Shown here: in pieces, positions 1-64,000 of the stretch
How positions within the stretch are numbered: the first letter of the stretch is position 1
How the letters are laid out: every line of letters starts with the position of its first letter
Source of the DNA: Acidimicrobiales bacterium
GTDB taxonomy: Bacteria; Actinomycetota; Acidimicrobiia; Acidimicrobiales; Bog-793
Direction: 5' to 3'
Assembly: GCA_035532075.1 (NCBI GenBank)
Contig: DATKRV010000003.1
Span: forward strand, 9,083 to 73,082
Length of the DNA stretch: 64,000 bases
Position numbers and translations under genes: made by a program
The notes under the pieces: generated by a model
Told to the model about the DNA's origin: nothing
Seen by the model: only the letters and a program-made list of their open reading frames with translations
The model's database searches: none

Positions 1-123
1 GAGATTGTGCGCTGCGATCGTCTCCTCGAAACGGACCAACACCTCGGTGTGGTGTGCGAGCGAGACCCGATGCAGCTCGACAAAATCACGGGTCTCATCG
101 ATGCGCGTCGCGAACTCCGACAT
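1..123 (-). CDS. partial CDS (N-terminal 41 codons, continues past the window start); paralogue of the coiled-coil SAM-methyltransferase at 13635..14990
   Basis: The reverse-strand ATG at 123 gives MSEFATRIDETRDFVELHRVSLAHHTEVLVRFEETIAAHNL. This resembles ...HFVRQHMDSLAHHTEVFARLEATLARHEAAL in the 13635..14990 product. An AT-rich stretch lies upstream (124..200). Confidence 0.35.
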   Translation of the reverse strand, partial: MSEFATRIDETRDFVELHRVSLAHHTEVLVRFEETIAAHNL

Positions 124-427
124 CTCTTTGACGATTAAATTGTTGAAATGTATTTGATGTCGAAGCACAGGCCAAGCGAACTTCGCGATCATCTTCTTTA
201 TAATGCGTAGACGACTCCCTTGTGCGGGGGGCAATCCAAGATCAGCATCTTCTTTGGCAAGAGACAATGCCCGGTTCCTCCCTTGGTTCGAGTATCCGAG
301 TAGCAAATGTAGCTTTCGCACGAGAAAGTTTCCGCAGTGCAGCTATTGGGCCACTCTCGCAGAGGTTGCCGGCGCTGTCCTTGTGGGTGATAATTGAGCG
401 GCGTCTGTGGAAGTCGATGCCGACGTC

Positions 428-766
428 ATGTTGTGGTTCTACGGGATCTCTCTCACTCCTTTGTCGTGTGGCGTTGTTTTAGCGAACGCCGAGCGCTGCA
501 CTATTCGACATCTGACGGTCAGGAGAGATCCCATTCTTCTTTGCCGACCGGGTCATCGCGAACCCTTGCTGAACCGGGTTGAATCCGGCAATGAGGTCGT
601 TGTGATTGATCATGGTCGTGAGGTTGCGAGGGTCCGTCCGATTGAGAACAATGGACGGAAGTCAAGTGCGCTTGATCGACTCGTAGTGGAACGACTTGCA
701 ACTGCACCGCTGAGGGCGCGCGTCGACCTCTTCCCGCGAGAGGCATCTCAGTCACGGACCCGGTGA
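428..766 (+). CDS. Phd/YefM-type antitoxin-like protein (N-terminus uncertain)
   Basis: The core ...LLNRVESGNEVVVIDHGREVARVRPIE... is typical of Phd/YefM-type antitoxins. The first in-frame ATG is at 428. A PIN-like remnant follows immediately. Confidence 0.4.
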   Translation: MLWFYGISLTPLSCGVVLANAERCTIRHLTVRRDPILLCRPGHREPLLNRVESGNEVVVIDHGREVARVRPIENNGRKSSALDRLVVERLATAPLRARVDLFPREASQSRTR

Positions 767-791
767 GTCCGTTTGTCTCCAAGCAACGAGG

Positions 792-1003
792 GTAACGACC
801 GCCTTTTTCGACACCTCGGCGATCATCTTTCTGATTATTGAAGGGCTTGGTTCCAACGAGGCTAAAAGCTCTGGCGCGAGGCGGATCACATCACCAGCGC
901 GAGAGCCGTCTACGCCAAGGGGCACGCGGCGCTGGTCCTTGCGGGCCTGGTCGGTCGCGCCCAAGTTGCTGCCAGGGAGGGGCATTTACCCCACCCTTTT
1001 TAG
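792..1003 (+). pseudogene. VapC/PIN-domain toxin remnant, frameshifted and truncated
   Basis: One frame reads VTTAFFDTSAIIFLIIEGLGSNEAK, a PIN N-terminal D-T-S motif. The sense continues in another frame as ADHITSARAVYAKGHAALVLAGLVGRAQVAAREG. The remnant ends where the convergent methyltransferase gene ends. Confidence 0.25.
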
Positions 1004-2119
1004 CCACAGCGCCCCGCCGGTGTTCTCGAGCATTGCTGGAAGCTCGGCTGCGATGACCTCGCGATGGCACTCGGCGAGATAGTGATTGAACAGCACAATC
1101 TCGTAGGAGTTGTTGAAGAGCAGGAAGGCGTGAACAAGGTAACACTCGTTCCAGGCCCTGCCCTCCTTGATCCAATGCTGCAGGTACTCGAACGGCCAGA
1201 ACATATCGTGTACGTGCACGTACACGCCCGGCGCAAGGATAGGAAGGATGGTCGTAAAGAGAAAGTGCACGTCGCTCGCGACCTTGAGAACATGCGAGGA
1301 GTCGATGAAGAACACGTCATTCGCCTCGAGCTCAGTAAAGCGCGACAGCGGCACCGACTGTACCGGCTGGGCGAGTACCTCCACAGGATCGCCCTCGCGC
1401 AGGCAGTTGTCGAGCAGATCGGGGTAGGGCTCGATCGCCGTGACCGACATCGAGCCCTCTAGGAACTGCTCGCTCGTGTCGAGCGCGAGCGCAGTGCTCC
1501 AGCCGCTGCCCACCTCGAGGTAACGTCGGGGATGCAGGCGGCGCAACATCGCCTGAAGCGTCGCTGCGTCCCCGATGCCGTAGTTCAGGTTGTCGGTGCC
1601 ATATCGAGCCGACGCGTTGGGAGACGCGGGGATCGGGGCCTCTCGTGCGAGGTGTGCGAGCTCTCGAAAGCACGCGAGCTGCTCTTTCTCTCGCAGATCA
1701 ATACCCGGCAGCGTCGTGCGCATGACGAAGAGACGCTCCGCCTCTCGTTCGATCTCCTCGAGGTCGGGTACCGGTGAGTAGAAGTGGCCCGGTTCTGCCC
1801 AGGTGACGAAGGGTACGACTGAGGCCGGCACTGACAACCCGAAAGAGGGAGCAGGCCCGACCACTCCGGCCGGCCGTGAGTCCGTCAGTCGTGAGGGTGG
1901 GCCCGCCTTCTCAGCTGTATCGCTGTGAGATACCGCGGGGATCGACTCTTGCGACAGGCCTTCCGCAGGGAGTCGAGTGAGTTCGCCGGATACTGCGGGG
2001 ATCTCCTCGCTGAGCTCGATGCGCTGGTCTCGCGGATCGATCGGTTGAACGGTCCTGACGATCCGCCATTTTGCGAGCCGCGTCGCGGCGCGCACGATTC
2101 GCTCCCAGATCCAAGTCAA
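986..2119 (-). CDS. class I SAM-dependent methyltransferase (start uncertain, low-complexity N-terminal third)
   Basis: The 377-aa ORF contains GHFYSPVPDLEEIE and YLEVGSGWSTALALD (SAM motif I-like), followed by DVFFIDSSHVLKVASDV. Confidence 0.7.
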   Translation of the reverse strand: MTWIWERIVRAATRLAKWRIVRTVQPIDPRDQRIELSEEIPAVSGELTRLPAEGLSQESIPAVSHSDTAEKAGPPSRLTDSRPAGVVGPAPSFGLSVPASVVPFVTWAEPGHFYSPVPDLEEIEREAERLFVMRTTLPGIDLREKEQLACFRELAHLAREAPIPASPNASARYGTDNLNYGIGDAATLQAMLRRLHPRRYLEVGSGWSTALALDTSEQFLEGSMSVTAIEPYPDLLDNCLREGDPVEVLAQPVQSVPLSRFTELEANDVFFIDSSHVLKVASDVHFLFTTILPILAPGVYVHVHDMFWPFEYLQHWIKEGRAWNECYLVHAFLLFNNSYEIVLFNHYLAECHREVIAAELPAMLENTGGALWLKRVG

Positions 2120-2279
2120 CTTGTGAACTGGTCTGGCCAGATACCATCGTTGAACACTCTCTGCCTCCTTGAACGGTGGTGTGTGACCCGTGGCCGTCTT
2201 CTACGAAGCGTGTCCACAAGAACTTGATCGTGCATTGACTGAACCGGACTGGGATTGCCGGTTGCCGAGCTTGGTTCTC

Positions 2280-2465
2280 TCAAGCCGCGTTGGCCTGAGG
2301 TTGGTCACGATACTCGGCCTCGACCTCCTTGGGAGTGTGATATCCGAGTTCAGCGTGCAGGCCTCTTGGTAGAACCAGGGCACCCATGCACACATAGCAA
2401 TTTCAAGATCTTCGTGAACCGGCCCAGGTTACTGATCTTTCGGAAAGACGTTGAGGTAATTACAT
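2280..2465 (-). pseudogene. IS3-family-like transposase (integrase core) C-terminal remnant
   Basis: Reverse-strand frames give DLEIAMCAWVPWFYQ, then after a frameshift RGLHAELGYHTPKEVEAEYRDQPQANAA*. This is the W-x-YN-x-x-R-x-H-x-x-LGY-x-TP tail of DDE integrases. There is no N-terminal part. Confidence 0.45.
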
Positions 2466-2497
2466 TGTTATCCTAGGTCTACGGTTTGGCACCACCA

Positions 2498-3046
2498 TCA
2501 GTTGCACGAGTTTCGCTCATAGGCGATCGCGATGACGTCGAACAACAGCTCCGCTCCGACCTTGGAGGCGGGCTCGAAGTCGAGCTCGTCGAGAACCAAC
2601 AGGTCGAGTTTCGACAGCTGTGATTTCAGTCGCAAAAATGTCCGTTCGTCTCTTGTCTCGATGAGTGTCGCGACAAGCTCTGTTGCCCGAAAGAATCGCA
2701 ATTTGTAGCCACGGCTGCACGCCCCAGCGGCGAGCAAGGTCGCGAGACGGGACTTGCCGGTGCCCGATTTGGCGACGAGCGGGAAGTTCTCGCGTTGGTC
2801 GCTGAGCTCGCAGCCCTCGATCGCCACCATCGTCGGGAATCGGGCGCTTTGAGGCGTCGCTCAGCGTGCGTTTCTCGCGATCGATCAGTTCGAGCTCGCG
2901 GAGCTGTAATAGATAAGTGAGATGATCGGTGTTGTCTGCTGCTGCTTGCGCGGCCACCTTCTCTGCTTCGCGCGAATGGTCATAAGGCGCAGCGCCTTCA
3001 GGTGGTGGCGCAACAAAACGAGGGACTTGGTATCGAGGCTCTCCAT
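2498..3046 (-). pseudogene. istB: IS21 helper ATPase IstB, split over three frames and C-terminally truncated
   Basis: Three pieces lie in three frames: MESLDTKSLVLLRHHLKALRLMTIR, then EAEKVAAQAAADNTDHLTYLLQLRELELIDREKRTLSDASKRP, then ...LVAKSGTGKSRLATLLAAGA...LDLLVLDELDF...AYERNSCN*. Walker A and B motifs are present. The last part of IstB is absent. Confidence 0.75.
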
Positions 3047-4544
3047 GGTTATGTTCCTTTTTCGATGAGCGACGAGCGGCCGATAGGCGCTGAGGTCGGG
3101 CGTTTCGATAACAACCGACTTGAGGTGCGGGTGGCCATCCAGGCCGAAAAGGCCAATGGGTCGCGTTTTTTGGTGACACACGATGAGGCCAGTCGCGTCA
3201 GTGCTTATCGCCCCGATCGCAAGCGCCACTTCAACCGCTGCGGTGAGCTCGGAAAGGCTTGCTCGCTCGATCAGCCGCGGTACCTTGATGAACTCGCGCG
3301 TGCCTGCCGAACCGAGACCGGCCTCAAGGCGCCAGCGCATGAGTGCGAAGCTGGGTGGCAGCGCCAGCTGCTCGAGTGGTCGGGCGAAGTCAAGGGCGCC
3401 CGATTTTCGTTCAAGGAGTGCCAGACAGTGGCGGGGGTCATAGGTGGTGTGCTCCTTTCCCCAGTGACGGCGGTGGGCGGTGACGAGCTCGGTGCCACAA
3501 GAGAAGGCAATCTTCTCCACTCCGCCCATCACGGTCACCCCGTGATGGGCATACGCGGTTGGCACCGAGTGATCGTTGGCATCAAAGCACACGAGCGATT
3601 GCGACTTGGCCCGGCGGGCTTCGACGCGTCTTGGTTCGAATGACACTCCTGGCAGTGGACGCATCGCGTCGAGGTCTTCATTCAGGCGCTCGACCTTCGT
3701 TGTGACATTGCCCCGGGTGCGCCGATCAAGATCGGTGACACAATGTGCCTCCAGGTGGGTGTTCAACTCGCCGAAGGTGGCAAAAGACGGCCCGGGAACG
3801 GGGAAGTTCCGTCGTCCATGGTCGACGGGGTTCTTGACGTGGCCCTTCTCGTTGCCCCGCGCGACGCGACAGAATCGATGAGTGAACAGGAGGTGGCTCT
3901 CCAAGGGGAGAAACGCACGGGTGAGGCTTCGCTCGGTCGGACCGACGATCTTGGCGACCGCGATGGAGGTGTTGTCATAGACGGTCTTGGTGGGCACGCA
4001 ACCAAAGAATGAGAACGCGGCGACGTGTCTGGTCTGGAAGGTCTCGGTGCACTCGCGGAGATAGGCAGAGACAAAGAACGCATCCGAATATGGCAGCGTC
4101 ATCATCGCGAGTGCGGCCTTCACGCGCACACCATCGATCTCGACCGCTGCCTCACTGAAGTCGAACTGGGCCTCTGCTGGTGGTTGCGAGAGTGGCGCAA
4201 AGACTTCGGCGAAGGTCCGTCGATGGCTAGCGACATAACGTCGCACCGTGATCTCGCTGCCCAAATAGCTCTGATCGTCTCTCAGGCGATCGAAGATCCG
4301 CCTTGCGGTGTGACGTTGTTTTACCGGGGTTTGCCTGTCGTTCTCCAGGGATCGCATCGATGGTACCCATGAAGGGCCCGAACTTGATCGTGGGTCGCGC
4401 GATCTGCTGGCGATAGCCGGGGGATTCGGGGTGGGCGAGGATCTTATTGAGAACATCTCAGCCAAACCGGTATTCCGCTCGGACTGATCGCTTCGAGGCG
4501 ACCTCCACGAGCACCTTGTGGTGGATCTCATTCCACATTTCCAT
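3047..4544 (-). pseudogene. istA: IS21 transposase IstA, frameshifted near the N-terminus
   Basis: The ATG at 4544 gives MEMWNEIHHKVLVEVASKRSVRAEYRFG*. The sense then continues in other frames (GWDVLNKILAHPESPGYRQQIARPTIKFGPFMGTIDAI, then ENDRQTPVKQRHTARRIF...). The long 548-aa ORF (2885..4531) covers the DDE body and runs on into istB. Confidence 0.75.
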
Positions 4545-4996
4545 ATCGGTGTTCACCGTTCTCCCAATTGCTCGTCCCGCCTAGGCAATGAGCTTGGAGG
4601 TCGGGTCGAGCAATGATGGGGATGGTCAGATGCACCCGTTTTCGATGATCGTTCACGCTTTCGCTGTCGCGGAAGGCTATGAGCTCCAGGCTGCAAACAT
4701 CAAAACAGAAGAGTGAGAGGGGACTGTTTCGTAAGGGCTACCCTGCATCGATAGGGTTCTCATTGCAAGATCTTCGGGAGCGATCATCGATGCAGTGATG
4801 GGCGCGTGCAGGTATCTCCATCACCTGCGGGCATCTTGGGGTACCCGGTGTCGCAGTGCCCATGGTGTCAACGGTATGGACTGAAGGGTTCAGTTTCACC
4901 GTTCGAAGGTAGCTGCCATCCGCCATTACTGATGGCAACGCATCTTTGTTGTCTGAGATGCCAATGTGATAGGGCGAATACCATTATTTTAATTAC

Positions 4997-6178
4997 GTGT
5001 TCACCTCTCGTTCCACGGATGTTGTCCTCACGCCCTACTGTGCCTCTATGCTCTCGGAGTTCGCCACCTACTTGCGGCGGGTTGATCCGAAGTTGGACCG
5101 TTGGGAGACCGTGGTGTCAGGAGAACCCGATTATCACGTTCTGGTGGATGCGGCGCTAGCGGTTATGGTCGGTTCGCGCGGAAGACGGGTATTGCGCCAG
5201 GTACGCGAACGCACCGGGTTGCATTCAAGACTTTCAGGAGCGGTTGTAGGTGACCCACAGTTTGACATCTTGATACCCATCACATTGTTTGACCGTTGGG
5301 ATCTGGCTTCGCTTGAGCCGAGGCCCCCATCTTTTGATGTGCTGGCTGTTGTGACTACATACAACGAAGTCGATATCATCGAACAGCTGCTCTCGAGATT
5401 GACGCGCGATGGGATCCGTGTGCACGTGATCGACAACTGGTCGACGGATGCGACGCCCGACCTTGTCGGAAAGTTCGTTGCAGATGGCGCGGTCACGTGG
5501 GAGCGATTTCCATCCGCTGGAACAACGGGGTATTTTGAGCTCGAACGCCTGTTGCAACGCGTCGAGCAGGTCGCGGCCGATTCGGGAGCCGACTGGGTGA
5601 TTCATCACGATGCAGATGAGATCCGTGAGCCACCTTGGCCAGGAGTTGCACTCATCGATGCTCTCTGGGCGATTGAACAGTGGGGGTACAACTGCATCGA
5701 CCATACGGTGCTGAATTTCCGCCCCGTGGACAACTCGTGGTCGCCAGGTGCTGACCTCGAGCGGTCATTCACGTGGTGCGAGTTCGGCGATACTCCTGCT
5801 GATTTCCTCCAGATCAAGGCCTGGAAGCCTCAACCGACCGGGGTAACCATGGCCCGATCAGCTGGCCACGAGGTAAGGTTCAAGGGGCGCCGAGTCTTCC
5901 CATACAAGTTTCTCATGCGCCATTACCCGATTCGTTCGCAGGAACACGGCGAGCAGAAGATACTGCGCGATCGCAAGCCGCGTTGGAGTCCCGATGAACG
6001 CGCCAAGGGATGGCACGTGCACTATGACCATTACAATGAGCACACGTCGTTCCTGTGGAATGCGAAAGACCTACTGAGTTGGAGCGAAATCGACCGGCGG
6101 TATTTTCTCCAGCGCCTCAGTGGGGTGGGTATGGCGAACAACCCATGGCATGGTGAAGGAGTAATTGTCGACGCCTGA
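4997..6178 (+). CDS. glycosyltransferase family 2-like (GT-A fold)
   Basis: Contains DVLAVVTTYNEVDIIEQLLSRLTRDGIRVHVIDNWSTDATPDLV and a DxD-like IHHDADEI. Confidence 0.75.
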   Translation: MFTSRSTDVVLTPYCASMLSEFATYLRRVDPKLDRWETVVSGEPDYHVLVDAALAVMVGSRGRRVLRQVRERTGLHSRLSGAVVGDPQFDILIPITLFDRWDLASLEPRPPSFDVLAVVTTYNEVDIIEQLLSRLTRDGIRVHVIDNWSTDATPDLVGKFVADGAVTWERFPSAGTTGYFELERLLQRVEQVAADSGADWVIHHDADEIREPPWPGVALIDALWAIEQWGYNCIDHTVLNFRPVDNSWSPGADLERSFTWCEFGDTPADFLQIKAWKPQPTGVTMARSAGHEVRFKGRRVFPYKFLMRHYPIRSQEHGEQKILRDRKPRWSPDERAKGWHVHYDHYNEHTSFLWNAKDLLSWSEIDRRYFLQRLSGVGMANNPWHGEGVIVDA

Positions 6179-6594
6179 TCTTTTGATGCGAACTTATCTC
6201 AAATCGAGTCTTCGAGCGTTCCCGGGATCGACCGCATGACGAACGGCGATAGGCAATCATTCCAACCGTCTACCCACGTTGTGGGCTTTACGGTGTTGGT
6301 GGGCAATGAAAGGGCAATCGGTCAATCGTGATGTGAAGCGATCGCCAAGCACCCGAGCCTCGGCATCCAACAGTGCCTGTCGCTGCCGCTCGTTCAACTG
6401 GGGCCACTACAATTCGATCCGCTGGCCCACCGCCCCAGGTGTCACCGCCTAGATCGACACCCTTTAAGACGACCGGGCGAGAGTAATCAGATCATGTCAT
6501 GCATTGGTCAGCCCCGACGCGCGCGATCGATCACCAGGGTATTCTCAATTGAATCTCGCGTACGAGGAGACATTCTACTGGTTGTGAGCAGCAC

Positions 6595-7563
6595 TCATGA
6601 ACGATTCACCGGAAGCCGCCTGGCAGTGACTCCGTATCGTCCAAAACGTGCGCCACCGACTTTGTGATTGCGATCTTCTGCGGTCGCAACGATGAGAAAT
6701 CCGGATTTGGTAAGCAGACGCTGGACGGATGTGCCTGAGAAGTAGTTGATATGTTCTGACTGTTTGATGACGCCCCAACGCGGTATTTTTGTGCGATATT
6801 GGCGACTTACTCCTGTGATGAAGTCGCGCATGATGAAGATCAACTTGTGGGAGGGATATCGCCTCACTCGATCGCGGTAAGGCTTCTTGGCGAGTGATGA
6901 GTGCGTTACGAATCGGTCCATTGGGACTTCCACATAGAGGATGCCGTCTTCGGACATGACCCCGTGAAGGTCTTGCAGGGTTTGAACAGGGTCGGTCAAA
7001 TGTTCGAGGACGTGGGATACGATCACGAGGTCGACCCGCTTATCTCCGAGATCACCCAGCGAGTTAATCCGTTCAACCCCGTCGTGTAACGGGTGTTCAG
7101 AGAGGTCTAGAACAATACGCCTGTTGATCTGGATGTCAGGGAAGAATTGACCTTCGTCACCTCCAAAGTCCACCGCGCAGTTGATCTCTTTCGGTAGGGC
7201 ATCTTCAAGCGTAAGGTTCATGAACTTTTTGCGATCAATTCTGGACTTTTCTACGGACGTTGCATCATTGATTCTTTCGGAGTACCAGGGCTCCCAGGAT
7301 CGTCGAAGGCGCAGGTACTCCGGAGATCTGTACGCCGAATAAATCGAGGAAAGTTCCTTTGGACCATATCGAATGGAGAAGAACTGAAAATCACAGGCGC
7401 TGCAGCAGAGTAACTCTGTGACTTGATCCCGAGGCATGTGGGAACACTCGGAGATGAACGGAGCAATCACCCCGTACCCAAATAGCTCAGTATCTCCAGC
7501 ACAAATTGGACAGACTCGCACAATGAAATGAGTGGATTCGTACAAGTGGACTACTCCTCGCAA
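6595..7563 (-). CDS. class I SAM-dependent methyltransferase with N-terminal Cys4 zinc-ribbon
   Basis: The N-terminus has CPICAGD...CCSACDF. The body has VDFGGDEGQF and VDLVIVSHVLEHLTDPVQTLQDLHGVMSEDGILYVEVP. Confidence 0.75.
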   Translation of the reverse strand: MRGVVHLYESTHFIVRVCPICAGDTELFGYGVIAPFISECSHMPRDQVTELLCCSACDFQFFSIRYGPKELSSIYSAYRSPEYLRLRRSWEPWYSERINDATSVEKSRIDRKKFMNLTLEDALPKEINCAVDFGGDEGQFFPDIQINRRIVLDLSEHPLHDGVERINSLGDLGDKRVDLVIVSHVLEHLTDPVQTLQDLHGVMSEDGILYVEVPMDRFVTHSSLAKKPYRDRVRRYPSHKLIFIMRDFITGVSRQYRTKIPRWGVIKQSEHINYFSGTSVQRLLTKSGFLIVATAEDRNHKVGGARFGRYGVTARRLPVNRS

Positions 7564-8017
7564 TGCCTTGCATTGGGGTGACGACGTGCAAGGGAACAGA
7601 TGGCTAGGTGGACGGGATTTGAGTCAGCCACCCTAAAGAGTGTACGCGGTCACGCCCATGAAAACATTGGTGTTGGCGTCCGGATTGCGCTGCACAGCCA
7701 CAACAAAAGACTAACTGCTCGATCCGAGCCGACCATACATGTCAATCGGCACGGAAGCGCACGATCCGGCTCCGAAATGCCGACGCGCCTCTGCGCTCTC
7801 CGTCCGTTCGTCCAGGGCCAAAGGTCGTCCCGTCTCTCGTCGGGGGCAATGAACGGAGTCTTTCGACGACTGCGCATTTCAGCTGAAGAGCGACTTGAGA
7901 ACCTGCTGAATTTCAACGCCGGTCGACCGAAACTTGCCGCGACAGAATCATCAACGGTTGGGGATCGTCAATTGTCGTGGACGGCGACCCGAAGAACCCC
8001 GGTGCTAGCTTGGGTGG

Positions 8018-10306
8018 GTGATTGGGGACCCCGGGAGGTCGGGAGCATTGGAAAAGCCACGGATCTCGCTCTGTTGCATCACCGGCGGCCCTCTCCACCA
8101 GGTGGCAGCCATTCTCAAGCTCTACCGACCGGTCGTCGACGAGATCGTCGTAGCGCTGAATGGCCGTTTCACAAAAGGAGAACTCAGGCCGCTCGCCGGG
8201 CTCGCTGACCGCGTGCTGCCCTGTGAGATGCGCGAGGACTTCTTGCAAGAGCGCTACCGCGCATGGCTCTATGGCCAGTGCCGGGGGGAATTCATCTGCA
8301 CCGTCGACACCGACGAGGTGCCCAGTTCCGCGCTGCTCGCAGCGCTTCCCGAGCTTGCCGCTGCGCGAGACGTCGTGACCTATCTCACCTCCTGCAGATG
8401 GTGTTATCCCGACCTTGCACACTGGCTGGATGAGTACCCATGGGAGCCTTCGTGGAAGATGATCCTCGTCCGCAACGACCCCGCCACTCTTCACATCAAA
8501 GGTGGCGTGCACGAGGGCGTGATGGCCGTTGCGCCTTACAGTTTCCTCGAGCTGCCCGTGTACCACATCAGCGACGTGACAATGTCGCTCCCAGCGCGCG
8601 AGCGCAAGATCGCCTTTTATGACGGGTTGGATGGCAACCAGCTGCTCGAAGACGGTCGTTCGGTGAGCGAGGTGTTCTACCTCCCCGAGCGTTTTGCCCG
8701 CTACCCACCGGCCGATATCCCGCCAGAGGATCTCGCACTCATCGACCAGGTGGCAGGCGCGGACACCGCCAGCGACAGAGTGCTAGAGCGCGAATCGGTC
8801 AACGATGAACCTGGTGAGCTGCTCCCGGGCACGTTCGCCTACGAGGCGATCCTCGCCTCATGGCCCGAGCGTCCGCTTCCCAACGGTGCCTACCAGGCTC
8901 GGATTGAGCTACGGCGGGGCCGTACCCTCGAGCGCGAGACGACGGAGTTGCGGCCCGGTGAGTTGCGCCCAATGATGGTCCGCATCGAGAATTGCGGGGA
9001 CTCCACCTGGCTCCGCGAGGCCCGTAACCGCATCTCGCTCGCCTCGCGCTTTTTCACAATCGGAACTGCGGGGGGCCGCGGACAACTCGTCCGCGAGTGC
9101 AGGCGCTTCCCCTTTCCTGCCGATCTCCACCCCGGCCAAACAAGGCTGTTCCCATTCGAGATCGAGGCGCCCGAAGAGCCAGGTGAGTACCTCCTCGTCG
9201 TGGACCTCGTCGAGGAGTATGTCCGCTGGTTCGAATCCGGTCTTGAGCTACTCGTGCGCGTCTCCCCCGTGGAACCCGCGAGGAGGGGCCTCGAAGGGGT
9301 GAGTAGCACCACCGACTACTTATCTCGTGGGGAGATTGTTCCCCACATCAATGCCGAGCCACGCGGGGGGCTGGCTTCGGTCTTTGTGCAATCTGGCATG
9401 CCAGGTTCTGTGCGGATCCAAACTGTCCTGTACTGTCCATCGGCAGAGAGCCTCGCCCGCTACCTGCGCGCCACCGCTCAGCTGGTCCGCACCACCACCA
9501 GTGCACGCCCCGAGCTCCTCGTCGAGATCGCACTTGGCGATAACTCGCCGTCGACGACCTTTCGGCAAGATGAGGTTGACCAGCTCCGCTCGTCGTTCAA
9601 GGAGACCGGGCTGCATGCGCTCACCTTTGAACACTTTGACGACAACCTCGGCCATGGAGGCGCCCAAAACCGTCTGCTCGACGATGCGCGTGGCGCCGAC
9701 CTCATCCTCATCCTCAACCCCGATACCTGTGCCTCACCCAACTTGCTCCTCGAACTCCTCAAGGCGATGACGGGCTCGGTCGGTATCGTGGAGGGTCGTC
9801 AGTTGCCCCTCGAGCACCAGAAGGCCTACGACCCCGCGACCGGAGACACAGGCTGGGCATCGGGAGCGTGTTCGCTCGTGCGTCGCGAGGTCTTCGAGGC
9901 AACCGGCGGCTATGACGCCGATGCGTTTTTTCTCTACTGTGACGACGTCGACCTCTCCTGGCGGGCCCGGCTCGCCGGATACCGGGTCGTCTACCAGTCA
10001 AGTGCGGTCTGTTTCCACGACAAGAGGCTCTCTGCCGAGGCCAAGGAGCAGCCGGGCGACACGGAGATCTACTACTCCGGGCTCGCCGCGCTCCTGCTCG
10101 CGACGAAGTACTCGCGCGTCGATCTCGTACAGGCGCAGCTGCGCGATCTCTCGAACTCGCCCATCCCGGTCCATGCCGAGATCGTCAAGGCCTTCACGCG
10201 TCGCCAACGCGAGGGAAACCTGCCGACGCCGCTCGACTGCGACAAAAGGGTGGCTGACTTCTCCACCTATGCCTACGCGTCCCTGCGCTTCGACTATGAC
10301 CGCTGA
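8018..10306 (+). CDS. large multidomain glycosyltransferase (N-terminal GT-A-like module, central beta-sandwich-like module, C-terminal GT2 module)
   Basis: This is a 762-aa ORF. The N-terminus reads ISLCCITGGPLHQVAAILKLYRPVVDEIVVALNG...CTVDTDEV. The middle reads LRPGELRPMMVRIENCGDSTW...HPGQTRLFPFEIEAPEEPGEYLLVVDLVEEYVRWF. The C-terminus reads LILILNPDT...GACSLVRREVFEATGGYD...FFLYCDDVDLSWRARLAGYRV. Confidence 0.75.
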   Translation: MIGDPGRSGALEKPRISLCCITGGPLHQVAAILKLYRPVVDEIVVALNGRFTKGELRPLAGLADRVLPCEMREDFLQERYRAWLYGQCRGEFICTVDTDEVPSSALLAALPELAAARDVVTYLTSCRWCYPDLAHWLDEYPWEPSWKMILVRNDPATLHIKGGVHEGVMAVAPYSFLELPVYHISDVTMSLPARERKIAFYDGLDGNQLLEDGRSVSEVFYLPERFARYPPADIPPEDLALIDQVAGADTASDRVLERESVNDEPGELLPGTFAYEAILASWPERPLPNGAYQARIELRRGRTLERETTELRPGELRPMMVRIENCGDSTWLREARNRISLASRFFTIGTAGGRGQLVRECRRFPFPADLHPGQTRLFPFEIEAPEEPGEYLLVVDLVEEYVRWFESGLELLVRVSPVEPARRGLEGVSSTTDYLSRGEIVPHINAEPRGGLASVFVQSGMPGSVRIQTVLYCPSAESLARYLRATAQLVRTTTSARPELLVEIALGDNSPSTTFRQDEVDQLRSSFKETGLHALTFEHFDDNLGHGGAQNRLLDDARGADLILILNPDTCASPNLLLELLKAMTGSVGIVEGRQLPLEHQKAYDPATGDTGWASGACSLVRREVFEATGGYDADAFFLYCDDVDLSWRARLAGYRVVYQSSAVCFHDKRLSAEAKEQPGDTEIYYSGLAALLLATKYSRVDLVQAQLRDLSNSPIPVHAEIVKAFTRRQREGNLPTPLDCDKRVADFSTYAYASLRFDYDR

Positions 10307-12062
10307 GGCCAATCCGCCCCCGGTGTCCCACTCGCGCGTGATCGACACCGAAGGGCCGCCCTACGCGGGTGTCGTCGACCTCCTCGAGGTACACGCCCAT
10401 GAGCCCGGCGACCTGGTGCTCGATATCGGCGGTGGCCTCTGCGGAATCGCCGAAGCGGTGCGTGGACTTGGACTTGTCTACGTCGGGCTAAAGCTGGACG
10501 TTTCGGGACCTGAAGGACACGGTGATCAAGACGCTACGAGGGCCCAGCTCGACCTGCGCGATGACCAAGCGTTGCGAGCACACCTCGGGCGGCTGGTCGC
10601 CGGGCGCCCACTCGCTTTGATCACCGCTGGCGATGTTATGAGACAGCTTATTAGTGGTCCCCATGGCAGGGCCGCCCTCACAACCCTGAGCCAGTTCGCG
10701 CTATCGAACGGCCGGCCACCCCTTGTCGTCTGCGTCGAAAAGATTGCGCCCCTCGACCTCGTCGTCGAGTTGATGCTCGGTATCTGTGACATCTCCCCAG
10801 CGGGGATGTCTTACGAAACACGTGCCGCGACTTGCTCACCCGAGCGACTTGCGCGGGCGTTGGCTGGCACCGGCTGGTCACCGATCTCCGTGGCGGAGGT
10901 CGCGCCCGATGATGATCAGGAGCTGCTCACCGACCCTGCCAAGCTGATCCGGAGCCTGCTCAGAAAACTCGCCGCACGCGTCCAGGGTCTGCCAGTCCGA
11001 GCGACTCCAGTGAGCCAGCTCATCCGGGCCTACGTCCCGGTCGCGCCCGCCTCCTCGGCGGCGAACGAACAACCTGGCGTCGAACTCGACGACGGGCCAG
11101 CACCGCTCCTCAGCGTGCTACTCATCCCGGGCGAGGCATCGGAAGCAGAGCTGATCGACGTGCTCATCGCGCTCGACGCCCAGAGCGTGACCGATTTCGA
11201 GTTGATCGTGGTCGCTCCCGAGTCCTCCGAGGACAGCCCTACCAGGTTCGAGGAGCTGCTCGCTCCGTTCTCGTCTGGTCTCTCGGCGCGTTCCCGGGTC
11301 GTACCAGGGCCATCCCTTGCACCGCTGTCCGGGTACCGAACCGACGCGATCCGTGCTGGGTCCGCCGTGTCGCGTGGCCGCTACATCACTGTCCTCGATG
11401 GGCGGAGCGTCGTCTTCGGGCACTTCGTCGAGGTCTTCGCGCGCCTCGCCACAGAGCATCCCGCGGCAGTTCTCCGGGCCCGGGCCATCGCCCAGCCGAT
11501 GCGCCAGCTGGCATGGCCGGGTGGTCGTACCGGTTTCGAGCCGACCGCAGGCGCGATGCCTGCGTCCACGGCACACTTTTCGCTACTCGAGCACCTTGTC
11601 TCGCCGGGATCACCACCGGGAAGCTACGCCCTCGAACGGAGTTACGTTGACGGTTTCGAATCTGGCTGCGAGGAGGACGAGATGCTCGCCGAGGCGGCGA
11701 TGCTGGGTGGGGTCCATGAGACACCTGGCGAGGTAACCCTGCTTCTGCGGCGCTTCGGGGAGGAGACCCCGATCTTTACAGCCGGTGTTGACAGCGCGGA
11801 CCAGCACCTTCGGGCCAATCGGATCGACGTAGCATCGATGGCGTTGCGCTCTTGTTCCCCCAATAGACCAGGCCCGCCAGACCCGTCGATCGCGCTGTTG
11901 CTCAAGGATGTCCAAGTCGAACTGGCTGATGTTCGGGCTCAACTAGCAGGTGCACTCGGTGAACTTGCAGCGGTGCGGGACTCAACGAGCTGGCACCTCA
12001 CCGCTGCGCTCAGGTGGCTTTCTGGCGTGCTGCACCGGGCTGGCTGGCAACGTTCTGACTAG
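10296..12062 (+). CDS. fusion protein: N-terminal methyltransferase-like Rossmann domain plus GT2-like glycosyltransferase domain
   Basis: The ATG at 10296 overlaps the upstream stop (10304..10306) by 11 nt. It contains LVLDIGGGLCGIAEAV (GxGxG-like) and LLSVLLIPGEASEAELIDVLIALDAQSVTDFELIVVAPESSED. The ORF-track start at 9912 lies inside the upstream gene. Confidence 0.65.
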   Translation: MTAEANPPPVSHSRVIDTEGPPYAGVVDLLEVHAHEPGDLVLDIGGGLCGIAEAVRGLGLVYVGLKLDVSGPEGHGDQDATRAQLDLRDDQALRAHLGRLVAGRPLALITAGDVMRQLISGPHGRAALTTLSQFALSNGRPPLVVCVEKIAPLDLVVELMLGICDISPAGMSYETRAATCSPERLARALAGTGWSPISVAEVAPDDDQELLTDPAKLIRSLLRKLAARVQGLPVRATPVSQLIRAYVPVAPASSAANEQPGVELDDGPAPLLSVLLIPGEASEAELIDVLIALDAQSVTDFELIVVAPESSEDSPTRFEELLAPFSSGLSARSRVVPGPSLAPLSGYRTDAIRAGSAVSRGRYITVLDGRSVVFGHFVEVFARLATEHPAAVLRARAIAQPMRQLAWPGGRTGFEPTAGAMPASTAHFSLLEHLVSPGSPPGSYALERSYVDGFESGCEEDEMLAEAAMLGGVHETPGEVTLLLRRFGEETPIFTAGVDSADQHLRANRIDVASMALRSCSPNRPGPPDPSIALLLKDVQVELADVRAQLAGALGELAAVRDSTSWHLTAALRWLSGVLHRAGWQRSD

Positions 12063-12759
12063 CTGGCCTGCCTGTTTCACACCATTTCTACGGGAAGCTT
12101 TTGCATCGCGGCTCGCTCGCCTTCCGCGCCGATGACCGGCCAGGACTGACCCTCTGGGTCGAAGGTACGCGCATCCTTGTTGGCCGAAACCTCTTGGTGC
12201 GAAAATTGTCGGCCGCTCTACGTTGCTGGCCAGTCATTTTCTATCGCGCTGACAATAACGGGGAGCCACTTCAGTGTGACGCCAAGCTCCAAGGCCAAAA
12301 GGTGACTGTTCGGCACGCACCAAGGAGCGGTTAAGGCGATCACTTTGGCCAGTATCTCGATGAGTTCACCCTCCGTTCCAACCGCTGCCGACCTCGCGTT
12401 CGCGAGTTCATCTCTACCGAGTGCTCGAGCTCGCTAGTGCGCGCCACTCTGTGTGCTTCGGGGACGTCGTCGTCGATCCCGTACTCAAGGCGCAGAAGCC
12501 TTCGACCCCGGTTGACCGCGGACACCCACCCAGCATGGAATGCTCACGAGCGGCAAAGCCGAGGAGGGCCCGACCCAGGACTGGTCCGGTTAGATGAATA
12601 GCCGTGGTCCGTATAACTTCGACGCCGATGCGTGGATGCACTGGCCGTCAGGGTCAGGCCCCCTACCGACCTCCTCTCCGCGAGACCGCGAGCTCATTGA
12701 TGTTGTCGAGACGGCAGAGCCGTTCCTCATGGAATAAGGGTTATAGGGTTCGGGCGCGA

Positions 12760-13062
12760 ATGACCAAGCTCGTCGGAAGCGACGAGCGCGATCCGCGCGC
12801 GGCATTTGGCCGCAATTCGCGCGCACGCCCTCTTGAGCTGATGCTGGGTACCGTTAGGTCGTTCTCGCCCAGGCGCGCGAGACGAGGCTTTGGTGCGACA
12901 AGAACTGCAGAGGTGCCCGTTGCAGCGAAATTTCGCGCCGCGAGAACTGCTGCCAAGATCAGTCTGACGACCGTCTCGACAGAACTCGGGACCGCTCCAC
13001 TGAGCATCTCTCGCCTGGAGCGGGGCTTCGATCATGACCGAGAGTTCGCCAAGCAATACTAA
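12760..13062 (+). CDS. small XRE-family helix-turn-helix protein (putative)
   Basis: The C-terminal part KFRAARTAAKISLTTVSTELGTAPLSISRLERG resembles an HTH_XRE motif. The start is uncertain (ATG 12760 or GTG 12913). It lies in a gene-poor patch. Confidence 0.35.
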   Translation: MTKLVGSDERDPRAAFGRNSRARPLELMLGTVRSFSPRRARRGFGATRTAEVPVAAKFRAARTAAKISLTTVSTELGTAPLSISRLERGFDHDREFAKQY

Positions 13063-13634
13063 GCGTGGTCAGCTCAGAAAAAAGTGGCTTGACAAACAGA
13101 AGAGCATCACCTTAGCGGGCACGGCAATCGTAGCGCGATCTGACTCTTTGACCTGACAGCTGTGTTGGTGGGCGGCGGTATCGCCACTCACCATGCAGTC
13201 AGGTTGTACGACCGACAAAGTCTCCCCTGGCAAAGCCAACCCACATCTCGAAGCCACGCTCGGCCAGATGGCCGTGAGCGCGGCCAAGACCGACGCGCTT
13301 GGCACGGAGTGCGCAAAAACTCCCGGATTTCGCCGTACGCGTCGTCAGGTCACGTGCGAGTGCCCATAGCGACCAACTTCATCGGACACGTTGTTGGAGT
13401 TGGTTCAATTGTGCCACTTGCCAAGCCGGGTTATTCTGATTCGAATTGACAATTCGTGCTCAAGGATTGCCGACCGGTGGGATCTCTCTGGGAGGCGGAG
13501 CAGCAATCGAGCATCTATCAATAGCACTAGGGTTGACGATGATCGATGTGATTACCCCGTTGTCCAGAGGCTGGATTTCCTTCGTTTGACAGATTTGAAG
13601 AATCGTAGGAACAACTCGCGAAAGGAACTTCTCC

Positions 13635-14990
13635 TTGTCTCTCGCTGAGCAAGATGCCGATCTCGGTCTTCCGGTACCAAGCGGGGCTCGGTTTCGACTG
13701 CTCCGCCAACTCATCGCCAAGGCGACATGGCCGATGCTCCGTCACCAGACGATACTCAACCACGGTGTCATTCGAGAGCTCGATGACCTGCGAGCACGTC
13801 TTGATAGTGCTGAACATTTTGTCCGACAACACATGGACTCTCTGGCACACCATACCGAAGTCTTTGCCCGGCTCGAAGCGACTCTCGCGCGACATGAAGC
13901 GGCGTTGGAACGTGATGAAATCGAAGCGACGGTCGACGTACATGCGAAAGCCCTTGAACAACAGATGAAGGTACTTGTACGTTTCGAAGAGACTCTCATT
14001 AAGCACGCCTCTCTCTTTGATGACCTCCCGTCGTTCAAGAGCGATGTGCGACAGACGTTGGAGCGCGTCGAAAAGGTCGGGCTCTATCGCTTTCAGGAGG
14101 AAACCTCAAGTGTGCGACGCGACCTCGCCGAGGTTCTAGCAGAGGTCGACAGACTGGCAGAGAACGGCGAAGTGGTGAAGCGTGCGCTGGCTGGGCAACA
14201 AATGAGATTTGCTCAGCTTGATCTGTTCTTCGCAGACTATCGAAGGTCGCTCGATGACCATCGCCTGAAGGCATCTTCTCACATCGACGCAGCATCTCCG
14301 CTTGCGTTCGAAGGAATCTATGGAGCACTAGAAGATGCCTTCAGGGGACCGCCAGCTCTCATCAAGGACCGGCTCAAGGTCTATCTTGATGAGGTGACCC
14401 GGACAACTGCTGGCGGTGGGGAGGTGCTCGATCTTGGCAGTGGACGCGGAGAATGGCTTGAGTTGCTTGCTGAACAGGGCATCGAGGCCCGCGGGGTGGA
14501 CTCGAACGTCATCTATAAAGAACGATGGGAGGCTGCTCGGATCAAGGTCGCGACTGCGGATGTACTCGATCACCTCCGCTCGCTTGCTCCCAGAAGCGTG
14601 GCGGTGGTGACCGCGTTTCATCTGGTCGAGCACCTTACACTTGAGGTTCTGATTGAACTGATAGATCTTGCCAATCGTGTGCTCCAGCCGGGTGGGCTCC
14701 TTATCATGGAAACGCCAAATCCTGAAAATATCGTCGTTGGTGCCTCAACTTTCTACCTTGACCCGACACACCAACGACCGATTCCTCCCCCACTTTTGGA
14801 ATTTCTCACCGGGGCGCGCGGGTTTCTTGATGTCAAAATCAAGCGCCTCCAACGGGGCGCGTCCCCACAACTGCAAATACCGAGAAACAGCGATGGCAGT
14901 ATCGTTGAGGAACTGGAGCCTCTCGTAGAGATCATCAACGCTCGTTTTTTTGGGCCTGAAGATTACGCTGTGTTGGCGCGGCGGGCCTAG
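13635..14990 (+). CDS. SAM-dependent methyltransferase with long N-terminal coiled-coil region
   Basis: The first 200 or so residues are heptad-rich (LEATLARHEAALERDEIEATV..., LAEVLAEVDRLAENGEVVKRAL). They are followed by VLDLGSGRGEWLELLAEQG (motif I), AVVTAFHLVEHL and LQPGGLLIMETPNPEN. Confidence 0.75.
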   Translation: MSLAEQDADLGLPVPSGARFRLLRQLIAKATWPMLRHQTILNHGVIRELDDLRARLDSAEHFVRQHMDSLAHHTEVFARLEATLARHEAALERDEIEATVDVHAKALEQQMKVLVRFEETLIKHASLFDDLPSFKSDVRQTLERVEKVGLYRFQEETSSVRRDLAEVLAEVDRLAENGEVVKRALAGQQMRFAQLDLFFADYRRSLDDHRLKASSHIDAASPLAFEGIYGALEDAFRGPPALIKDRLKVYLDEVTRTTAGGGEVLDLGSGRGEWLELLAEQGIEARGVDSNVIYKERWEAARIKVATADVLDHLRSLAPRSVAVVTAFHLVEHLTLEVLIELIDLANRVLQPGGLLIMETPNPENIVVGASTFYLDPTHQRPIPPPLLEFLTGARGFLDVKIKRLQRGASPQLQIPRNSDGSIVEELEPLVEIINARFFGPEDYAVLARRA

Positions 14991-15010
14991 TCAAGCTGAC
15001 TATTCGCGAA

Positions 15011-16243
15011 ATGAGGGTGATCTCGAACGCCCCTTTGGAACGTTCTACCTTGAGTCCAACCCCGGACCCTACGGACTCAGAGATATCGGGTTCCGCGTGC
15101 GGAGTCAATGTACTCGGCACCTGGGACTCCACGACGGGTGTCATGGAAGCTGCCCGTCGAACGGTCGCGGGGCTGCTTGATGCCGGCGTGCGTGTCGCCC
15201 TTGATTATGTCGAAACAGGCACTCCCAAGGATGTTCGTCGGATTCCCGGCCGATTTAGAGACCTTGAGCGAGGTCGACCATTTGAAATCGACATCTGTTT
15301 TTTGAACATCAATGAGATGCATCTCCTCGCTGACAGCTACCTGCGAGACAGGTCAAGATCGAACTATCTGATTGGATCGTGGTACTGGGAACTCCCGCGA
15401 CTGTCTGAACGAATGGTGAAACAGGCTGGCCGTGTTGATGAAATTTGGGTTGGGTCTGAATTTGTTGCGGACGCGTTTGCCCGTTATGTAGATGTTCCGG
15501 TGACCGTCATTCCGCCGGTGGTAGCAACATTGCCCGACCCCGGAGTGGGGCGGGAGCGATTTGGCCTGTCTCAGGGTGAATGCGTGTTTCTTTATAGCTT
15601 TGACGCGCATTCGACCTTTGCACGGAAAAACCCGTGGGGAATCATTGAGGCTTTCAGAGATACATTCAACCGTGAGGAGCGGGGCAACCGGGTGAGGCTG
15701 ATGATGAAAGCGCTGAACCTCGGGCACTACTCCGAGGGCGCGTCGCGCCTGCGTCATGAATTGGCGAAGGTGAACGGTGTTCTCATCGAGGAGGATCTCA
15801 CCTCCGGAGAGACGGCTGCGTTGATCAACTGCTGCGACATCTACGTCTCTCTGCACCGTGCTGAGGGCTTTGGACTTGGCATGGCTGAGGCGATGTTTCT
15901 CGGCAAGCCGGTCATCGCCACAAACTATTCAGGATGTCGTGACTTCGCTTCTTCGACTACGAGCTTTCCTGTCAGTTACATCCTCCGCCAGATCGAAATT
16001 GGTGAGTTACGCTACAACGCCGGAGTTGAGGAACTCTACACACCCGGTTTTCTTTGGGCAGATCCGAGCATCAATGACGCGGCATTTTGGATGCGGTACC
16101 TCTACGAGAACCCTGCGGTTCGCAGAGCCTCAGGCCTGCGTGGACAGAGGGAAATTTGCGGTTCGTATAGCTCCAATATGGCTGGCTCCGCGATGAAGAG
16201 GCGCCTCACGGAGATCTCCACGAATGCACATTGCGGGTCATAG
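15011..16243 (+). CDS. glycosyltransferase family 4-like (GT-B fold)
   Basis: The C-terminal motif is CDIYVSLHRAEGFGLGMAEAMFLGKPVIATNYSGCRDF. Confidence 0.8.
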   Translation: MRVISNAPLERSTLSPTPDPTDSEISGSACGVNVLGTWDSTTGVMEAARRTVAGLLDAGVRVALDYVETGTPKDVRRIPGRFRDLERGRPFEIDICFLNINEMHLLADSYLRDRSRSNYLIGSWYWELPRLSERMVKQAGRVDEIWVGSEFVADAFARYVDVPVTVIPPVVATLPDPGVGRERFGLSQGECVFLYSFDAHSTFARKNPWGIIEAFRDTFNREERGNRVRLMMKALNLGHYSEGASRLRHELAKVNGVLIEEDLTSGETAALINCCDIYVSLHRAEGFGLGMAEAMFLGKPVIATNYSGCRDFASSTTSFPVSYILRQIEIGELRYNAGVEELYTPGFLWADPSINDAAFWMRYLYENPAVRRASGLRGQREICGSYSSNMAGSAMKRRLTEISTNAHCGS

Positions 16244-16339
16244 ACCAGCAGGGCAGGCGTACGCCAACCTCATTGAAATGCATGATTCTCATCGGGGCGG
16301 ACTATCGATCGGACAGTGTCGGCGGGTCCTTTCGTCACC

Positions 16340-16610
16340 ATCAAGTAACGGCGGATTCAAGGGGTTCGCGCTTTTTCACGGTGACACTCGTTCGGCCGCG
16401 ACGAGCCATGACCGGAACGACTGCTTGAGGTCCAAACGCTCGGACGGACAATCCGCAACTGGTTCGAGAAGATCTGCAACTACCACCTGGCACGGGCGAG
16501 CAACGAACCCACCGAGGCGCTGATTCTTGATCAAACGCATCAAGAGAATCGGCTTTGGCTTTCGCAACTTCGAGAACTACCGGATGTGGGCTCTGCTCTA
16601 CGCCCCAAAC
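16340..16610 (+). pseudogene. ISL3-family transposase C-terminal remnant
   Basis: LLEVQTLGRTIRNWFEKICNYHLARASNEPTEAL continues after a frameshift as IKRIKRIGFGFRNFENYRMWALLYA. This is the ISL3 signature tail. In-frame stops lie upstream and there is no DDE body. Confidence 0.55.
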
Positions 16611-16840
16611 CGAACTGGCGAGTCCTTGGCTCGATCGTCGTTCAACGACGTGTTAGCCCCCGTTAGAACCTGGTGGCCTTTGTCGTTGACCCGGTCAAGC
16701 CCACTGTGTGGGTTTGCGACAACAAGGCGCCTCGGATTTGAGCGGGGCGCGAACGCAATATTCGGCGAGTGTGCAATCCACTCCAGCGTATTTCTCAATG
16801 GTCAGTTGTACGACACTGGCGCGAACTGTACACTTTGTAC

Positions 16841-17116
16841 GTGCCGCCAATTCCATCTCTCACGGTCTCCGAGGCCCGCCAGCAGTTGGCGTCGATCATC
16901 GACCGTGCCCGCGACGAGCACACGCCGGTCTACTTGTCGCGTCGAGGGCGCCGCGTCGCGGCCGTCATTGACGCCGACGACCTCGACGCCATCATCGAGA
17001 TGGCCGAAGACATGGCGGACATTCGCGCCGCCGAGGCTGCCCGTGCCGAAATGAAAGCGACACGCGAGAGCCCGATTCCCTGGGAGCAGGTCAAAGCCGA
17101 TCTCGGCCTTGTCTAG
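16841..17116 (+). CDS. Phd/YefM-family antitoxin
   Basis: The GTG at 16841 gives VPPIPSLTVSEARQQLASIIDRARDEHTPVYLSRRGRRVAAVIDADDLDAIIE.... The toxin gene starts 13 nt downstream. Confidence 0.8.
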   Translation: MPPIPSLTVSEARQQLASIIDRARDEHTPVYLSRRGRRVAAVIDADDLDAIIEMAEDMADIRAAEAARAEMKATRESPIPWEQVKADLGLV

Positions 17117-17128
17117 CCAGCAACAGCA

Positions 17129-17389
17129 GTGACCTACCGCGTCTCACTCGCGCCATCGGCGGCGCGTGAACTTCGCAAGCTCGATCCCAACGCGCGGCGG
17201 CGCATCCAGGCAGCTCTCGACCTGCTCGCGACCGAGCCTCGACCGCCGGCTGCAACCCGGCTCGTCGGTGGCTCAGGGGAGTGGAGGGTCCGTACCGGCA
17301 ACTACCGCATCGTGTACGAGATCAACGACGATCAGCTTCTCGTCCTGGTCCTCCGCATGGCCCATCGCCGCGAGATCTATGACTGGTGA
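17129..17389 (+). CDS. RelE/ParE-family toxin
   Basis: The 86-aa product is MTYRVSLAPSAARELRKLDPNARRRIQAALDLLATEPRPP...WRVRTGNYRIVYEINDDQLLVLVLRMAHRREIY. Confidence 0.8.
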   Translation: MTYRVSLAPSAARELRKLDPNARRRIQAALDLLATEPRPPAATRLVGGSGEWRVRTGNYRIVYEINDDQLLVLVLRMAHRREIYDW

Positions 17390-17522
17390 GAACGCGGCGT
17401 ACGCTATCCAGACCCCGCTCAAATCCGAAGTGCCGATTGTGTGACACACCGTCGTGCGAGGATGGGACGTCGCCACGGAGTTCTGTCGTTGCAGGCCAAA
17501 GAGTTTTGCCGTTGACCCTGTG

Positions 17523-17595
17523 TAGCCCCAACGGGATTCGAACCCGTGCCTCCACCTTGAGAGGGTGGTGTCCTAGGCCTCTAGACGATGGGGCC
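17523..17595 (-). tRNA. tRNA-Glu (anticodon CTC)
   Basis: The 73-nt reverse-strand sequence is GGCCCCATCGTCTAGAGGCCTAGGACACCACCCTCTCAAGGTGGAGGCACGGGTTCGAATCCCGTTGGGGCTA. The cloverleaf was folded by hand. The anticodon loop is CTCTCAA and the T-loop is TTCGAAT. Confidence 0.85.
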
Positions 17596-17769
17596 GTGTC
17601 GCGCATGACAAGCTTTTTCTTCCAAGCGGTTGCTCGTGATGGGCGGCTCGTCATGCTAGCGGAAGCCACGACGAAATGAACTTCTCAGCGAGATTCTGAA
17701 ATAAATCATGCCGCAAAAAGGTAATGCGTGAGGGTTCACCTGTCCCCGGAATTCTCCCACATCACACGG

Positions 17770-17841
17770 CTCGGGGGGAAGGACTCGAACCCTCAATAAC
17801 AGGTCCAGAACCTGCTGTGTTGCCGATTACACCACCCCCGA
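17770..17841 (-). tRNA. tRNA-Gln (anticodon CTG)
   Basis: The 72-nt reverse-strand sequence is TCGGGGGTGGTGTAATCGGCAACACAGCAGGTTCTGGACCTGTTATTGAGGGTTCGAGTCCTTCCCCCCGAG. The acceptor stem pairs TCGGGGG with CCCCCGA. The anticodon loop is TTCTGGA. Confidence 0.8.
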
Positions 17842-17920
17842 ATGAACCTTCTTGACTCTATCAGCACAAAATCAGGGATTTTTGCTCACGAGTTGGCACG
17901 AAGATTTGAGGTCCTTCGGG

Positions 17921-18586
17921 TTACCCCGTCGGCCATGTTGTGTGGCTGAACCCAATGATTCGACCGGCTGCAACTCCAGAGTCTTGGGTCCAAAGTGTGC
18001 CAAGTTCGTGAGTGAAGAATTGCTTGGAACCAACCGCGGAGTAGATGCGTTCGACGTTAAGTCCAGCTGCGCCTGCGGTGTGGGAGACCCAAAGGCGATC
18101 GATTGCATCTGTCACAATGACGACTTGGTGGGCGCGTGTAATGCGTTGGGCAGCTGAGCGAAGTGAGTCGTAGGTGGTTCCGCCAAAGCTTCCAGCAATA
18201 TCGGATCCCGTCACGCCATGGGCATGGAGCCATCTTGCTGCCGACATCAGACCATCATTGTACGCCGTGGATTTCCTGGCGCGAAACACAGACGCGAACC
18301 CTTCTCGCTGTGAAGAAGCAAGGATAATGCTTCTTGATATGTGGCTTTGGAAGAGTGAAAGAGTCGTCTGGAGACGGGATACCAGATCCGGCGTCGCGGC
18401 AATTCCAGATTGTTCTGGCACAAGGAGAACTATTGCACCCACTTTTTGCGATGAGACCGAACCAATGCCGATTGAGTTCTCCGCGAGAACAATCTGTACT
18501 CCGGTGACAAAGAGGTAGATGATTCCCGCAGTGAGGACGAGACTGAACAGCTTTATTGCCCACTTGATTGGCGCAAAGAGAAACAA
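17921..18586 (-). CDS. YdcF/DUF218-family membrane-anchored protein
   Basis: It has an N-terminal TM helix (LVLTAGIIYLFVTGVQIVL). The body reads IVLLVPE...IILASSQ...QVVIVTDAIDRLWVSHTAGAAGL, typical of the DUF218 fold. Confidence 0.5.
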   Translation of the reverse strand: MFLFAPIKWAIKLFSLVLTAGIIYLFVTGVQIVLAENSIGIGSVSSQKVGAIVLLVPEQSGIAATPDLVSRLQTTLSLFQSHISRSIILASSQREGFASVFRARKSTAYNDGLMSAARWLHAHGVTGSDIAGSFGGTTYDSLRSAAQRITRAHQVVIVTDAIDRLWVSHTAGAAGLNVERIYSAVGSKQFFTHELGTLWTQDSGVAAGRIIGFSHTTWPTG

Positions 18587-18593
18587 TCGACGT

Positions 18594-20015
18594 TTACCTT
18601 GTCTTTTCGGCGATCATGATTGAATGATCAAGTCGTGCGAGCACCCTTGCGCGTCCGAGTATCGCAAGCGACTCAAACAGCGGCAGGCCGACGGGAGAGC
18701 CCATCGTTGCAACTCGTATGGGCGCCTGTGTCTTTGCAAGCTTTCTATCAAATTGTTCGCCAATAGTGATCAAGATCTTCTTCAAGGATTCAGGATCGAA
18801 CGTTGCTTCCGAAAACGCCGATCGCGCCGCGCGCAGGATCTCCAGAGAACTCGAATCTTTGAGCATTGCCTTTTCAAATACGGCGGTATCAATGTCAAAA
18901 GGATCTGCAAACAGAAATTTGATGTAGTTCGGGATTTCGCCAAGAGTGGTAATCCGCTCTTGAATGAGCGGCGCGAGCGTTATGAACCGTTGCAGATCAA
19001 ATTTATCCTTGTTCCACGGAACGTCGTCACGCGAGACAAATGGCATCGCGCGTTCGACAAACTCATCGGTAGTGAGCGCACGGATATAGAGTCCGTTGAA
19101 GTGGTTGAGCCTCTTCTCGTCGAAAAATGCCGGTGATTTATTGACCTCTTCAAGTCTGAACTCCGAGATCATCTCTCCGATTGCGAGGAGCTCGCGGCCA
19201 TCATTTGGCGCCCATCCGAGTAAACAGAGATAGTTGATCATCGCCTCAGGGAGATATCCAAGATTCCGATAGTCCTCGACGGCAACCCGATCCCTCCGCT
19301 TTGAAAGCTTCTGCCGTTTTTCGTTGACGAGAACCGGGAGATGCGCAAATGCTGGCAATGGAGTGTCACTAAGGGCCTGCCAGATCAAGACTGCTTTGGG
19401 CGTCGTTGGAAGATGCTCCTCAGCGCGGATGATATGGGTTATTCCCATGTCGACATCATCCACCACAACGGCAAGCACATAAAGCGGATCGCCGTTGGAC
19501 TTGACGATGACAAAGTCCTCGATCGTTTCATTCGCAAAATCAACATCCCCGCGTACCAGATCATGCACCGTGGTTACTCCCAAATCGGGGACGCGAAAAC
19601 GCAACGCCTTTCCAGCTCCAGGTTCGAGATTCCGATCGCGACAGAAACCGTCATATCCCGGTGTCTGGCGGGTCTTGGTGCGTTCGTCTATTGCATCGCG
19701 GGGGCAGTCACAGGCGTAGGCGTGACCGTTGGCGACAAGCCGGGCTACGGCGTCGTTGTAGAGTTCGTGACGTTCAGATTGGTGGAAAAGTCCTTCATCC
19801 CATGTGATCCCGAGCCATGAAAGAGCATTGACGATCCCGTCGGTCCATTGGTCATCACTGCGTTCTCGGTCAGTGTCTTCAATGCGAAGCAGAAAGCTGC
19901 CGTTGGCCTGCCGGGCGACGAGCCAGTTGTAGAGCGCGGTTCTCGCACCGCCGACGTGAAAATACCCGGTTGGCGATGGCGCAAACCGTACGCGGACATT
20001 CGTCGTGGTCGTCAT
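18594..20015 (-). CDS. gltX: glutamate--tRNA ligase
   Basis: Contains RFAPSPTGYFHVGGARTALYNWL (HIGH region) and KLSKRR (KMSKS-like). The product is 473 aa. Confidence 0.95.
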   Translation of the reverse strand: MTTTTNVRVRFAPSPTGYFHVGGARTALYNWLVARQANGSFLLRIEDTDRERSDDQWTDGIVNALSWLGITWDEGLFHQSERHELYNDAVARLVANGHAYACDCPRDAIDERTKTRQTPGYDGFCRDRNLEPGAGKALRFRVPDLGVTTVHDLVRGDVDFANETIEDFVIVKSNGDPLYVLAVVVDDVDMGITHIIRAEEHLPTTPKAVLIWQALSDTPLPAFAHLPVLVNEKRQKLSKRRDRVAVEDYRNLGYLPEAMINYLCLLGWAPNDGRELLAIGEMISEFRLEEVNKSPAFFDEKRLNHFNGLYIRALTTDEFVERAMPFVSRDDVPWNKDKFDLQRFITLAPLIQERITTLGEIPNYIKFLFADPFDIDTAVFEKAMLKDSSSLEILRAARSAFSEATFDPESLKKILITIGEQFDRKLAKTQAPIRVATMGSPVGLPLFESLAILGRARVLARLDHSIMIAEKTR

Positions 20016-20121
20016 GAAGATTCTCTCTTGGATGTCGCGGTCGCGAGCAGTGGCGCAGGTGACATCTCGAACAATCTGGCCCTGTGAACAATCTGATCTT
20101 AGCGATCCCCGTTACAGACCA

Positions 20122-21471
20122 ATGTGCAGGTACGCTCATCGAGTGAACAAGTACCAACGGCGCCGAGGTGTCGCCGTTCTCGTCCTCCTTATGATGATTG
20201 CCGCTATTGGTTTTCGGTTCGTGTCGGTCAACAACGGTTCGACACTCAATTTTGCACAGATCGCGGCAAAGGCACAGCGGGCGAGACTCGCTGCGCTCGC
20301 CAAAAAAGAGTATTCGGTCATTGCCCGGGCAAAGCTGCTCGTCAATGTCGCGCTTCCGTCGCACGAGGGCGCGAGCGCTCCGGCGACTCCGGCAAAGCTC
20401 TTTGTCCGCCCGCTCATCCGACACCTCGTCGTTGGCTTTGTCCCCTACTGGACTGTGCCAACACTTGTCGCAGGCGGGCAGGCCTCAGTGGACATTACTG
20501 ACTCCACCGAACTTGTCTATTCGAGTGTCTGTGTGGGTAAAGCTGGGACGCTCATCACCTTGACGACTGACTGCGCGAATGGGATGGCCGGACTTGCCTC
20601 GCCAGCATTTGGCTCATTCATGCAACTCGCTCACATGAACGGTGTCCGGGTGCTGCTGAGCGTCCAAACGATTGATCCAGCCATCATCCACTCGCTCGGT
20701 ACTCATGCTGCAACCCTCGCACCAACACTCGAACAGAACCTCTCTGCTCTTGTCAGTACCTACGGCTTTGACGGTATCAACCTTGATATCGAGGGCAGGG
20801 GCCCGGCCAATCGCGTCGGATATGTGAATTTCGTGCGTGATTTCTCTCGTTCCTTGAAATCTGCGAACCCCTCGCTCGACCTGATGGTTGACACCTATCC
20901 GCAGTCGGCCGCAAGTTCGTCAGATTTCTATGATGTCGCGAGACTTTCGCACTACGTCGATCAATTCTTTGTCATGGCCTACGCAATGGAGAACGGGAAA
21001 CGCTCTTCGGCGAACAGCCCGCTCGGAAGTGCGACCCTTGGTTGGAGCGCTGCGCAGACGCTTGTGCAATATCGTGCGGTGGTTCCGGCGAACAAGATCA
21101 TCCTTGGTATGCCGTTCTATGGTCTGAACTTCGCAACGAAAACGAACTTGCCCGGATCGAAACTAGTCAGCGACGCTCCGAGTGCAAGGCTCTACAGCGC
21201 GGTGGTGGCGGCGGGACGACCGGCACTCTGGGATGTTGCCTCCGCGACGCCCTATAGCGTCTTTCGTGAGAGCGACGGTTGGCATCAGGACTGGTACGAC
21301 AACTCGGTCTCATTGGCGCTCAAGACCGCGCTTGCCCAGGTCTTTCACATCGCGGGAGTCGGTGTCTGGGCGATGTCCATGGAAGGGGGCGACCTGCAGA
21401 TGTTGAACGCGCTCACCGGGGAGAACACTCCACTAAAGCTGCCGCTCGCTACGTCGGTTTCGACCGGCTAG
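20122..21471 (+). CDS. glycoside hydrolase family 18 protein, membrane-anchored
   Basis: FDGINLDIEG matches the GH18 DxxDxDxE motif. There is an N-terminal anchor VAVLVLLMMIAAIGF. The start was moved to ATG 20122 because the ORF-track start overlaps gltX. Confidence 0.7.
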   Translation: MCRYAHRVNKYQRRRGVAVLVLLMMIAAIGFRFVSVNNGSTLNFAQIAAKAQRARLAALAKKEYSVIARAKLLVNVALPSHEGASAPATPAKLFVRPLIRHLVVGFVPYWTVPTLVAGGQASVDITDSTELVYSSVCVGKAGTLITLTTDCANGMAGLASPAFGSFMQLAHMNGVRVLLSVQTIDPAIIHSLGTHAATLAPTLEQNLSALVSTYGFDGINLDIEGRGPANRVGYVNFVRDFSRSLKSANPSLDLMVDTYPQSAASSSDFYDVARLSHYVDQFFVMAYAMENGKRSSANSPLGSATLGWSAAQTLVQYRAVVPANKIILGMPFYGLNFATKTNLPGSKLVSDAPSARLYSAVVAAGRPALWDVASATPYSVFRESDGWHQDWYDNSVSLALKTALAQVFHIAGVGVWAMSMEGGDLQMLNALTGENTPLKLPLATSVSTG

Positions 21472-21525
21472 AGCCATTGAGTCTATTTAAGAGATGGGCC
21501 GCGATCGAAACACGAGTGCGTCTAT

Positions 21526-21783
21526 TTAGGACTCCTTGGATTGACGCATGAGCCGTGATTTTCGTCGTGCAGCCTGGTTTGGATGAATGACACCCTTCGC
21601 GGCTGCCTTGTCGATCCTCCGGATGGCAGTCTTCAGTGTCTCGACGCTGTTCTCTGCTCCGACCTCGACCGCGCTGAGCGCATTCTTGGTACGGGTTCTG
21701 ATCTCGCTTCGCACGGCGCGGTTTCGCTCGCGGCGAACCTCGTTCTGTTTGATGCGCTTGATCTGACTCTTGATGTTTGCCAT
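21526..21783 (-). CDS. rpsT: 30S ribosomal protein S20
   Basis: The product reads MANIKSQIKRIKQNEVRRERNRAVRSEIRTRTKNA...AAAKGVIHPNQAARRKSRL. Confidence 0.9.
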   Translation of the reverse strand: MANIKSQIKRIKQNEVRRERNRAVRSEIRTRTKNALSAVEVGAENSVETLKTAIRRIDKAAAKGVIHPNQAARRKSRLMRQSKES

Positions 21784-21903
21784 GGAATCCCTCAAAAGAA
21801 CCGGTGAATGAAGGCTCCATGGTAGCAGGGGAGAGATGTCTCGCCTGCTAGGTCAGCGCCGTTGACCCAGTTTGAATCAAACGTTGTACAATTCAGTGGC
21901 ACG

Positions 21904-23700
21904 ATGGAGGACGTGATCGACCCCTCCCATATTCGAAATTTTTCGATCATCAGCCACGTAGATCACGGGAAATCGACGCTGTCTGACCGTGTCCTCGAGC
22001 TAACCGGAGCGGTCGATCCCCGCGATATGCGTGCGCAGTATCTCGATTCCATGGATATCGAACGCGAGCGGGGGATCACGATCAAGGCGCAGAACGTGCG
22101 CGTCAACTGGCGTGACTACACTCTTCATCTCATCGATACGCCCGGCCACGTTGACTTTGGATACGAGGTGAGCCGCTCTCTTGCCGCGTGCGAGGGTGTC
22201 GTTCTGCTCGTCGATGCCTCCCAGGGCATCGAGGCCCAGACGCTCGCGAACTGTTATCTCGCGCTTGAGAACGATCTTGAGATCGTCGCCGTGCTGAACA
22301 AGATCGACCTCCCTGCAGCAGACCCGGAGCGCTATGCCGAGGAGATCGAGACGGTGCTCGGCATCTCGAAAGAGAGCGTGTTGCAGATCTCGGCGAAGAC
22401 CGGAGAGGGTGTTCCCGAACTCCTCGACGAGATCGTCTCCCGTATCCCTGCCCCGCACGCCGATCGGAACCTTCCACTTCGCGCACTCATCTTTGATTCC
22501 TACTACGACCAGTTCCGCGGGGTGGTCAGCGCGATCCGTGTCGTCGACGGTGCAATAAAACAGGGCTCCAAGATCCGGTTCTCGCAGGCGGGAACCATTC
22601 ATGAAGTCGAGGACATCGGTATCCGCACCCCGGTCGAGCGCTCGATGGCCGAGCTCGGTCCGGGAGAGGTCGGCTACCTCGTTGCTGGCGTACGCAACGT
22701 CGGCGAGGCACGTGTCGGAGAGACCGTCACCGATGCACGCAGACCGGCGAATGAACCCCTGCCGGGTTATCGAGATCCCAAGCCGATGGTTTTTTGTGGG
22801 CTCTATCCGGTTGATGGCGATCAGTTCCCGGAATTGCGCGAGGCACTGGAACGGCTCCAGCTCAATGACGCGAGTATCTCGTTCTCCCCGGAGACCTCGC
22901 TCGCGCTCGGATTTGGTTTCCGCTGTGGCTTTCTCGGACTCTTGCACATGGAGATCGTACGTGAGCGCCTCGAGCGCGAGTTCAACCTTTCGATGATTGC
23001 GACGAGTCCCTCAGTTGCCTATGTCGCGTACCTGACGGACCGGACGTCGACGGTGATCGATAACCCCTCGGCGCTCCCCTCGCCACAACAGATCGATCAC
23101 ATCGAAGAGCCATTGCTCCGCATCACCATCGTCACGCCGGCAGAATACACGGGAACGATTCTCGATCTGTGCCAGAGCCGTCGCGGGATGCAGGAGAAGC
23201 TGCAGTATCTCTCGGCATCTCGCATCGAACTCGTCTACACGATTCCCCTCGCGGAGATTGTGATCGATTTTTTCGACCAGCTGAAAAGCCGCTCAAAGGG
23301 GTACGCGAGTCTCGACTATGAGCCCGCAGGTCTCGCAACAGCAGATCTGGTGCGCGTCGACATCTTGTTGAACAGCCAGCCGGTCGACGCATTCTCCTCG
23401 ATAGTCCACAAATCGAAGGCGGACGATTACGGCAAGAAGATGGCCGCAAAGCTGCGCGAGCTGATTCCAAGACAGCTGTTCGATGTTCCGATCCAGGCGG
23501 CGATCGGAGGCCGGATCATCGCACGCGAGACGGTCAAGGCCAAACGCAAGGATGTACTCGCAAAATGCTACGGCGGCGACATCACCCGGAAACGAAAGCT
23601 GCTCGAGAAACAGAAAGAGGGAAAGAAGCGGATGAAATCGATCGGTCGCGTCGAGATTCCCCAGGAGGCGTTCGTCTTGGCACTGCGTCTTGACGAATGA
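21904..23700 (+). CDS. lepA: translation elongation factor 4 (LepA)
   Basis: Contains [12 protein letters not shown] (G1), DTPGHVDF (G3), NKID (G4) and the C-terminal LepA tail ...[17 protein letters not shown]. Confidence 0.95.
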
Positions 23701-23713
23701 ATTGGGGAGTTTC

Positions 23714-24751
23714 ATGACAGTGCCTGATCAGAGTCTTGTGCGAAGGCTCGCGAATCGACCGACGCACTGGCTCAAATCGCGCATCGCGCGTAACGTCCAG
23801 GCGGCCGTTGGAGGGAGCGCGGAGGATCTTGTCGAATACGAGGAGCCGAGTGGAGACCCGGGTCTTCTCGGACCGGACTCACCGGCGTGGATCGTCCATG
23901 GAGATCTCGCCACGATGCTCTACGGTGGATTCGCCGCGCTCATGCTCCAGACGCTAAATCCGCGCGCCATGGCAGGAGTTGCCCAGCACTCGAACTACCG
24001 GAATGACCCGACGGGAAGACTGACCCGCACGGCGCGTTTTGTGGCGGGGACAACATTTGGCCCAACCCCCTTCGTGGAGCGACTCATCAGCGAGGTCCTC
24101 GCGGTGCATGGGCGCGTCAAGGGCACGACGAGCGACGGGATTCCCTATTCGGCAGCCGATCCCGATCTCGTCACCTGGGTGCACATCACCGAGGTGCGTC
24201 ACTTTCTCCGTTCATATCAGCGCTATGGCCCAAATCGCCTCAGCAGGGATCTCGAAGATCGATATTTTGACGACGTCTCCACCATTCCCATGCGCCTTGG
24301 GGCGACCTACGTCCCAAGGTCGGTCGATGAGGTCGAGAGATACTTTGCACAGATGAGAGGCGAGCTCCGGGTTACCTCTGAGGCGCTCGAAGCGGTGCAT
24401 TTTCTCGGCGCGACCTCGTTGCCGACCGGTCAGGGGTCGGTGATGACCTACGTCAACAACATCGCGCATCGTATCGTCGTCGGCGCGGCGATCGACCTCT
24501 TGCCAGATTATGCACGAGAACAGCTGGGACTCGATCGATGGCATCGTCTCAAGGTCATCCCGCGTCGTCTCGGAGCGGTGCTGTTTGGCAAGATCTTGCG
24601 TTGGGCGCTCGGTCCATCGCAGGTTGCGAAGGTCTCGCGTGAGCGGATCGAAAGGGGTGATCCGCGTCATGCCAGCTCAGCGGTTGACTCTGAAATGGGG
24701 ATGGGGCCAGTATCGGTTAAGCACTCACTAGAATCGAGTGCTAATGATTGA
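23714..24751 (+). CDS. MpaB/DUF2236-family oxygenase-like protein
   Basis: PAWIVHGDLATMLYGGFAALMLQTLNPRAMAGVAQHSNYRNDPTGRLTRTARFV is typical of DUF2236. Confidence 0.55.
   Translation: MTVPDQSLVRRLANRPTHWLKSRIARNVQAAVGGSAEDLVEYEEPSGDPGLLGPDSPAWIVHGDLATMLYGGFAALMLQTLNPRAMAGVAQHSNYRNDPTGRLTRTARFVAGTTFGPTPFVERLISEVLAVHGRVKGTTSDGIPYSAADPDLVTWVHITEVRHFLRSYQRYGPNRLSRDLEDRYFDDVSTIPMRLGATYVPRSVDEVERYFAQMRGELRVTSEALEAVHFLGATSLPTGQGSVMTYVNNIAHRIVVGAAIDLLPDYAREQLGLDRWHRLKVIPRRLGAVLFGKILRWALGPSQVAKVSRERIERGDPRHASSAVDSEMGMGPVSVKHSLESSAND
24684..24713 (+). promoter_or_regulatory. candidate sigma-70-type promoter of hrcA-dnaJ
   Basis: TTGACT (24684..24689), an 18-nt spacer, then CAGTAT (24708..24713). It sits directly upstream of the CIRCE element. 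Confidence 0.4.
24717..24744 (+). promoter_or_regulatory. CIRCE operator (HrcA binding site)
   Basis: The sequence is TTAAGCACTC-ACTAGAATC-GAGTGCTAA, against the consensus TTAGCACTC-N9-GAGTGCTAA. It lies 65 nt upstream of the hrcA ATG. Confidence 0.75.
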
Positions 24752-24808
24752 GGTATCGCTTGGGCAGCCGCCAAAGCGCGATGTGAGGTCGAGGTAGCCA
24801 AGAACCAG

Positions 24809-25816
24809 ATGCTTGACGCGAGAAAGTCAGCGATTCTTCGAAAGATCGTCTCCGAGCACATCGAGACCGGAGAGCCGGTCGGATCCCAGCATGTCGTCCG
24901 GGACCAGACCATCGATGTCTCGGCCGCGACCGTGCGCGCAGAGATGGTGACATTGGAACGCGACGGCTATCTCACGCATCCCCACACGAGTGCGGGGCGT
25001 GTCCCGACGGACCTTGGTTATCGATTCTTCGTCGACCATCTCGGCGAACGAGATGGACTTGACCCGCTCCGGGCCGAGCAGGTCTCGGAGTTCTTCACCA
25101 GGGCACATGGCGAACTCGATTCCATGCTGCGCGACACCTCGCGATTCCTCTCAACACTCACCGACTATGCAGCTCTCGTCGTCGGCCCTCCGCATGAGAC
25201 ACTGCTGGTCCGTTCGGCGCTTGTCACCCGCCTCGCCCCGTCAACCGCGATGGTCGTCGTCGTCCTCTCCAATGGTTTCGTCGACAAGCAGGTCTTCGAG
25301 ATCGATGTTTCGCTTCCAGATGACGATTTCGAGGCTGCCAATACGATCCTGCGCCGCCATTTCGCCGGTCAGACGCTCTCTGGCCTCTCGGCACCGCCGC
25401 CATCAAGCTCTACGGGCGTCGATGCGATCATCTCCTCGTGTGTGGCATCGTTCAACCAGGACCACACTCAGAGTCCAGAGCAGGGCGAGGTGTACATCGG
25501 TGGGGCGGCGAACATGGCGAATCAGTTCGCGACCGTCGATACAGTACGCCAGATCCTCGCCATCCTCGAGGAGTCCCTCGTTGTGGTGACGCTGCTCAGC
25601 GAGGTTGTCGCAAAGGGCAATACGGTCTCGATCGGCGCAGAGAACGAGGTCAAGTCGCTCGCCGAGTGTTCGTTGGTCGTCTCTCCATATCAGGTCGGCG
25701 AAGAGGTCGTCGGAACCATCGGGGTGCTCGGTCCGACCCGGATGAACTACTCCCAGGCCCTCGCGGCGGTTGCGGTCGTCAGTAAACGCCTCGGTCAACA
25801 GCTAGCCGGAGAATAA
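24809..25816 (+). CDS. hrcA: heat-inducible transcriptional repressor HrcA
   Basis: The N-terminal winged helix reads MLDARKSAILRKIVSEHIETGEPVGSQHVV. The product is 335 aa, with a CIRCE element upstream and dnaJ downstream. Confidence 0.9.
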   Translation: MLDARKSAILRKIVSEHIETGEPVGSQHVVRDQTIDVSAATVRAEMVTLERDGYLTHPHTSAGRVPTDLGYRFFVDHLGERDGLDPLRAEQVSEFFTRAHGELDSMLRDTSRFLSTLTDYAALVVGPPHETLLVRSALVTRLAPSTAMVVVVLSNGFVDKQVFEIDVSLPDDDFEAANTILRRHFAGQTLSGLSAPPPSSSTGVDAIISSCVASFNQDHTQSPEQGEVYIGGAANMANQFATVDTVRQILAILEESLVVVTLLSEVVAKGNTVSIGAENEVKSLAECSLVVSPYQVGEEVVGTIGVLGPTRMNYSQALAAVAVVSKRLGQQLAGE

Positions 25817-25820
25817 CGCA

Positions 25821-26924
25821 ATGGCAACCGATTACTACCAGCTACTTGGCGTCTCGAAGAGCGCGACAGATGACGAGATCAAGCGTGCCTATCGACAGCT
25901 CGCCCGAAAGCTTCATCCCGATGTGAACGGCGGCAGTGCTGAAGACGAGGCGAAGTTCAAGGAGGTCTCGGTCGCGTACGAGACACTGAGCGATCCCGAG
26001 CGTCGACGTCGTTATGACATGTTCGGGGCCGATGGTCCGCGTGTGGGCGGCCCCTCGGAGGGATTCGGCGGGGGATTCGGCGACCTTTTCGACGCCTTCT
26101 TTGGAGGCGGTGGGTTTGGCGGCACACAGCACCAGAGCGGCCCCCGGCGTGGAGACGACGTCGAGGTCGTGCTCGACATCGCCTTCGAAGAGGCGGTCTT
26201 TGGCATCGAGCGCTCCGTCTCCTATCGCGGTCCGGTGGCCTGTAAGACGTGCGCGGCGACCGGCGCAGAACCCGGTACGACACCGACACGTTGTCGCGAC
26301 TGTGACGGTCAGGGACAGGTGCGCCGGGTCCGCCAGTCGATACTCGGACAGGTCGTTACGACCTCGCCGTGTGCGATCTGTCGCGGGCTGGGCGAGATCA
26401 TTGAAAAGCCCTGCCAGGACTGTCGTGGTGAGGGACGAAGAACCGAGGAACGCAACGTCACGGTCGAGGTTCCCGCTGGCGTCGACGCGGGAACGACGCT
26501 CCGAATCACGGGATCTGGTGCGGCCCCGCCGCGCGGAGGTATTGCCGGGGACCTCTATGTGCATCTGCGCGTGCTGCCGAGTGACCGCTATGCACGCGAC
26601 GGAGCGGATCTTTTGATGACGCTCAATGTTGCGCTCACCCAGGCGGCCCTGGGGGCCGCGATGATGGTCGATACCCTCGATGGTGAGGAGAGGATCGAGA
26701 TCGCTCCTGGGACCCAGACGGGCAAGACCATCCGGCTGCGCGGCAAGGGAGTGCCACATCTGCGCTCGAGGGGACGTGGAGATCTCCATATCCGAATCGT
26801 GGTCGACACTCCGACGAATCTCAACAAGGAACAGGAACAGCTGCTTCGCGAACTCGCCCTTCTGCGGGAAGAGCCGATTCAAGAGAGCGGGCTCTTTACC
26901 CGCATCAAATCCACCTTCTCCTGA
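25821..26924 (+). CDS. dnaJ: molecular chaperone DnaJ
   Basis: It has a J domain with an HPD motif (KLHPDVN) and a G/F-rich linker. It has four CxxCxG repeats (CKTCAATG, CRDCDGQG, CAICRGLG, CQDCRGEG). Confidence 0.95.
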   Translation: MATDYYQLLGVSKSATDDEIKRAYRQLARKLHPDVNGGSAEDEAKFKEVSVAYETLSDPERRRRYDMFGADGPRVGGPSEGFGGGFGDLFDAFFGGGGFGGTQHQSGPRRGDDVEVVLDIAFEEAVFGIERSVSYRGPVACKTCAATGAEPGTTPTRCRDCDGQGQVRRVRQSILGQVVTTSPCAICRGLGEIIEKPCQDCRGEGRRTEERNVTVEVPAGVDAGTTLRITGSGAAPPRGGIAGDLYVHLRVLPSDRYARDGADLLMTLNVALTQAALGAAMMVDTLDGEERIEIAPGTQTGKTIRLRGKGVPHLRSRGRGDLHIRIVVDTPTNLNKEQEQLLRELALLREEPIQESGLFTRIKSTFS

Positions 26925-27703
26925 TGGGTGTCGTCGGCGGCGACGGGGCCATACCGGATGCAGAGCTCCGAAACGCCGAGGCGCTCTTTTTCGTCGAGGA
27001 CCTTGAACATCCGGTGATGCGCGACGAGGACACGCACCATCTCGTCGATGTCTTGCGACCAAGGGTTGGCCAGTATTTCGCGCTCTCTGATGGGAGGGGA
27101 TCGTGGCGAAAGGCGTTGATCGTCTCGTTGCCAAAGACCCCGCGTCGCTCGCGTGAGATTGGTAGAACTGGGGAGGAACTGGTCTTTGAAACCGGCCCGA
27201 TGAACTTTAGTCATGTTGGCACGGGGGTTGAGTTGATCGTCGCCTTCGCGATGCCAAAGGGTGAACGTCTTGATCTCATCGTGCAAAAACTCACTGAACT
27301 CGGTATCGATCAGATCGTTCCGCTTGTCACCAGGCGCACCGTGGTGCGTCTTGGTGAAAAAGACCGGGCGCGCCGCAAGGAGCGACTTGTCCGCGTTGCG
27401 AGAGAGGCATGTTCTCAGTCGCGACGTCTCAATCTCCCGCTAGTCACCGAGCCCGAGACGCTCGAACAGTTTCTCAAGCATGCGCCGCAACACACCGTGT
27501 TCGCCGAGCCAGGAGGAGCGCCTCTCGACGCGACGGTCTGTTGCGTCATCATCGGCCCAGAGGGAGGCTTTGACCCAGGCGAGGTGCCCAAGAGCGCGCG
27601 ACGCCTTGGGCTTGGACCGAACGTCCTTCGTGTCGAGACAGCGGCGATCAGCGTAGCGACGCTGATGAGCGCGATGCGTTCAGGTGTCATCGGGGCCTGT
27701 TGA
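26924..27703 (+). CDS. rsmE: 16S rRNA (uracil1498-N3)-methyltransferase RsmE
   Basis: Contains IVQKLTELGIDQIVPL and IIGPEGGFDPGEV...LGPNVLRVETAAI (SPOUT knot region). Its ATG overlaps the dnaJ stop (TGATG). Confidence 0.8.
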   Translation: MGVVGGDGAIPDAELRNAEALFFVEDLEHPVMRDEDTHHLVDVLRPRVGQYFALSDGRGSWRKALIVSLPKTPRRSREIGRTGEELVFETGPMNFSHVGTGVELIVAFAMPKGERLDLIVQKLTELGIDQIVPLVTRRTVVRLGEKDRARRKERLVRVAREACSQSRRLNLPLVTEPETLEQFLKHAPQHTVFAEPGGAPLDATVCCVIIGPEGGFDPGEVPKSARRLGLGPNVLRVETAAISVATLMSAMRSGVIGAC

Positions 27704-27704
27704 G

Positions 27705-28847
27705 ATGGATCTCGTCGAAGGACTACCCCGTGAGTTTGCCGAGATCGCACATGGCTTTGGTCTGTATGTCCATATTCCCTTCTGTTCCACGCGCTGTGAC
27801 TACTGCGCGTTTGCAACATGGACGGGTCGCGAGGAACTGGTCGAGCGATATGTCGATGCGCTCTGTCTTGAGATCGATCGGGCGAAAGAGCGTGGCCGAT
27901 GGCGGTCTCCGGACACCGTGTTCTTTGGTGGAGGGACGCCGTCGTTGCTGAGCGTCGAGCAGGTCGCTCGAGTGCTCGATCGCGTCGTGCCCGGCGCGTC
28001 AACCGAGATCTCCCTTGAGTGCAATCCGGAATCGACCGACGCGGACTTTCTCGCCGGGATCGCAGGGCTTGGAGTGAATCGCATCTCGCTTGGAGTGCAA
28101 TCGACTAAGCCCCACGTGCTCAAGGGTCTCGGCAGGACCTACCAGGAGGGATCGATATCACGGGTGCTCGATGCTATTGCGCGTGCAGAGATCTCCAACT
28201 ACAACGTCGATCTCGTCTTCGGGGGCGCGGGTGAGAGCGCCGAGGACTTTGCCGAGGGGCTTCTCGAGGTGTTGGATTTCTCGCCAAGTCCAGCCCACAT
28301 CAGCGCCTACGCACTCACCGTCGAGTCCGGGACGCCACTCTCGCGTTCGCCAGATCGCCATCCCGATGACGATGTGTTGGCCGAACGCTATGAATCTGCG
28401 GAGGCGATCCTTGGCGCACACGGGTTTCACTGGTATGAGATCTCGAACTGGGCGAAACCCGGAGCCGAGTGTCGACACAATCTCTCCTGCTGGCTCGGTG
28501 GTGATTACCTCGGAATCGGCTGTGCTGCGCACAGCCATCTTTCGGGTGAACGGAGCGCAAACGTCTTCTCGGTCGACCGCTATGTTGAGGCGATTTTCTC
28601 CTCGGGCGAGGCTATCGCACGGAGCGAATTTCTTGATTCATCAGGTCGCGCCGCGGAGCTCGCTGCGTTGTTGTTGCGGACCAGACTTGGCGTTCCGCGG
28701 GGACTGGTCGACGAGAGCCTCGTTGACGATGGCCTGATGGAGCGCGATGGAGAGCGAGCGACGTTGACCGTACGCGGCCGTCTGCTTGCGAACGAAGTCG
28801 CCATTCGGCTCCTCTCTCGCCCGGAGCAGCCGTCGTTCGCATCCTGA
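27705..28847 (+). CDS. hemW: radical SAM heme chaperone HemW (HemN-like, oxygen-independent coproporphyrinogen oxidase family)
   Basis: GLYVHIPFCSTRCDYCAF contains the CxxxCxxC motif. GGGTPS is also present. The start was chosen at the ATG just after the rsmE stop. Confidence 0.85.
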   Translation: MDLVEGLPREFAEIAHGFGLYVHIPFCSTRCDYCAFATWTGREELVERYVDALCLEIDRAKERGRWRSPDTVFFGGGTPSLLSVEQVARVLDRVVPGASTEISLECNPESTDADFLAGIAGLGVNRISLGVQSTKPHVLKGLGRTYQEGSISRVLDAIARAEISNYNVDLVFGGAGESAEDFAEGLLEVLDFSPSPAHISAYALTVESGTPLSRSPDRHPDDDVLAERYESAEAILGAHGFHWYEISNWAKPGAECRHNLSCWLGGDYLGIGCAAHSHLSGERSANVFSVDRYVEAIFSSGEAIARSEFLDSSGRAAELAALLLRTRLGVPRGLVDESLVDDGLMERDGERATLTVRGRLLANEVAIRLLSRPEQPSFAS

Positions 28848-28880
28848 ACTCCTCGCGCGACGGACGTGGGAGAACTTGTC

Positions 28881-29480
28881 TCAGGCGAACCTGCGATCGG
28901 GCACGAACCAGACCACCGAGACCAGCGCGTAGCACCCATAGGAGATCCACGGGCTGACAAAGGCAAATCCCACGCCAACCGCGTAGAGCAAGAGCGAGAT
29001 CTTGCCCTTGTGGTCATGTCCGATTGCCCGCGCGACCAAGGAGTTGGGAACATCCGCGCGGATGATCGAGCGGACAAGTGCCATGAATGCAACCGAGGAG
29101 GCGAGCGAGACGATGCCGTAGCTCGCGGCTGGCCAGGTGGATCTGTAGTACCGCGCGACCCATTCGGTTAGCACCGGAATGAGAGACAGCCAGAAGAGGA
29201 GGAAGAGGTTTGCCCACATTACCGCGGCGTTGATGCGGGTCGCCGCGCGAAGCAGATGATGGTGGTTGTTCCAGTAGATACCAAGAAAGGCAAAGCTGAG
29301 GATGTAGACGAGTACCTCAGGAAGACGCTGACTGAGCGAGTGGAAGCCAGGGCCGCTCGGAGAACGAAGTTCAAAGGCAGTAATGGTGATGAGCACGGCG
29401 AGCACGCTGTCGCTGAAGGCCTCGAGTCGACCGGTGCCCATCTCCGTTGGTTGCGCCGGTTTGGTGCGCCTCATCGCCAT
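28881..29480 (-). CDS. TMEM175/DUF1211-family membrane protein (putative K+ channel)
   Basis: GRLEAFSDSVLAVLITI contains the RxxxFSD signature. It has multiple TM helices and is 199 aa. Confidence 0.6.
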   Translation of the reverse strand: MAMRRTKPAQPTEMGTGRLEAFSDSVLAVLITITAFELRSPSGPGFHSLSQRLPEVLVYILSFAFLGIYWNNHHHLLRAATRINAAVMWANLFLLFWLSLIPVLTEWVARYYRSTWPAASYGIVSLASSVAFMALVRSIIRADVPNSLVARAIGHDHKGKISLLLYAVGVGFAFVSPWISYGCYALVSVVWFVPDRRFA

Positions 29481-29538
29481 CTGACCATTGTTGTCGCGTC
29501 AATGTCTCCGAGTGTGCTTTGTCAAAAACATTGCCCGC

Positions 29539-29602
29539 TGGTCACGTTGACTGGTGGTCATGTCAACTGGTGGTCACGTCAACTGGTGGTCACGTCAACT
29601 GG
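29539..29602. repeat. four head-to-tail copies of a 16-bp unit (TGGTCACGTCAACTGG)
   Basis: The copies are 29539 TGGTCACGTTGACTGG, 29555 TGGTCATGTCAACTGG, 29571 TGGTCACGTCAACTGG and 29587 TGGTCACGTCAACTGG. They lie in the divergent intergenic region between the genes at 28881..29480(-) and 29714..30067(+). Confidence 0.9.
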
Positions 29603-29713
29603 GCCTCATCGCGTCGGCAACACTGATCGGATGCGAACCTCCGTGACGAATCGGAGGAGAGTTGACGGTGATTTACCGTATCGCAGTGGTGGCCTGCCTA
29701 ACATTGTTCGTAT

Positions 29714-30067
29714 ATGTCATCAGAATCTGACTGTCTGTTCTGCAAGATCGTCGCAGGAGCAATACCCAGCACCGGAGTTTTCGAAGACGAACTCGTCGTT
29801 GCGTTTCGTGACATTGTCCCGGTCGCTCCGACTCATGTGCTGATCGTGCCGCGCCGCCATATCGTCGATGCAAGCACCATCGAGCGTGGCGACCAACCTG
29901 AGCTGATCGCGATGTTCCTCGCCGCAAAGGTCATCGCCCGCAACGAGGGGATCGATGAGAACGGTTATCGCCTGGCCTTCAATGTTGGTGACGACGCGGG
30001 CAACTCGGTGGCGCATCTGCACCTTCATCTGCTCGGTGGCCGCTTTCTCGCGTGGCCGCCCGGCTGA
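29714..30067 (+). CDS. HIT-family (histidine triad) nucleotide hydrolase
   Basis: Contains CLFCKIVAG and HLHLHLLGG (HxHxHxx). Confidence 0.85.
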   Translation: MSSESDCLFCKIVAGAIPSTGVFEDELVVAFRDIVPVAPTHVLIVPRRHIVDASTIERGDQPELIAMFLAAKVIARNEGIDENGYRLAFNVGDDAGNSVAHLHLHLLGGRFLAWPPG

Positions 30068-30139
30068 GTGCTATTCGCGAGACTGCCCCGTGTTGGGGGG
30101 CTCTCTCTGTTGTGGAGCGCGAATTGACCGGGGAGCTCC

Positions 30140-30964
30140 CTATTCGGCGACGCAGACGTTGAGGCACTCCCCGAGTCCCTCGACGACCGTGCGTACCTTC
30201 GTGCCCGGCGCGAGGTAGTGCGGCGGGACCTGAGCGTCGCCGACACCTCCGGTAGTGCCAGTCGCGATGATGTCTCCGGGCATCAAGGTGGTGATCTCGC
30301 TGATGTACGAGACGATGTCGATTGGATTGAAGACGAGTTCGCGGGTGCGATCGATCTGCATCACGCGGTCATCGATCTCACATCGCACCTCGAGATCAAG
30401 TCCATAGTCGACCTCATCGGGAGTCACGAGGTATGGCCCGACTGGCGTGGTCTTTTCGAAGGTCTTTCCCTGGAGCCATTGAAGCGTTCTGCGCTGCCAG
30501 TCACGCATCGTGATGTCGTTCAGGGTGCAAAGGCCGCCGATGGCGGCGCGCGCTCCCCGTTGATCGACGTGGCGCGCAAGGCTTCCGATTACGACACCGA
30601 GTTCGACCTCCCAGTCGGGACAGCTCGCGTTCTTCGGAAGGACAATTTCGTCATTCGCCCCGATCAAAGCATTGGTGAACTTTGCGAACAGCGTTGGAAA
30701 GTTCGGGAGTTCCTGACCCCGTTCACGGATGTGACTTTTGTAGTTGAGGCCGACGCAGATGATCTTTGAAGGGCGCGGAACAAGCGTTGCAAAGTAGGCG
30801 TCCTTCTTCGCATAGGTCGCCCCCGATTCATCTTGTGCAGAGCGGGCGAGATCGCCCGAGGCGAGGAGTTCGCCGACGTCTTGGAAGTTGAGCCCGACGA
30901 GCTGGTCTCCCTCTTCGCGCACGGCCTGTGTCCCTGACGCGGTCCTGACGGTCGCAAAGCGCAT
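30140..30964 (-). CDS. fumarylacetoacetate hydrolase (FAH) family protein
   Basis: Contains KIICVGLNYKSHI..., EVELGVVIG and PGDIIATGTTGGVG. Confidence 0.85.
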   Translation of the reverse strand: MRFATVRTASGTQAVREEGDQLVGLNFQDVGELLASGDLARSAQDESGATYAKKDAYFATLVPRPSKIICVGLNYKSHIRERGQELPNFPTLFAKFTNALIGANDEIVLPKNASCPDWEVELGVVIGSLARHVDQRGARAAIGGLCTLNDITMRDWQRRTLQWLQGKTFEKTTPVGPYLVTPDEVDYGLDLEVRCEIDDRVMQIDRTRELVFNPIDIVSYISEITTLMPGDIIATGTTGGVGDAQVPPHYLAPGTKVRTVVEGLGECLNVCVAE

Positions 30965-31141
30965 GATGCTCCTTTTGTTCGTTTTGTTCGAAAACCGTTC
31001 GAAAGTCCGTTCCGGGTCGTCTCCAGGATCAGATCTGACAGCTCCCTGGAAAATTCACGGTAGTACCCAACGATGGAGCATGGCGAACCCGAGTTGCGGC
31101 CGATCTACGAAGGCACGCCTCGAAAGGTTCCGTTGAGAATG

Positions 31142-31170
31142 ACAGAACCCCTGCCACTGGCAGGGGTTCT
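31142..31170 (-). terminator. stem-loop terminator candidate downstream of glnII
   Basis: There is a perfect 13-bp inverted repeat, CAGAACCCCTGCC-ACT-GGCAGGGGTTCTG, about 30 nt after the glnII stop. On the minus strand it is followed by TCATTCTC. Confidence 0.55.
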
Positions 31171-31199
31171 GTGAGCGAGCGAAGGGGGCCGGAAAAGAC

Positions 31200-32201
31200 T
31201 TACTTCGCTGCAGCTCCGCAGATGGTCTCGATGATGAGACCAGCTACGACGTAGGGGTCGATATTCGCGTTCGGCCGACGGTCTTCGATCCAACCCTTCT
31301 TGTCGACGCCGACCTGCCACGGGATACGCACCGATGCGCCGCGGTCCGAGGTTCCGTAATTGTAGGTGTGCCACGGGGCGGTCTCGTGTGCGCCGGTGAG
31401 CCGATCCTTGATCCCGTCTCCATAGGCGGCAATGTGCTCTTCGACCTTGGTTCCAAGTGCCTCGCACGCGGCGATGATCGGATCCCATCCCTCGCGCATT
31501 GCCTTGGTGGAGAAGTTGGTGTGCGCTCCTGCGCCGTTCCAGTCGCCCTTGACCGGCTTTGCGTCATAACTCACCTGTACGCCGTAGTCCTCGGCGATGC
31601 GTGCGAGCAGCCAGCGTCCCATCCAGAGGTGATCTCCAATCTCGGGCACGGTGCAGATACCGATCTGGAACTCCCACTGGCCCTTCATCACCTCGGCGTT
31701 CGTTCCCTCGATCTTGAGACCCGCGTCGATGCACGCCTGGGTGTGGCGCTCGATGATCTCGCGGCCGACCGCGAAGTCCGCACCGACGCTGCAGTAATAC
31801 GGGCCCTGGGGGGCCGGGTATCCAACCTCTGGCCAACCGAGCGGCCGACCCTCCTGAAAGAAGGTGTACTCCTGTTCGATGCCGAACATCGGCTCGTCTT
31901 TCGCGTACCTCTCGGCCGCGGCGACACAGGCGGCACGGGTATTGGTGACGTGCGCGGTGAAGTCCGGAAGGAGCACCTCACACAGCACCAGAACGTTCTT
32001 GCCACCCCGGATGGGGTCATGGCAAGAGAAGACGGGCCGCAACACGCAGTCCGAATTGCTTCCCGGAGCCTGGTTGGTACTCGAACCGTCGAAGCCCCAG
32101 ATTCCGGGCTCCTTGCCGTCGGCAATGATCTTTGTCTTACAGCGAAGTTGGGCGAATGGCTTGGTTCCATCCAGCCAGATGTACTCAGCTTGGTAGCTCA
32201 C
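31200..32201 (-). CDS. glnII: glutamine synthetase, type II
   Basis: The N-terminus reads MSYQAEYIWLDGTKPFAQLRCKTK. The 333-aa length and ...GAGAHTNFS... are typical of type II glutamine synthetase. Confidence 0.88.
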   Translation of the reverse strand: MSYQAEYIWLDGTKPFAQLRCKTKIIADGKEPGIWGFDGSSTNQAPGSNSDCVLRPVFSCHDPIRGGKNVLVLCEVLLPDFTAHVTNTRAACVAAAERYAKDEPMFGIEQEYTFFQEGRPLGWPEVGYPAPQGPYYCSVGADFAVGREIIERHTQACIDAGLKIEGTNAEVMKGQWEFQIGICTVPEIGDHLWMGRWLLARIAEDYGVQVSYDAKPVKGDWNGAGAHTNFSTKAMREGWDPIIAACEALGTKVEEHIAAYGDGIKDRLTGAHETAPWHTYNYGTSDRGASVRIPWQVGVDKKGWIEDRRPNANIDPYVVAGLIIETICGAAAK

Positions 32202-32330
32202 GTACCTCTCCTACGGGTCTCGTTGTTCTCGGTGACGCTACCGCCTGCCATGCCTGACTGGGGTGGCGCCTCTTACTCTCCGATGGCTTGCACCGGTCCC
32301 TTCATACGGCCATGAGCCTCTCATCAGAGC

Positions 32331-32357
32331 GTTTCATGATTGTGTCTGATTTGTGAA
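32331..32357 (-). promoter_or_regulatory. candidate GlnR-type operator upstream of glnII
   Basis: The minus strand reads TTCAC-n6-GACAC-n6-GAAAC. This resembles actinobacterial GlnR boxes (gTnAC-n6-GaAAC). It lies about 130 nt upstream of the glnII start. Confidence 0.3.
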
Positions 32358-32405
32358 CTGTAGATGAACTCGCGCCAGTCGGCTATTGCCAGTTTCGACT
32401 CGGGT

Positions 32406-33533
32406 TCAGGGCCGTCCAGCGCCGTATGCGCCTCCCCATAAGGGCGTGATCGCGACCGGCTGGCCATAATCGATCGCCTGGATCGCCTCGTTCTGGCCGA
32501 TGTACATCACGACGTGGTAGATGTACCCGCCCGAGGCGTAAAAGACGAGATCACCGGGTTGGAGCGCCGAGAGCGGGACATGGGGGATCGAGTCGTACTG
32601 CGCCTGAGCGCTGTGGGGCAGGTTGATCCCGGCCCTGCCCCAGGCCCACATCGTCAGCCCGGAGCAATCAAATCCTGAACCTGGAGTCGCTCCGCCCCAG
32701 AGATAGGGAACGCCGATCTGGGTCTGCGCGGCGCTGACCGCAGCGAGCCCTGCGCTGCTCGAACTGGTCGTGATCGCCACAGTCGTCACTGCCACCTGGG
32801 ACTGGGTCCTCGCGAGTTGATTCTTCGCTGTCGCTGCAGTCTGGGCGGCTGCCTTTGTCGCGGCCGCCTGCTGGAGAGCCTCCTCGGCAGCGAGCAGGGG
32901 GGCGAGTCGGCCATTCACGCTCGAAAGCGCCACACTCAGCTGTGCCTCGATGTTGGTGGCCGAGCTCCGGGACCCGGCAAGGAGGGTCGTCGTTCTGGTT
33001 GCCTCGTTCACCGAGATGGCGAGCGTCAGCTGTCTCATCGCGAGCCGGTGCTGATCGTTCTCGAGCTCACTGATCGAGGTGTTCAGGTCTCCAGCGGCGA
33101 CCTCGAGATAGGTCTGTTGCGCCGGCGCTGAGTTGGGGTTCGCGCCCGGCAGGGCCCCGGACTGCGACCCACCCTGGACATAGGTGTTGATCGCCTCGCG
33201 CACAATCGCCCGCTGATCTTTGTCGATGGTCGCCTGCAGCTGGCCGATCTCGATCCTTGCGCGAGCGATTCTTTGCGTGAGGAGATCTTTTTGGAGGAGC
33301 GTCTGGTTGTACTCCTCGGAGAGGATGCCGAGTCTGATGTTCATCGCATCGACCCTCGCCGCGAGCGCGGCGGCCTTGGACTTGAGTGTTGTGATGTTCT
33401 CCGCCTGTGCAGCGTGGCCTGGCCAGAGCCCAAGCGCGCCGATGATCATCAAGGTGACGAGCAACCTTGACAGCCGGCGAATCAAAACCTGCGGAGATGG
33501 CCGCGCGAGGGAGTGACATGTGCTGCGCACCAC
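32406..33533 (-). CDS. NlpC/P60-family peptidoglycan endopeptidase with N-terminal coiled-coil (RipA-like architecture)
   Basis: It has a signal/TM segment LLVTLMIIGALGLW and a long Q/A-rich coiled coil. The C-terminus reads GVPYLWGGATPGSGFDCSGLTMWAW...GDLVFY...HVVMYIG. Confidence 0.8.
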   Translation of the reverse strand: MVRSTCHSLARPSPQVLIRRLSRLLVTLMIIGALGLWPGHAAQAENITTLKSKAAALAARVDAMNIRLGILSEEYNQTLLQKDLLTQRIARARIEIGQLQATIDKDQRAIVREAINTYVQGGSQSGALPGANPNSAPAQQTYLEVAAGDLNTSISELENDQHRLAMRQLTLAISVNEATRTTTLLAGSRSSATNIEAQLSVALSSVNGRLAPLLAAEEALQQAAATKAAAQTAATAKNQLARTQSQVAVTTVAITTSSSSAGLAAVSAAQTQIGVPYLWGGATPGSGFDCSGLTMWAWGRAGINLPHSAQAQYDSIPHVPLSALQPGDLVFYASGGYIYHVVMYIGQNEAIQAIDYGQPVAITPLWGGAYGAGRP

Positions 33534-33675
33534 GGTGGTGCCGACCGTATCGGCCGAGCGCGCTCAAAGCAAGGCGGTGTCTTTTCGCCTGCTCGCGGCC
33601 CTGCGGGTAGCGTAAGTCGTGGGCAACCTCTCGGCGCAGTGCTGCGGGATCCCGAGCAGGTGAAAGGAACCGGCG

Positions 33676-35091
33676 ATGTCGAAATCTCAAGAACACACCC
33701 CGAATCCCGATGGAGAGTTTCGCATTGAACACGATTCCATGGGAGAGGTGCGTGTTCCCGCGCGTGCCAGATGGGGCGCGCAGACCCAGCGGGCAGTGGA
33801 GAACTTCCCGATCTCGGGGAGAAGCGTCGAGCCCTCGTTGATCGCGGCACTGGCGATGATCAAGGCAGAGGCGGCAAAGGTGAGCAACGAGTTCGGACTA
33901 ATCGAGCCAGATGTCGCCGAGGCGATCATCCATTCAGCCAACGAGGTGACGACGGGAATGTGGTTCGAGGAGTTTCCGATCGACGTCTACCAGACTGGAT
34001 CTGGCACATCGACGAACATGAACATGAACGAGGTGCTCGCCGATCTCGCCGGAGAGCGTCTTGGGCGGACGGTGAAGGCGAATGACGAGGTCAACGCGGC
34101 TCAGTCGTCGAACGACGTCTTTCCCTCTGCGATCCACCTTGCCGCGATGCTTGGGATCACGACGGATCTCATTCCGGCACTTCACCATCTCGCCTTTGCG
34201 CTGCGCACAAAATCAGAGCTGTGGAACGAGGTCGTCAAATCGGGACGGACACATCTCATGGATGCGACTCCAGTCACCCTTGGACAGGAGTTCGGTGGGT
34301 ACGGCGCGGCGATCGAATATGGTGTCGAACGCCTCGAGTCAAGTCTTTCGCGCATTGGTGAGTTGCCACTTGGTGGTACCGCTGTTGGTACGGGGATCAA
34401 TGCCCCGCATGGCTTTGCCCCGAAGATCATCGCAGGACTGAGAGCGCGCACGGGGCTTGATCTGACCGAGGCGCGGGATCACTTCGAGGCACAGGGGGCG
34501 CGTGACGCGCTCGTCGAAGCCTCTGGGATGCTGCGCACCATTGCGCTCTCGCTCTACAAGATCGCCAACGATCTTCGCTGGATGTCCTCTGGCCCTCGCT
34601 GTGGACTCGGCGAGATCCACCTTCCCGATCTTCAGCCCGGCTCGTCGATCATGCCCGGCAAGGTCAACCCGGTCGTCCCTGAGGCGGTCTGTCAGGTCGT
34701 CGCGCAGGTGATTGGAAACGATGCAGCAGTTGCCTTCGGGGGCTCTGCGGGAAACTTTGAACTGAACGTCATGTTGCCCGTCATCGGGCGTAATCTGCTC
34801 GAGTCGATCCGACTTCTTGCGTCGGTGAGCAGGGCCCTCGCGGACAAGTGTGTCGATGGCATCGAGGCCGACGTCGAGCGGTGCAAGAGCTACGCGCTCT
34901 CGTCGCCCTCGATCGCAACCTCGTTGAATCCCTATATCGGATACGAGAATGCGGCCAAGGTTGTCAAGATCGCACTTGCCGAGAACAAGGATCTTCGCAC
35001 GGTAGTGCTCGAGATGGGATTGCTCGGTGAGGACGAGGTCGACCGGGCGCTTGACGTTCTCGCGATGACCAGGGGCGGAATCGTCGGCTGA
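33676..35091 (+). CDS. fumC: class II fumarate hydratase
   Basis: Contains the [12 protein letters not shown] signature and [14 protein letters not shown]. The product is 471 aa. Confidence 0.95.
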
Positions 35092-35120
35092 ACGAGTCGG
35101 TCGAATGTCCGCCCGCTTCT

Positions 35121-36071
35121 TTGGTTAGCGTTGGTTTCATGCACGCAATCGAACGACTCCGCTCGATCGCACGTGCCGGTGAGGTCGAATCGACCGAACT
35201 CGCCGGCGAGGCCGCCTACGCGCTCGCAGGCCTTGCCGATGACCGCGCCGCGCTTGTTGGGTCGTGTCGCAGGTTGCTCGAATTTCATCCCCACGTCGGC
35301 GCGCTGTGGTGGGTCTGCGCGCATCTGATCGACGCTCTCGATGTTCGCTCCTGCGCTATCTCGCTTGTGAATCAACTTGAGGCAGACGCGAGCATCGATG
35401 AACTCTTCGCCTATCCGACCTCAGACGACCGGGTCGTTATCGAGAGCTCTCGTCAGATCGTGCGCGCGTTGTATGGTCGGGTCGATTTGACGGTACGACT
35501 CGTCGGTGATGGACGCAGTCTGCGACTCGGGGTGCGTGCCTTCGGTGATTCGATTGCCCCGGTCGGGGCCTATCAGGTGAACGAGAGCGAGCTTGCCCTG
35601 CGCGATGCGACGCTCGTCGTCGTCGAGGCGCTTGCCGTGAGCCAGAACGGCATCTTGATGAACCGGGCGGGTGCCCGGTTGGCAAGGCTCGCCGAAGACC
35701 GTGGACTCGCGCTCGTCGTTCTCGCCGGTGTTGGACGTGTGCTGCCAGAGGACCTGTTTGGCGCGATGCTGAACCTCGGTCGCGCGCTCCATGAGAAAGA
35801 CGGGGACCGGCTCCGGGGCTCACGCCAACAACCAGGTGGGGACTTTTTTGACGGACCTTCCGGCACCGAGGAGATCGATGCGGTCCGTGACGATGACGGC
35901 GAGTTTGTATTGCGTAATCGGCGCGTGATCCACGTCGATCCTGCAGTTCGCTATGTCACTCCGCGGGGAGTCCGTGCGGCTGGAGTGGTCTTTCATCCAA
36001 GCCCTTCGGTCTCGCATCTTGACTGCCCAGTCCCCGACGAGTTGCTGTCTGGCTTTGGTGTGACCGGTTAG
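35121..36071 (+). CDS. hypothetical protein, distantly eIF-2B alpha/beta/delta-related (IF-2B family-like)
   Basis: DRVVIESSRQIVRAL and DATLVVVEALAVSQNGILMNRAGARLARLAEDRGLALVVLAGVGRVLPE resemble the IF-2B Rossmann core. The match was made by eye only. Confidence 0.4.
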   Translation: MVSVGFMHAIERLRSIARAGEVESTELAGEAAYALAGLADDRAALVGSCRRLLEFHPHVGALWWVCAHLIDALDVRSCAISLVNQLEADASIDELFAYPTSDDRVVIESSRQIVRALYGRVDLTVRLVGDGRSLRLGVRAFGDSIAPVGAYQVNESELALRDATLVVVEALAVSQNGILMNRAGARLARLAEDRGLALVVLAGVGRVLPEDLFGAMLNLGRALHEKDGDRLRGSRQQPGGDFFDGPSGTEEIDAVRDDDGEFVLRNRRVIHVDPAVRYVTPRGVRAAGVVFHPSPSVSHLDCPVPDELLSGFGVTG

Positions 36072-36195
36072 GCGATGGGAACTCTCGCGGGAGAACGAGT
36101 CGCTCTGCCCAACTAGCCTTTTGGATCGAGCGCGGCTCGACCGGACGGAGGGACGAGTGGCAAAGGTGACCGAAGCAGGTGATTGACACAGATGG

Positions 36196-37446
36196 ATGAC
36201 ACAGATGGATGAGAGTGGCGTGATCGCGCAATATCTCGAACTCGGACTTCGTGTCGGGCGACACATTGAGGGCTTTGTCGACTCCTACTACGGACCTTTG
36301 GAGATCGCGAATCGGATCGCCGTCGAATCGGTGCGTGCTCCTGAGCTGCTCCGCCATGATGCCCGTGCCCTGGTTGGCGCGATCGACTCCGGTGATGCGC
36401 TCGGCAGCGTCGCTTACGGACAAGAGGTCAGTCCAGAGACCCCCGGGCGACGTAGGTATCTCCGGTCTCAGCTCGTCGGAGTCGAGATGACGACCAGGGT
36501 GCTCTCCAACGAGGCGGTCGATTACGCGGACGAGGTTGAGGCCTGTTATGGCGTGCGTCCAAAGCGCGTTCCCGAGGAGATGATTCTCGAGACGCACCGG
36601 AACCTTGATCTGGTGATGCCAGGATCGGGCCCGTTGCGTGATCGTCTTATTGCGTGGCGCGAGGCGCAGGCGATCGAACCTGCAAAACTTGGACGCGCAG
36701 TCGCGTCACTTTGTGAGGATCTTCGCGCGAGAACCGACTTGATGTTCGGTCTTCCGGGGGGCGAAAGCATCGAATTCGAATATGTGAACAACAAACCGTG
36801 GTCCGGGTTCAACTACTACCTCGGTGGACTCCGGTCGCGCGTCGCGATCAATATCGATCTCCCGGTACTCTCGACCATGCTTGCGCGCCTTGTCGCGCAC
36901 GAGGCCTATCCCGGACATCACACCGAACACTCGCGAAAAGAGGCAGGTCTCGTGCGAACTCGACATCAGTACGAAGAGTCGATCTCCCTCGTCGGTACAC
37001 CGCAGTGTCTGATCGCGGAGGGACTCGCTGATCTCGGACTTGAAGTTGTGATGGGAATCCGTCCTGAAGCGGTGATTGCGGAACATTTTCAACCTCTTGG
37101 CATCAGCTACGACGAGGAGGTGATTGCCGTCGTCGCAGCGGCGAGCGATGTCCTTTCTTCGGTGCGGGCGAACGCTGCGTTCCGTCTGCATGAGGATCAC
37201 GCGGATCCCGAGACGGTCATCGATGAGATCGCGTACTTTGGTCTCCAGCCAAGGGCACGAGCAGCGAAGTCGATTGAATTCCTGCTCGATCCGACCTGGC
37301 GCGCCTATACCTCGTGTTATGTCGAAGGGCTCCCGCTGTGTCGCAACTACGTCGCTGGTGACGCGCGTCGCTTTGAGCGTCTCATCACGGAACAGGTCAT
37401 CCCCGCCGATCTCATTTCGGCACTCCCGATGGGCAACAAGGCGTAG
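36196..37446 (+). CDS. DUF885-like putative metallopeptidase
   Basis: RLVAHEAYPGHHTEHSRKE matches the HE-x-x-PGHH motif of DUF885. The start may be ATG 36196 or ATG 36205. Confidence 0.55.
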   Translation: MTQMDESGVIAQYLELGLRVGRHIEGFVDSYYGPLEIANRIAVESVRAPELLRHDARALVGAIDSGDALGSVAYGQEVSPETPGRRRYLRSQLVGVEMTTRVLSNEAVDYADEVEACYGVRPKRVPEEMILETHRNLDLVMPGSGPLRDRLIAWREAQAIEPAKLGRAVASLCEDLRARTDLMFGLPGGESIEFEYVNNKPWSGFNYYLGGLRSRVAINIDLPVLSTMLARLVAHEAYPGHHTEHSRKEAGLVRTRHQYEESISLVGTPQCLIAEGLADLGLEVVMGIRPEAVIAEHFQPLGISYDEEVIAVVAAASDVLSSVRANAAFRLHEDHADPETVIDEIAYFGLQPRARAAKSIEFLLDPTWRAYTSCYVEGLPLCRNYVAGDARRFERLITEQVIPADLISALPMGNKA

Positions 37447-37449
37447 ACC

Positions 37450-38382
37450 GTGTCTGATCACAGCCGCGCCCGAGCTCGTCGGTCCGTCCTCGCGGTTCCG
37501 GGATCAAGTGAGCGGTTCCTCGACAAGGCAGCAGGACTTGACGCGGACATGGTGCTGCTCGACCTCGAAGACGCGGTCGCACCGAGTGAGAAAAAAAGCG
37601 CACGCGAGAAGGTGGTGCGCGCGATCCGTGAGTTGGACTGGGGAGACAAGATCGTCGGTGTCCGCCTCAACGCGTTCTCGAGCCCCTATACCGTGAGCGA
37701 CATCACCGAGGTCGTCGGCGCGGCTGGGAGCCGGTTGGATCTTGTCGTGTTGGCAAAGACCGAGCGCGCCAGCGAGATCGTCGCAGTCGATTTGATCCTC
37801 ACCCAGGTTGAGCAGGGAGCCGGGCTCGATGTTGGACACATCGGGATCGAGGCACTCATCGAGACCGCCCGCGGAGTGTCAAACGTTGCGACGATCGCGG
37901 GCGCCTCACCGCGTCTTGAGGCGATTGCATTTGGTCCTGGTGATCTCGCGGCATCGCTCGGTATGCCGATTACGGTCGTCGGTGACGAAATCGAGGGATA
38001 TCCGGGAGACCACTACCATGCCGTGTGCATGTCGTTGCTCATTGCCGCAAGGACCAATGGTCTCTTCGTCATCGATGGACCATTCCATGGACTCGGCGAT
38101 CTCGATCGGCTCGGCAATCTCGCGAGGAGGACGCGTGCGCTCGGTTTTGACGGAAAGTGGGCGATTCATCCCGAGCAGATTGCGGTACTCAATGCGGTCT
38201 ACTCTCCGACCGAGGCAGAGATCGCGAGAGCGAACGAGATGCTCGAAGCGATCGGCCACGCAGCCGAGGTCGATGGCAGGGGTGCGATCCGCCATGGCGG
38301 AGAGATGTTCGATGAGGTGAATCGCAAAACGGCGCTCTCTGTTCTTGCACGGGCACGACGGGCGGATCCGGGGGCATTATGA
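37450..38382 (+). CDS. HpcH/HpaI aldolase / citrate lyase beta subunit-like (CitE family) protein
   Basis: Contains RRSVLAVPGSSERFLDKAAGLDADMVLLDLEDAVAP and ...IEALIETARGV... Confidence 0.8.
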   Translation: MSDHSRARARRSVLAVPGSSERFLDKAAGLDADMVLLDLEDAVAPSEKKSAREKVVRAIRELDWGDKIVGVRLNAFSSPYTVSDITEVVGAAGSRLDLVVLAKTERASEIVAVDLILTQVEQGAGLDVGHIGIEALIETARGVSNVATIAGASPRLEAIAFGPGDLAASLGMPITVVGDEIEGYPGDHYHAVCMSLLIAARTNGLFVIDGPFHGLGDLDRLGNLARRTRALGFDGKWAIHPEQIAVLNAVYSPTEAEIARANEMLEAIGHAAEVDGRGAIRHGGEMFDEVNRKTALSVLARARRADPGAL

Positions 38383-39614
38383 ACATGGAGAATCAGTCGG
38401 TTCGCATGCGCCGGGTGTTGGTGGTCGATGACGTCGTTCCCGAAGAGGCGCTCGGTGCCGGCTATCCACGACTACTGGAGACGATCGCTCAGATCCAGTC
38501 GGTGCCATCCGTCGAGGTTGCTTTTTTTCCAACCCTGGATCATCGACACGCGACCAATGACCTTGGAGCGATCCGCCCCTGGTCCGGATCGGTGCCGCTC
38601 GAGATCATTGCCGACGATCTCGACCAACATCTCGGGCAGATGGTCTCGCAAGATCGACGTTATGACATCGTGGTGATCTCGCGTCCGCACAACTATGAGT
38701 ACGTCATCGAGATGGTGCACAGACACCTCCCGGGGGTGCCGATCATCTATGACGCGGAGGCGCTCTTCTACCGGAGACTTGAACGACAAATCGTGTTCTC
38801 AAGTGAAATGGAACGACCTCGGATCGAGGTAGCAACGAAGAAGATGCGAGAACTCGAAGCAAGGATCGCCGCGGAGGTGGATGAGCTGGTCTTCGTTTCA
38901 GATGAAGAGGCCGACCTTTTGCGCCCGTTCGCGAGGGGCAACCTCTCGGTCAACAGTCCGCTGTTGAAATCAATGCGCTGGACAGATACTGGCTTTGCAG
39001 AGCGCGAGGGTGTCGTCTTTGTCGCAAGTTGGTCCTCTGGAATAAAGTCTCCCAACGTCGATGGCATGCAGTGGTTCGCGCGTGAGGTCTGGCCGCGTGT
39101 ACTCGCGCGTCTTGACAGTGCAAGGCTTCGGGTGACCGGCGCGAGGCCGCCAGCGGAGGTACTCCGGTTTTCATGTGAATCGATCTCCTTTCTCGGTCGG
39201 GTCGAGGATCTCGGTTCGATCTATGGCAGCGCTCGGGTGGTTGTCGTGCCCAACCGCTATGGCGCAGGGGTGAAGAACAAGACGATCGAGGCGCTCCAAA
39301 GCGGAGTGCCAACGGTATCGACGCAAGTTGGAGCGGAGGGAGTGCCGGTGCGCGGGGCGATCTCCGATGCCGAGGGCGACAATTTCGGATTCCCACCGTT
39401 CCTTTCAGTCACCGATGACGCGACCCGCTTTGCCGAGCGTATTGTCTCGCTCTTGTGTGACGGGTCGCTCTGGCAGCGCGAACGTGAGCTGCTCAAGATT
39501 CAGTGTGAGGAGTTCGATCGCGTTCGTGAGCACCAGGTGTGGTCGGAGATCATCCACCGGCTGCTCGTGGATGCTCCAGCCGACGCCACACTCGGGGACC
39601 TTCATCATGGCTGA
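38379..39614 (+). CDS. glycosyltransferase (GT-B fold, GT1/GT4-like)
   Basis: The C-terminus reads RVVVVPNRYGAGVKNKTIEALQSGVPTVSTQVGAEG. Its start overlaps the citE-like stop by 4 nt. Confidence 0.75.
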   Translation: MNMENQSVRMRRVLVVDDVVPEEALGAGYPRLLETIAQIQSVPSVEVAFFPTLDHRHATNDLGAIRPWSGSVPLEIIADDLDQHLGQMVSQDRRYDIVVISRPHNYEYVIEMVHRHLPGVPIIYDAEALFYRRLERQIVFSSEMERPRIEVATKKMRELEARIAAEVDELVFVSDEEADLLRPFARGNLSVNSPLLKSMRWTDTGFAEREGVVFVASWSSGIKSPNVDGMQWFAREVWPRVLARLDSARLRVTGARPPAEVLRFSCESISFLGRVEDLGSIYGSARVVVVPNRYGAGVKNKTIEALQSGVPTVSTQVGAEGVPVRGAISDAEGDNFGFPPFLSVTDDATRFAERIVSLLCDGSLWQRERELLKIQCEEFDRVREHQVWSEIIHRLLVDAPADATLGDLHHG

Positions 39615-39993
39615 CCGGAATGGTGAAGTCGGCGAGCCAGATCTCGTGACGAGGGAGCTTCTCGAGATCGTGAAGATGCGCAATCTCGAAATAGCGAATT
39701 TTGGCGACGAGGTCGACGAGATTCATCGAACGAAAGACAGACGGATTACCGAGCTCGATGTTGCGCTCTGGCATGAACGACGAAGGGCAGATGACCTGGA
39801 TCGTCGATGGAACGGTCTCGCCCGCGAGTACGAGTCGATCAAAGCTGATCTTGACCGCACGGGAGCCGAGCTGGTGCGCGTCCAGAGCCAGCGGAGCTAT
39901 CGGCTGCTCGTCAAAACCGTTGCGTTTTTCAAGGGCCAGACACTGCGCCGTTCGATACGACAGATGAGCTCACCTCCGAAGAGCACGAGCTGA
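39607..39993 (+). CDS. small coiled-coil protein, unknown function
   Basis: The ATG at 39607 overlaps the glycosyltransferase stop by 8 nt. The product reads MADRNGEVGEPDLVTRELLEIVKMRNLEIANFGDEVDEIHRTKDRRITELDVALWHERRRADDLDRRWNGLAREYESIKADLDRTGAELVRVQSQ.... Confidence 0.5.
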   Translation: MADRNGEVGEPDLVTRELLEIVKMRNLEIANFGDEVDEIHRTKDRRITELDVALWHERRRADDLDRRWNGLAREYESIKADLDRTGAELVRVQSQRSYRLLVKTVAFFKGQTLRRSIRQMSSPPKSTS

Positions 39994-40009
39994 ATCAAGT
40001 GCGATTTCG

Positions 40010-41299
40010 GTGAATGCGCCTATTGTCTTTGTCGAACATGAATCACCGCTCGTCTCTGTGATCATCATCGCCTGGCGATCCGCGCCGCACATCCGGGCCT
40101 GTCTCGAATCGGTCGTCACCCATATCCACGGCATCGCCTATGAGGTGGTATTGATCCTCAATGAGCCCGATGACCAGCTGCGCGAATTTGTCGATATGCA
40201 GACGACCGGTATCCGTACGATCACCACTCGGGTCAATGTCGGCTACGGGGGAGCGGTCAACCTCGGCGTGAACCGCGCGCGAGGCGAATTCGTCGTCTTG
40301 TTGAATGACGATGCCGAGGTGATGGAAAACTGGCTGGAGCCGCTCGTCGATCTCGCACGACGTCGGCCACGCGCAGTTGCGGTTGGATCGACCACATTGT
40401 TTCCCGATGGTTCAATCCAGGAGGCGGGAAGTGCCATCTGGGCCGACGGTTCGACCGTAAAGGTGGGACGTGGCCTTCCCCGTGACAGTCGACGGTATGA
40501 CTATGAGCGCCGAGTGGAGCACTGCTCGGGAACCTCGCTCCTCGTGCGAAGATCCGCCTGGATGGCCATTGGCGGGATGGATGCCAAGGCCTATTACCCT
40601 GCCTATTACGAGGACACCGATCTCTGCCTGCGCCTGATCGAGGCCGGTGGAGAGGTCTGGTACCAGCCCCGGTCGTATCTTCGACATATCGAGTCCGCAA
40701 GTACCAACTTTTCCTATCGTCGTTTCCTGTTCGAGAAGAACCAGGCGGTCTTCGTCCGGCGTTGGCATGAGCTGCTCCACTCTCACGTTGCCTTTGTTCC
40801 CGATGATGATCGCGTTATCGATGAGGCGCGATGGCGGGCGATGGGATCTCCGGTGCGGGTCCTCGCGGTGATTGAATCCTCGAAAATCCCCGTTGACTTG
40901 ATGCTGCTGCTCCAGGCGGGTGGTCGTTGTCAGGTTGCGGTCTTTTCTGAAGAGCGCGTCAAGGACAATGGACAACTCTGCGCTCTCGGGATCGGTCCGA
41001 TCGAGTCGGGCGAGCGTCTCTGTGTCGGGGAATACCTTGCGACCAGCGCAGTGAGATATGACCTCGTGGTTGATCTTCGCGAGCGGGAGTCGCGCGAATT
41101 TGACGTCATCGACACTGACTGCATCCCCGAGACGGTGCTCTTGGTGCCAAGTTCATCCGACGGCAACGTATTGAATGTCACGACGGGTGGATCGAGAGGG
41201 AATGTATTGCCAAGACAGTTTGTGGATTTTGTCGCCTCAATCGAGGCGGGGCGCGGTTCTGGTGTTGGCCAGGGAGAGGGTGATTCCGCTGAACGATGA
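40010..41299 (+). CDS. glycosyltransferase family 2
   Basis: Contains VSVIIIAWRSAPHIRACLESV and VGYGGAVNLGVNRARGEFVVLLNDDAEV. Further on it reads ...GTSLLVRRSAWMAIGGMD...YYEDTDLCLRL. Confidence 0.8.
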   Translation: MNAPIVFVEHESPLVSVIIIAWRSAPHIRACLESVVTHIHGIAYEVVLILNEPDDQLREFVDMQTTGIRTITTRVNVGYGGAVNLGVNRARGEFVVLLNDDAEVMENWLEPLVDLARRRPRAVAVGSTTLFPDGSIQEAGSAIWADGSTVKVGRGLPRDSRRYDYERRVEHCSGTSLLVRRSAWMAIGGMDAKAYYPAYYEDTDLCLRLIEAGGEVWYQPRSYLRHIESASTNFSYRRFLFEKNQAVFVRRWHELLHSHVAFVPDDDRVIDEARWRAMGSPVRVLAVIESSKIPVDLMLLLQAGGRCQVAVFSEERVKDNGQLCALGIGPIESGERLCVGEYLATSAVRYDLVVDLRERESREFDVIDTDCIPETVLLVPSSSDGNVLNVTTGGSRGNVLPRQFVDFVASIEAGRGSGVGQGEGDSAER

Positions 41300-41606
41300 T
41301 GAGCTTGTCAGGCTACGGGCACGCGTCGGCGAACTCGAGACACAGATTGGTCAGTTGCGCGCCATCGACGAGATTCGCGAGGTGGAGATGCAATCGCTTG
41401 AGCACGAGGTCGCGCTGAAGGCGGCATACATCGAGCGGCTCGAACGGATCGAGGAGGAGGTGGTCGCCCCAAAGGATCTCCACATCCGCAACCTCGAAGC
41501 GATCATCGCCGAGCTTCGGAGTTCCGCGCCACAAGAATCTCAAGCGACGGACAGCAAGGTCTCTTCAATCTCGCGCATCGCGGGCCTGAGAAGACGGAAG
41601 AGCTGA
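41280..41606 (+). CDS. small coiled-coil protein, unknown function
   Basis: The GTG at 41280 overlaps the GT2 stop by 20 nt. The product reads VIPLNDDELVRLRARVGELETQIGQLRAIDEIREVEMQSLEHEVALKAAYIERLERIEEEVVAPKDLHIRNLEAIIAELR.... Confidence 0.45.
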   Translation: MIPLNDDELVRLRARVGELETQIGQLRAIDEIREVEMQSLEHEVALKAAYIERLERIEEEVVAPKDLHIRNLEAIIAELRSSAPQESQATDSKVSSISRIAGLRRRKS

Positions 41607-41718
41607 GTCCGTGTCGGTCTGTGAATGCTTGAGTAGTGTTTTTGTGCAGAGAATGTTTTCCTCCTGAATTTTTCTTGAGATTTCACAAGGGTCTCCGATT
41701 CCAAGAAAGTCAACCCGT

Positions 41719-42678
41719 ATGAGCAGGTATTTCATTGCCGGCGGCGCCGGATTTATCGGCAGCAACCTCGTTGCACGCCTGCTCGACGAGGAGCCCGATG
41801 CAAGGGTCGTGGTCTATGACAACTTCCTCTCTGGACATCGCTGGCATCTTGAGGCATTCGCAGATGATGATCGTCTGGCAATTGTTGAAGGCGACATTGC
41901 AGATACGCAGCGTCTCAACGAGGCAGTGTACGGCTCTGATCACCTCTTCCAGCTTGCCGCGAACGCCGACATTGCCGCAGCAGTAAATGACCCCTCGGTT
42001 GACTTTCGCCTCGGTACCTTTCTCGTTCACCAGGTGCTCGAGGCGGCGAGATTGACCGGAGTTTCGAGGGTCACCTACACATCGGGCAGCGGTGTCTACG
42101 GAGATCTGGGCAGCACGGAGATCGACGAAACCTATGGGCCGCTTCAACCAGTCTCCACCTACGGCGCGAGCAAGCTCGCTGGAGAGTCCCTGGTGAGCGC
42201 GTATTGCCACATGTTCGACATCGAGGGCGTCGCGTTTCGCTTCGCGAACGTGATCGGTCCCCGCCAGACGCACGGAATCGTCTATGACTTCGTCCGTAAA
42301 CTCCTTGCGGATCCGACAAGGCTGGTCGTCATGGGCGATGGTTCACAGAGCAAGTCCTATGTGCACGTCGCCGATGTTCTCGACGCGGTCTTTCTCATGA
42401 AGTCAAGACGCCAGAAACCGTTCGATGTCTACAACGTCGGTACCGATGAATACGTCACCGTCAGAGATATTGCTGAACTCGTCATCGAGGTGATGGGTCT
42501 CGGAGGGGTCGAGATCAATTATGGAAGCGAACCGAGAGGCTGGAAGGGTGATGTTCCGATTGTCCGCTTCTCCTCAAAGAAGATCCGCGGCCTTGGCTGG
42601 AACAACTCCTGGTCGAGCCGCGACGCCCTGCGCGAGTCGGCAGTTCGGATATTGAGTGAGGCGCAACAGCCGCATTGA
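41719..42678 (+). CDS. NAD-dependent sugar-nucleotide epimerase/dehydratase (SDR family)
   Basis: Contains GGAGFIGSNL (GxxGxxG) and the catalytic YGASK (YxxxK). Confidence 0.85.
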   Translation: MSRYFIAGGAGFIGSNLVARLLDEEPDARVVVYDNFLSGHRWHLEAFADDDRLAIVEGDIADTQRLNEAVYGSDHLFQLAANADIAAAVNDPSVDFRLGTFLVHQVLEAARLTGVSRVTYTSGSGVYGDLGSTEIDETYGPLQPVSTYGASKLAGESLVSAYCHMFDIEGVAFRFANVIGPRQTHGIVYDFVRKLLADPTRLVVMGDGSQSKSYVHVADVLDAVFLMKSRRQKPFDVYNVGTDEYVTVRDIAELVIEVMGLGGVEINYGSEPRGWKGDVPIVRFSSKKIRGLGWNNSWSSRDALRESAVRILSEAQQPH

Positions 42679-42682
42679 TCGA

Positions 42683-43384
42683 TTATTGGGACAGCTTCGC
42701 GCGAAGGTATCGATCGGTCTCCGCGAGCGATTCGGGAGTTCCGATCTCATGGAAGCGCTCAGTCGCCTCGTAGCCATACAGCTCTCCCGAACGCGAGAGT
42801 CGGTGATAGAGCTCGGCGAGATCGGTTATAGCTGGGCTGACGACGTCGAGCGCCGTTGCCTTCAAAGCCCCGAGCCCAAAGTCAATCCAGGACATCTCCT
42901 CTGTCGGAGCGAATTTGTCATATGCGATGATCTTGTCGTCTTGGAAATTGACGTTGGAACGATCCCACTGGTTGTCATTGAATAGGATGCACATCCCGGC
43001 CCGCTTGTTGCTTGCCAGCCAGGATCTTGCGAAGTCGGCGTAGTTGATTTCCAGGTAGGTATCGCCGTACATGACGAGAAATTGTTCTCCGAGATGGACA
43101 CGCGCCCTTCGAATTGCGCCGAGTGTCCCGTCGAGGTCAGCCGAATCGTAGCTGTAGCTGATGGCGACGCCCTCTCGGGAACGACCGATTCGCTCCTCGA
43201 TCTGTTCCCCGAGATGTCCGACACACAGCACGACCCTCTCGACGCCGTAGGTCGCGAGCAGGCGGATCTGGTGCACGAGAAATGGCTCGTTGGCGACTTC
43301 GATGAGTGCCTTGGGAGTCGATCTCCCGATCTCGCCAAGGCGAGTGCCGAGTCCTCCGGCAAGGATGCAGACAGGTGGAAGCAC
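42683..43384 (-). CDS. hddC: sugar-1-phosphate nucleotidyltransferase, HddC-like (D-glycero-alpha-D-manno-heptose-1-phosphate guanylyltransferase candidate)
   Basis: Contains ILAGGLGTRLGEIGRSTPKALIEV (GxGxRL). It is 233 aa and lies adjacent to the heptose kinase and phosphatase genes. Confidence 0.65.
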   Translation of the reverse strand: MLPPVCILAGGLGTRLGEIGRSTPKALIEVANEPFLVHQIRLLATYGVERVVLCVGHLGEQIEERIGRSREGVAISYSYDSADLDGTLGAIRRARVHLGEQFLVMYGDTYLEINYADFARSWLASNKRAGMCILFNDNQWDRSNVNFQDDKIIAYDKFAPTEEMSWIDFGLGALKATALDVVSPAITDLAELYHRLSRSGELYGYEATERFHEIGTPESLAETDRYLRAKLSQ

Positions 43385-43432
43385 CGAATCTCGCTAACGC
43401 GTGGAGCTATTTACAGAACAGTAGTCGGGCAC

Positions 43433-44419
43433 TTAGACGAGTCCCTGTGCCGAGGCACCGCCGAACTCGAAGTCGAATGGTTGCTCGGTTGCCCCCAACC
43501 CGGCCATCGCCTCTCGCGTGAGCGAGGGAATCGCGGAGTAGACAAGGAGAAATCCGCCCCCTCCGGCACCGATCAGTTTGCCCCCGATCGCGCCATTGGC
43601 CATCGCAATTTCATAGAGGCGATCGATGTGGGCATTCGTGACGTCATCTGAACGGCTGCGTTTGTTCTGCCAGTGCTCGTTCATGAGTTTTGCGTAACCC
43701 TCGAGATCTCCGCATTCGAGCAACTGGCGACTCTTGAAGCCCATCTCTTTCGTCCGGTGAAGATTCTCGATCATCTCTTGGTCCCCCGCGAGGGACCTTT
43801 TGTGCTGGTCCATGAGCACACTCGAAGCCGAGCGGGTCTCCCCCGTGTAAAAAAGCAACATCTGATTGCGAAGTCTTTCATGCGTGGCGCCGCTCAGACT
43901 GAGCGGCTCGACCGTTACGGTGTCGTCGCGGTGAAAGGTATAGGCACAGATTCCGCCGTGGGCGGCGACATAGGGGTCCTGTTTTCCAACAGGCTCTTGT
44001 AAGAAGTCGATCTCGATCTCGCTCGCCTGTTGTGCGAGCTGGGCGGGCGTCGTCGATGTGCGACGACACTGAGCGAGCGCTTTGAGCAGGGCGACGGTGA
44101 ACGACCCTGATGATCCCAAGCCTGTTCCTGCCGGAACGTCGGCGATCGAGGTGATCTCAAGGGGGTCTCCGTCCCAGTATCGCATCAGCGCCTCGCGAAA
44201 GATCGGATGACGGATCGACGATGGCGTTCGGGTCTCTTCGAGCTTTGAGTATTTGAGCTGGAAGATCCGGTTGAATGCGGCGTGAACCAAGATGTAGACG
44301 TATCTGTCGATTGCGCCAGCGACAAGGAAACCTTCGTGCTCGCGAAAGTACGAGGGCAGATCCGTTCCGCCTCCACCAAGGGAGATGCGAAGTGGCGCCT
44401 TCGCGACAATGACGCCCAT
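43433..44419 (-). CDS. hddA: GHMP-family sugar kinase, HddA-like (D-glycero-alpha-D-manno-heptose-7-phosphate kinase candidate)
   Basis: Contains MGVIVAKAPLRISLGGGGTDLPSYF and VPAGTGLGSSGSF (GHMP motif II). The start was taken at ATG 44419. The ORF-track N-terminal extension is His/Arg-rich and overlaps the upstream gene. Confidence 0.7.
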   Translation of the reverse strand: MGVIVAKAPLRISLGGGGTDLPSYFREHEGFLVAGAIDRYVYILVHAAFNRIFQLKYSKLEETRTPSSIRHPIFREALMRYWDGDPLEITSIADVPAGTGLGSSGSFTVALLKALAQCRRTSTTPAQLAQQASEIEIDFLQEPVGKQDPYVAAHGGICAYTFHRDDTVTVEPLSLSGATHERLRNQMLLFYTGETRSASSVLMDQHKRSLAGDQEMIENLHRTKEMGFKSRQLLECGDLEGYAKLMNEHWQNKRSRSDDVTNAHIDRLYEIAMANGAIGGKLIGAGGGGFLLVYSAIPSLTREAMAGLGATEQPFDFEFGGASAQGLV

Positions 44420-44421
44420 TG

Positions 44422-45147
44422 TCAGAGCGAGTACTTCGCCAAGGTCGCGTCCCGATTGAACATCTCGACGGTCTCGAGTGAGTATTGGTCGAGGTCTTTC
44501 CCAATCGTGCCAAGTTTGTCGAGAAGACCGCGTGTCATGGTGATGATGTGACACCCCACGCTGTTTGCCTGGATCAGATTGAGAACCTCGCGCGGTGATG
44601 ACCAGATGCATTCCGTGTCCGGTGATGCCTTCATGATTTCGACCGCCTCGGCAACGATCGGAAGCGGATCTCTCCCCGTGTCGGCAATGCGCCCGGCAAA
44701 GATCGAGATGTACGAGGCCGCCCCGCCGCTCAATGCCTCTGTCGCTCGCTCAACCTGGTCGAGCGTGAAAACTGCGGTGACGTTCACCATCACACCGCTT
44801 GATGAAAGGTCATGAACGAGGGGGATCAGTGTCTCGCCTTTGGTCGTGGTGATGGGAATCTTGACAAAGACATTGTCCGCCCATGAGGAGATGATTCGGG
44901 CCTGTCGATGCATCTCCTTCGGCTCATCAGCGAAGACTTCGAACGAAATCGGCCGATCACCGACGTGGAGCAGAAGTTCTGATGCGAACTCTGCGTAATC
45001 GAGGACGCCAGCCTCGCGCATCAAGGTGGGATTGGTAGTGAAGCCCCTGATTCTCTTGTCCGCCGCGAATTCGAGTATTTCCTTGATAGCTGCGCCATCG
45101 GCAAAGATCTTGGTCTTCAAGGGAGAGCTCGACATTGGCGAAAGCAT
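44422..45147 (-). CDS. transaldolase-family protein (Fsa/TalC-like short form)
   Basis: Contains KIFADGAAIKEILEF, RGFTTNPTL and NVFVKIP (Schiff-base Lys context). Its stop abuts the hddA-like start. Confidence 0.7.
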   Translation of the reverse strand: MLSPMSSSPLKTKIFADGAAIKEILEFAADKRIRGFTTNPTLMREAGVLDYAEFASELLLHVGDRPISFEVFADEPKEMHRQARIISSWADNVFVKIPITTTKGETLIPLVHDLSSSGVMVNVTAVFTLDQVERATEALSGGAASYISIFAGRIADTGRDPLPIVAEAVEIMKASPDTECIWSSPREVLNLIQANSVGCHIITMTRGLLDKLGTIGKDLDQYSLETVEMFNRDATLAKYSL

Positions 45148-45257
45148 AGTCTCCGGGTTAAGATCTGCTCTTCCCAGATGGGCTTGCGACTCGCAGGTTT
45201 GTGCACCTCGACAACGCATTCGGTGTCCAACACGCCTCACCGATGCCAAGCAGATAT

Positions 45258-45845
45258 TTAGGAGCAACCTTGCTCGAGGATGATGTCGACAGCCTCTTTG
45301 AAGGTCGCGCAGTAGCTCGTCGCGAATACGGCGTGTGATCGCTTCAGGGAGGTCGGCGCTCCGATCAGTATGGTGCGCGTTCCTGCGGCACGTCCCGCCT
45401 CGACGTCGGAGTCGCTATCACCGATCATCCATGACGATGCAATATTGATGTTGAATTCCCTTGCCGCGTCGATGAGCATGCCGGGTTTTGGTTTACGACA
45501 CGAGCACGAGAGGGCAAGTTCTTTGACGATACCGTCAGGGTGATGTGGACAGATCTTCCACGCGTCAAGAGCGACGCCTTCAGCTGAGAGTAAATCGAGC
45601 ACGCGTTCATGGATCGCATCTTGTTGAACCATAGAGATGCGGCCCTTCGCCGCGGAAGGTTGATTGGTCACTCCGACAAGCAGATATCCCGCCTCGCGAA
45701 ATCTGATGATCTCTCGGGCTATTTCGCCTTGGAGTCTGACACTCTCGACATCGAGTGGACTCCCCGGTTGGCCGGTGCGGGGATCAGTCCAGAGCACATT
45801 GATGATGCCGTCGCGATCGAGAAAGACCGCGCGAGACAGGGTCAT
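45258..45845 (-). CDS. gmhB: D-glycero-D-manno-heptose 1,7-bisphosphate phosphatase (HAD-IIIA)
   Basis: Contains VFLDRDGIIN (DxDx motif), GVTNQ, the Zn site CPHHP...CSCRKPKPGM, and MIGDSDSDVEAG. Confidence 0.8.
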   Translation of the reverse strand: MTLSRAVFLDRDGIINVLWTDPRTGQPGSPLDVESVRLQGEIAREIIRFREAGYLLVGVTNQPSAAKGRISMVQQDAIHERVLDLLSAEGVALDAWKICPHHPDGIVKELALSCSCRKPKPGMLIDAAREFNINIASSWMIGDSDSDVEAGRAAGTRTILIGAPTSLKRSHAVFATSYCATFKEAVDIILEQGCS

Positions 45846-45858
45846 TGCAACAACTCCA

Positions 45859-46518
45859 TCAAGCGCGCGCGCTGCGCTTTCGTCCGATCACCGTGACGAG
45901 CGGCGGGAGGACGATGGAATCGTTTCCTGGATGGACATCGGTGAGCTCCTCGAGATAGTCCGCGACCGCGCCTCGACCTGCACCCGCAGGCGCCTCGGCC
46001 CATGCATCGGTAAGTTCGAGTCCGAGTGCGACGACGAGCCCCGGAAGCATCGAACCGATGTCGGGATGCCTCGCTCCTGGCATCGACATCGCGGCGCCGG
46101 CGATCCGTCCAGCTGAGGTGATTGGTTCTTGTGCGACGAGGAAACCTCCCGGTCGGACTGCCTCGGACATCTTTTTCAAGACCTCGAGCGGTTCGATGAC
46201 GTGCATCAGCAAGAACCGGCAGAACGCTAGGTCAACGGTCTCCGGGAGCTGGAGATCTTCGCCGGACTGGGTGAGCGCGAAGACCTGTGCCTCGCCAGCC
46301 TCCGCAGCGGCACGCGCCACCTCGTCACACGCGCGTGGGTCGGAGTCGACCGCGTAGACGCGTCCCGTGATACCGACCATCGCGGCAAGGGCGACGGAAA
46401 CATCGCCAGCTCCGGCACCGACGTCGACGCACCGCCAACCCTCCTCGAGCCCCAGCCGTTCGAGCGCGGTCGAGAGTGGTCGCCGATAGACGTCATTTCG
46501 CAGACCGAGTTCGATCAC
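45859..46518 (-). CDS. class I SAM-dependent methyltransferase
   Basis: Contains CVDVGAGAGDVSVALAAMVG (motif I), VYAVDSDP and DLAFCRFLLMHV. Confidence 0.75.
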   Translation of the reverse strand: MIELGLRNDVYRRPLSTALERLGLEEGWRCVDVGAGAGDVSVALAAMVGITGRVYAVDSDPRACDEVARAAAEAGEAQVFALTQSGEDLQLPETVDLAFCRFLLMHVIEPLEVLKKMSEAVRPGGFLVAQEPITSAGRIAGAAMSMPGARHPDIGSMLPGLVVALGLELTDAWAEAPAGAGRGAVADYLEELTDVHPGNDSIVLPPLVTVIGRKRSARA

Positions 46519-46591
46519 GGTTCCACCTTATTCTTGCCGGTGGGCCGCCTTGGCACAATTGGACCCGTCGATTCCTATTAGCGTGCAGGGT

Positions 46592-47020
46592 ATGCGCGTG
46601 ACCATGTTGCTGTGTGACTCTGCCCAGGTGGCAGACGGGAAGCTGTATGTACTGGGAGGTGGCTGGAGCCTGATCGGTCCAGATCCGACACCTTCCGCAG
46701 TTGCGATGAAGATCGACGTCGATTGGAACGACGCGGAGCGCCCGCATCACTGGGAGCTGTTTCTGGTTGATACCGATGGACAGCCGGTGATGGCCGAGAC
46801 GCCCGAGGGTCTTCAGCCGATCGAGGTGCGCGGAGACTTCACGGTGTCGCGTCCAGATTCGATTCCTCCGGGGAGTCCCATCGATGTCTCGCTTGCGCTG
46901 AATTTCGGACCACTCCCGCTCTCGCCCGGCACCCGATACACCTGGCGATTGGTGATCGACGGCGAGACGAATGACAGCTGGATCCTCGCGTTCTCGACAC
47001 GACCTCCCCATGAGGCCTGA
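46592..47020 (+). CDS. hypothetical protein
   Basis: The product reads MRVTMLLCDSAQVADGKLYVLGGGWSLIGP.... The frame is open with coding-like composition. I could not assign a family. Confidence 0.5.
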   Translation: MRVTMLLCDSAQVADGKLYVLGGGWSLIGPDPTPSAVAMKIDVDWNDAERPHHWELFLVDTDGQPVMAETPEGLQPIEVRGDFTVSRPDSIPPGSPIDVSLALNFGPLPLSPGTRYTWRLVIDGETNDSWILAFSTRPPHEA

Positions 47021-47033
47021 CTCGTCGCGCTGA

Positions 47034-47960
47034 GTGATCATCATGGCCACCAGAGTCGGAGGCGACCAAAGGTCTGAGTTCATCGAATACATCTTTGGCG
47101 CGTGGTCCGAGTTGCGCGTCGAACGCGATCTGTTTCCATGGCGACAGACGAGAGACCCCTGGCTCACGTTGATCGCGGAGTTCATGCTCTCCCAGACTCA
47201 GGTGGTGCGCGTCGTGCCGCGCTTTGTCGAGATGGCAAAGCGGTTTCCAACGCCACAGGCGTGTGCCGACGCGACCCAGGCGGAGGTCATCGCGCTCTGG
47301 ATAGGTCTTGGATACAACCGACGTGCGATTGCGTTGCATAGGTGTGCGCGGATTATCTGTGATACATATGCCGGCGAGGTGCCGTCAGATCTAGGCCTGC
47401 TTCTCGAACTTCCGGGAGTGGGTCCTTATACTTCGCGCGCTATTCGTGCCTTTGCATTTGATGAGCCCGCCGGCGTTGTTGACACCAATATCAGACGAGT
47501 GATCGTAAGGGCGTTGACTGGCGTGAAGGCCTCAGCGAAACAGGTCCAGGAGCTCGCGGATGAACTGGTCGCGCGACAACCTTCTCGTGACTGGAATCTC
47601 GCGCTGATGGATTTTGGCAGCCTTGTCTGTCGGTTGCGATCACCTCAATGCGCGAGATGCCCGCTGTTTGGCGCGAAGTGTAAATGGCGTCATGACGAAA
47701 TCAGTGGAGGATCTATTTTGGCTGATCCTGCATCGCCCGTATCAGTAAAGGGGGCGCGCCAATCGACATTTTCTGGCTCGGACCGTCAGGGACGTGGGCG
47801 TTTGGTGAGACGCGCGTGTCTTGGACCGATCGAGCGCGACAGCCTGGCAGAGGCAGCCGGATGGCCAGAAGAGCCAGATCGCGCGGCGCGAATCGCCGAG
47901 AAACTCATTTCAGAGGGGGTGCTGGCGCGGACGCGAACAGGGAATTACCAGCTTGCCTGA
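47034..47960 (+). CDS. mutY: A/G-specific adenine DNA glycosylase (MutY/Nth superfamily)
   Basis: Contains PWRQTRDPWLTLIAEFMLSQTQV, the HhH motif LPGVGPYTSRAI, and the FeS loop CRLRSPQCARCPLFGAKC. Confidence 0.72.
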   Translation: MIIMATRVGGDQRSEFIEYIFGAWSELRVERDLFPWRQTRDPWLTLIAEFMLSQTQVVRVVPRFVEMAKRFPTPQACADATQAEVIALWIGLGYNRRAIALHRCARIICDTYAGEVPSDLGLLLELPGVGPYTSRAIRAFAFDEPAGVVDTNIRRVIVRALTGVKASAKQVQELADELVARQPSRDWNLALMDFGSLVCRLRSPQCARCPLFGAKCKWRHDEISGGSILADPASPVSVKGARQSTFSGSDRQGRGRLVRRACLGPIERDSLAEAAGWPEEPDRAARIAEKLISEGVLARTRTGNYQLA

Positions 47961-48002
47961 CTAGTGTTGTGGATCAAGAGGACGCAATAGAGGGAGTGGC
48001 AG

Positions 48003-48554
48003 GTGGCAAAGATCTCGATTTCGGACGAGATTGTTGACGTCGTCGTTGTCGAGCCGGCAATTCACGCGGATGCGAGAGGACGCTTCATTGAGTCGTATCG
48101 CAGATCGTGGTTCCCACTCGGACGCGAGATGGTGCAGTCAAACCGCTCGGATCGTGACGCGGGAGCGGTGGTGGGTTTGCACTATCACCTTCATCAAGCC
48201 GACTACTGGTTTATGACGAGAGGGAGCGCCCAGGTGGTCCTCCACGATCTTCGCGTCGGATCCCCAACCGAGGGGAAGACCCAGATGATCGAGATTGGTG
48301 ACGGGAACGAGAAGGGTCTGTTTATTCCCCCGGGTGTAGCACATGGCTTTTCGTCACTGACCGATCTGACACTGACCTATCTCGTTGACAGTTACTACAA
48401 CCCGAACGATGAACTTGGTGTCGCCTGGGATGATTCCGAGATCAACGCGGACTGGCGGATCAGCGATCCGGTGATCTCTGGAAGAGATCGCGAGAACCCG
48501 CGACGCGCACAACTCGCTGATCATCTCCGTCCGAGATATGGACTTCGTACCTGA
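48003..48554 (+). CDS. dTDP-4-dehydrorhamnose 3,5-epimerase-like cupin (RmlC family)
   Basis: Contains DARGRFIESYR, GLHYH and GLFIPPGVAHGF. It is 183 aa. Confidence 0.72.
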   Translation: MAKISISDEIVDVVVVEPAIHADARGRFIESYRRSWFPLGREMVQSNRSDRDAGAVVGLHYHLHQADYWFMTRGSAQVVLHDLRVGSPTEGKTQMIEIGDGNEKGLFIPPGVAHGFSSLTDLTLTYLVDSYYNPNDELGVAWDDSEINADWRISDPVISGRDRENPRRAQLADHLRPRYGLRT

Positions 48555-48623
48555 CGCTCGCTGTTCGACAAATGATGTGGGTTCGTGGGAACTGGTGCTG
48601 GAACAAACTGAGGTAGGTGCAAG

Positions 48624-49532
48624 ATGTTGGTGAAGTTGGTGCTCATCGCGTTAGTGATGGTCATCATCGGACTCCTCGCGCTCCGGTTCCGCCGGGAGAG
48701 TTCCATTGAGCGTTCGATCTCTGGACACCACCGACGACTTGGCTCGATCCATGAGATCGTGGAACGCACGGCCGAGCGCAATACTCGCGACAGTGGACTC
48801 CACGAGGTCGATCGAGGGGAAAGCCTCCCGACCTCTGCGCTCGCGATTGAACGAAAGGCAATCAATGCGCGTGCGGAGATCGAGATCACCGACGATCGAA
48901 GGGTCAGCAATGAGGGACGTCTCGTCTTTGGCGATCTCTCCATTACGCCCGTAAAACCACCGGTGCCACCGATCTACGGGAGACGCCCGAAGCGTCCAGC
49001 AAAGCCAGGCAGTGGTGAGCATTTCAAGGTTCCCGGTGCAAGCGCCAAGGGGAAGCCTCCGCGCGCCGCGGCTGTCTTGTTGGTTCTTGTCGTCTTTGCA
49101 GGCGGCGTTGCGTATTACCTCCACTCCCGTTCAAAATCGGGCGCGCTGACGGTTCCGACGACCTCGACCACGATACGAACCCCTCCTCGCGCGACGGCCA
49201 ACACTGCTTCGAAGCCATCGTCGACCGCGACACGACTCGTAGCCTCGACGGTCTCGAGCGCAACCTATAGCGCACCTGCGGGGAGCTACCTGATCAAGGT
49301 CGACGCAACCGGTCCCTGCTGGGTCGGATTCAAGCACCGGGCAACGCAGAGCAGGTGGTTGGCCATGTCCACGATCGGTGAATCCGGTGTCAACTCCGTT
49401 GATTTGTCGACGAGTGGACACCTTGTGATCGTGATCGGAAATCCACCGAACCTGAAGGAGATAACGGTGAACGGCGCGGTGCTTGGCCTGCCAAAGCTGC
49501 AAGCCGCTGGCTTCGACGTGATCTTCAAATAA
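48624..49532 (+). CDS. single-pass membrane protein with RodZ-C/DUF4115-like C-terminal domain (tentative)
   Basis: It has an N-terminal TM helix LVKLVLIALVMVIIGLLAL, a second TM helix, and an S/T/P-rich linker. The C-terminus reads YLIKVDATGPCWVGFK...LVIVIGNPPNLKEITVNG. Confidence 0.45.
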   Translation: MLVKLVLIALVMVIIGLLALRFRRESSIERSISGHHRRLGSIHEIVERTAERNTRDSGLHEVDRGESLPTSALAIERKAINARAEIEITDDRRVSNEGRLVFGDLSITPVKPPVPPIYGRRPKRPAKPGSGEHFKVPGASAKGKPPRAAAVLLVLVVFAGGVAYYLHSRSKSGALTVPTTSTTIRTPPRATANTASKPSSTATRLVASTVSSATYSAPAGSYLIKVDATGPCWVGFKHRATQSRWLAMSTIGESGVNSVDLSTSGHLVIVIGNPPNLKEITVNGAVLGLPKLQAAGFDVIFK

Positions 49533-49538
49533 CGCGCC

Positions 49539-50138
49539 TCAGTCGCCGATCGATTCCCATCGCGTCGCAGTCTTGGCGAGCAATGGGTGAGTGACAAAAA
49601 GGTGCCAGATCACCGCCGCAAGACCCTCGGTGTGTGGCGTGACATGTTCGCGATAGAGCGGGGGAATGACCACGCAGGCATCTGCGTTTTTCAACGTGTA
49701 GCCACCCTCACGACCAATCACGCCATAGACCGGGACGCCGCGTTTCCGAGCGAGCTGGATCGCCCGCACGATGTTGGTCGATACGTTCCTCTCCTCGTCG
49801 CCTCCACCGACCGAGAAGACCAGCAGGCCATCATCGGGGCGCAGCCGCGAGCCGGTCAGCCACTCCGAAAAGGTGGTCTCCCAGCCCTCGTCGTTGGCGC
49901 GCGCGGTCAGTTCGGAGACGTTGTCCGTCGGGGTATAGGCCTCGAATCCACAGATCTTGCGAAAGTCGTTCACCGCGTGCGAGGCGTGACCCGCAGAACC
50001 ACCGACACCGAGGATGAACAGTCGACCGCCCCGGTTGCGCACGGCGGCGAGTCCTTGAATGCATCGCTCAATCGAACCGGTGTCCAGCGCCTGCAAGATC
50101 TTGATCGATTCATCGATAAATGACTCACTAAAACTCAT
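49539..50138 (-). CDS. gmhA: SIS-domain phosphoheptose isomerase
   Basis: Contains GGRLFILGVGGSAGHASHAVNDFRK and LLVFSVGGG. GGAGAGG lies 6 nt upstream of ATG 50138. Confidence 0.72.
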   Translation of the reverse strand: MSFSESFIDESIKILQALDTGSIERCIQGLAAVRNRGGRLFILGVGGSAGHASHAVNDFRKICGFEAYTPTDNVSELTARANDEGWETTFSEWLTGSRLRPDDGLLVFSVGGGDEERNVSTNIVRAIQLARKRGVPVYGVIGREGGYTLKNADACVVIPPLYREHVTPHTEGLAAVIWHLFVTHPLLAKTATRWESIGD

Positions 50139-50391
50139 GACCTCTCCTCGACCATTTTGGAACATCTCGCCTGAAACGACGAATCCTGTGCGCCTTTCGC
50201 CCCAATTCTCTCGTGACGCGCGAAAGGATAGATGAACCTTTCCTGGGGGCCCCTCCTTTTGTCCCATACGGGCCTTCCTTGGTGCCCCTTATGTTCGGCT
50301 GGGACATTGAGGGGTCGGAGCGGAGGTGGAATTGATACTATGGGGATAGGAGTAATTCGGATATCTTCCGACGCCTCCTCGACTCTAGGGA

Positions 50392-51798
50392 GTGCCCCAC
50401 GTGACGAAAGAACTTGATCTCGGAAAGTACTCGCTCGGTTGGAGCGACGAAGAGGACTATGTCTTCAAGCCCCGCAAGGGCCTCAACGAGGAGATCGTCC
50501 GGGAGATGTCAAGGATCAAAGGCGAGCCAGAATGGATGCTGAAGTTCCGTCTCAGCGCCTACCGGCGTTTTCGCGAGAAGCCGATGCTTGACTGGTTCGC
50601 GACAAAGATGCCTGGACTTGATTTCGAGGACATCTACTACTACATCAAGCCAACCGCCGGTCTTGTCGACGCGTGGGAGGAACTCCCCGAGTCCGTGAAG
50701 AACACCTACGAGAAGCTCGGCATTCCCGAAGCCGAACGGAAGTACCTGGCCGGTGTGACCGCGCAGTACGAGTCAGAGGTGGTCTATCACCGCAACCGCG
50801 AGGATCTCGAAAAACTCGGTGTGTTGTTCAGTGACATGGACACTGCGGTGCGCGAGTACCCGGAGATCGTCCGCAAGTGGTTCGGCAAGATCATTCCGCC
50901 GAACGACAACAAGTTCGCAGCACTCAACTCGGCCGTGTGGTCGGGCGGCTCGTTCATCTACATCCCGCCTGGCGTCAAGGTCGACATGCCCCTGCAGGCG
51001 TATTTCCGGATCAATGCAGAGAACATGGGACAGTTCGAGCGCACGCTGATCATTGCCGATGAGGGCTCGCAGGTGCACTATGTCGAGGGTTGCTCGGCTC
51101 CGGTCTATTCGACCGACTCGCTGCACTCCGCAGTCGTCGAGCTCGTCGCTCTGCCGGGCAGCAGGATCACCTATACGACGATCCAGAACTGGTCGAACAA
51201 CGTCTATAACCTCGTGACCAAGCGTGCACGTGCAGAGACAGAGGCACACGTCGAATGGATCGACGGCAACATCGGGTCGCGTCTCACGATGAAGTATCCC
51301 TCGGTCTACCTGATGGGACCAAAGGCCTCCGGCGAGGTGCTCTCGGTTGCCTATGCGGGCGCCGGTCAGATCCAAGACACCGGAGCGAAGATGGTGCACT
51401 TTGCACCGGAGACGACATCGACGATCATCTCGAAGTCGATCTCCAAAGATGGCGGAATCACCACCTATCGCGGCAAGGTCCATGTGGATGAGGGCGCCAA
51501 GGGTGCGAAGTCCTTCGTGCGCTGTGATGCGCTCATTCTCGATGAGGAATCGACCTCAGAGACCAAGCCCTACATGGAGGTCGAAGAGCGGGACGCGCAG
51601 ATCGGGCATGAGGCGACGGTGTCAAAGGTCGGGGACGATCAGCTCTTCTATCTGATGAGCCGTGGGCTCTCCGAGACGCAGGCGACCTCGATGATCGTGA
51701 ACGGCTTCATCGAGCCGATCACAAGGACACTGCCGATGGAATATGCGGTCGAGTGGAGCCGACTGATCGAGCTGCAGATGGAAGGGTCGGTAGGCTGA
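50392..51798 (+). CDS. sufB: Fe-S cluster assembly protein SufB
   Basis: Contains ...[13 protein letters not shown]..., [23 protein letters not shown] and the SufB C-terminal beta-helix. The GTG at 50401 is an alternative start. Confidence 0.93.
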
Positions 51799-51847
51799 GA
51801 ACCTGCCTTTGACGTTACGTCAGCAGCACCGAGGAGGTCCGGCTCAC

Positions 51848-52216
51848 ATGCCGATGCGCGAGGAATGCAAGAACTATCAATCGAGGACGTATGCGAACGG
51901 CGAAGTAGCCCGTCTCTGCATCCTTGGTCTCGCTCCCGAGGCACCCTGGCGCTGTCCTGAGAACTGTCCGTCCTATGTCCGTCGTCTGGCGGACGCGGGC
52001 TGGACGCATGGAAGCCTGATCGAACCACCGATTGAAGACGAACCCGAGGGAGCAAATGTCGCTGAACTGCTCGACAATGCAGAGGACATCGTGAACGCGG
52101 TCGTCGCGTCAACGCGCGAAGAGGTACTCGCCGCCCGCGATGAACGAGAGGGCGACTCATTCGGCCGCGGTCTGCGTCGATTATTTCGCAAGAACAATCC
52201 AAAGAGAGATCAATGA
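51848..52216 (+). CDS. small Cys4 protein of unknown function inserted between sufB and sufD
   Basis: The product reads MPMREECKNYQSRTYANGEVARLCILGLAPEAPWRCPENCPSYV..., followed by an acidic/basic tail. GAGGAGG lies 10 nt upstream. Its stop overlaps the sufD ATG (ATGA). Confidence 0.5.
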   Translation: MPMREECKNYQSRTYANGEVARLCILGLAPEAPWRCPENCPSYVRRLADAGWTHGSLIEPPIEDEPEGANVAELLDNAEDIVNAVVASTREEVLAARDEREGDSFGRGLRRLFRKNNPKRDQ

Positions 52217-53523
52217 ACCTTTCGGACCGAAGATTTTCCGCCGAGTCCCTCGAGGCACTCGGAGGTTCAGAATGGGTCGCGCGCTATCGAGCATCGGCAC
52301 TCGCCCGACTGAGCGAAGTCCATGAGGCGACGTCGACGGCCGAGGACTGGCGTTATGGCCGTATCGACGAGCTCGATCTCTCGAGTTATGGCGTGGTCTT
52401 GCCACGTATCCATGAGGCAATTCCGATTAGCTCGGCGTCGCGCGCGTTTCTCGATGACTTTGGAGACCATGGGGCGCTCGTGCATGTGATCGACGGGGTG
52501 CTCGTCTCGGTCGAACTTCGCGATGAGATCAAGCACTCCGGTATCACGATCGGTTCGATCGCGGACTTTGACCTGCCGATCGAGGAGTTCGGTTCGCTGC
52601 TCAGTCTTGTCGACGAGCCGTTCGGAGTACTCAATGACGCCTTTGCGCCAGCGGCGACGGTGATCGATGTCCCCGCGAACTCGGCATTCGAGCCTCCGAT
52701 CGTGGTGATATCAGAGCTTTCGGAGGCCGCGGTCGAGGGACTCTCCTACGCGCGTCTGTTCATCCGTCTTGGTGTCTTCGCACAGGCCTCCGTTGTGGTC
52801 TTTCAGACCTCTCTCGATGGAAGACTCCTTCATGTTCCGGTGGTTGAGACCTTTGTCGGAGAGTCGGCCCATCTGCGCCTCGACCTCGTCCAGCAACTCG
52901 CCGAGCGATCGTGGCTGCTCGGTTACCAGCTTGCAGAGATCGGGCGCGATGCAACGCTGAGCGCGTTCTCGGCATCGCTCGGTGCGGACTACTCGCGTCT
53001 CTACTCCAGGGCCGCGCTTGCCGGTGAGGGCGGCGAGAGCCGTCTCTTTGCCGCCTACCTTGGAATTGCAACCCAGGTTCAAGAGTTCCGCACCTTCCAG
53101 GATCATCTCGTCGGTCGGACCAAGAGCGAACTGATCTTCAAAGGAGCGGTCGCGGACCACGCACGTTCGGTGTATTCGGGCATGATCCACATGCGAAAGG
53201 GAGCTCGGCGCGCGGATGCCTCCCAGACGAACCGGAATCTCGTACTGAGCGAGGGCGCACATGCCGATTCGGTTCCCAATCTCGATATCGACGAGAACGA
53301 CGTGCACTGCAGCCACGCCTCAGCGGTGGGACCAATCGATCCAGATCAGCTCTTCTATCTCGAATCGCGCGGAATTCCCCCGGAGGTCGCGGAACGACTC
53401 ATCCTGCTTGGCTTTTTCGATGATCTGTTGTCCAGGGCGAACAATGCGGGATGCGCAACCTATATCCGTAAAGATGTCGAGCTCCGGCTCGCGGATTCGA
53501 TCTATGCGCAGCTCGCATCATGA
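52213..53523 (+). CDS. sufD: Fe-S cluster assembly protein SufD
   Basis: The product is 436 aa. It contains ...QTNRNLVLSEGAHADSVPNLDIDENDVHCSHASAVGPIDPDQLFYLESRGI.... Confidence 0.9.
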   Translation: MNLSDRRFSAESLEALGGSEWVARYRASALARLSEVHEATSTAEDWRYGRIDELDLSSYGVVLPRIHEAIPISSASRAFLDDFGDHGALVHVIDGVLVSVELRDEIKHSGITIGSIADFDLPIEEFGSLLSLVDEPFGVLNDAFAPAATVIDVPANSAFEPPIVVISELSEAAVEGLSYARLFIRLGVFAQASVVVFQTSLDGRLLHVPVVETFVGESAHLRLDLVQQLAERSWLLGYQLAEIGRDATLSAFSASLGADYSRLYSRAALAGEGGESRLFAAYLGIATQVQEFRTFQDHLVGRTKSELIFKGAVADHARSVYSGMIHMRKGARRADASQTNRNLVLSEGAHADSVPNLDIDENDVHCSHASAVGPIDPDQLFYLESRGIPPEVAERLILLGFFDDLLSRANNAGCATYIRKDVELRLADSIYAQLAS

Positions 53524-53843
53524 GTGAGGTTGGATTCGTGGATCTGTGTGGTGCCGAAGAGATGGCACTCGGGGAGGCGAGAAGGTTCATGCTCGAGGTT
53601 GGGCCGGTCTGTCTGGTCCGGTGCAACGGGGGGTTCCGCGCGATCCTCGATGTCTGTAGCCATGAGGACTTTCCGCTCTCCGAAGGAGAGGTCGAACTCG
53701 AAGAGTGCCTGATTGAATGCTGGAAGCACGGCAGTATGTTCTCGCTCGATACCGGTGAGCCGATGTCGTTCCCTGCCACACAGCCCGTTCCGGTCTATGC
53801 GGTCCTGATCGAAAACGGACGGGTGTTGGTGAAGGCCCAGTGA
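53520..53843 (+). CDS. Rieske [2Fe-2S] domain protein (suf-associated)
   Basis: It has the CxH and CxxH pairs VCSHED and ECWKHGSMF. Its start and stop overlap the neighbouring genes by 4 nt each. Confidence 0.8.
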   Translation: MSEVGFVDLCGAEEMALGEARRFMLEVGPVCLVRCNGGFRAILDVCSHEDFPLSEGEVELEECLIECWKHGSMFSLDTGEPMSFPATQPVPVYAVLIENGRVLVKAQ

Positions 53844-54625
53844 GTACGCTTCGTATCGCTGGACTTCGTGCCGCAATCGGTTCGAAAGAGGTCCTCAGGG
53901 GAATCGACCTCGAGATCTGCTCGGGTGAGATCCACGCGATCATGGGGCCAAACGGCGCTGGCAAGTCCTCGCTCGCCAATGTCCTGATGGGCAATCGCGC
54001 CTATCTGGTGACGGAGGGATCCGTCACCCTCGACGGGGTCGATCTGCTTTCGCTGAGCACCTATGAGCGCGCCGGTGCCGGGCTGTTCCTTGCCTCGCAG
54101 AGTCCGATGGAGATTCCCGGTGTCCCCCTCCTTTCGCTGTTGCGAGAGGCGCTGCTCGCCCAGGGACGCGCCGACGAGGCCGAGGAGGAGTCATTGCTCG
54201 CGCGCCTTGACAAAGAGGCGCTCTCGATCGGTGTACCCGAGGCGATGCTCGGGCGCGCGGTCAATGTCGATGCCTCAGGTGGTGAGAAGAAGCGACTCGA
54301 GACCCTCCAGCTCGCGATCCTCCAGCCACGGATCGCGCTCTTGGACGAACTCGACTCGGGCCTCGATGTCGATGCACTGCGCGATGTCGCGCGTCGCATC
54401 GAACGACAGGCACACGCACCTGAACCCGGAACGATTGCCATCGGGGTCCTCGCGATCACGCACTATCGCCGCCTGCTCGACGAGCTCCATCCTGATGGGG
54501 TGCATGTCTATGTGAACGGCAGGATCGTCAAGTCGGGCGGTCTTGAGCTCGCAGATGAACTTGAACGCGATGGTTACGCTGCCTACACCGAGGATGAGCC
54601 GGTCTCCGATTTCATCTTCCCATAG
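53840..54625 (+). CDS. sufC: Fe-S cluster assembly ATPase SufC
   Basis: Contains GPNGAGKSSL (Walker A), SGGEKKR (ABC signature) and LLDELDSGLD (Walker B). Confidence 0.95.
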   Translation: MSTLRIAGLRAAIGSKEVLRGIDLEICSGEIHAIMGPNGAGKSSLANVLMGNRAYLVTEGSVTLDGVDLLSLSTYERAGAGLFLASQSPMEIPGVPLLSLLREALLAQGRADEAEEESLLARLDKEALSIGVPEAMLGRAVNVDASGGEKKRLETLQLAILQPRIALLDELDSGLDVDALRDVARRIERQAHAPEPGTIAIGVLAITHYRRLLDELHPDGVHVYVNGRIVKSGGLELADELERDGYAAYTEDEPVSDFIFP

Positions 54626-54650
54626 TCCTTTTCGGCCCTAATCTCTCGGG

Positions 54651-55058
54651 GTGATGATGCATCTCTTAGCGCCGGATCCGAACGCGCACCTTGGCACGCT
54701 GCTCAGCTTCCATCAGGTGTGGGGCTATCTCGTCATCACCGGGAACGGTCTCGCCGGGCTCTGGGCCCTCGTTGCCAACTATCGCGAGAAACTTCGTACG
54801 AGAGCACTCTGGTGGTTTACCTTCTTCGTCGAGGCGGCGATATTTGTCCAGATTGGCTCCGGACTTGGTCTTGTCGAGGGCGAACACGCGAGGCCGCTCG
54901 CGTTCCATCCGTTCTACGGGTTCTTCGCCGTCGTCGTCGTCGGGTTCCTCTTTGCCTACCGACGGCAGCTGTTCGCGCGTCGCTACCTGCTCTATGGATA
55001 CGGCGGTTTGTTTTTGATGGGCATCGGAATCCGCGCGCTCATCACTGCGCACGCCTGA
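54651..55058 (+). CDS. hypothetical membrane protein (about 4 TM helices)
   Basis: This is a 135-aa hydrophobic ORF (VWGYLVITGNGLAGLWALVANY..., WWFTFFVEAAIFVQIGSGLGLV...). No family was recognised. Confidence 0.45.
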   Translation: MMMHLLAPDPNAHLGTLLSFHQVWGYLVITGNGLAGLWALVANYREKLRTRALWWFTFFVEAAIFVQIGSGLGLVEGEHARPLAFHPFYGFFAVVVVGFLFAYRRQLFARRYLLYGYGGLFLMGIGIRALITAHA

Positions 55059-55424
55059 CGACCTTCTCGGAGATGCCGCTCCCAGGTGCTGATTTTGAGT
55101 ACTGGAGTACCAGGTTCCGGGAGACCCCTTTCTCGTTTCTCGCGCCTGGGAAACGCACGATTCCGATCTCTTGAGTCGTGATGAGAGGTCGCCGCCCCGA
55201 TCTTCACTGACGTGTCGGCGCTCATTGCGTCGCGCGTTGAGCGATGGGCGATAATACGGCTTGCGAATGGCGATAACCGGGTAGCCTTCGTGGCCGTCCA
55301 CCGGATTGCAACCGCCCCCCAACACTTCCCGCTAGTATCTGCGAAAGCCGGATGATGCCCCGGCGGGCCACAAAGCCCGAACTGCCCAGCGAGTTGGGTT
55401 GATGGCCTCTACGCGAATGTCGAC

Positions 55425-56408
55425 ATGCGTGGAGGTCGCGTCTTGAGTCAGACACAGCTGGCAGCGCCTGTCATCCAGGCTTTGCAGGATCTCACGATCC
55501 TGTTCGGTGCCCCGTTGGTGAGCGGTGTCATCGCGCATGTCGAAGGTCGCATTCAAGGCCGTCGTGGTCCGCGAGTCTTTCAACCCTACTACGACCTAGC
55601 AAAACTCTTTCGCAAAGAGACTGTCGTCCCCGAAGGATCGAGTTGGGTCTTCCTCGTCGGACCTATCATCGCGTTCTCCTGCTATCTCATCGTCCCGCTT
55701 CTCATCCCGGTGCTCACAACCTATGGACTGCCCCTCGGCTACATGGGCGACATCTTGGGAGGTGGCTTCATCCTCGCCCTCGCCGGGTTCTCGGTCGCGA
55801 TCGCCGGCACGGAGTCAGGTGCTCCGTACGCACAGCTTGGGGCCAGCCGGGCGATGACCTTCGGCGCGCTCATCGAGCCGACGATCCTCTTCGTCGTCTT
55901 TGCCGTTGGGATCATCACAGCAACCGACCTTCCCTATGCGCTCGCTGCGACCGTGCGTTCCTCGACGGGCGAGATTGTCCGCCCGGCGCACATTCTCGCG
56001 GCGATCGCTTTCTTTCTTGTGGTACTCGCCGATACCGGCAGGATCCCGGTCGAGACGCACTCGGGAACCTTGGAGTTCGGAATGATCGATGAGGGTCGGA
56101 CCCTCGAGCACTCGGGCGCGCCGTTCGCATTGCTCAGGTGGGGATCGACGATGAAGCAGCTGATCCTCTACACGATCCTCATCGATGTCTTCGTCGCGCC
56201 GTGGGGCCTTGCCACAGATCGGCGACCAGCTTCAGTCGTCCTTGCCATTCCATCTCTTCTCGGGAAGGCCATGGTTGTCGGCTGCATATTCGCGATTATC
56301 GACAACTCCTTCTCGAAGTTGCGTCTGTTCAAGATCACCGAGTTCCTCGCCGCGGCGTTCCTTCTTGCCGTACTCGCCGTACTCGTCTTCTACCTGGGGG
56401 GTGGCTGA
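55425..56408 (+). CDS. NuoH/HycD/HyfC-like membrane subunit
   Basis: Contains VEGRIQGRRGPRVFQPYYDLAKLFRKE and multiple TM helices. The product is 327 aa. Confidence 0.85.
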   Translation: MRGGRVLSQTQLAAPVIQALQDLTILFGAPLVSGVIAHVEGRIQGRRGPRVFQPYYDLAKLFRKETVVPEGSSWVFLVGPIIAFSCYLIVPLLIPVLTTYGLPLGYMGDILGGGFILALAGFSVAIAGTESGAPYAQLGASRAMTFGALIEPTILFVVFAVGIITATDLPYALAATVRSSTGEIVRPAHILAAIAFFLVVLADTGRIPVETHSGTLEFGMIDEGRTLEHSGAPFALLRWGSTMKQLILYTILIDVFVAPWGLATDRRPASVVLAIPSLLGKAMVVGCIFAIIDNSFSKLRLFKITEFLAAAFLLAVLAVLVFYLGGG

Positions 56409-57076
56409 TGCCGCACGCCGCACCTTCCACCTTCACGGGTGCCGTAGACGTCATCGCCGTGCTCGTCTTGCTGACGGAGTTCGCGATGCTGCGCGCCCCG
56501 ATGCTGCGTTCACAGGTACGCCTCTACGCGTTCCAGTCACTCGTTGTTACCGCGCTCGCAATCGTCGTCGCGGCGACCCGTCACATCGACGAGATCTATG
56601 TCCTCGCGGCGCTGTCGTTCATCTTGAAGGTCATCATCGTGCCGCGAATCGTGCTCCGTCTGCTTTCGCGCGCCGAGGTCAGTCTCGCCGGCAGCTCGGC
56701 CTTCAGCGTCGCCACGATGACATTGATCGCGATCGTGATGTCGGTCTTCGCGTTCTTCTCGGTCGGCGCACTGCACCTGCAGTCCACAGCGCTCCCATCG
56801 GCGGCTCTCGCGATCTCCGTCGCGGTGGTGCTCGTCGCGTTCGTGCTCATCATCTTGCGTTCCGACGTCGTCTCCCAGGCGATCGGATTCTTCTCGCTCG
56901 AGAACGGTGTCTCAGTCGCAAGCCTTGTCGTGGCCTCCGGGCTCCCCCTTATCGTCGATGTCGCGTTCCTGTTCGATCTCCTCGTCGCGGTCGTCGTCTT
57001 CGGCGTGTTGATGCGGATCCACCACGGCCGCACGAAAACACTGTCCACTGACTCGCTCGATCGGCTGAAGGGCTAG
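56408..57076 (+). CDS. HyfE-like (NuoK-related) membrane subunit
   Basis: The ATG overlaps the upstream TGA (TGATG). The 222-aa hydrophobic product has AIGFFSLENGVSVASL, typical of hydrogenase-4 component E. Confidence 0.78.
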   Translation: MPHAAPSTFTGAVDVIAVLVLLTEFAMLRAPMLRSQVRLYAFQSLVVTALAIVVAATRHIDEIYVLAALSFILKVIIVPRIVLRLLSRAEVSLAGSSAFSVATMTLIAIVMSVFAFFSVGALHLQSTALPSAALAISVAVVLVAFVLIILRSDVVSQAIGFFSLENGVSVASLVVASGLPLIVDVAFLFDLLVAVVVFGVLMRIHHGRTKTLSTDSLDRLKG

Positions 57077-57080
57077 CGCG

Positions 57081-58553
57081 ATGAACCACGTGCTGCTTGC
57101 CATCGTGATTGTTCCCGTCGTCACGTCGATCGCCACCTGGTGGACCCCTCCAGCGATCTCGAAGGTAGTCACGATCGGTTCGGGGATCGCACTGTTCCTC
57201 CTCGCGCTGGCCCTCATTCCGAGTGCGACCGCTCACAGCTACCTCGCTGTTGGGTCGGTGCTTCGGGTCGATGCGCTCTCAGTCGTCTTCCTGGTGCCGA
57301 CAACGTTTCTCTACGCGACGACATCGATTTTCGCGGCGGGCTACCTCCACCTTCCAGAGGGCGAGGCTGGACGGCGCTATGCGCGACGTTTTTTCGTGGG
57401 ACTTAACGTCTTCTGCTGGTCGATGGCCGTCGCACCGCTCGTGAATGGGTTGGCGCTGTTGTGGGTGATGATCGAGGTGACGACCGTCATCTCTGCGCTG
57501 TTAGTCGCGATTGACGATACCGACGGTGCGACCGAGGCGGCTTGGAAGTACGTCATCCTCGCGTCGCTCGGGCTTGGCATCGCGCTCTTCGCGACGATCA
57601 TCATGTACTACGCGGGAACCCGCTTCTTCGGTTCCTCTTACGACCCCTCCTACAACAAGCTCCTCTCGGGCGCACACGCCTTCCCGAAGGACGTCGTCCG
57701 GCTCGCGGACGTGCTCGCGGTACTTGGCTTTGGAACGAAGATGGGGCTCGTCCCGGTCCACACGTGGCTACCCGATGCACATTCCGAGGCGCCGACACCG
57801 ATCTCAGCACTGCTATCGGGGGCGCTGCTCGCGACAAGCTTTTATGCCATCCTTCGTTTCTTCCAGGTGAGTGTGCGTTGCCTCGGGCCGGCCTTTCCGA
57901 GGAACGTGCTGTTGATCTTCGGACTCGCTTCACTCGTTCTAGCTGCGTTTTACCTGCTCAGCCAACGCGACCTGAAGCGATTGCTTGCCTATTCGAGCGT
58001 CGAGCACATGGGGATCCTCGCGATCGGGATGAGCTTTTCCGCTCCGCTTGCGATCGTCGGCGTGCTGCTGCACGTCATCGCGCACGGCGCGGCGAAGGGC
58101 ACGGCGTTCTTCGGGGCGGGCTCGGTCGCCCGCAAGTTCAAGTCGAAGGACATGGCTCGAATACGCGGCGGTGTGGGACTGTTGCCCTGGAGCGGCCCAA
58201 TGCTCGTCCTCGCGGTGCTCGCCCTCTCCGCGATGCCGCCGTTTGGGATCTTCCGGAGCGAATTCCTCATCGTCGCCGGCGGGCTCTCGGATCCACGCGA
58301 TGCCATCGCCGCAGTGCTCGTCGTGTTCGTCACCGTTGCGTTTTTTGGCCTGTCGTGGTTCACGACGAAGACGATGCTCTCTCCCGTGCCCGAGCGGGAG
58401 AGGCTGCGACTCGGACGCGGCGAGACGAGCTGGCTCATCGTCGTCGCGATGGCGGTCGGACTCGTCGGACTCGTCATTCTCGGCGTTCACGTGCCCGGAC
58501 AGCTGAACGAACTCCTCCAGCACGCCGCGAGCCAGCTCGAGGTGGCGCGATGA
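57081..58553 (+). CDS. NuoN/NuoM/HyfF-like antiporter-type subunit
   Basis: The 490-aa product contains GLVPVHTWLPDAHSEAPTPISALLSGALL and LAYSSVEHMG. Confidence 0.85.
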   Translation: MNHVLLAIVIVPVVTSIATWWTPPAISKVVTIGSGIALFLLALALIPSATAHSYLAVGSVLRVDALSVVFLVPTTFLYATTSIFAAGYLHLPEGEAGRRYARRFFVGLNVFCWSMAVAPLVNGLALLWVMIEVTTVISALLVAIDDTDGATEAAWKYVILASLGLGIALFATIIMYYAGTRFFGSSYDPSYNKLLSGAHAFPKDVVRLADVLAVLGFGTKMGLVPVHTWLPDAHSEAPTPISALLSGALLATSFYAILRFFQVSVRCLGPAFPRNVLLIFGLASLVLAAFYLLSQRDLKRLLAYSSVEHMGILAIGMSFSAPLAIVGVLLHVIAHGAAKGTAFFGAGSVARKFKSKDMARIRGGVGLLPWSGPMLVLAVLALSAMPPFGIFRSEFLIVAGGLSDPRDAIAAVLVVFVTVAFFGLSWFTTKTMLSPVPERERLRLGRGETSWLIVVAMAVGLVGLVILGVHVPGQLNELLQHAASQLEVAR

Positions 58554-60052
58554 CTATGGATGGGGCCGCGGTCGAGGTGAGGCCCGAGCTGTTCGCGACC
58601 GAGGTGGCAGGCATACTGGGCAGCACACACCGACTCGCCGCGCTGTTCGCGATGCCACAGGCGCGTTGCGTCCGTCTCGTTGCCGTCCTCGCCGGACAGG
58701 GGCGGCTTATGGTGATTGCGGCAACACTTGCCGAGGGGACGACCTCGTATCCGTCGGTCACCGCGCTCGTGCCCGGTGCCGACTGGTATGAACGGGAGAT
58801 CCACGATCTCTATGGGATCGAGGCGATCGGCCATCCGGACCTCGATCCGCTCGTTCTCCCTCTCTCACCCGGCTCGATCCGGCCGCGACCGGGATCGGGT
58901 GACCAGGTCGATCGACTCGTGCCCGACAGTGCACCGCTGCCAGCACTTGTGAGCGGCGAGGGCATGTTCACGATTTCCTATGGACCCGTGAGGTCGGGGG
59001 TCTTCGAGGCGATCGAGTACGTCATCGAGACTCCGGGGGAGGACTTCCCCCGTATCCAGACGCGTCCGCACTACAAGCACCGCGGGGTCGAGTTCGGCTT
59101 TGTCGGCCGAAGCGTCGAGGATGGTGTCTTGCTCGCCGAGAGGGTCGAGGGCGTCGCGACGATCGCGCATGCCACCGCGTATTGCGAGGCGATCGAACGC
59201 ATCTCGGGAGCCGAACCTCCACCCGCTGGTCAATTCGTCCGGGTTCTCCACGCGGAACTCGAGCGCATCGCCAATCACCTCGATTCGACGATCCGCCACA
59301 CGGAGGCGGCTGGGCAGGCAGTCGCCTTCGCGCGGCTCACGCTCCACAAGGAGCGCCTCATGCGACTCCGGGCAAAGCTGTGCGGCAATCGTTTCGGTCG
59401 TTGCGTCGTCGTTCCCGGCGGCGTCTGCGGAGCACCGTTGATCGAAGGGGTCGAGATCCTCGCCTCGGTCGACCACCTCGAGCGAGATATCCGTGCCGAT
59501 CTGAAGCTGTTGATGGCAACGCCGTCATTCCTCGACCGTTTGCGCGACACCGGGATACTGCCACCTTCGATCCTCGCGGTTCGCGGGGCCCTCGGTCCGC
59601 TCGCGCGTGGCTCTGGCATCGAAGAGGACGTGCGACGCTCACGACCCTACGGCGGTTACCGGAATCTCGGCTTTAGCTCGGCAAGCGGCGTGGAGGGTGA
59701 CGCGCTTGCCCGCCAACTCGTCCGCAATGACGAGATCTGGGGGAGTTTCCACCTCATTCGCCAGGCACTTGACGAGCTGGACCACCTGGCAGGGGTCGCG
59801 TGGTCTGCTCCCATGAGGACAGTGGCAACGGGGACATTGAGCGGAGAGGCGTTCGGGTGGGCGGAGGCGCCGCAGGGGGAGGTTCTCTATCTTGTACGCG
59901 TCGAGGACGGAGTGCTCACCCGGGTGAAACAACGTTCCGCCTCGTTTCACAACCTGGCGCTGTTCACCGCGGCCTTCCCGAAGGACATCACCACCGACTT
60001 TGCCTTCATCGAAGCGAGCTTCGGACTTTCGATTGCGGGAGCGGCCGGCTGA
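58550..60052 (+). CDS. NuoC-NuoD / HycE / HyfG-like large subunit lacking the [NiFe] cysteine ligands
   Basis: The start has an ATGA overlap with the upstream gene. The NuoC-like part reads ADWYEREIHDLYGI. The NuoD/large-subunit part reads ISYGPVRSGVFEAIEYVIETPGEDFPRIQTRPHYKHRGVE. The L1 position reads RVEGVATIAH and the C-terminus reads FIEASFGLSIAGAAG. Confidence 0.85.
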   Translation: MTMDGAAVEVRPELFATEVAGILGSTHRLAALFAMPQARCVRLVAVLAGQGRLMVIAATLAEGTTSYPSVTALVPGADWYEREIHDLYGIEAIGHPDLDPLVLPLSPGSIRPRPGSGDQVDRLVPDSAPLPALVSGEGMFTISYGPVRSGVFEAIEYVIETPGEDFPRIQTRPHYKHRGVEFGFVGRSVEDGVLLAERVEGVATIAHATAYCEAIERISGAEPPPAGQFVRVLHAELERIANHLDSTIRHTEAAGQAVAFARLTLHKERLMRLRAKLCGNRFGRCVVVPGGVCGAPLIEGVEILASVDHLERDIRADLKLLMATPSFLDRLRDTGILPPSILAVRGALGPLARGSGIEEDVRRSRPYGGYRNLGFSSASGVEGDALARQLVRNDEIWGSFHLIRQALDELDHLAGVAWSAPMRTVATGTLSGEAFGWAEAPQGEVLYLVRVEDGVLTRVKQRSASFHNLALFTAAFPKDITTDFAFIEASFGLSIAGAAG

Positions 60053-60870
60053 TGCCGTGGATGACGCGGGGTATCCGCGAGGGAATCGTCACGAGCCGAT
60101 ATCCACATCGGCCAGACGGATACGGACCGCTCTTTCGAGCCACCGTGTCGGTGTCTGGCGGCGAAGACGTCGCGCGGCTCGACGCACCTGAGGCAGTAGC
60201 CGTCGCGCAGCTGTGCCCGACCGGCGCAATCAAAACAGAGGGAGGGATCCGGGTGGACCGCGGCCTTTGCGTCGCCTGCGGTCGTTGTGTCGCGGCTCGA
60301 CCGGAGATGTTTTCCTTTGATGCCGATTTCGAGGTTGCCGCACTCCGTCGGGATCTGCTTGTCGTCTCGCGTCACGAGGAGGGGCAAAACGATCTCGCTG
60401 AACTGCGCGAGGGACTCGCGAGACGCGTCCGCGCGCTTCGCCGTTCGATCCATATCCGACACATCGACTGCGGTTCCGATGGATCTGAGGAGTGGGAGAT
60501 CGCGGCGCTCACCAATCCCTTCTACGACGTGCAGCGCCTTGGGATCTTCTTCACCGCGAGCCCTCGTCATGCTGATCTCCTTCTCGTCACGGGGGCCGGA
60601 GCGACCGGGATGCTCGGCGCACTCCATCGCACCTTTGACGCGATGCCGACGCCGAAACTGATCATCGCCATCGGGAGCGAGACGGCGAGCGGCGGTCTGC
60701 TTGCGCGGAGCTACGCCACGCGAGGTGGTATTGCCGATGATATCTCCGTCGATGTCTTCGTTCCGGGTTCGCCGCCGAGTCCCTTCGCGATTTTGCACGG
60801 AATTTTGCTCGCGATCGGTCTTATGCCCGTCCGTGGCAGCGATGCGACCCAAGCTGAGAGGTCATCGTGA
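60052..60870 (+). CDS. fusion of a NuoI/HyfH-like ferredoxin domain and a NuoB/HycG/HyfI-like small-subunit domain, most Fe-S ligands missing
   Basis: The start has a TGATG overlap with the upstream gene. The N-domain reads ...QLCPTGAI...CVACGRCVAARPE. The C-domain reads IDCGSDGSEEWEIAALTNPFYDVQRLGIFFTASPRHADLLLVTG...IAIGSETASGG...VFVPGSPPSP. Confidence 0.8.
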   Translation: MPWMTRGIREGIVTSRYPHRPDGYGPLFRATVSVSGGEDVARLDAPEAVAVAQLCPTGAIKTEGGIRVDRGLCVACGRCVAARPEMFSFDADFEVAALRRDLLVVSRHEEGQNDLAELREGLARRVRALRRSIHIRHIDCGSDGSEEWEIAALTNPFYDVQRLGIFFTASPRHADLLLVTGAGATGMLGALHRTFDAMPTPKLIIAIGSETASGGLLARSYATRGGIADDISVDVFVPGSPPSPFAILHGILLAIGLMPVRGSDATQAERSS

Positions 60871-62891
60871 ACGCGGCGCTCCTCGTCGCGGCTTTTGGCT
60901 GTTTTTGCGCGGGTGCGCTCGCGGACATCGTCCTTGTGAGTGCCAATCGCGCCCTTCGTCCGCTGCCGTACGGACTCGCGTTCGTCGGATCGGGACTGTG
61001 TCTTGCGGTTGGCATTCACGTCATCGCGGATGGAGCGCAGATGTACTCGCTCGGATCCCTGCTCGGCATTGGGACGACGACGGTCCGCCTCGACGATCTG
61101 GCGGGACTGTTCCTCACCCTGTTATTCGCGATCGGGGTCGCGGTGTCGGCATGTTCGATTACTTGGATCCGACGGGAAGAGAGTCCGCGTCGGCGTGGTC
61201 TCGGGGCGGCTTATTGCACGCTGCTTGCTTCGGTCGCGGCGATCCTTCTCGCCGCGGACGCGTTCACGTTCCTGTTTTCCTGGGAGATGCTCACCCTCTC
61301 GTTCTACGTGCTTGCCGGAGTGAACCGGGCCAACCGGCGCGAGGCACACGCGGCATGGCTGACGCTCGTCACCGGCAAGGTGAGCGGCGCGTGCCTCCTC
61401 TTTGGCTTTCTGCTCCTCGTCGGTCGAAGTGGGAGCTTTCTGCTCAGCGCCTGGCACGGTGTGGCGCCCGGGACGGTGCATGACATCGCCTACGCGCTGA
61501 TCGTCGTTGGCTTATCGACCAAGCTCGGCGTTGTGCCGTTGCAGGCGTGGATGCCGGTCGGCTACTCGGCAGCGCCTGGACCGACACGTGCCGCGATGGC
61601 GGGCATCGCGGCGAACGTCGGCGTCTATGGCCTGTGGCGCATCCTGTCGATCCTTGGACGCCCTCCGGTCTGGCTCGCCATCGCCGTGCTGTTGACCGGT
61701 GGCATCACCGCGCTGTTGGGCATTGCGTTCGCGGGAGTGCAACAGCGCCTATCGCGCGTTATCGCCTACTCGAGCATCGAGAACGCCGGCATCATCATTA
61801 CCGCCTTCGGTGTCGCGCTCGCCGGCGCGGTCACTTCGAACGCGACGCTCGAGGCGGCGGGACTGCTCGCGGCGAGTCTCCACGCTGTCGCGCACGCGAT
61901 CTCGAAGTCCGTGCTGTTTGCCGCTTCGGCGAACGTCGCGCAGGCGGTCGGGAGCGACGATCTTGAACGACTTCGCGGGATCGGGCGCTCCCTTCCCCTA
62001 TCGGGATGGACCTTTGGCGCGGGTGCATTGACGCTCGCCGGTCTGCCCCCGACGGTCGGATTCGTCTCCGAGTGGTTCGTCCTCGAAGCCCTGATGCAAC
62101 AGTTTCGCCTGCCGGGCCTCGCACTTCGTCTCGCGATGGCTGGTGCAGGCGCGCTCATCGCACTCACCTCCGGACTCGCGGCACTCGCCTTTGTGCGGAT
62201 CCTTGGCCTCGTCTTTCTTGGACCTCCGATGCCCGAGGTCGACCGTCGTTCGGAGAGAGGATTCTTCGGTCGTGCTGGCCTCGTCTCCCTCGGCACGAGC
62301 TGTTTCGCGCTCGCCGCGATCTCCCCACTTGAGATCCGTTTCCTTGCTCGCGGACTATCGCCAGTGGTCTCAAAGACTCTGGTCGAGCATGCACTCAAGT
62401 CGCCGTGGGTTCTCCAGCCGACCTATGCCGGATTCTCGATCCTTTCGCCCTCATGGCTCTCCGTCGTGATGCCAATCCTCTTCGCAGTGGTAACGGTCGC
62501 GGCCGTCGCGGTCTCTCGCGGACGCTATTTCAAGATTCGTCGTGCCCCGGCCTGGCACTCTGCGACCTCTGGAGTGCACGGTCCGTCGAACTACACCGCG
62601 TTCGGTTTCGCGAATCCGCTCCGTCATGTGCTCGCGAACATTCTTGGCACGCGGCGAGAGGCGATACTCCTCGAAACCGTTGCGGACAATACGAGAGGTC
62701 GGGGACGCGTCGAGTACACGACGAGCATCGTCGAGCCAGTCGAGGCCTACCTCTATCGACCGATCCGGATCGGAGCGCTGGCACTCGCGCGGCTTGTAAA
62801 ATCTCTCCAGTCTGGACGTCTCGAAGCATACGTTGCCTACATGCTCTTCGCGCTTGTAGTCGCGCTCGCGGTCACCGCGGGACTTCGATGA
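60867..62891 (+). CDS. NuoL/HyfB-like antiporter-type subunit
   Basis: The start has a GTGA overlap with the upstream gene. The 674-aa product contains FLFSWEMLTLSFYVL and VPLQAWMPVGYSAAPGPTRAAMAGI. Confidence 0.85.
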   Translation: MNAALLVAAFGCFCAGALADIVLVSANRALRPLPYGLAFVGSGLCLAVGIHVIADGAQMYSLGSLLGIGTTTVRLDDLAGLFLTLLFAIGVAVSACSITWIRREESPRRRGLGAAYCTLLASVAAILLAADAFTFLFSWEMLTLSFYVLAGVNRANRREAHAAWLTLVTGKVSGACLLFGFLLLVGRSGSFLLSAWHGVAPGTVHDIAYALIVVGLSTKLGVVPLQAWMPVGYSAAPGPTRAAMAGIAANVGVYGLWRILSILGRPPVWLAIAVLLTGGITALLGIAFAGVQQRLSRVIAYSSIENAGIIITAFGVALAGAVTSNATLEAAGLLAASLHAVAHAISKSVLFAASANVAQAVGSDDLERLRGIGRSLPLSGWTFGAGALTLAGLPPTVGFVSEWFVLEALMQQFRLPGLALRLAMAGAGALIALTSGLAALAFVRILGLVFLGPPMPEVDRRSERGFFGRAGLVSLGTSCFALAAISPLEIRFLARGLSPVVSKTLVEHALKSPWVLQPTYAGFSILSPSWLSVVMPILFAVVTVAAVAVSRGRYFKIRRAPAWHSATSGVHGPSNYTAFGFANPLRHVLANILGTRREAILLETVADNTRGRGRVEYTTSIVEPVEAYLYRPIRIGALALARLVKSLQSGRLEAYVAYMLFALVVALAVTAGLR

Positions 62892-62907
62892 GGGAGGGAG
62901 GTCCGAC

Positions 62908-63378
62908 ATGACGACGAGACACGATCTGCTGCTCGGAGGTCGATTGCGGCGCCTCCTCGTCTGTTTCGGCGGGTTGCCAGAATCCATGAAGGCGATCGAG
63001 CTCTTGCTCGATCTCGGCAAGGCGCTCGGTGCCCAACTGACGATCTTCAGTGTCCTCGCCGGAGCTGCACACCTTGAGTCCACTGAAGTGCAACATGCCG
63101 CAGAGCACACCGCGCGTGAACATCTCGGTGCGCAGCTCACCGGTATTCTGCGCTGCGCCGCGGACTCCGGTGTGCAATTTCGCGAAGTGAATGTCATCGG
63201 TGGCGATCCTGGCGAGGAGATCACTCGGTACGCGACCGAGCATGGATTCGACCTTGTGGTCATCGGAAGTCACGGGCAATATCGCGTCGCCCACGGCGGT
63301 CTCGGTCGAGTCGTCGAGCGGCTGCTGCGACGTTCGAAGTGCCCGGTGCTCGTCGCTCCCGCTCGCGCGGACCGCTAG
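62908..63378 (+). CDS. universal stress protein (UspA family)
   Basis: Contains HGFDLVVIGSHGQYRVAHGGLGRVVERLLRRSKCPVLVAP. Confidence 0.8.
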   Translation: MTTRHDLLLGGRLRRLLVCFGGLPESMKAIELLLDLGKALGAQLTIFSVLAGAAHLESTEVQHAAEHTAREHLGAQLTGILRCAADSGVQFREVNVIGGDPGEEITRYATEHGFDLVVIGSHGQYRVAHGGLGRVVERLLRRSKCPVLVAPARADR

Positions 63379-63387
63379 GCAGGCGGA

Positions 63388-64000
63388 ATGCTCATCGTTG
63401 TCGATGGAGCATGCGATCTCCCGCCGGCTCTGCGTGATTGTGAGGAGGTCGTCGTCGTACCGTTTCACGTCCTTCTCGCGGGTTCGCCGTTCGTCGGCAA
63501 AGACGACGAATTCGACGCGCTGCTCTGCTCAGGTGCCAAGCTGAGCAGTGCGCCGCCAGGTGACGAATTGTTCACCGCTGCTTTTGGTGACCATCGGGAC
63601 ATCCTTGTCGTGACCGCCTCGACCTATTTGAGCGCTGCGGTAGAAGCTGCAACCTTCAGTGCGAGACGCGCTTTGGCGGATGTGCGTATCGTTGATTCGC
63701 GTACCTTTAGCGCCGGAAGCGGTCTCGTGGTCAACGCGCTTCGCGAAGCGATCGCCGATGGGATCGCGGTCTCCGAACTTGGCAAGCTCTGCGGGCAGAT
63801 CGTCGAGGCGACCCACACCTACGCGATCGTGGATCGACCGCAGGTGCTTGTTGGACACGGGCTACTTGGAAAGGTGAGGCTGAGTCATCTCTTTTGCCAT
63901 CCGGTGCTTGGAATCCGGGACCGAGCCCGTCTCTTGCGTCAGACGCGGTCTCGCAAACGGGCAATTGCCTGGCTGATCCACCACTTGCGCGAAACCCTCG
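63388..64000 (+). CDS. DegV-family (fatty-acid-binding) protein, partial (runs off the window end)
   Basis: The ATG at 63388 gives MLIVVDGACDLPPAL...VVVPFHVLLAGSPFVGKDD...SSAPPGDELFTAAF...DILVVTASTYLSAAVEAA...VRIVDSRTFSAGSGLVVNALREAIADG. The frame stays open to 64000. Confidence 0.65.
   Translation, partial: MLIVVDGACDLPPALRDCEEVVVVPFHVLLAGSPFVGKDDEFDALLCSGAKLSSAPPGDELFTAAFGDHRDILVVTASTYLSAAVEAATFSARRALADVRIVDSRTFSAGSGLVVNALREAIADGIAVSELGKLCGQIVEATHTYAIVDRPQVLVGHGLLGKVRLSHLFCHPVLGIRDRARLLRQTRSRKRAIAWLIHHLRETL

Follow-up and report, generated by a model that had tools for sequence, protein, structure and literature searches.

A membrane complex built like an energy-converting hydrogenase, whose subunits appear to have lost the expected metal ligands, raises the question of what it can still do. 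Six genes for such a complex are located on the forward strand of the 64,000-nucleotide stretch of DNA analysed here (the window), and the initial annotation regarded their products as a redox-dead, Ehr-like module. The Ehr concept dates from 2013 (BBA 1827:198, as cited in PMC4758237, PMC6349859, PMC10284858 and PMC10432482), and the literature assigns no function to Ehr (PMC6349859, PMC10284858, PMC10432482, PMC6728331).

Organization of the six-gene operon

The operon (55425 or 55443 to 62891, forward strand) contains six intact, translationally coupled ORFs, with coordinates and junctions as annotated initially. Gene 1 (55425–56408) encodes a NuoH/HycD-like membrane subunit (PF00146, NADHdh, 2.7e-36). 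ATG 55425 gives its longest ORF; TTG 55443, which is located 7 nt after a conserved GGAGG (55431–55435), is more likely the true start. Gene 2 (56408–57076) overlaps gene 1 through TGATG and encodes a HyfE-like small membrane subunit related to NuoK/J; it matches hydrogenase 4 membrane subunit (HyfE, NF008556) with 97 bits (1.2e-27), under the curated cut-off. Following a 4-nt gap, gene 3 (57081–58553) encodes one HyfF/NuoM-N-like antiporter-like subunit (PF00361, 2.9e-48; HyfF, 352 bits, 6e-105). Gene 4 (58550–60052), joined to gene 3 by ATGA, encodes the NuoC-NuoD/HycE-like 'large subunit', which contains Complex1_30kDa (PF00329), Complex1_49kDa (PF00346) and NiFeSe_Hases (PF00374) domains. 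In gene 5 (60052–60870, TGATG junction), half of a NuoI/HycF-type ferredoxin (Fer4, Fer4_13) is fused to a NuoB/HycG-like domain (Oxidored_q6). Gene 6 (60867–62891, GTGA junction) encodes the second antiporter-like subunit, of HyfB/NuoL type (HyfB, 404 bits, 9.5e-121; PF00361).

These Pfam and NCBIfam assignments match the Hyf/FHL/Mbh-type labels proposed earlier, with all six proteins scoring under the curated equivalog cut-offs of NCBIfam. The best relatives with solved structures are MbhL (6cfw_L, 7e-38), HycE (7z0s_E, 3e-33), HycG and MbhJ. Together, the six genes are a conserved operon, whose products belong to the group-4-hydrogenase/complex I superfamily and make up a membrane complex. 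Its membrane arm is of Hyf type, with the NuoH-like, the HyfE-like and two antiporter-like subunits, and the peripheral arm consists of the NuoC-NuoD and half-NuoI-NuoB fusions.

The closest named set is Escherichia coli hydrogenase 4/formate hydrogenlyase-2 (HyfA-J) and FHL-1 (HycB-G; PDB 7z0s). Genes 1–6 correspond to HyfC, HyfE, HyfF, HyfG, HyfH/HyfI and HyfB, respectively; the gene order C-E-F-G-(H+I) is the same and the HycD-type charged residues are conserved. Different from E. coli Hyf/FHL, the operon has no HyfA/HycB, HyfD, FdhF, HycI or Hyp, the NiFe and proximal ligands are absent, and HyfH and HyfI are fused with one cluster lost. Compared to respiratory complex I (NuoA-N), homologues of NuoH, NuoB, NuoC, NuoD, NuoI and NuoL/M/N are present, but quinone ligands, N2, NuoA/J and NuoEFG are not, and there are only two antiporter-like subunits.

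Lost and retained cofactor sites

In the alignment of gene 4 with HycE, C241 is replaced by E200, which is invariant, and C244 by A203, and the C-terminal DPCxxC (CxxC) motif is missing. E. coli NuoCD also has Glu (E272) at the first NiFe-Cys position. The NiFe ligands are missing in 120 of 120 close homologues. The quinone ligands H224 and Y273 of NuoCD are replaced by F152 and G201, and are missing in 76–78 of 78 sequences. The complex, a descendant of hydrogen-evolving enzymes, cannot be a [NiFe]-hydrogenase, and the canonical quinone site is absent.

Gene 5 has lost all four ligands of the proximal N2-type cluster: C48, C51, C115 and C145 of HycG correspond to D143, E146, E210 and S240. 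The replacements are Asp in 77/77 orthologues, Glu or Asp in 75/77, Asp or Glu in 77/77 and Ser in 73/77, and this pattern is strictly kept also in a clade of just 40% identity. It is a conserved substitution, not a series of random losses, and the ligand loss is common to about 77 orthologues from Acidimicrobiales genomes. In gene 5, Cys is conserved in four columns only, C55, C73, C76 and C79, which are invariant in all 77 orthologues and equivalent to HycF C50/C75/C78/C81 and NuoI C70/C99/C102/C105; the outer-cluster ligands (HycF C40/C43/C46/C85) are lost. The initial annotation was right that metal ligands had disappeared, as both the NiFe and the proximal-cluster cysteines are gone in the alignments with HycE and HycG. 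Its term 'redox-dead' is overstated, because the four invariant cysteines form one complete ferredoxin-type [4Fe-4S] site. The complex is thus predicted not to be fully cofactor-free.

According to automatic annotations ('Ni,Fe-hydrogenase III large subunit', 'formate hydrogenlyase subunit 5'), the complex would be a true formate hydrogenlyase or an energy-converting hydrogenase, and the subunit set is indeed homologous to Hyf/FHL. However, all four NiFe cysteines are missing in every homologue examined, the proximal cluster is gone, and the C-terminal extension for protease maturation was looked for in gene 4 and not found. The window contains no hyp, hycI, fdhF or hycB/hyfA, as claimed earlier for maturation and input genes, and hyp, protease, FDH, CODH and NuoEFG genes are all missing from its remainder; nor do any of these recur among the largest flanking ORF clusters, which were inspected for 80 orthologous loci over ±10 kb. 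With the NiFe and proximal ligands absent, the hydrogenase reading is refuted at the sequence level and retains practically no probability. Elsewhere, the genome could encode Hyp proteins, further hydrogenases or a partner module.

The published Ehr concept fits this complex. As far as the cited descriptions go, Ehr has the same group-4-hydrogenase/complex I-like subunits, including antiporter-like ones, and a large subunit without CxxC NiFe ligands. Compared to Ehr as described there, the proximal N2-type [4Fe-4S] cluster and one of the two NuoI-type clusters are also lost here, the ferredoxin and NuoB parts are fused, and the operon is preceded by a putative fluoride riboswitch. Paralogous Ehr operons of the same lineage (loci L041, L042 and L058) retain the four N2 cysteines; therefore, the complex studied here is a further-derived Ehr subtype, more cofactor-depleted than the paralogue. 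The Rv0082-Rv0087 locus of Mycobacterium tuberculosis presumably encodes the same six subunit types in cyclically permuted order. This DosR/Rv0081-regulated 'hyc' locus is described as being of Ehr type and not a functional hydrogenase (PMC6728331); different from our operon, no fluoride riboswitch is reported there.

Conservation of the ion-translocating machinery

The loss of cofactor ligands could also mark a decaying, functionless remnant of a hydrogenase operon, and the initial annotation had named a pseudogene cluster as an alternative. Relatives were found in 321 species-level genomes, with the same gene order in all complete loci; all six ORFs of the window are intact, as they are in about 50–77 orthologues per gene, and dN/dS is 0.06–0.19. 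The operon is therefore not decaying. The replacement residues and the cis-regulatory RNA are themselves conserved, and 39% of the positions of the NuoH-like protein are invariant. Purifying selection and the conservation across these genomes refute decay, to which we assign next to no probability. Both the operon and the riboswitch-variant motif described below occur in a cultured organism, Aciditerrimonas ferrireducens.

The membrane subunits are more conserved than the peripheral ones, and gene 1 is the best-conserved subunit (69–94% identity among orthologues). Its HycD/NuoH charged network is invariant (D57, K60, K64, E65, R142, E151, E210, E217, E223, E228, K244 and R300). In gene 2, K74, E165 and D190 are invariant and also present in E. 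coli HyfE. The charged chains of both antiporter-like subunits, described earlier as intact, are invariant indeed: E132, K220, H309, H335 and E394 of gene 3 in 69–70 of 70 sequences, and E140, K219, H343, K347 and E402 of gene 6.

A fluoride-riboswitch variant upstream of the operon

The strongest functional clue is located outside the coordinates of the initial annotation and was missed there. At 55346–55416 (forward strand), the operon is preceded by a predicted, structurally conserved variant of the fluoride riboswitch with one extra hairpin (P2) inserted after P1. In our structural model, P1 is formed by 55347–51/55360–64, P2 by 55365–68/55375–78, P3 by 55384–87/55396–99 and the pseudoknot by 55354–59/55404–09. 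Rfam RF01734 matches over its full length, ending 7 nt before the ORF, with 18.3 bits (gathering score 34; E=0.004–0.03), whereas our own covariance model (R1) gives the window aptamer 72.6 bits (E=9e-20). Over 66 homologous aptamers, pairing is kept in 95% of cells and 14 of 19 pairs show compensatory changes; none of 500 shuffles reaches the observed values. The pseudoknot is 94.7% paired, though it was left out of the model. In 60 of 62 loci, R1 detects the motif ≤150 nt before the nuoH-like gene; in the remaining two, a canonical fluoride riboswitch and then a His_Phos_1 gene precede the operon.

Like the canonical fluoride riboswitch (crcB motif, RF01734), the variant has GAUG in the P1 loop, AACYGCC, P3, the GGCUGAUGG..CUAC tail and the pseudoknot; different from it, P2, with about 10–70 nt between its strands, is located between P1 and AACYGCC. 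Because of this insertion, a gathering-threshold scan of five loci reported no variant. The RNA might instead be a derivative with changed ligand, or a constitutive leader, which would leave the operon fluoride-insensitive. The score of 18.3 bits against a gathering score of 34, the P2 insertion itself and pseudoknot column 12/151, which is unpaired in 17 of 66 sequences, point that way. However, the low score is explained by the extra hairpin, since the RF01734 model takes P2 for P1. The core nucleotides (GAUG, AACYGCC and GGCUGAUGGnnnCUAC) are the same as in canonical riboswitches of the same loci, a canonical fluoride riboswitch substitutes before the operon in two loci, and fluoride-resistance genes co-localise with the operon. 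A fluoride-insensitive leader is thus very improbable.

TAGTAT (55333–55338, forward strand), 8 nt before the aptamer, may be a −10 promoter element. Inspection by eye, without a count, showed a TANNNT-like hexamer in many orthologous leaders, ∼8–12 nt before the aptamer; a scan with the strict sigma-70 consensus gave no match.

Predicted expression platform and fluoride context

The putative expression platform spans 55406–55435 (forward strand). The aptamer tail CCUCUACGC (55406–14) can pair with GCGUGGAGG (55427–35), which contains the Shine-Dalgarno (SD) GGAGG (55431–35); this helix and the aptamer pseudoknot are mutually exclusive. Over 54 loci, its eight positions are 96–100% complementary, and the SD is sequestered by the tail in the MFE fold of 48 of the 54 leaders. 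In the window leader, the SD-sequestering fold (−43.4 kcal/mol) is 0.3 kcal/mol above the MFE (−43.7 kcal/mol). No covariation beyond conservation was found for the anti-SD helix, so that we count it as inferred. Without fluoride, the tail would pair with the SD and block translation of gene 1; upon fluoride binding, it would be held in the pseudoknot, freeing the SD and allowing expression of the operon. Such a translational SD-sequestering platform would be a further difference from RF01734.

The regulated operon probably extends to the two following genes on the same strand. One universal stress protein gene (usp, 62908–63378; PF00582, 1.8e-25) starts 17 nt downstream of gene 6, has a GGGAGGGAGG of its own and is probably co-transcribed with the operon. 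Of 66 orthologous loci, 30 have a usp gene on the operon strand ≤300 nt downstream, and one also follows the operon of the 40%-identical clade (L088). Ten nucleotides after usp, a DegV-family gene (63388–64000; PF02645, from identical contigs) runs off the window end; DegV occurs ≤900 nt downstream of the operon in 12 loci, and in L022, a further copy of the riboswitch variant belongs to DegV itself. Three fluoride riboswitches above the gathering score were found in related loci; in L089, one lies just behind the operon and immediately precedes crcB-DUF190-crcB. Of 80 loci, each covered to ±10 kb, 17–18 have CrcB, 21 DUF190 and 7 enolase. CrcB, enolase, Usp and phosphatase genes are neighbours in fluoride-riboswitch regulons as here. 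The crcB motif has been associated with 'formate hydrogen lyase' genes and Na+/H+ antiporters (PMC2864571; PMC11139923, citing Baker 2012), and the complex is probably this long-listed 'formate hydrogen lyase'.

Proposed function

Given the conserved riboswitch variant, the stresses suggested initially (hypoxia, acid) narrow to fluoride/HF stress. From regulation and residue conservation only, we infer, with moderate confidence, that the complex, presumably fluoride-switched, may translocate ions independently of redox chemistry and so protect pH and proton-motive force against HF. When HF enters by diffusion and dissociates, the complex, as a secondary proton/cation translocator, would help to restore cytoplasmic pH and proton-motive force; its route would be the NuoH channel and, in both antiporter-like subunits, the Lys/Glu/His chains, all of them intact. 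This rationale is likened to that of the Na+/H+ antiporters common in fluoride regulons. The peripheral arm would be kept as a gating or proton/cation-loading module, in which residues of the small subunit (D143, E146 and E210) and of the large subunit (E153, E197 and E200) would make up an acidic chamber, and the remaining Fe-S site would be structural or sensory, outside any electron path.

Ion exchange without redox would be shared with Mrp-type cation/proton antiporters, whose NuoL/M/N-like subunits have the same conserved TM5 Glu, TM7 Lys and TM12 Glu/Lys. However, Mrp has MrpB/C/E/F/G and neither a NuoH-like subunit nor a peripheral arm, and the complex is not an Mrp member. Mrp, a pure antiporter, manages without the arm that is conserved here. 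A secondary transporter also requires a driving gradient, and none is named in our proposal, which counts against it. The strongly conserved peripheral arm and 4-Cys site suggest that chemistry or sensing is still there.

The complex might still be a redox enzyme, in which a soluble donor such as ferredoxin would pass electrons through the single [4Fe-4S] cluster to a new acceptor site and so drive ion pumping. The literature generally takes Ehr to link ion translocation to a redox reaction in the cytoplasm (PMC6349859). The 4-Cys site is complete in 77/77 orthologues, the peripheral arm is under purifying selection, and the N2 cysteines of the paralogous Ehr mean that redox function exists in close relatives. 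However, with both N2, the next in line, and the outer partner-facing cluster gone, the retained cluster is isolated on both sides; from complex I geometry, we take its position to be too far from the former active site for one electron-tunnelling step. As no partner dehydrogenase is conserved among the largest flanking ORF clusters inspected in 80 loci, we consider redox-driven pumping unlikely.

Direct action on fluoride is also conceivable. Fluoride binds biomolecules mainly via Mg2+ held by carboxylates or phosphates, and, with the Asp/Glu/Asp metal site of enolase as model, the carboxylate/Ser pocket that replaces the N2 cluster might bind Mg2+ or Mn2+ and fluoride; the complex would then either expel fluoride or a metal-fluoride species by means of the proton-motive force, or be gated by it. 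The putative fluoride-riboswitch control, the nearby CrcB genes and the strictly kept D/E/D(E)/S residues, also in the 40%-identical clade, are consistent with this. However, the idea is purely one of analogy, we know of no anion-transporting member of the superfamily, and a second fluoride exporter is not obviously needed because operon-bearing genomes also carry Fluc/CrcB channels; we regard it as distinctly unlikely. With redox-independent ion translocation under HF stress as the favoured reading, an enigmatic enzyme class would, for the first time, have a testable role, namely in fluoride and acid stress.

Gene composition of the operon

The operon consists of six intact ORFs on the + strand (55425–62891), with junctions exactly as in the initial annotation, and profile searches of all six proteins agreed with the subunit labels proposed there. 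Gene 1 (55425–56408) encodes one NuoH/HycD-like subunit (PF00146), gene 2 (56408–57076) one HyfE-like subunit (NF008556) and gene 3 (57081–58553) one HyfF/NuoM-N-like subunit (PF00361). Gene 4 (58550–60052) combines NuoC and NuoD/HycE-like domains (PF00329, PF00346, PF00374). In gene 5 (60052–60870), a single-cluster ferredoxin domain (Fer4_13) is fused to a NuoB/HycG domain (PF01058); gene 6 (60867–62891) is HyfB/NuoL-like. The homologous subunit set of group 4 [NiFe]-hydrogenases (large, small, NuoH-like and antiporter-like) is present in the operon. All six proteins score far below the NCBIfam equivalog cut-offs, and none is an orthologue of any named protein. The nearest solved structures are MbhL (7e-38), HycE (3e-33), HycG and MbhJ; for the predicted folds, these matches to solved homologues suffice and are decisive.

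Loss and retention of cofactor sites

Gene 4 was aligned with Escherichia coli HycE, HyfG and NuoCD from the MG1655 record. As had been claimed, the NiFe ligands are lost, with both N-terminal cysteines replaced. HycE C241 corresponds to E200, which is Glu in 120/120 database homologues and 78/78 locus-derived orthologues; HycE C244 corresponds to A203, which is Ala in 117 of the 120 homologues and also in the 78 orthologues. The N-terminal RxCGxCxxxH motif with the two NiFe-ligating cysteines is absent from the gene 4 large subunit, and so are the C-terminal DPCxxCxx(H/R) motif and the protease-cleaved extension; the protein ends with ...FIEASFGLSIAGAAG, which contains no Cys. Distant relatives that are true hydrogenases have a C-terminal LCYxCxDR. 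Gene 4 also lacks the quinone-head-group His of the complex I β1–β2 loop and the Tyr next to the first former-Cys position: E. coli NuoCD H224 is replaced by F152 (76/78 orthologues) and Y273 by G201 (78/78 orthologues).

The small subunit, for which ligand loss had been proposed as well, behaves in the same way. HycG C48, C51, C115 and C145, the ligands of the proximal [4Fe-4S] cluster N2, correspond to D143, E146, E210 and S240 of gene 5. Position 143 is Asp in 77/77 orthologues, position 146 is Glu or Asp in 75/77, position 210 is Asp or Glu in 77/77 and position 240 is Ser in 73/77. The replacement of the N2 cysteines is best described as conserved substitution, not erosion. Lacking the NiFe and N2 cysteines and the C-terminal motif, the operon cannot be read as a genuine hydrogenase; the predicted complex is not a hydrogenase and is without the canonical quinone-binding residues of complex I.

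The term "redox-dead", used in the initial annotation, holds for the NiFe and N2 sites and fails for one four-Cys ferredoxin-type site, which is invariant in 77/77 orthologues. Gene 5 has exactly four conserved Cys columns among these orthologues (53–74% identity), C55, C73, C76 and C79, all invariant, which align with HycF C50/C75/C78/C81 and NuoI C70/C99/C102/C105. In 2x[4Fe-4S] ferredoxins, one cubane is ligated by such a set, made up of the "CP" cysteine of motif 1 and the CxxCxxC of motif 2. One Fe–S site is therefore probably retained in the complex; we take it to be equivalent to N6b of Thermus complex I, the neighbour of N2. Different from respiratory complex I, which has N2 in NuoB and two NuoI clusters, the operon keeps only the NuoI C70/C99/C102/C105 set; the ligands of the outer NuoI-type cluster are lost from gene 5, which does not carry the two-cluster set of complex I. 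A residual, ferredoxin-dependent redox function would make use of the invariant site. Since the ligands of both N2 and the outer cluster are gone, the kept site has lost its connection to either end of the ancestral electron wire, and we regard such a function as unlikely.

Conservation and selection

A scan with one genome per species detected relatives in 321 genomes, and the 80 best loci come without exception from metagenome-assembled genomes of Acidimicrobiales or Acidimicrobiaceae, many of them from peat, palsa, bog and Danish soils. The operon is also carried by Aciditerrimonas ferrireducens (GCA_023130475.1, contig JAKHEX010000004.1), the only cultured organism found; none of 20 cluster representatives was labelled as Mycobacterium. 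The gene order is the same in every complete locus. The membrane subunits are better conserved than the large and small subunits, with identities among orthologues of 69–94% for the NuoH-like, 52–77% for the large and 53–74% for the small subunit.

Pairwise comparison of the window with the four closest loci gave dN/dS values of 0.06–0.19 for all six genes, and the ORFs are intact in all orthologues. These data refute decay of the operon and rule out relaxed selection; the initial annotation had itself named a decaying pseudogene cluster as one outcome that would overturn its reading. Its view of the antiporter-like subunits as intact is borne out too: the TM5 Glu, TM7 Lys, TM8 His/Lys and TM12 Glu are invariant in both, namely E140, K219, H343, K347 and E402 in gene 6, and E132, K220, H335 and E394 in gene 3. 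The loop and channel residues of HycD/NuoH are invariant, as are 39% of all NuoH-like positions. The ion-translocating apparatus is kept in the complex.

Relationship to Ehr complexes and other known systems

Complexes of the energy-converting hydrogenase-related (Ehr) class are widespread, occurring in nitrifiers, candidate phyla and mycobacteria, to which the present scan adds at least 321 species of Acidimicrobiales from peat and acidic soils. They are defined by a large subunit that is homologous to group 4 hydrogenases and NuoD and has no NiFe Cys ligands (PMC6349859, PMC10284858, PMC10432482); the role of Ehr is repeatedly described as unknown (PMC6349859, PMC10284858, PMC10432482, PMC4758237). 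The Rv0081–87 locus of Mycobacterium tuberculosis has been described in the same terms (PMC6728331). Gene 4 has such a large subunit, and NuoH-like and Mrp/antiporter-like membrane subunits are co-encoded in the operon, so the Ehr-like class proposed initially fits the definition.

To place the operon within the superfamily, 1.84 billion representative proteins were searched for homologues, and motifs were then extracted from the matches. The large subunit of the window falls in an "ERxEG...LSIAGxAG" clade, nested in a large ligand-less radiation with other motifs (ERISGD..., ERVAG...). Genuine hydrogenases (ERxCGxC...LCYxCxDR) among the relatives share only ∼32–37% identity. The operon and the Mrp cation/proton antiporter have MrpA/MrpD-like subunits with the Glu/Lys chain in common; however, Mrp contains MrpB/C/E/F/G and has no NuoH-like subunit or peripheral arm, whereas the operon encodes NuoH-like, HyfE-like, NuoCD-like and NuoI-B-like proteins instead.

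Some of the same genomes contain a second, paralogous Ehr operon (L041:1-6700 on the - strand, L042:12813-16276 and L058:14371-15326, in three orthologous loci), whose NuoH is ∼45% and whose large subunit is ∼34% identical. Its large subunit is also without NiFe ligands (ERMEGLSAVAN), but none of the four N2 cysteines is missing from its small subunit (TGSCAACESE, TGACALGG, PGCPP). In the clade of locus L088, which is only 40% identical, the ferredoxin (Fer4) and NuoB genes are separate, and the small subunit already shows the GSDGGEE/GTDA/PGSPP pattern. Comparison with the paralogous Ehr operon and with L088 shows that the absence of N2 represents a more derived condition.

A fluoride riboswitch variant upstream of gene 1

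In the 800-nt gap before gene 1, a sensitive scan with Rfam gave one RF01734 match (55353–55418) over the full model length; at 18.3 bits (E 0.004–0.03), it did not reach the gathering threshold of 34 bits. On inspecting the upstream sequence of every locus, we found a strikingly conserved motif, located at 55346–55416 in the window. It contains, in order, CCGGAUGAGGCCCCGG (which forms P1), one variable hairpin P2, GAACYGCC, P3 and GGCUGAUGGCCUCUACG. The fluoride-riboswitch core is present (GAUG loop, AACYGCC, GGCUGAUGG..CUAC), and P1, P3 and the pseudoknot are supported by covariation (alignments A2 and A4). We identify the motif, on the strength of these elements, as a fluoride aptamer core carrying an additional hairpin, inserted behind P1. 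RF01734 takes this P2 hairpin for P1, which explains the low Rfam score; annotation that relies on Rfam's gathering threshold is likely to miss the variant.

We built a covariance model of the variant, R1, from 29 motif copies. R1 matches the motif at 42–84 bits, with 72.6 bits (E=9e-20) for the window. Of the 62 loci that include the stretch up to 150 nt upstream of the nuoH-like gene, 60 have the motif there; in the other two (L022, L038), one canonical fluoride riboswitch is followed by a histidine-phosphatase-family gene and then by the operon. Across 66 copies, 95% of cells are paired, with compensatory changes in 14/19 pairs; none of 500 shuffles reached the observed values, and slid controls were 31–56% paired. 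The pseudoknot, which lies outside the model, is 94.7% paired in the 66 copies. A change of ligand could be suspected in an aptamer with an inserted hairpin; given the retained core, and with canonical fluoride riboswitches also found in the same loci as the operon, we consider it very improbable.

The variant also occurs before other genes. Strong copies (48–84 bits), all on the - strand unless noted, precede DegV (L022:5676-5740), one 294-aa ORF without assigned family (L066:2193-2259), one 183-aa ORF (L023:3874-3940) and short ORFs (L041:17671-17738, + strand). In L016 and L032, weaker matches of canonical length (24–33 bits) stand before histidine-phosphatase/PGM-like genes, and another such weaker match precedes CrcB in L008. 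Together these copies outline a wider fluoride regulon in the lineage. A weaker fluoride-riboswitch-like motif of canonical length also precedes the paralogous Ehr operon (R1, 20–26 bits). In L088, one weak riboswitch-like match lies upstream of the nuoH-like gene (3928–4002, 30.8 bits) and another after the Usp gene (12440–12516, 26.1 bits); pyrophosphatase, MFS and CrcB genes then follow.

The 3′ tail of the aptamer, CCUCUACGC (55406–55414), is complementary to GCGUGGAGG (55427–55435), which includes a conserved GGAGG located 3–13 nt (mostly 4–7) before a start codon. Eight positions between the tail and this stretch with the Shine–Dalgarno (SD) sequence are 96–100% complementary across 54 loci. 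The SD is sequestered by the tail in the minimum free energy (MFE) fold of 48/54 leaders, and in the window leader sequestration costs no more than 0.3 kcal/mol relative to the MFE. The pseudoknot is formed by the same CCUC nucleotides, so that pseudoknot and anti-SD helix exclude each other. We infer from this layout a translational ON switch, which would place the start of gene 1 at TTG 55443 rather than ATG 55425. The covariation test for the anti-SD helix was not significant, with nothing beyond conservation, since other constraints already conserve both strands; the helix is accordingly treated as putative. A scan of the leader for sigma-70 promoters and terminators found no consensus matches.

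Genomic neighbourhood

The 64-kb window contains no hyp, maturation endopeptidase, formate dehydrogenase, CO dehydrogenase or NuoEFG genes, in agreement with the initial annotation, and no crcB. When flanking ORFs within ±10 kb of the 80 loci were clustered, hyp and maturation endopeptidase genes did not recur among the largest ORF clusters, and no conserved partner or input module emerged, the only conserved neighbour being Usp. In the window, gene 6 is followed at 17 nt by one Usp gene and then by one DegV gene. The recurrent flanking genes are CrcB, DUF190, DegV, His_Phos_1 and enolase. CrcB was found within ±10 kb in 17–18 of the 80 loci, DUF190 in 21 and enolase in 7; at least one of these three homologues is present in 26/80, by rough estimate far above expectation for one- or two-copy genes. 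Related loci carry CrcB, DUF190, enolase and pyrophosphatase genes near the operon, together with fluoride riboswitches at gathering score. With such neighbours, the complex might act directly on fluoride or metal-fluoride species, which we hold to be quite improbable.

Upstream of the operon lies one SUF operon (SufB, SufD, Rieske, SufC; 50392–54625). Suf genes adjoin the operon in no other locus, so the adjacency is coincidental and a functional link was rejected. Within the SUF operon, one Rieske [2Fe-2S] gene (53520–53843) is inserted between sufD and sufC, and one 135-aa ORF without family assignment (51809–52216) lies between sufB and sufD; sufS or sufU does not follow sufC. The ∼700 nt between sufC and the riboswitch (54626–55330) contain only two overlapping candidate ORFs, both without Pfam matches (54651–55058, +; 54666–55325, -).

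Other features were observed in the window. The first ∼1–16 kb carry methyltransferase and glycosyltransferase genes at a GC content of 0.54–0.57, compared to ∼0.60 elsewhere, and may represent a mobile or horizontally acquired cell-envelope island; one ORF with a Mu-transposase C-terminal domain (PF22483, 3e-16) is located at 2885–4531 (-). The ORF at 8018–10306 (+, 762 aa), in which a GT2 domain is confined to the C-terminus, overlaps that at 9912–12062 (+, 716 aa, no Pfam match) by ∼400 nt, which could reflect a frameshift or mis-called start. Two tRNA genes (17523–17595 and 17770–17841, both -; Rfam 63.8 and 58.7 bits) adjoin gltX (18594–20015, -). One homologue of the TMEM175 potassium-channel family, best known from lysosomes, is encoded at 28881–29480 (-; PF06736, 1.5e-26). 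A 333-aa glutamine-synthetase-like ORF (31200–32201, -) matches the catalytic-domain profile only at 21–157 of 344 and may be a truncated or divergent protein.

Proposed function of the complex

The initial interpretation was largely right and yet incomplete, as it missed the riboswitch variant and the retained ferredoxin-type cysteine site. The complex sits behind a fluoride-riboswitch variant, and entry of HF is a realistic stress in an acidic-soil lineage. Identity and regulation of the complex are, in our judgement, very likely as described. Its function is proposed tentatively: the complex may be a fluoride-induced, redox-independent proton/cation translocator. Fluoride would induce the complex, which would translocate protons or cations without redox chemistry and thereby support the homeostasis of pH and proton-motive force. 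The peripheral arm, where an acidic pocket replaces N2 and the NiFe site, would gate the complex or load it with ions, and the one cluster left would have a structural or sensory role.

A more specific form of this proposal, which we consider less likely than not, is a fluoride-switched complex-I-type machine without any redox chemistry. The conserved carboxylate pocket at the former N2 site (Asp/Glu/Asp-or-Glu/Ser) would load the NuoH channel with protons or with a metal cation, which might be a Mg-fluoride species, and ion binding would drive or gate coupling in place of electron transfer. If true, such a redox-free machine would explain both the purpose of Ehr and the membership of "formate hydrogen lyase" in fluoride regulons.

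"Formate hydrogen lyase" and Na+/H+ antiporters are listed among the commonest genes associated with fluoride riboswitches (PMC2864571, PMC11139923), and one review takes the former to mean a switch towards fermentation. Judged from their sequences, the genes described here cannot encode a hydrogen-producing enzyme, which suggests another interpretation of this regulon member. Our literature search found no paper tying the fluoride-regulon "formate hydrogen lyase" genes to Ehr. Taken singly, neither the Ehr class nor the fluoride riboswitch is new. To our knowledge, within the literature searched, three points are new: the recognition of the fluoride-regulated "FHL" as an Ehr complex; a more heavily stripped subtype with a conserved carboxylate/Ser set in place of N2, one retained cluster and fused NuoI–NuoB; and a riboswitch variant whose inserted P2 escapes the Rfam threshold.

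Ehr complexes have so far been without known substrate, inducing condition or phenotype. The conserved riboswitch before one Ehr subtype provides a concrete candidate inducer and a testable setting, HF/acid stress, so that the function of Ehr, a question of long standing, can now be approached by experiment. For complex I coupling, the subtype offers a natural experiment: its proton-channel residues and antiporter chains have stayed intact, and its redox chain has shrunk to a single isolated cluster plus a carboxylate pocket.

Follow-up and report, generated by a model that had tools for sequence, protein, structure and literature searches.

Ehr complexes, described as a 'missing link' joining hydrogenases and complex I, are widespread and occur in Geobacter, Sulfobacillus, Nitrospira, ammonia-oxidising archaea, CPR bacteria and relatives of the Cyanobacteria, and as the hyc cluster of M. 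tuberculosis. These energy-converting hydrogenase-related complexes derive from membrane-bound [NiFe] hydrogenases of group 4 (4f-like), and because they do not bind Ni-Fe they are not able to function as hydrogenases. The class goes back to Coppi 2005 and Marreiros 2013 (cited by PMC4378227, PMC10284858, PMC6349859 and PMC7304191), and its large subunit is defined as a cysteine-less homologue of the group 4 large subunit (PMC4378227, PMC10284858, PMC6349859). Ehr complexes are viewed in the literature as coupling cytoplasmic redox reactions to charge translocation (PMC6349859), Ehr subunits of Geobacter rise on formate (PMC7894505), and the M. tuberculosis hyc cluster (Rv0081-Rv0087) is described as a homologue of EHR complexes that does not work as a hydrogenase (PMC6728331). 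The literature searched contained no experiment on, or structure of, any Ehr complex, and the function discussed below is therefore read from the sites that have been lost. The Ehr class has thus already been described; what is new at the locus presented here is the loss of the proximal cluster in the small subunit adjoining the large one, although cluster-less Ehr small subunits may have been described before.

The large subunit and its operon

The stretch of DNA analysed in this study (64 kb, hereafter the window; coordinates are positions within it, and all features given lie on the + strand) contains a stop-free reading frame of 500 aa at 58550-60052, which encodes the Ehr large subunit of an Acidimicrobiales bacterium. 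Pfam, HMMER and MAFFT identify it as an EhrL-type, HycE-like protein in which NuoC and NuoD are fused and from which the [NiFe] cysteines are absent. Its Pfam domains are Complex1_30kDa, the N-terminus of NiFeSe_Hases and Complex1_49kDa, and its HMMER matches include MbhL (7e-38), HycE (3e-33) and MbsL (3.5e-19). The best structural match found by Foldseek for its AlphaFold model (pTM 0.85) is E. coli HycE (7z0s_E, TM 0.87, E 1e-30); by both HMMER and Foldseek the protein shares the NuoD/HycE-type fold of group 4 [NiFe] large subunits. A preliminary description of this DNA had proposed a [NiFe] large-subunit homologue with preserved fold signatures. The homology is borne out by these searches, and the signatures GPVRSG..E, YKHRG and ELERIANHL vary little or not at all among 40 orthologues. 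Genes of this kind are routinely misannotated as 'Ni,Fe-hydrogenase III large subunit' or 'formate hydrogenlyase subunit 5', and metagenomic surveys of H2 metabolism should leave them out of their hydrogenase counts.

The gene belongs to a tightly coupled six-gene operon (55425-62891) along which start and stop codons overlap. As in Ehr operons, the large subunit is accompanied by a NuoH-like, a HyfE-like, two antiporter-like and a NuoB-like small subunit. The first gene (55425-56408) encodes a HyfC/HycD/NuoH-like membrane subunit of 327 aa (Pfam NADHdh, E 2.7e-36) that is 69-94% identical to its counterparts at related loci and keeps most of the charges common to NuoH, HyfC and HycD; R37, E216 and E218 (NuoH numbering) are changed, and the changed loop glutamates E216 and E218 suggest that the coupling path may be altered. 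The HyfE-like membrane subunit (56408-57076, 222 aa; NCBIfam 'hydrogenase 4 membrane subunit', E 1.2e-27), the start of which overlaps the upstream stop (TGATG), has conserved ENG and FDLLVA motifs. It is followed by a HyfF-like antiporter-type subunit of 490 aa (57081-58553; Proton_antipo_M, E 2.9e-48; HyfF, E 6e-105), and the operon closes with a HyfB-like (NuoL-type) antiporter-type subunit of 674 aa (60867-62891; HyfB, E 9.5e-121), the start of which overlaps the stop of the small subunit. Both antiporter-like subunits have an invariant Glu in TM5, Lys in TM7, central His and Lys, and Glu in TM12. These are E132, K220, H335, K339 and E394 of the HyfF-like subunit in 70 orthologues (columns of NuoL E144, K229, H338, K342 and K399) and E140, K219, H343, K347 and E402 of the HyfB-like subunit in 68, so that the MrpA/MrpD-type TM5 Glu, TM7 Lys and TM12 Lys/Glu are all present. 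The residues for ion translocation are kept by all four membrane subunits, in the NuoH-like one for the most part.

A gene for a universal stress protein (Usp; Pfam Usp, E 1.8e-25) lies on the same strand 16 nt downstream of the operon (62908-63378) and is likely accessory or regulatory. In 32 of 66 related loci a Usp homologue is found at this place; CrcB/DUF190 and DegV are the other recurrent neighbours, and a Usp-CBS protein follows a distant Ehr operon (L085). Neither hyp maturation genes nor endopeptidase genes were found among the annotated ORFs of the window, and neither the window nor the flanks of 80 related loci contain a conserved partner oxidoreductase or hyp gene. A donor module (FdhA, NuoEF or HycB) is likewise absent from the operon and its conserved flanks; a partner donating electrons might be encoded at another site in the genome.

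Metal and cluster ligands of the large and small subunits

Neither cysteine pair that binds the metal in group 4 [NiFe] enzymes is present in the large subunit. The N-terminal L1 motif (RxCGxCxxxH) survives at 59141-59170 as R198-V-E200-G201-V-A203-T-I-A-H207, opposite RMCGICSFSH of MbhL, RVCGICGFAH of HycE and RMDYLHSFAH of Nqo4 in HMMER alignments to solved structures, and MAFFT alignment with E. coli HycE and HyfG gives identical columns. Across 81 sequences (the window plus 80 genome loci), E200 and G201 are invariant (81/81 each), A203 is found in 71/81 and H207 in 77/81. The remnant of the C-terminal L2 pair (CxxC) lies at 60029-60040, where the columns of HycE C531 and C534 hold S494 (76/81) and G497 (81/81). 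The protein ends S494-I-A-G497-A-A-G-stop, with G492-L493 in place of DP and no C-terminal extension. The register at L2 is fixed by the nearest cysteine-bearing relatives, which read ...NKSFEL-C-Yx-C-xDR against ...EASFGL-S-IA-G-AAG in the window; as the confidence of the AlphaFold model is low at residues 474-500, this is an assignment by sequence alignment, not by structure. The same 'NKSFEL-CYxCxDR' sequences are the neighbours in a rough NJ tree of 106 sequences (built without bootstrap or labelled 4f references), in which the window protein falls in a cysteine-less clade next to cysteine-bearing sequences. The hand alignment of the preliminary description, with Cys replaced by Glu and Ala at L1 and by Ser and Gly at a C-terminus lacking DP, is thus upheld by these alignments, which place no cysteine of the window protein at either site, and the NuoD-type tail (...DR) is absent from the C-terminus as it had stated.

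The proton-path Glu E153 is retained, as is H207. Q442 (59873-59875) stands at the conserved Arg of the 'PRG' motif of hydrogenases and NuoD, giving EAPQGE where MbhL has EAPRGE, HycE EAPRGD and Nqo4 ESARGE, and is Gln in 78/81 sequences. Additionally, the ligands of the quinone head group in complex I are missing: in the alignment, Nqo4 His38 and Tyr87 correspond to F152 (79/81) and G201 (81/81). The respiratory complex I pair is therefore absent, and the quinone cavity considered in the preliminary description finds no support.

The losses in the small subunit, comprising the proximal cluster and one ferredoxin-type cluster, are more informative than those of the large-subunit cysteines. This protein (60052-60870, 272 aa) fuses a HycF/NuoI-like ferredoxin domain to a NuoB/HycG-like domain (Pfam Fer4_13/Fer4_15 and Oxidored_q6), and its HMMER matches include HycG (7z0s_G, 2e-27), MbhJ (2e-26) and MbsJ (5e-12). 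In a comparison by eye, its N-terminus, MPWMTRGIREGIVTSRYP, resembles that of HycF, MFTFIKKVIKTGTATSSYP, and of the 2x[4Fe-4S] ligands of HycF the first CxxCxxC and the last CP are missing. The sole complete Fe-S ligand set (60214-60288), formed by C55 (as CP) and C73-x2-C76-x2-C79, is invariant in 77/77 sequences. Cysteines of the proximal [4Fe-4S] cluster found in HycG, MbhJ and NuoB are replaced throughout: CxxC by D143 and E146 (60478-60489; GSDGSEEWE against GSCNGCDIE in MbhJ and GGCNGCEIE in HycG), the third Cys (GAC motif) by E210 (60679-60681), and the fourth by S240 (60769-60771; GCPP to GSPP). Position 143 is Asp in 77/77 sequences, position 146 Glu or Asp in 74/77, position 210 Asp in 70/77 and Glu in 7/77, and position 240 Ser in 73/77. 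The ligands of cluster N2 of complex I are equally lacking, the Cys columns of E. coli NuoB reading S/A, E/D, D/E and S in the family. The three sampled Ehr subclades L085, L091 and L092 keep the proximal cluster, which indicates that its loss is derived; the sister subclade L088 has D, A, P and E at the corresponding positions. By these ligands, the electron wire of the Acidimicrobiales variant is broken, and a single ferredoxin-type cluster retains its ligand set.

Conservation and proposed function

Relatives are encoded in 167 species genomes, and one member of this Ehr clade comes from a cultured species, Aciditerrimonas ferrireducens. The large-subunit ORF is intact in 80/80 related loci, with all six genes present where the contig covers them and the order C-E-F-L-S-B unchanged as far as contigs reach. 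The large subunit has dN/dS values of 0.11-0.33 and the small subunit values of 0.12-0.31; among the membrane subunits the range is 0.04-0.28, with the lowest values in the HyfC-, HyfE- and HyfF-like ones. The large subunit is a gene under purifying selection, and its cysteine replacements are conserved in 80 orthologous loci; the earlier view of a maintained gene rather than a pseudogene is confirmed, since the substitutions are conserved and the frames intact among orthologues. A decaying relic, in which a functionless hydrogenase operon is turning into pseudogenes, could account for the stepwise loss of several cofactor sites and for a constraint on the large and small subunits that is 2-3 times weaker than that on the HyfC-, HyfE- and HyfF-like subunits. 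However, with every locus intact, dN/dS well below 1 for every gene, the substituted positions themselves invariant, translational coupling preserved and the family so widespread, this explanation is effectively refuted and has almost no probability left.

Since most of the Fe-S electron wire has been lost, ion movement without redox chemistry is proposed, and we tentatively favour a redox-independent or sensor-gated, Mrp-like cation/proton translocator, a reading that falls somewhat short of an even chance. Pumping would no longer be coupled to redox chemistry at the former active site; the complex would act as a secondary translocator, its one-time catalytic module remaining as a cap or sensor on the cytoplasmic side. 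Gating might be exerted by the conserved carboxylates E200, D143, E146 and E210 sensing pH or a cation, or by the remaining [4Fe-4S] cluster, which would sense redox state, and the co-transcribed Usp protein would be a likely regulator. We infer the absence of redox coupling and the mode of gating from the pattern of lost and kept residues; the invariance of the one remaining ligand set means that electron transfer could still matter, and the Asp/Glu/Glu/Ser set together with E200 could ligate a different metal instead of sensing pH or cations. Additionally, Mrp antiporters work without a NuoB/D/H-like module, yet this module is under purifying selection here, which counts against this reading.

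There are several other potential explanations for the complex. It may be an energy-converting oxidoreductase in which the one [4Fe-4S] cluster takes electrons from ferredoxin or a dehydrogenase encoded away from the operon, reduces a substrate (quinone, a sulfur compound or another) near the old site and thereby drives ion pumping. The invariant cluster ligands, a fully pump-competent membrane arm, the literature view of redox-coupled charge translocation (PMC6349859) and the response of Geobacter Ehr subunits to formate (PMC7894505) are all consistent with such an enzyme. It is nevertheless rather doubtful: in hydrogenases, complex I and MBS the catalytic pocket is supplied by the proximal cluster, for which no Cys ligands remain here; the ligands of the second ferredoxin cluster are gone by eye against HycF; the quinone ligands of complex I and the PRG Arg are absent; and the operon and its conserved flanks supply no donor module. 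An unlikely further reading is a coupling machine of the hydrogenase/complex-I type without redox chemistry at the coupling site, in which a putative cluster of the conserved carboxylates E200, D143, E146 and E210, sensing cytoplasmic pH or a cation, drives or gates the arm and the [4Fe-4S] cluster is a redox or oxygen sensor. If true, it would be a natural experiment showing that the relay from NuoB/D/H to the antiporters can be triggered by non-redox charge changes. Redox-independent chemistry coupled to NuoL-type subunits has precedents in DabAB and in the cyanobacterial NDH-1 CupA, and lends some plausibility to a further candidate, a new hard-ligand site for Fe, Mn, Mg, Zn or Ca (putatively E200 and S494 of the large and D143, E146, E210 and S240 of the small subunit), possibly performing a non-redox hydration or hydrolysis coupled to ion translocation. 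The replacements are indeed non-random, with Asp or Glu (almost) always at positions 146 and 210 and D143 and E200 invariant, and E153 and H207 are retained; even so, the acidic set is not universal, as subclade L088 shows, and Pfam and NCBIfam recognise no catalytic motif, and this candidate is improbable.

With no Ni-Fe site, proximal cluster or quinone ligands beside a fully conserved ion arm, this subclade narrows the range of options, and it can be argued that at least some Ehr complexes are not oxidoreductases. The question raised is what, in place of electron transfer, powers or gates a membrane arm of the complex I type.

Comparison with known systems

Formate hydrogenlyase (FHL) and hydrogenase-4 of E. 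coli provide the best structural match (HycE), and the fused NuoC-NuoD large subunit is common to both systems. The membrane subunits of the window score best against HyfB, HyfE and HyfF, and the first gene is of the NuoH type like HyfC and HycD. In contrast to the window complex, however, the E. coli enzymes have Ni-Fe ligands, a C-terminal extension processed by HycI and a proximal cluster, and FHL has the partners HycB and FdhF, which are not found near the window operon. The Q-module of complex I (NuoD/Nqo4, NuoB/Nqo6 and NuoH) is homologous in fold and subunit set, the site of the first Cys is also acidic there (D86 of Nqo4, Glu of E. coli NuoCD; E200 here), and the antiporter-like subunits share the same Lys, Glu and His residues. 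Complex I differs from the window operon in possessing NuoA, NuoJ, NuoEFG, the N2 ligands and a C-terminus ending in ...DR.

With Mrp antiporters the window complex shares two MrpA/MrpD-type subunits and a NuoK/MrpC-like HyfE subunit, a likeness that concerns the proposed working mode only. Mrp antiporters contain MrpE/F/G and lack NuoB/NuoD/NuoH-like subunits; the seven-gene mrpA-G set is not present here, where NuoH-, NuoD- and NuoB-type genes occur and matches to MrpE/F/G do not, and classification as an Mrp operon was rejected on these grounds. The membrane-bound sulfane reductase MBS/MBX of P. furiosus (6u8y), like the window complex, is hydrogenase-derived, has given up H2 chemistry and has kept an Mrp-like arm. 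MBS retains all three [4Fe-4S] clusters, the proximal one being its site of polysulfide reduction, whereas a single complete Cys set remains here and the proximal cluster has no ligands in the small subunit, which excludes an MBS-type mechanism.

The closest comparators are the Ehr complexes of Geobacter sulfurreducens (EhrA-S, GSU0739-45), Sulfobacillus, Nitrospira, CPR and Margulisbacteria. The Ehr complexes sampled from other subclades (L085, L091, L092) keep the proximal cluster and one or two ferredoxin clusters, while the window small subunit is a HycF-NuoB fusion without the proximal cluster; at the first L1 Cys, Ser or Ala is common in other Ehr, compared to the invariant Glu here. In the M. 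tuberculosis hyc cluster all six structural gene types recur in permuted order (small, HyfB, HycD, HycP, HycQ, HycE), and the Ehr of Sulfobacillus has the same six-gene set as the window operon.

Large-subunit homology and conservation

The open reading frame at 58550-60052 (+) encodes a 500-residue protein with zero internal stops that matches the Pfam families Complex1_30kDa (NuoC-type), NiFeSe_Hases (N-terminus) and Complex1_49kDa, and its NCBIfam matches (NuoD, NuoCD and FpoD) all fall under the family cut-offs. HMMER comparison with PDB sequences identified P. furiosus MbhL (7e-38), E. coli HycE (3e-33) and T. thermophilus Nqo4 (2e-29), with the window motif RVEGVATIAH aligning with RMCGICSFSH of MbhL, RVCGICGFAH of HycE and RMDYLHSFAH of Nqo4. 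When the protein was aligned using MAFFT with E. coli HycE, HyfG and NuoCD and 113 representative homologues, the four cysteine columns held E200, A203, S494 and G497. At the C-terminus, the closest relatives that still carry the cysteines set the register, their ends (...NKSFEL-CYxCxDR) aligning with the window's ...EASFGL-SIAGAAG. Since HMMER, MAFFT and the C-terminal register agree, the hand alignment of the preliminary description, in which all four [NiFe]-ligand cysteines were replaced, and its coordinates are correct. Elsewhere in the protein, E153 and H207 are kept, and Q442 stands at the arginine of the PRG motif (78 of 81 sequences, comprising the window and 80 related loci). The AlphaFold model (pLDDT 80, pTM 0.85) is closest to E. 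coli HycE (TM 0.87), with low confidence at residues 136-171 and 474-500, the segments containing the beta1-beta2 loop and the L2 remnant. In one homologue from the representative search (P0124, 630 aa), large-subunit sequence runs straight into small-subunit sequence, representing either a natural fusion or a frameshifted gene call.

A search covering 5.8 billion proteins returned at least 120 matches; those listed come mostly from Acidimicrobiales MAGs, share 57-100% identity and carry only the names 'Ni,Fe-hydrogenase III large subunit', 'formate hydrogenlyase subunit 5' or 'NADH-quinone oxidoreductase subunit C'. A relative is encoded by 167 GTDB species genomes, and the best 80 loci all derive from Acidimicrobiales or Actinomycetota MAGs. 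E200, S494 and G497 are invariant in 40 aligned orthologues, and across the window and the 80 loci E200 and G497 are each found in 81/81 sequences, S494 in 76/81 and A203 in 71/81. Every one of these loci contains an uninterrupted large-subunit reading frame covering at least 459 residues. Pairs involving the window were near or above saturation (dS 0.6-2.3), so dN/dS was taken from closer, unsaturated ortholog pairs (dS 0.06-0.65), yielding 0.11-0.33 for the large subunit, 0.12-0.31 for the small subunit, 0.04-0.10 for the HyfC-, HyfE- and HyfF-like subunits and 0.22-0.28 for the HyfB-like subunit. The dN/dS comparison proposed in the preliminary description thus indicates purifying selection on the large subunit, and the intact reading frames, low dN/dS and conserved substituted positions bear out its view of a maintained gene and lead us to reject a pseudogene. 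The clade sharing the window's 'E-A-S-G' pattern (the residues at the four former cysteine positions, in order) includes a protein from cultured Aciditerrimonas ferrireducens (WP_248105975.1), and the same operon is present in the metagenome locus encoding the 90%-cluster representative of that protein. One MAG (SMAG_U15028) contributed two loci (L012 and L021) with large subunits just 80% identical, reflecting two operon copies or a mixed bin.

Iron-sulfur ligands and the membrane arm

The small subunit (60052-60870, +), a ferredoxin-type domain fused to a NuoB/HycG domain, is more telling than the large subunit. Ligand states at the proximal [4Fe-4S] cluster were read from HMMER alignments to HycG and MbhJ and from an alignment of 77 sequences. 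The first cysteine of the CxxC motif is replaced by D143 in the window (D in 77/77) and the second by E146 (E or D in 74/77), while the cysteine of the GAC motif is replaced by E210 (D in 70/77, E in 7/77) and that of the GCPP motif by S240 (S in 73/77). By eye, the N-terminus (MPWMTRGIREGIVTSRYP) resembles that of HycF (MFTFIKKVIKTGTATSSYP), and relative to HycF the ferredoxin domain is missing the first CxxCxxC and the last CP. Exactly four cysteines of this domain are invariant among the 77 small subunits, namely C55 (as CP), C73, C76 and C79. In 2x[4Fe-4S] ferredoxins, a set of this type accounts for every ligand of one cluster and leaves the second with none; the surviving set presumably corresponds to N6b of Nqo9, the cluster adjoining N2.

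In the membrane arm, the TM5 glutamate, the TM7 lysine, the central-axis histidine/lysine and the TM12 glutamate are retained by both antiporter-like subunits, in every one of their 68 and 70 orthologues. Of the 15 charged positions that are conserved between NuoH, HyfC and HycD, the NuoH-like subunit preserves 11; R37, E216 and E218 are changed.

Operon organization and genomic surroundings

The operon consists of six genes on the forward strand, encoding the HyfC/NuoH-like (55425-56408), HyfE-like (56408-57076) and HyfF-like (57081-58553) subunits, the large and small subunits, and the HyfB-like subunit (60867-62891), and TGATG, ATGA and GTGA overlaps indicate translational coupling across them. 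Across the 80 related loci, gene order is identical for as much of the operon as each contig spans, and the most conserved product is the NuoH-like subunit (69-94% identity across related loci). A Usp gene (62908-63378) starts 16 nt 3' of the operon in the window and lies downstream of it in 32 of 66 related loci. A Usp-CBS fusion gene is found downstream of a distant operon for an energy-converting hydrogenase-related complex (Ehr; L085 11139-12971). Together these suggest a conserved regulatory link between Usp and Ehr operons.

Neither the 38 window ORFs searched against Pfam nor the clustered 5-kb flanks of the 80 loci revealed a partner oxidoreductase, with no recurring FdhA/FdhF, NuoEF, HycB or hyp genes. 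Recurrent flank genes in the related loci include CrcB (a fluoride channel) with DUF190, lying within about 1.5 kb of the operon in about 19 of 80 loci (e.g., L093 15044-16850); DegV, often directly 3' of the operon in Acidimicrobiales; and a dynamin-like GTPase of about 570-590 aa in 13 of 80 loci (e.g., L038), which also occurs beside the distant L085 operon (815-2578). Just upstream of the window operon is a suf Fe-S assembly cluster (50392-54625; SufB, SufD, SufC and a Rieske-type ORF at 53520-53843), which is absent from the flanks of all 80 related loci, these extending no more than about 5 kb upstream. The stretch separating sufC from the operon holds a predicted membrane ORF of 135 aa (54651-55058), for which neither Pfam nor the related loci gave a match. 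Promoter and terminator scans of 54.5-64 kb found sites no more numerous than in shuffled sequence.

The Rfam scan of the whole window returned two tRNAs and no regulatory RNA; these tRNAs, tRNA-Glu(CTC) and tRNA-Gln(CTG) (17522-17595 and 17768-17841, -), adjoin a class I Glu/Gln tRNA synthetase gene (18594-20015, -). A region that may be mobile or variable contains an ORF (2885-4531, -) whose product has a Mu-transposase C-terminal domain, close to a GC dip at 6-8 kb and to several genes for methyltransferases and glycosyltransferases.

Possible function and relation to known Ehr complexes

The absence of Ni-Fe ligands excludes hydrogenase chemistry, and the loss of all proximal-cluster ligands likewise excludes sulfur reduction of the MBS type. 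The preliminary description had also raised a quinone cavity; a site of the complex-I type is rejected, since the Nqo4 quinone ligands His38 and Tyr87 align with F152 and G201. Judging from sequence, complex-I-type quinone reduction is unlikely, as the N2 ligands and the Tyr/His pair are missing.

This leaves a membrane arm that is conserved and pump-competent, a peripheral cap with one isolated cluster and conserved carboxylates where metal centres once sat, and the frequently linked Usp gene. Our tentative inference is that the complex works as an Mrp-like cation/proton translocator, independent of redox chemistry, with the cap as its gate. The single cluster could instead serve a residual oxidoreductase, which we regard as unlikely, and it is rather improbable that the carboxylates ligate a new metal site. 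That the complex is a decaying relic is scarcely credible, being refuted by the selection acting on its genes.

Ehr complexes are defined as group 4 hydrogenase relatives whose large subunit is without CxxC motifs, and their function is given as unknown (PMC4378227, PMC10284858, PMC6349859). They have been reported in Geobacter, Sulfobacillus, Nitrospira (close to group 4f), CPR bacteria, Margulisbacteria and ammonia-oxidising archaea, and the hyc genes of M. tuberculosis have been described as Ehr homologues (PMC6728331). Among the papers searched, none linked Acidimicrobiia to hydrogenase-related complexes. In a rough neighbor-joining tree of 106 sequences, computed without bootstrap values or labelled 4f references, the window falls in a cysteine-less radiation beside cysteine-bearing sequences, within a terminal clade whose first cysteine position is occupied by Glu. 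Because the large subunit fits the published definition, it belongs to a known class; the interpretation in the preliminary description is partly supported, in that the gene is maintained but is not a new oddity.

The proximal cluster is kept in the three other Ehr subclades sampled. In L085 (S/S/S/G in the large subunit), the 2x[4Fe-4S] protein is encoded by a gene of its own and NuoB retains every cysteine, and the small subunits of L092 (S/D/A/G) and L091 (S/S/S/E) are fused and also retain the cluster. Among the subclades sampled, lack of the proximal cluster is common only to the clade of the window and its sister clade (L086-L089 and L093). The window system is therefore an Ehr complex, sharing the six-gene description of the Sulfobacillus Ehr, and a derived variant of that class without its electron wire.

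Follow-up and report, generated by a model that had tools for sequence, protein, structure and literature searches.

The reading frame at 60052-60870 joins a ferredoxin domain of the HycF/NuoI/MbhN type to a small-subunit domain of the HycG/NuoB/MbhJ type and encodes a peripheral subunit of a six-gene complex of the Ehr (energy-converting-hydrogenase-related) type. As far as can be read from the sequence, a single [4Fe-4S] site is left in this fusion: the distal cluster of the ferredoxin domain is gone, and so is each of the four ligands of the proximal (N2-equivalent) cluster. Within the window, i.e., the whole analysed stretch of 64,000 nucleotides, the operon is preceded by an aptamer of the fluoride-riboswitch type, for which fluoride binding and switching are inferred; the presence of this element upstream of the operon is new here. 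We conclude that the complex probably serves to translocate ions under fluoride stress rather than acting as a hydrogenase. The specific reading is that of a complex-I-like ion translocator, induced by fluoride and with its electron wire cut; it is given a probability of about 0.5, and its mechanism is inferred.

The fusion gene is composed of the following parts:

60052..60870, + strand: I-B fusion ORF of 272 aa, ATG 60052 to TGA 60870
about 60052-60350, + strand: ferredoxin domain
about 60385-60435, + strand: linker helix
about 60440-60825, + strand: NuoB-like domain

Oxidored_q6 (PF01058) matched residues 147-252 above its curated cut-off in Pfam (E 2.4e-17, 63.3 bits versus a cut-off of 27), and single-cluster Fer4 models of Pfam matched residues 66-99. 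The NuoB-like half was further matched to HycG (7z0s_G, E 2.2e-27) and MbhJ (6cfw_J, E 1.8e-26). Used as a single-sequence PDB query, the N-terminal 110 residues gave generic ferredoxin matches only, with NuoI at E 0.7. The single sequence being non-specific, assignment to NuoI/HycF/MbhN required a profile of the N-terminal domain of fused relatives, which matched HycF (7z0s_F) with an E-value of 4.9e-23 and without a break (profile positions 3-101 against HycF 5-108), as well as E. coli NuoI (1.9e-17) and MbhN (3.4e-15). The homology to this ferredoxin subunit takes in the N-terminal TxxYP segment, as the match to HycF extends over the full length. An AlphaFold2 model of the fusion reached a mean pLDDT of 74, and Foldseek retrieved the HycG, MbhJ and complex I PSST/NuoB folds with a probability of 1.00; the structural basis is limited by the moderate confidence of this model and by the lack of a model of the assembled complex. 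Pfam, profile and fold matches therefore agree with the sequence-only reading, which had proposed a HyfH/NuoI-type and a HycG/NuoB-type domain in one 272-aa ORF, and the membership of the NuoB half in the 20-kDa subunit family PF01058 is supported by homology of both sequence and fold.

The codons of retained and former cluster ligands are located as follows:

60214-60216, 60268-60270, 60277-60279 and 60286-60288, + strand: retained ligands C55, C73, C76 and C79
60478-60480, 60487-60489, 60679-60681 and 60769-60771, + strand: former proximal/N2 ligand positions, now D143, E146, E210 and S240

The two complete CxxCxxCxxxCP motifs of NuoI/HycF/MbhN subunits, providing eight cysteines for two clusters, are absent from the fusion. 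In the ferredoxin half, the first CxxCxxC is missing and the closing Cys-Pro of the second motif has become R83-P84, leaving only C55 in the LCPTGAI remnant of motif 1 together with C73, C76 and C79. The retained cluster is presumably the one next to N2, an assumption based on complex I wiring and parsimony. Aligned residue by residue, DCGGCNGCE of HycG and GSCNGCD of MbhJ correspond to DCGSDGSEE, which places D143 and E146 at cysteine positions; in the same alignment GACGNSGG faces GSETASGG (Cys to E210) and PGCPP faces PGSPP (Cys to S240). Both the earlier claim that ligands for only one of three expected clusters remain, namely three cysteines of motif 2 and the Cys-Pro cysteine of motif 1, and the claim that Asp, Glu and Ser occupy all four proximal positions are thus borne out, and the concern that a proper alignment might restore the cysteines proved unfounded. 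Among basic residues within the small subunit able to neutralise the new carboxylates, only R130 is family-specific.

Database searching returned 4829 relatives of the fusion at E <= 0.001. The nearest 120, the best 120 of the 4829, have 58-77% identity and stem from independent assemblies, and all of them are fused (120/120). In the set of 121 sequences formed by these homologues and the window protein, the four cysteines, D143 and D/E210 are present in 121/121, S240 in 120/121 and E/D146 in 119/121; position 210 is Asp in most orthologues and Glu in the window protein. The same picture emerged at Acidimicrobiales genome loci, where 81/81 orthologues are fused and keep the four cysteines, and the D-E/D-D/E-S set is almost invariant. 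No cysteine was found at positions 143, 146, 210 or 240 in any of the 120 homologues or 81 locus orthologues. Signature peptides were matched in 517 species-level genomes. This conservation shows strong purifying selection on the four remaining cysteines and on the residues that took the place of the lost ligands (Asp, Glu/Asp, Asp/Glu, Ser), and the question whether the I-B fusion and the change from Cys to acidic residues would recur in orthologues is answered in the affirmative.

The genes surrounding the fusion are:

55443..56408, + strand: NuoH/HycD-like membrane subunit (Pfam NADHdh, E 2.7e-36; conserved in 66 orthologues)
56408..57076, + strand: HyfE-like membrane subunit (NCBIfam NF008556 'hydrogenase 4 membrane subunit', E 1.2e-27)
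57081..58553, + strand: HyfF-like antiporter-like subunit (Pfam Proton_antipo_M, E 2.9e-48)
58550..60052, + strand: NuoC-NuoD/HycE-like large subunit (Pfam Complex1_49kDa, Complex1_30kDa and NiFeSe_Hases)
60867..62891, + strand: HyfB/NuoL-like antiporter-like subunit (NCBIfam 'hydrogenase 4 subunit B', E 9.5e-121, under its cut-off)
62908..63378, + strand: universal stress protein (Pfam Usp, E 1.8e-25)

The six products of the complex are a NuoH-like, a HyfE-like and a HyfF-like protein, a NuoC-D fusion, the I-B fusion and a HyfB-like protein, and their gene order, H-E-F-G-IB-B, is strict in every complete locus. For the NuoH-like gene, TTG 55443 downstream of a Shine-Dalgarno sequence is the likely start, while the mechanical ORF begins with ATG 55425. 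The HyfE-like ATG overlaps the preceding stop, as does the start of the large-subunit gene (ATGA); the fusion gene overlaps its neighbours on both sides, by its ATG with the stop upstream (TGATG) and by its stop with the HyfB-like GTG start (GTGA). Usp is found downstream of the cluster in about 26 related loci. In the large subunit, all four NiFe cysteines of the L1 (RxCGxCxxxH) and L2 (DPCxxCxxR/H) motifs of group 4 hydrogenases are missing. Alignment to MbhL and HycE shows E203 and A206 in their place in the L1 motif RVEGVATIAH, and Ser and Gly in the C-terminal FIEASFGLSIAG, of the pattern FIEASFGxSxAG. E203 is conserved in 74/74 large-subunit orthologues, the four former NiFe positions are E-A-S-G in 60/74, and none has more than one Cys there. 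Conserved polar motifs (GPVRSGvfE, AERxEG, FIEASFG) lie at the former NiFe site, the position of the quinone-site Tyr is occupied by Gly, and the His-loop reads GPVRSGVFE. The membrane subunits retain their key residues: TM5 Glu, TM7 Lys, the HxxxK Lys and TM12 Glu reach at least 95% conservation in each of the two antiporter-like subunits, and the loops of the NuoH-like subunit are conserved as well. The complex fits the definition of Ehr given in PMC6349859, PMC10284858 and PMC4378227: its large and small subunits are of the group 4 type, subunits resembling NuoH and Mrp antiporters are present, and the NiFe ligands are missing.

Upstream of the operon, two RNA features were assigned:

55348..55412, + strand: fluoride-riboswitch-like aptamer (sub-threshold match to Rfam RF01734 plus conservation)
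55427..55436, + strand: Shine-Dalgarno region (GGAGG at 55431-55435)

A whole-window Rfam scan at the gathering threshold detected two tRNAs only. Neighbours in related loci pointed to the riboswitch, and scanning with permissive settings gave an RF01734 match at 55353-55418 with 18.3 bits, below the gathering score of 34. That the window's own aptamer remains under this threshold speaks against fluoride control. The element shares P1 (CCGG/CCGG), P3 (GCCC/GGGU), the pseudoknot (GAUGCC with GGCCUC) and the conserved core ..AACyGCC..GGCUGAUGGCCUCUAC with RF01734; different from it, in most Acidimicrobiales copies including that of the window P1 and the AAC linker are separated by an additional, variable hairpin (16 nt in the window, CGGGCCACAAAGCCCG, placed after P1), and these copies score below the Rfam gathering score because of it. 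The aptamer is located upstream of the NuoH-like gene in 65/65 orthologous loci, window included, and at two of the related loci the canonical form occupies the same position with scores above the gathering threshold (L058, 43.4 bits; L080, 47.5 bits). In a structure test, 94.5% of cells were paired and seven pairs showed compensatory changes; the covariation score was reached by 0/500 shuffles. The aptamer tail (55405-55414) can pair with the Shine-Dalgarno region in a 10-bp helix of the centroid fold, an arrangement (..CUACGCn..GCGUGGAGG) conserved across loci, and according to this model the pairing would make a translational ON switch.

In related genomes, the operon is accompanied by genes for crcB (fluoride channel), DUF190, Usp, enolase, histidine-phosphatase and MutS-like proteins, several of which have their own fluoride riboswitches, and further canonical riboswitches were found in the flanks of related loci. 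One locus (L067) combines a riboswitch-controlled crcB-DUF190-crcB set with a riboswitch-controlled histidine phosphatase gene and also carries MutS-like genes, and the variant aptamer also occurs upstream of MutS-like genes. This corresponds to the published fluoride-riboswitch regulon, which counts 'formate hydrogen lyase' genes and Na+/H+ antiporters among its most frequent members (PMC2864571; PMC11139923), together with crcB, enolase and MutS-like genes (PMC2864571). A literature search linking fluoride with hyf/hydrogenase-4 returned nothing relevant.

Related to complex I and to membrane-bound hydrogenases, Ehr complexes are widespread, and their function has been unknown since 2005. 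They were reportedly named in Geobacter sulfurreducens by Coppi in 2005, and a survey is said to have been given by Marreiros and colleagues in 2013. Neither a loss of the proximal ligands in Ehr nor an Ehr complex under a fluoride riboswitch was found described in the literature, in a search that did not cover these two papers. Complexes with C-D and I-B fusions plus HyfB, HyfF, NuoH and HyfE are known without a function (PMC6349859 Suppl. Note 4; PMC4378227; PMC10284858), the I-B fusion being a trait already described for some of them (PMC6349859 Suppl. Note 4), and six-gene versions are reported from Sulfobacillus, Margulisbacteria, Firmicutes and comammox Nitrospira. The window family shares with them the group-4-hydrogenase-like large subunit without NiFe cysteines, the NuoH-, HyfE-, HyfB- and HyfF-like set and both fusions, but differs in having one ferredoxin cluster only and Asp, Glu/Asp, Asp/Glu and Ser instead of the four proximal ligands; other fused relatives and the Ehr-B paralogue keep the four proximal cysteines. 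E. coli formate hydrogenlyase/hydrogenase-4 (HycF and HycG, HyfH and HyfI; 7Z0S) and P. furiosus MBH (MbhN and MbhJ; 6CFW) provide the best sequence and fold matches of both halves and have a similar operon logic and similar membrane subunits. In those systems, however, two separate proteins with three [4Fe-4S] clusters wire ferredoxin or formate dehydrogenase to NiFe, whereas the window complex has them fused, lacks two of the clusters as well as the NiFe site, and has no recurring hyp or fdhF genes within about 4 kb. NuoI (TYKY) and NuoB (PSST) of complex I are homologous in fold, with conservation of the framework motifs PRHAD, VDVxxPG.PP and E-x-E, but the window complex lacks the N2 ligands, the quinone-site Tyr/His in the NuoD-like partner and the NuoEFG module, no nuoEFG being present in the cluster. 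Mrp antiporters, finally, share antiporter-like subunits with a conserved Glu/Lys network and would share the working principle if the window complex is redox-independent; the fluoride regulon commonly includes Na+/H+ antiporters (PMC11139923). In contrast to the window complex, Mrp has no NuoB/D/H/I-like peripheral module, and the window complex in turn has no equivalents of MrpE/F/G.

Since loss of cofactor ligands in one sequence would look like decay, a decaying pseudogene cluster, or a fusion created by assembly or indel errors, had to be considered; we regard this as practically ruled out. The reading frames are intact and translationally coupled, fusion, motifs and gene order are kept over 80 genome loci and more than 100 independent metagenomic proteins with 55-77% identity, and the upstream regulatory RNA is conserved too. 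The indel or assembly artefact, against which the sequence-only reading had cautioned, is excluded because the fusion recurs in hundreds of independent assemblies. A genuine formate hydrogenlyase or hydrogenase-4 is what the database names and the fluoride-riboswitch literature would imply, the latter using the term 'formate hydrogen lyase' (PMC2864571, PMC11139923), and gene content and order are indeed hyf-like, with hydrogenase-4 subunits B, F and E as best NCBIfam matches. These matches are nevertheless all under their curated cut-offs ('hydrogenase 4 subunit F', for instance, despite E 6e-105 for the HyfF-like protein), orthologues have no proximal-cluster ligand Cys and never more than one Cys at the NiFe positions, and no recurring hyp or fdhF genes were found within about 4 kb of the cluster at 80 loci, so that this identity appears very improbable. 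True hydrogenase, pseudogene and fusion artefact were accordingly rejected, as ligands are absent and frames, fusion and RNA are conserved.

A small chance must be granted to the complex still being a redox enzyme, whose Asp/Glu/Asp/Ser pocket would bind another redox-active or Lewis-acid metal (mono- or dinuclear Fe or Mn) and relay electrons from the surviving [4Fe-4S] cluster to a new Glu/Arg/His site in the large subunit, thereby driving the pump. The replacement residues are potential metal ligands and nearly invariant, the invariance of the four cysteines is what continued electron entry would predict, the large subunit conserves polar motifs of its own where the NiFe site used to be, and the Ehr-B paralogue keeps the proximal cluster. 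On the other hand, we know of no precedent for an electron-relay site of three carboxylates and Ser at this position, no recurring donor or acceptor genes (fdh, nuoEFG, ferredoxin) were detected within about 4 kb at 80 loci, and the quinone-binding Tyr/His of complex I and the NiFe cysteines are all missing. Rather doubtful is the idea that the complex handles fluoride itself, with carboxylate pockets holding Mg2+/Ca2+ that capture F- (or HF) and antiporter modules coupling expulsion to the proton-motive force. Riboswitch-like control at all 65 loci, co-location with crcB and DUF190, the many conserved carboxylates at two former metal sites and the capture of F- with three Mg2+ by the riboswitch itself are compatible with it, but the latter is analogy only, Fluc channels are already encoded next door in the same genomes, and no sequence feature specific for anion binding was found. 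Just as doubtful is its wider form, a complex-I/hydrogenase-type machine turned into a non-redox fluoride-inducible device, in which carboxylates replacing FeS/NiFe sites bind cations (possibly Mg2+/Ca2+ with fluoride) and antiporter modules use the proton-motive force to expel fluoride/HF or accompanying protons.

The preferred reading, an ion translocator with its electron wire cut, rests on the following inferences. Without a proximal cluster, the gap between the cluster that survives and the former active site would exceed what physiological electron transfer can span (no distances are available), and because of this inferred gap the complex should be neither a hydrogenase nor a formate hydrogenlyase; a redox reaction at the former active site is most likely no longer used. 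The membrane arm should still move ions, because every key charged residue of complex I/Mrp-type antiporter-like subunits is kept. Its role would most likely be that of a fluoride-induced proton/cation translocator, Mrp-like in principle, which would help the cell to regain its cytoplasmic pH and ion balance under acidification by incoming HF and under loss of membrane potential through fluoride export. At the two former metal sites, the carboxylates would probably build a polar network that binds cations or protons, or else pair in salt bridges with basic residues acquired by the large subunit; several such residues are gained relative to the Ehr-B paralogue, although only four Ehr-B sequences were compared and nearness to the pocket is not established. 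The role left for the surviving cluster would be a structural or a redox-sensing one. Since there is no experiment or structure for this family, both ion translocation and its direction rest on inference from conserved residues alone.

Other points stand against the translocator. It is not obvious why a purely secondary antiporter should need an invariant [4Fe-4S] site and a peripheral arm that is strongly conserved. Further, the Ehr-B sister cluster, present in some of the same genomes, is preceded by a riboswitch too and has kept its four proximal-cluster cysteines; redox chemistry may consequently still matter in the wider family.

Since 2010, 'formate hydrogen lyase' has been listed among the commonest genes controlled by fluoride riboswitches, which was read as a metabolic shift toward fermentation. 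The link made here is that this riboswitch-controlled 'formate hydrogen lyase', at least in Acidimicrobiales, is an Ehr complex without a NiFe site, in the window family lacking the proximal cluster as well. Fluoride thereby becomes a defined inducer, and HF influx, acidification and loss of membrane potential a physiological setting, for studying the role of Ehr. The family also represents a natural case in which selection has maintained the complex I architecture after the loss of its electron wire, which bears on the redox dependence of coupling. Should the reading as a non-redox fluoride device be true, both the Ehr class and the 'formate hydrogen lyase' item in the fluoride regulon would gain a function.

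The open reading frame of the fusion runs from an ATG at 60052 to a TGA at 60870 on the + strand (272 aa), its start lying in a TGATG overlap with the stop of the upstream gene and its stop in a GTGA overlap with the GTG start of the next. In the C-terminal half, residues 147-252 exceed the curated Pfam cut-off for PF01058, the 20-kDa subunit of NADH:ubiquinone oxidoreductase (E 2.4e-17). The top solved relative of this half is E. coli HycG (7z0s_G, E 2.2e-27), P. furiosus MbhJ (6cfw_J) matches at E 1.8e-26, and complex I PSST/NuoB is next in rank. Foldseek retrieved the same chains with probability 1.00 from an AlphaFold2 model of the fusion (mean pLDDT 74, with low definition at the N-terminus and in linker 94-108). 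The N-terminal half carries single-cluster Fer4 models at residues 66-99 (Pfam) and gave only generic ferredoxin matches as a lone query; an N-terminal-domain profile of the fused relatives matched HycF over its entire length (E 4.9e-23), E. coli NuoI (E 1.9e-17) and MbhN (E 3.4e-15). Since these matches accompany a NuoB/HycG-type C-terminal half, the label "I-B fusion" is correct, as the sequence-only reading had proposed in seeing both domains in one 272-aa frame. Opposite the fusion gene lies an antisense ORF (59947..60852, - strand, 301 aa), a usual by-product of approximately 60% G+C; many further long antisense or overlapping ORFs in the window are typical of such DNA and are not genes.

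The metal ligands were examined by alignment with HycG and MbhJ. HycG DCGGCNGCEIEI and MbhJ GSCNGCDIEI align with DCGSDGSEEWEI of the fusion, so that the CxxC pair is replaced by D143 and E146; GACGNSGG aligns with GSETASGG (Cys to E210) and PGCPP with PGSPP (Cys to S240). C140, the cysteine of "DCG", is at no ligand position; of the 121 sequences formed by the window protein and its 120 nearest homologues, 77 have Ala there. The ferredoxin half lacks the first CxxCxxC and retains only C55 (the Cys-Pro of motif 1) and C73, C76 and C79 of motif 2, whose closing Cys-Pro has become R83-P84. In the 2x[4Fe-4S] ferredoxin fold, these four cysteines jointly bind one cluster, which presumably corresponds to N6b, adjacent to N2 in complex I; relatives with N2 but one ferredoxin cluster retain this same cluster, in agreement with that assignment. 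The earlier claims that ligands for exactly one cluster remain in the ferredoxin half and that all four proximal ligands are replaced by acidic residues or Ser thus held, and proper alignment restored no cysteine at any cluster position.

The fusion gene is the fifth of six genes, all on the + strand, whose stops and starts overlap or nearly abut.

Genes of the operon, named by family match
55443 (TTG; mechanical ORF from ATG 55425) to 56408, + strand: gene H, NuoH/HycD-like
56408-57076, + strand: gene E, HyfE-like
57081-58553, + strand: gene F, HyfF-like antiporter-like subunit
58550-60052, + strand: gene G, NuoC-NuoD/HycE-like large subunit
60052-60870, + strand: gene IB, I-B fusion
60867-62891, + strand: gene B, HyfB/NuoL-like

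The order H-E-F-G-IB-B is common to every complete related locus. For the NuoH-like gene, the mechanical start is ATG 55425, yet a Shine-Dalgarno (SD) sequence GGAGG lies at 55431-55435; the true start is probably the in-frame TTG 55443, and orthologues have GTG or TTG at equal spacing. The large subunit is alignable with MbhL and HycE. Its L1 motif, RVEGVATIAH, has Glu and Ala for Cys, and its C-terminus is FIEASFGLSIAG in place of DPCxxCxxR. The replacements of the NiFe cysteines are conserved (E203 in 74/74 large-subunit orthologues), as are recurrent motifs (GPVRSGvfE, KHRG, AERxEG, HAELER, FIEASFGxSxAG); the Tyr and His of the complex I quinone site are missing too. In both antiporter-like subunits, the TM5 Glu, TM7 Lys, HxxxK Lys and TM12 Glu are kept in at least 95%, and the loops of the NuoH-like subunit are conserved.

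A search over approximately 5.8 billion proteins returned 4829 relatives. The best 120 of these (58-77% identity), from many independent assemblies, mostly Acidimicrobiales MAGs, all have the fused length and domain content. Together with the window protein, they retain the four ferredoxin cysteines, D143 and E147 in 121/121 and S240 in 120/121; position 146 is Glu in 107 and Asp in 12, and position 210 is Asp in 116 and Glu in 5, making the Glu of the window protein the minority state. Among 81 orthologues, drawn from 80 fetched genome loci plus the window, the counts are 81 for the four cysteines, 81 for D143, 79 for E/D146, 81 for D/E210 and 78 for S240. The signature peptides GSDG[SAT][ED]EWE or VDV[FW]VPGSP were found in 517 genomes in a scan of one genome per species. 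One close homologue (P0036, 64% identity) bears the NCBI label "Thermoplasmata archaeon" among otherwise actinobacterial matches, probably a binning error. Representatives at 50% identity fall into two populations, C-C-C-C (64/150) and a D-[ED]-[DE]-S type. As the former includes fused proteins, of which some retain full ferredoxin motifs, the fusion predates the cluster loss, which is itself derived and selected.

By definition, a group-4-hydrogenase-like cluster without NiFe ligands is an energy-converting hydrogenase-related (Ehr) complex (PMC6349859, PMC10284858, PMC7304191). Ehr of Margulisbacteria, Firmicutes and thermophiles consist of a NuoC-D fusion, a NuoI-B fusion, HyfB, HyfF, NuoH and HyfE (PMC6349859, Suppl. 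Note 4, citing Marreiros 2013 for the six-subunit architecture), exactly as in the window, and six-gene Ehr-like clusters without an assigned function are reported from Sulfobacillus (PMC4378227). Novelty thus does not lie in the fusion alone. Proximal-cluster loss with conserved acidic replacements was not found described in the Ehr literature, Marreiros 2013 and Coppi 2005 not being covered. The complex is a variant within Ehr, a known class that still lacks an assigned function.

Upstream of the operon, a scan with relaxed threshold matched RF01734, the Rfam fluoride riboswitch, over its full length but below the gathering score, at 55353-55418 (18.3 bits; E 0.25 in 9.6 kb, 0.01 in 401 nt), stopping just short of the first gene. 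The only gathering-level Rfam matches in the window are two tRNA genes.

RNA features
17523-17595, - strand: tRNA gene
17770-17841, - strand: tRNA gene
55348-55412, + strand: aptamer, by sequence reading

The aptamer has a P1 of CCGG-AUGAUGCC-CCGG and, between P1 and the AAC linker, an extra hairpin, CGGGCCACAAAGCCCG, which the Rfam model aligned as P1, hence the low score. The following GAACUGCCC-AGCGAGUU-GGGUUGAUGGCCUCUAC closely matches the consensus of the family in its conserved 3' half. The extra hairpin is variable and covarying among the related loci that carry it. An aptamer precedes the NuoH-like gene in all 65 loci with at least 150 nt of upstream sequence, and the two most distant loci, L058 (a Pseudonocardiaceae MAG; 43.4 bits) and L080 (47.5 bits), lack the insertion and exceed the Rfam threshold at the same position. 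In a 30-sequence alignment, 94.5% of cells were paired over P1, extra hairpin, P3 and pseudoknot, with 7 pairs changed on both sides; 0 of 500 shuffles reached the covariation score, and pairing collapsed to 29-55% in slid controls. Canonical copies lie upstream of crcB, histidine-phosphatase, MutS-like and NUDIX-like genes, and the variant also precedes MutS-like genes at three loci; since both forms do so, both serve one regulon. In the centroid fold, the aptamer tail (55405-55414) pairs with GCGUGGAGGU (55427-55436), which contains the SD. Ligand binding would form the pseudoknot and free the SD, a putative translational ON switch. We regard the presence of a fluoride-riboswitch-type RNA ahead of the operon as demonstrated; its regulation of the operon through fluoride binding and switching is predicted from sequence.

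Clustering of flanking ORFs of the 80 loci gave recurrent genes for Usp, paired CrcB (fluoride channel), DUF190, enolase, histidine-phosphatase, DegV and MutS-like proteins, and RF01734 exceeded the gathering score in the flanks of 5 of the first 7 loci scanned. In a "fluoride island" (L067, 3013-20752), a riboswitch with histidine phosphatase comes first and the Ehr operon second; next in order are Usp, DegV and DUF190, then CrcB-DUF190-CrcB with a riboswitch of its own, and finally a dynamin-like GTPase and a pair of MutS-domain-V proteins. Usp and DegV follow in the same order in the window. A Suf Fe-S assembly operon directly upstream in the window (50392-54625) is not conserved beside the cluster elsewhere, and no counterpart of the 135-aa protein was seen in related loci.

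Neighbouring genes in the window (the first four named from translation only)
50392-51798: SufB-like ORF
52213-53523: SufD-like ORF
53520-53843: small Rieske-like ORF
53840-54625: SufC-like ATPase
54651-55058, + strand: predicted membrane protein, 135 aa, no Pfam match, between the suf genes and the riboswitch
62908-63378: universal stress protein gene
63388-64000: DegV-family gene, cut by the window end

In some genomes, a second paralogous cluster, Ehr-B (30-45% identity), lies next to the first.

Ehr-B clusters
L054, 13276-19106, - strand
L004, 539-5079, - strand
L074, 187-4875, - strand
L069, 7237-12559, + strand
L065, 12909-16051, + strand
L063, 13072-13881, + strand

Canonical-type fluoride-riboswitch-like elements precede Ehr-B in L063, L065, L069 and L074. 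Its large subunit likewise lacks the NiFe cysteines (ERAEG...; IIEASFWLTVAG), its small subunit retains all four cysteines (GSCAACE, GACPLGG, PGCPP), and its one-cluster ferredoxin domain seems to be encoded separately. Judged against only four Ehr-B large subunits, that of the fusion family shows a gain of basic residues that are conserved (H210, H237, R252, H253, R265, H269, K270, R287, R335, R395); R130 is the only family-specific one within the small subunit.

At the level of predicted residues, the complete loss of NiFe and proximal-cluster ligands, a single remaining conserved [4Fe-4S] site and a membrane arm whose charged network is intact, all under strong purifying selection, are established. 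A pseudogene or artefact can be practically ruled out: fusion and replacement residues are conserved across independent assemblies, which also excludes the assembly or indel error considered initially, and, judging from sequence, the fusion with ligand loss is not chance, artefact or decay. The clusters of the ferredoxin subunit are connected with the active site through the proximal cluster in MBH, formate hydrogen lyase (FHL) and complex I alike; where this link is missing, known structures place the remaining cluster at an expected distance of >20 Å from that site, beyond physiological tunnelling. By this inference, electron transfer to the large-subunit site is unlikely to drive the complex, and a hydrogenase is excluded. 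Genes "encoding formate hydrogen lyase" have been reported downstream of the crcB motif since its first description (PMC2864571), and a 2024 review counts FHL among the commonest riboswitch-associated enzymes, read as a fermentative shift (PMC11139923); with NiFe and proximal-cluster ligands all gone, a true FHL or hydrogenase is nevertheless very improbable here. Continued electron relay by a metal centre without Cys ligands in the acidic pocket is unlikely, though less so; redox function in the wider family cannot be dismissed, mainly because the N2-retaining Ehr-B paralogue is under the same control. Somewhat more doubtful is that the complex itself binds or expels fluoride through cation-fluoride chemistry.

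Fluoride reaches the cytoplasm as HF, lowers its pH and leaves via Fluc at a cost in membrane potential, and Na+/H+ antiporters are the second commonest riboswitch-associated class, after exporters (PMC11139923). The riboswitch-induced complex would combine two Mrp/complex-I-type antiporter modules with a NuoH-type channel, and most plausibly proton movement or cation/proton exchange would bring pH and ion balance back. Conserved carboxylates now occupy both places where metal was bound (D143, E146, D/E210; E203 and the Glu in FIEASF). They might form a polar network that binds protons or cations and supplies the NuoH-like subunit, hold a structural metal, or form salt bridges with the gained basic residues, should these face the pocket; the surviving cluster may be structural or a redox sensor. 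This transport mechanism is inferred and remains tentative, at less than even odds, while we put the identity and regulation of the complex at about 0.9.

Overall, the sequence-only reading was correct in observation and interpretation, and interest in it is raised as the loss of cofactors extends over the whole operon and is under selection. The link to a fluoride riboswitch provides a directly testable physiological context for Ehr complexes and for the "formate hydrogen lyase" entry of the regulon.
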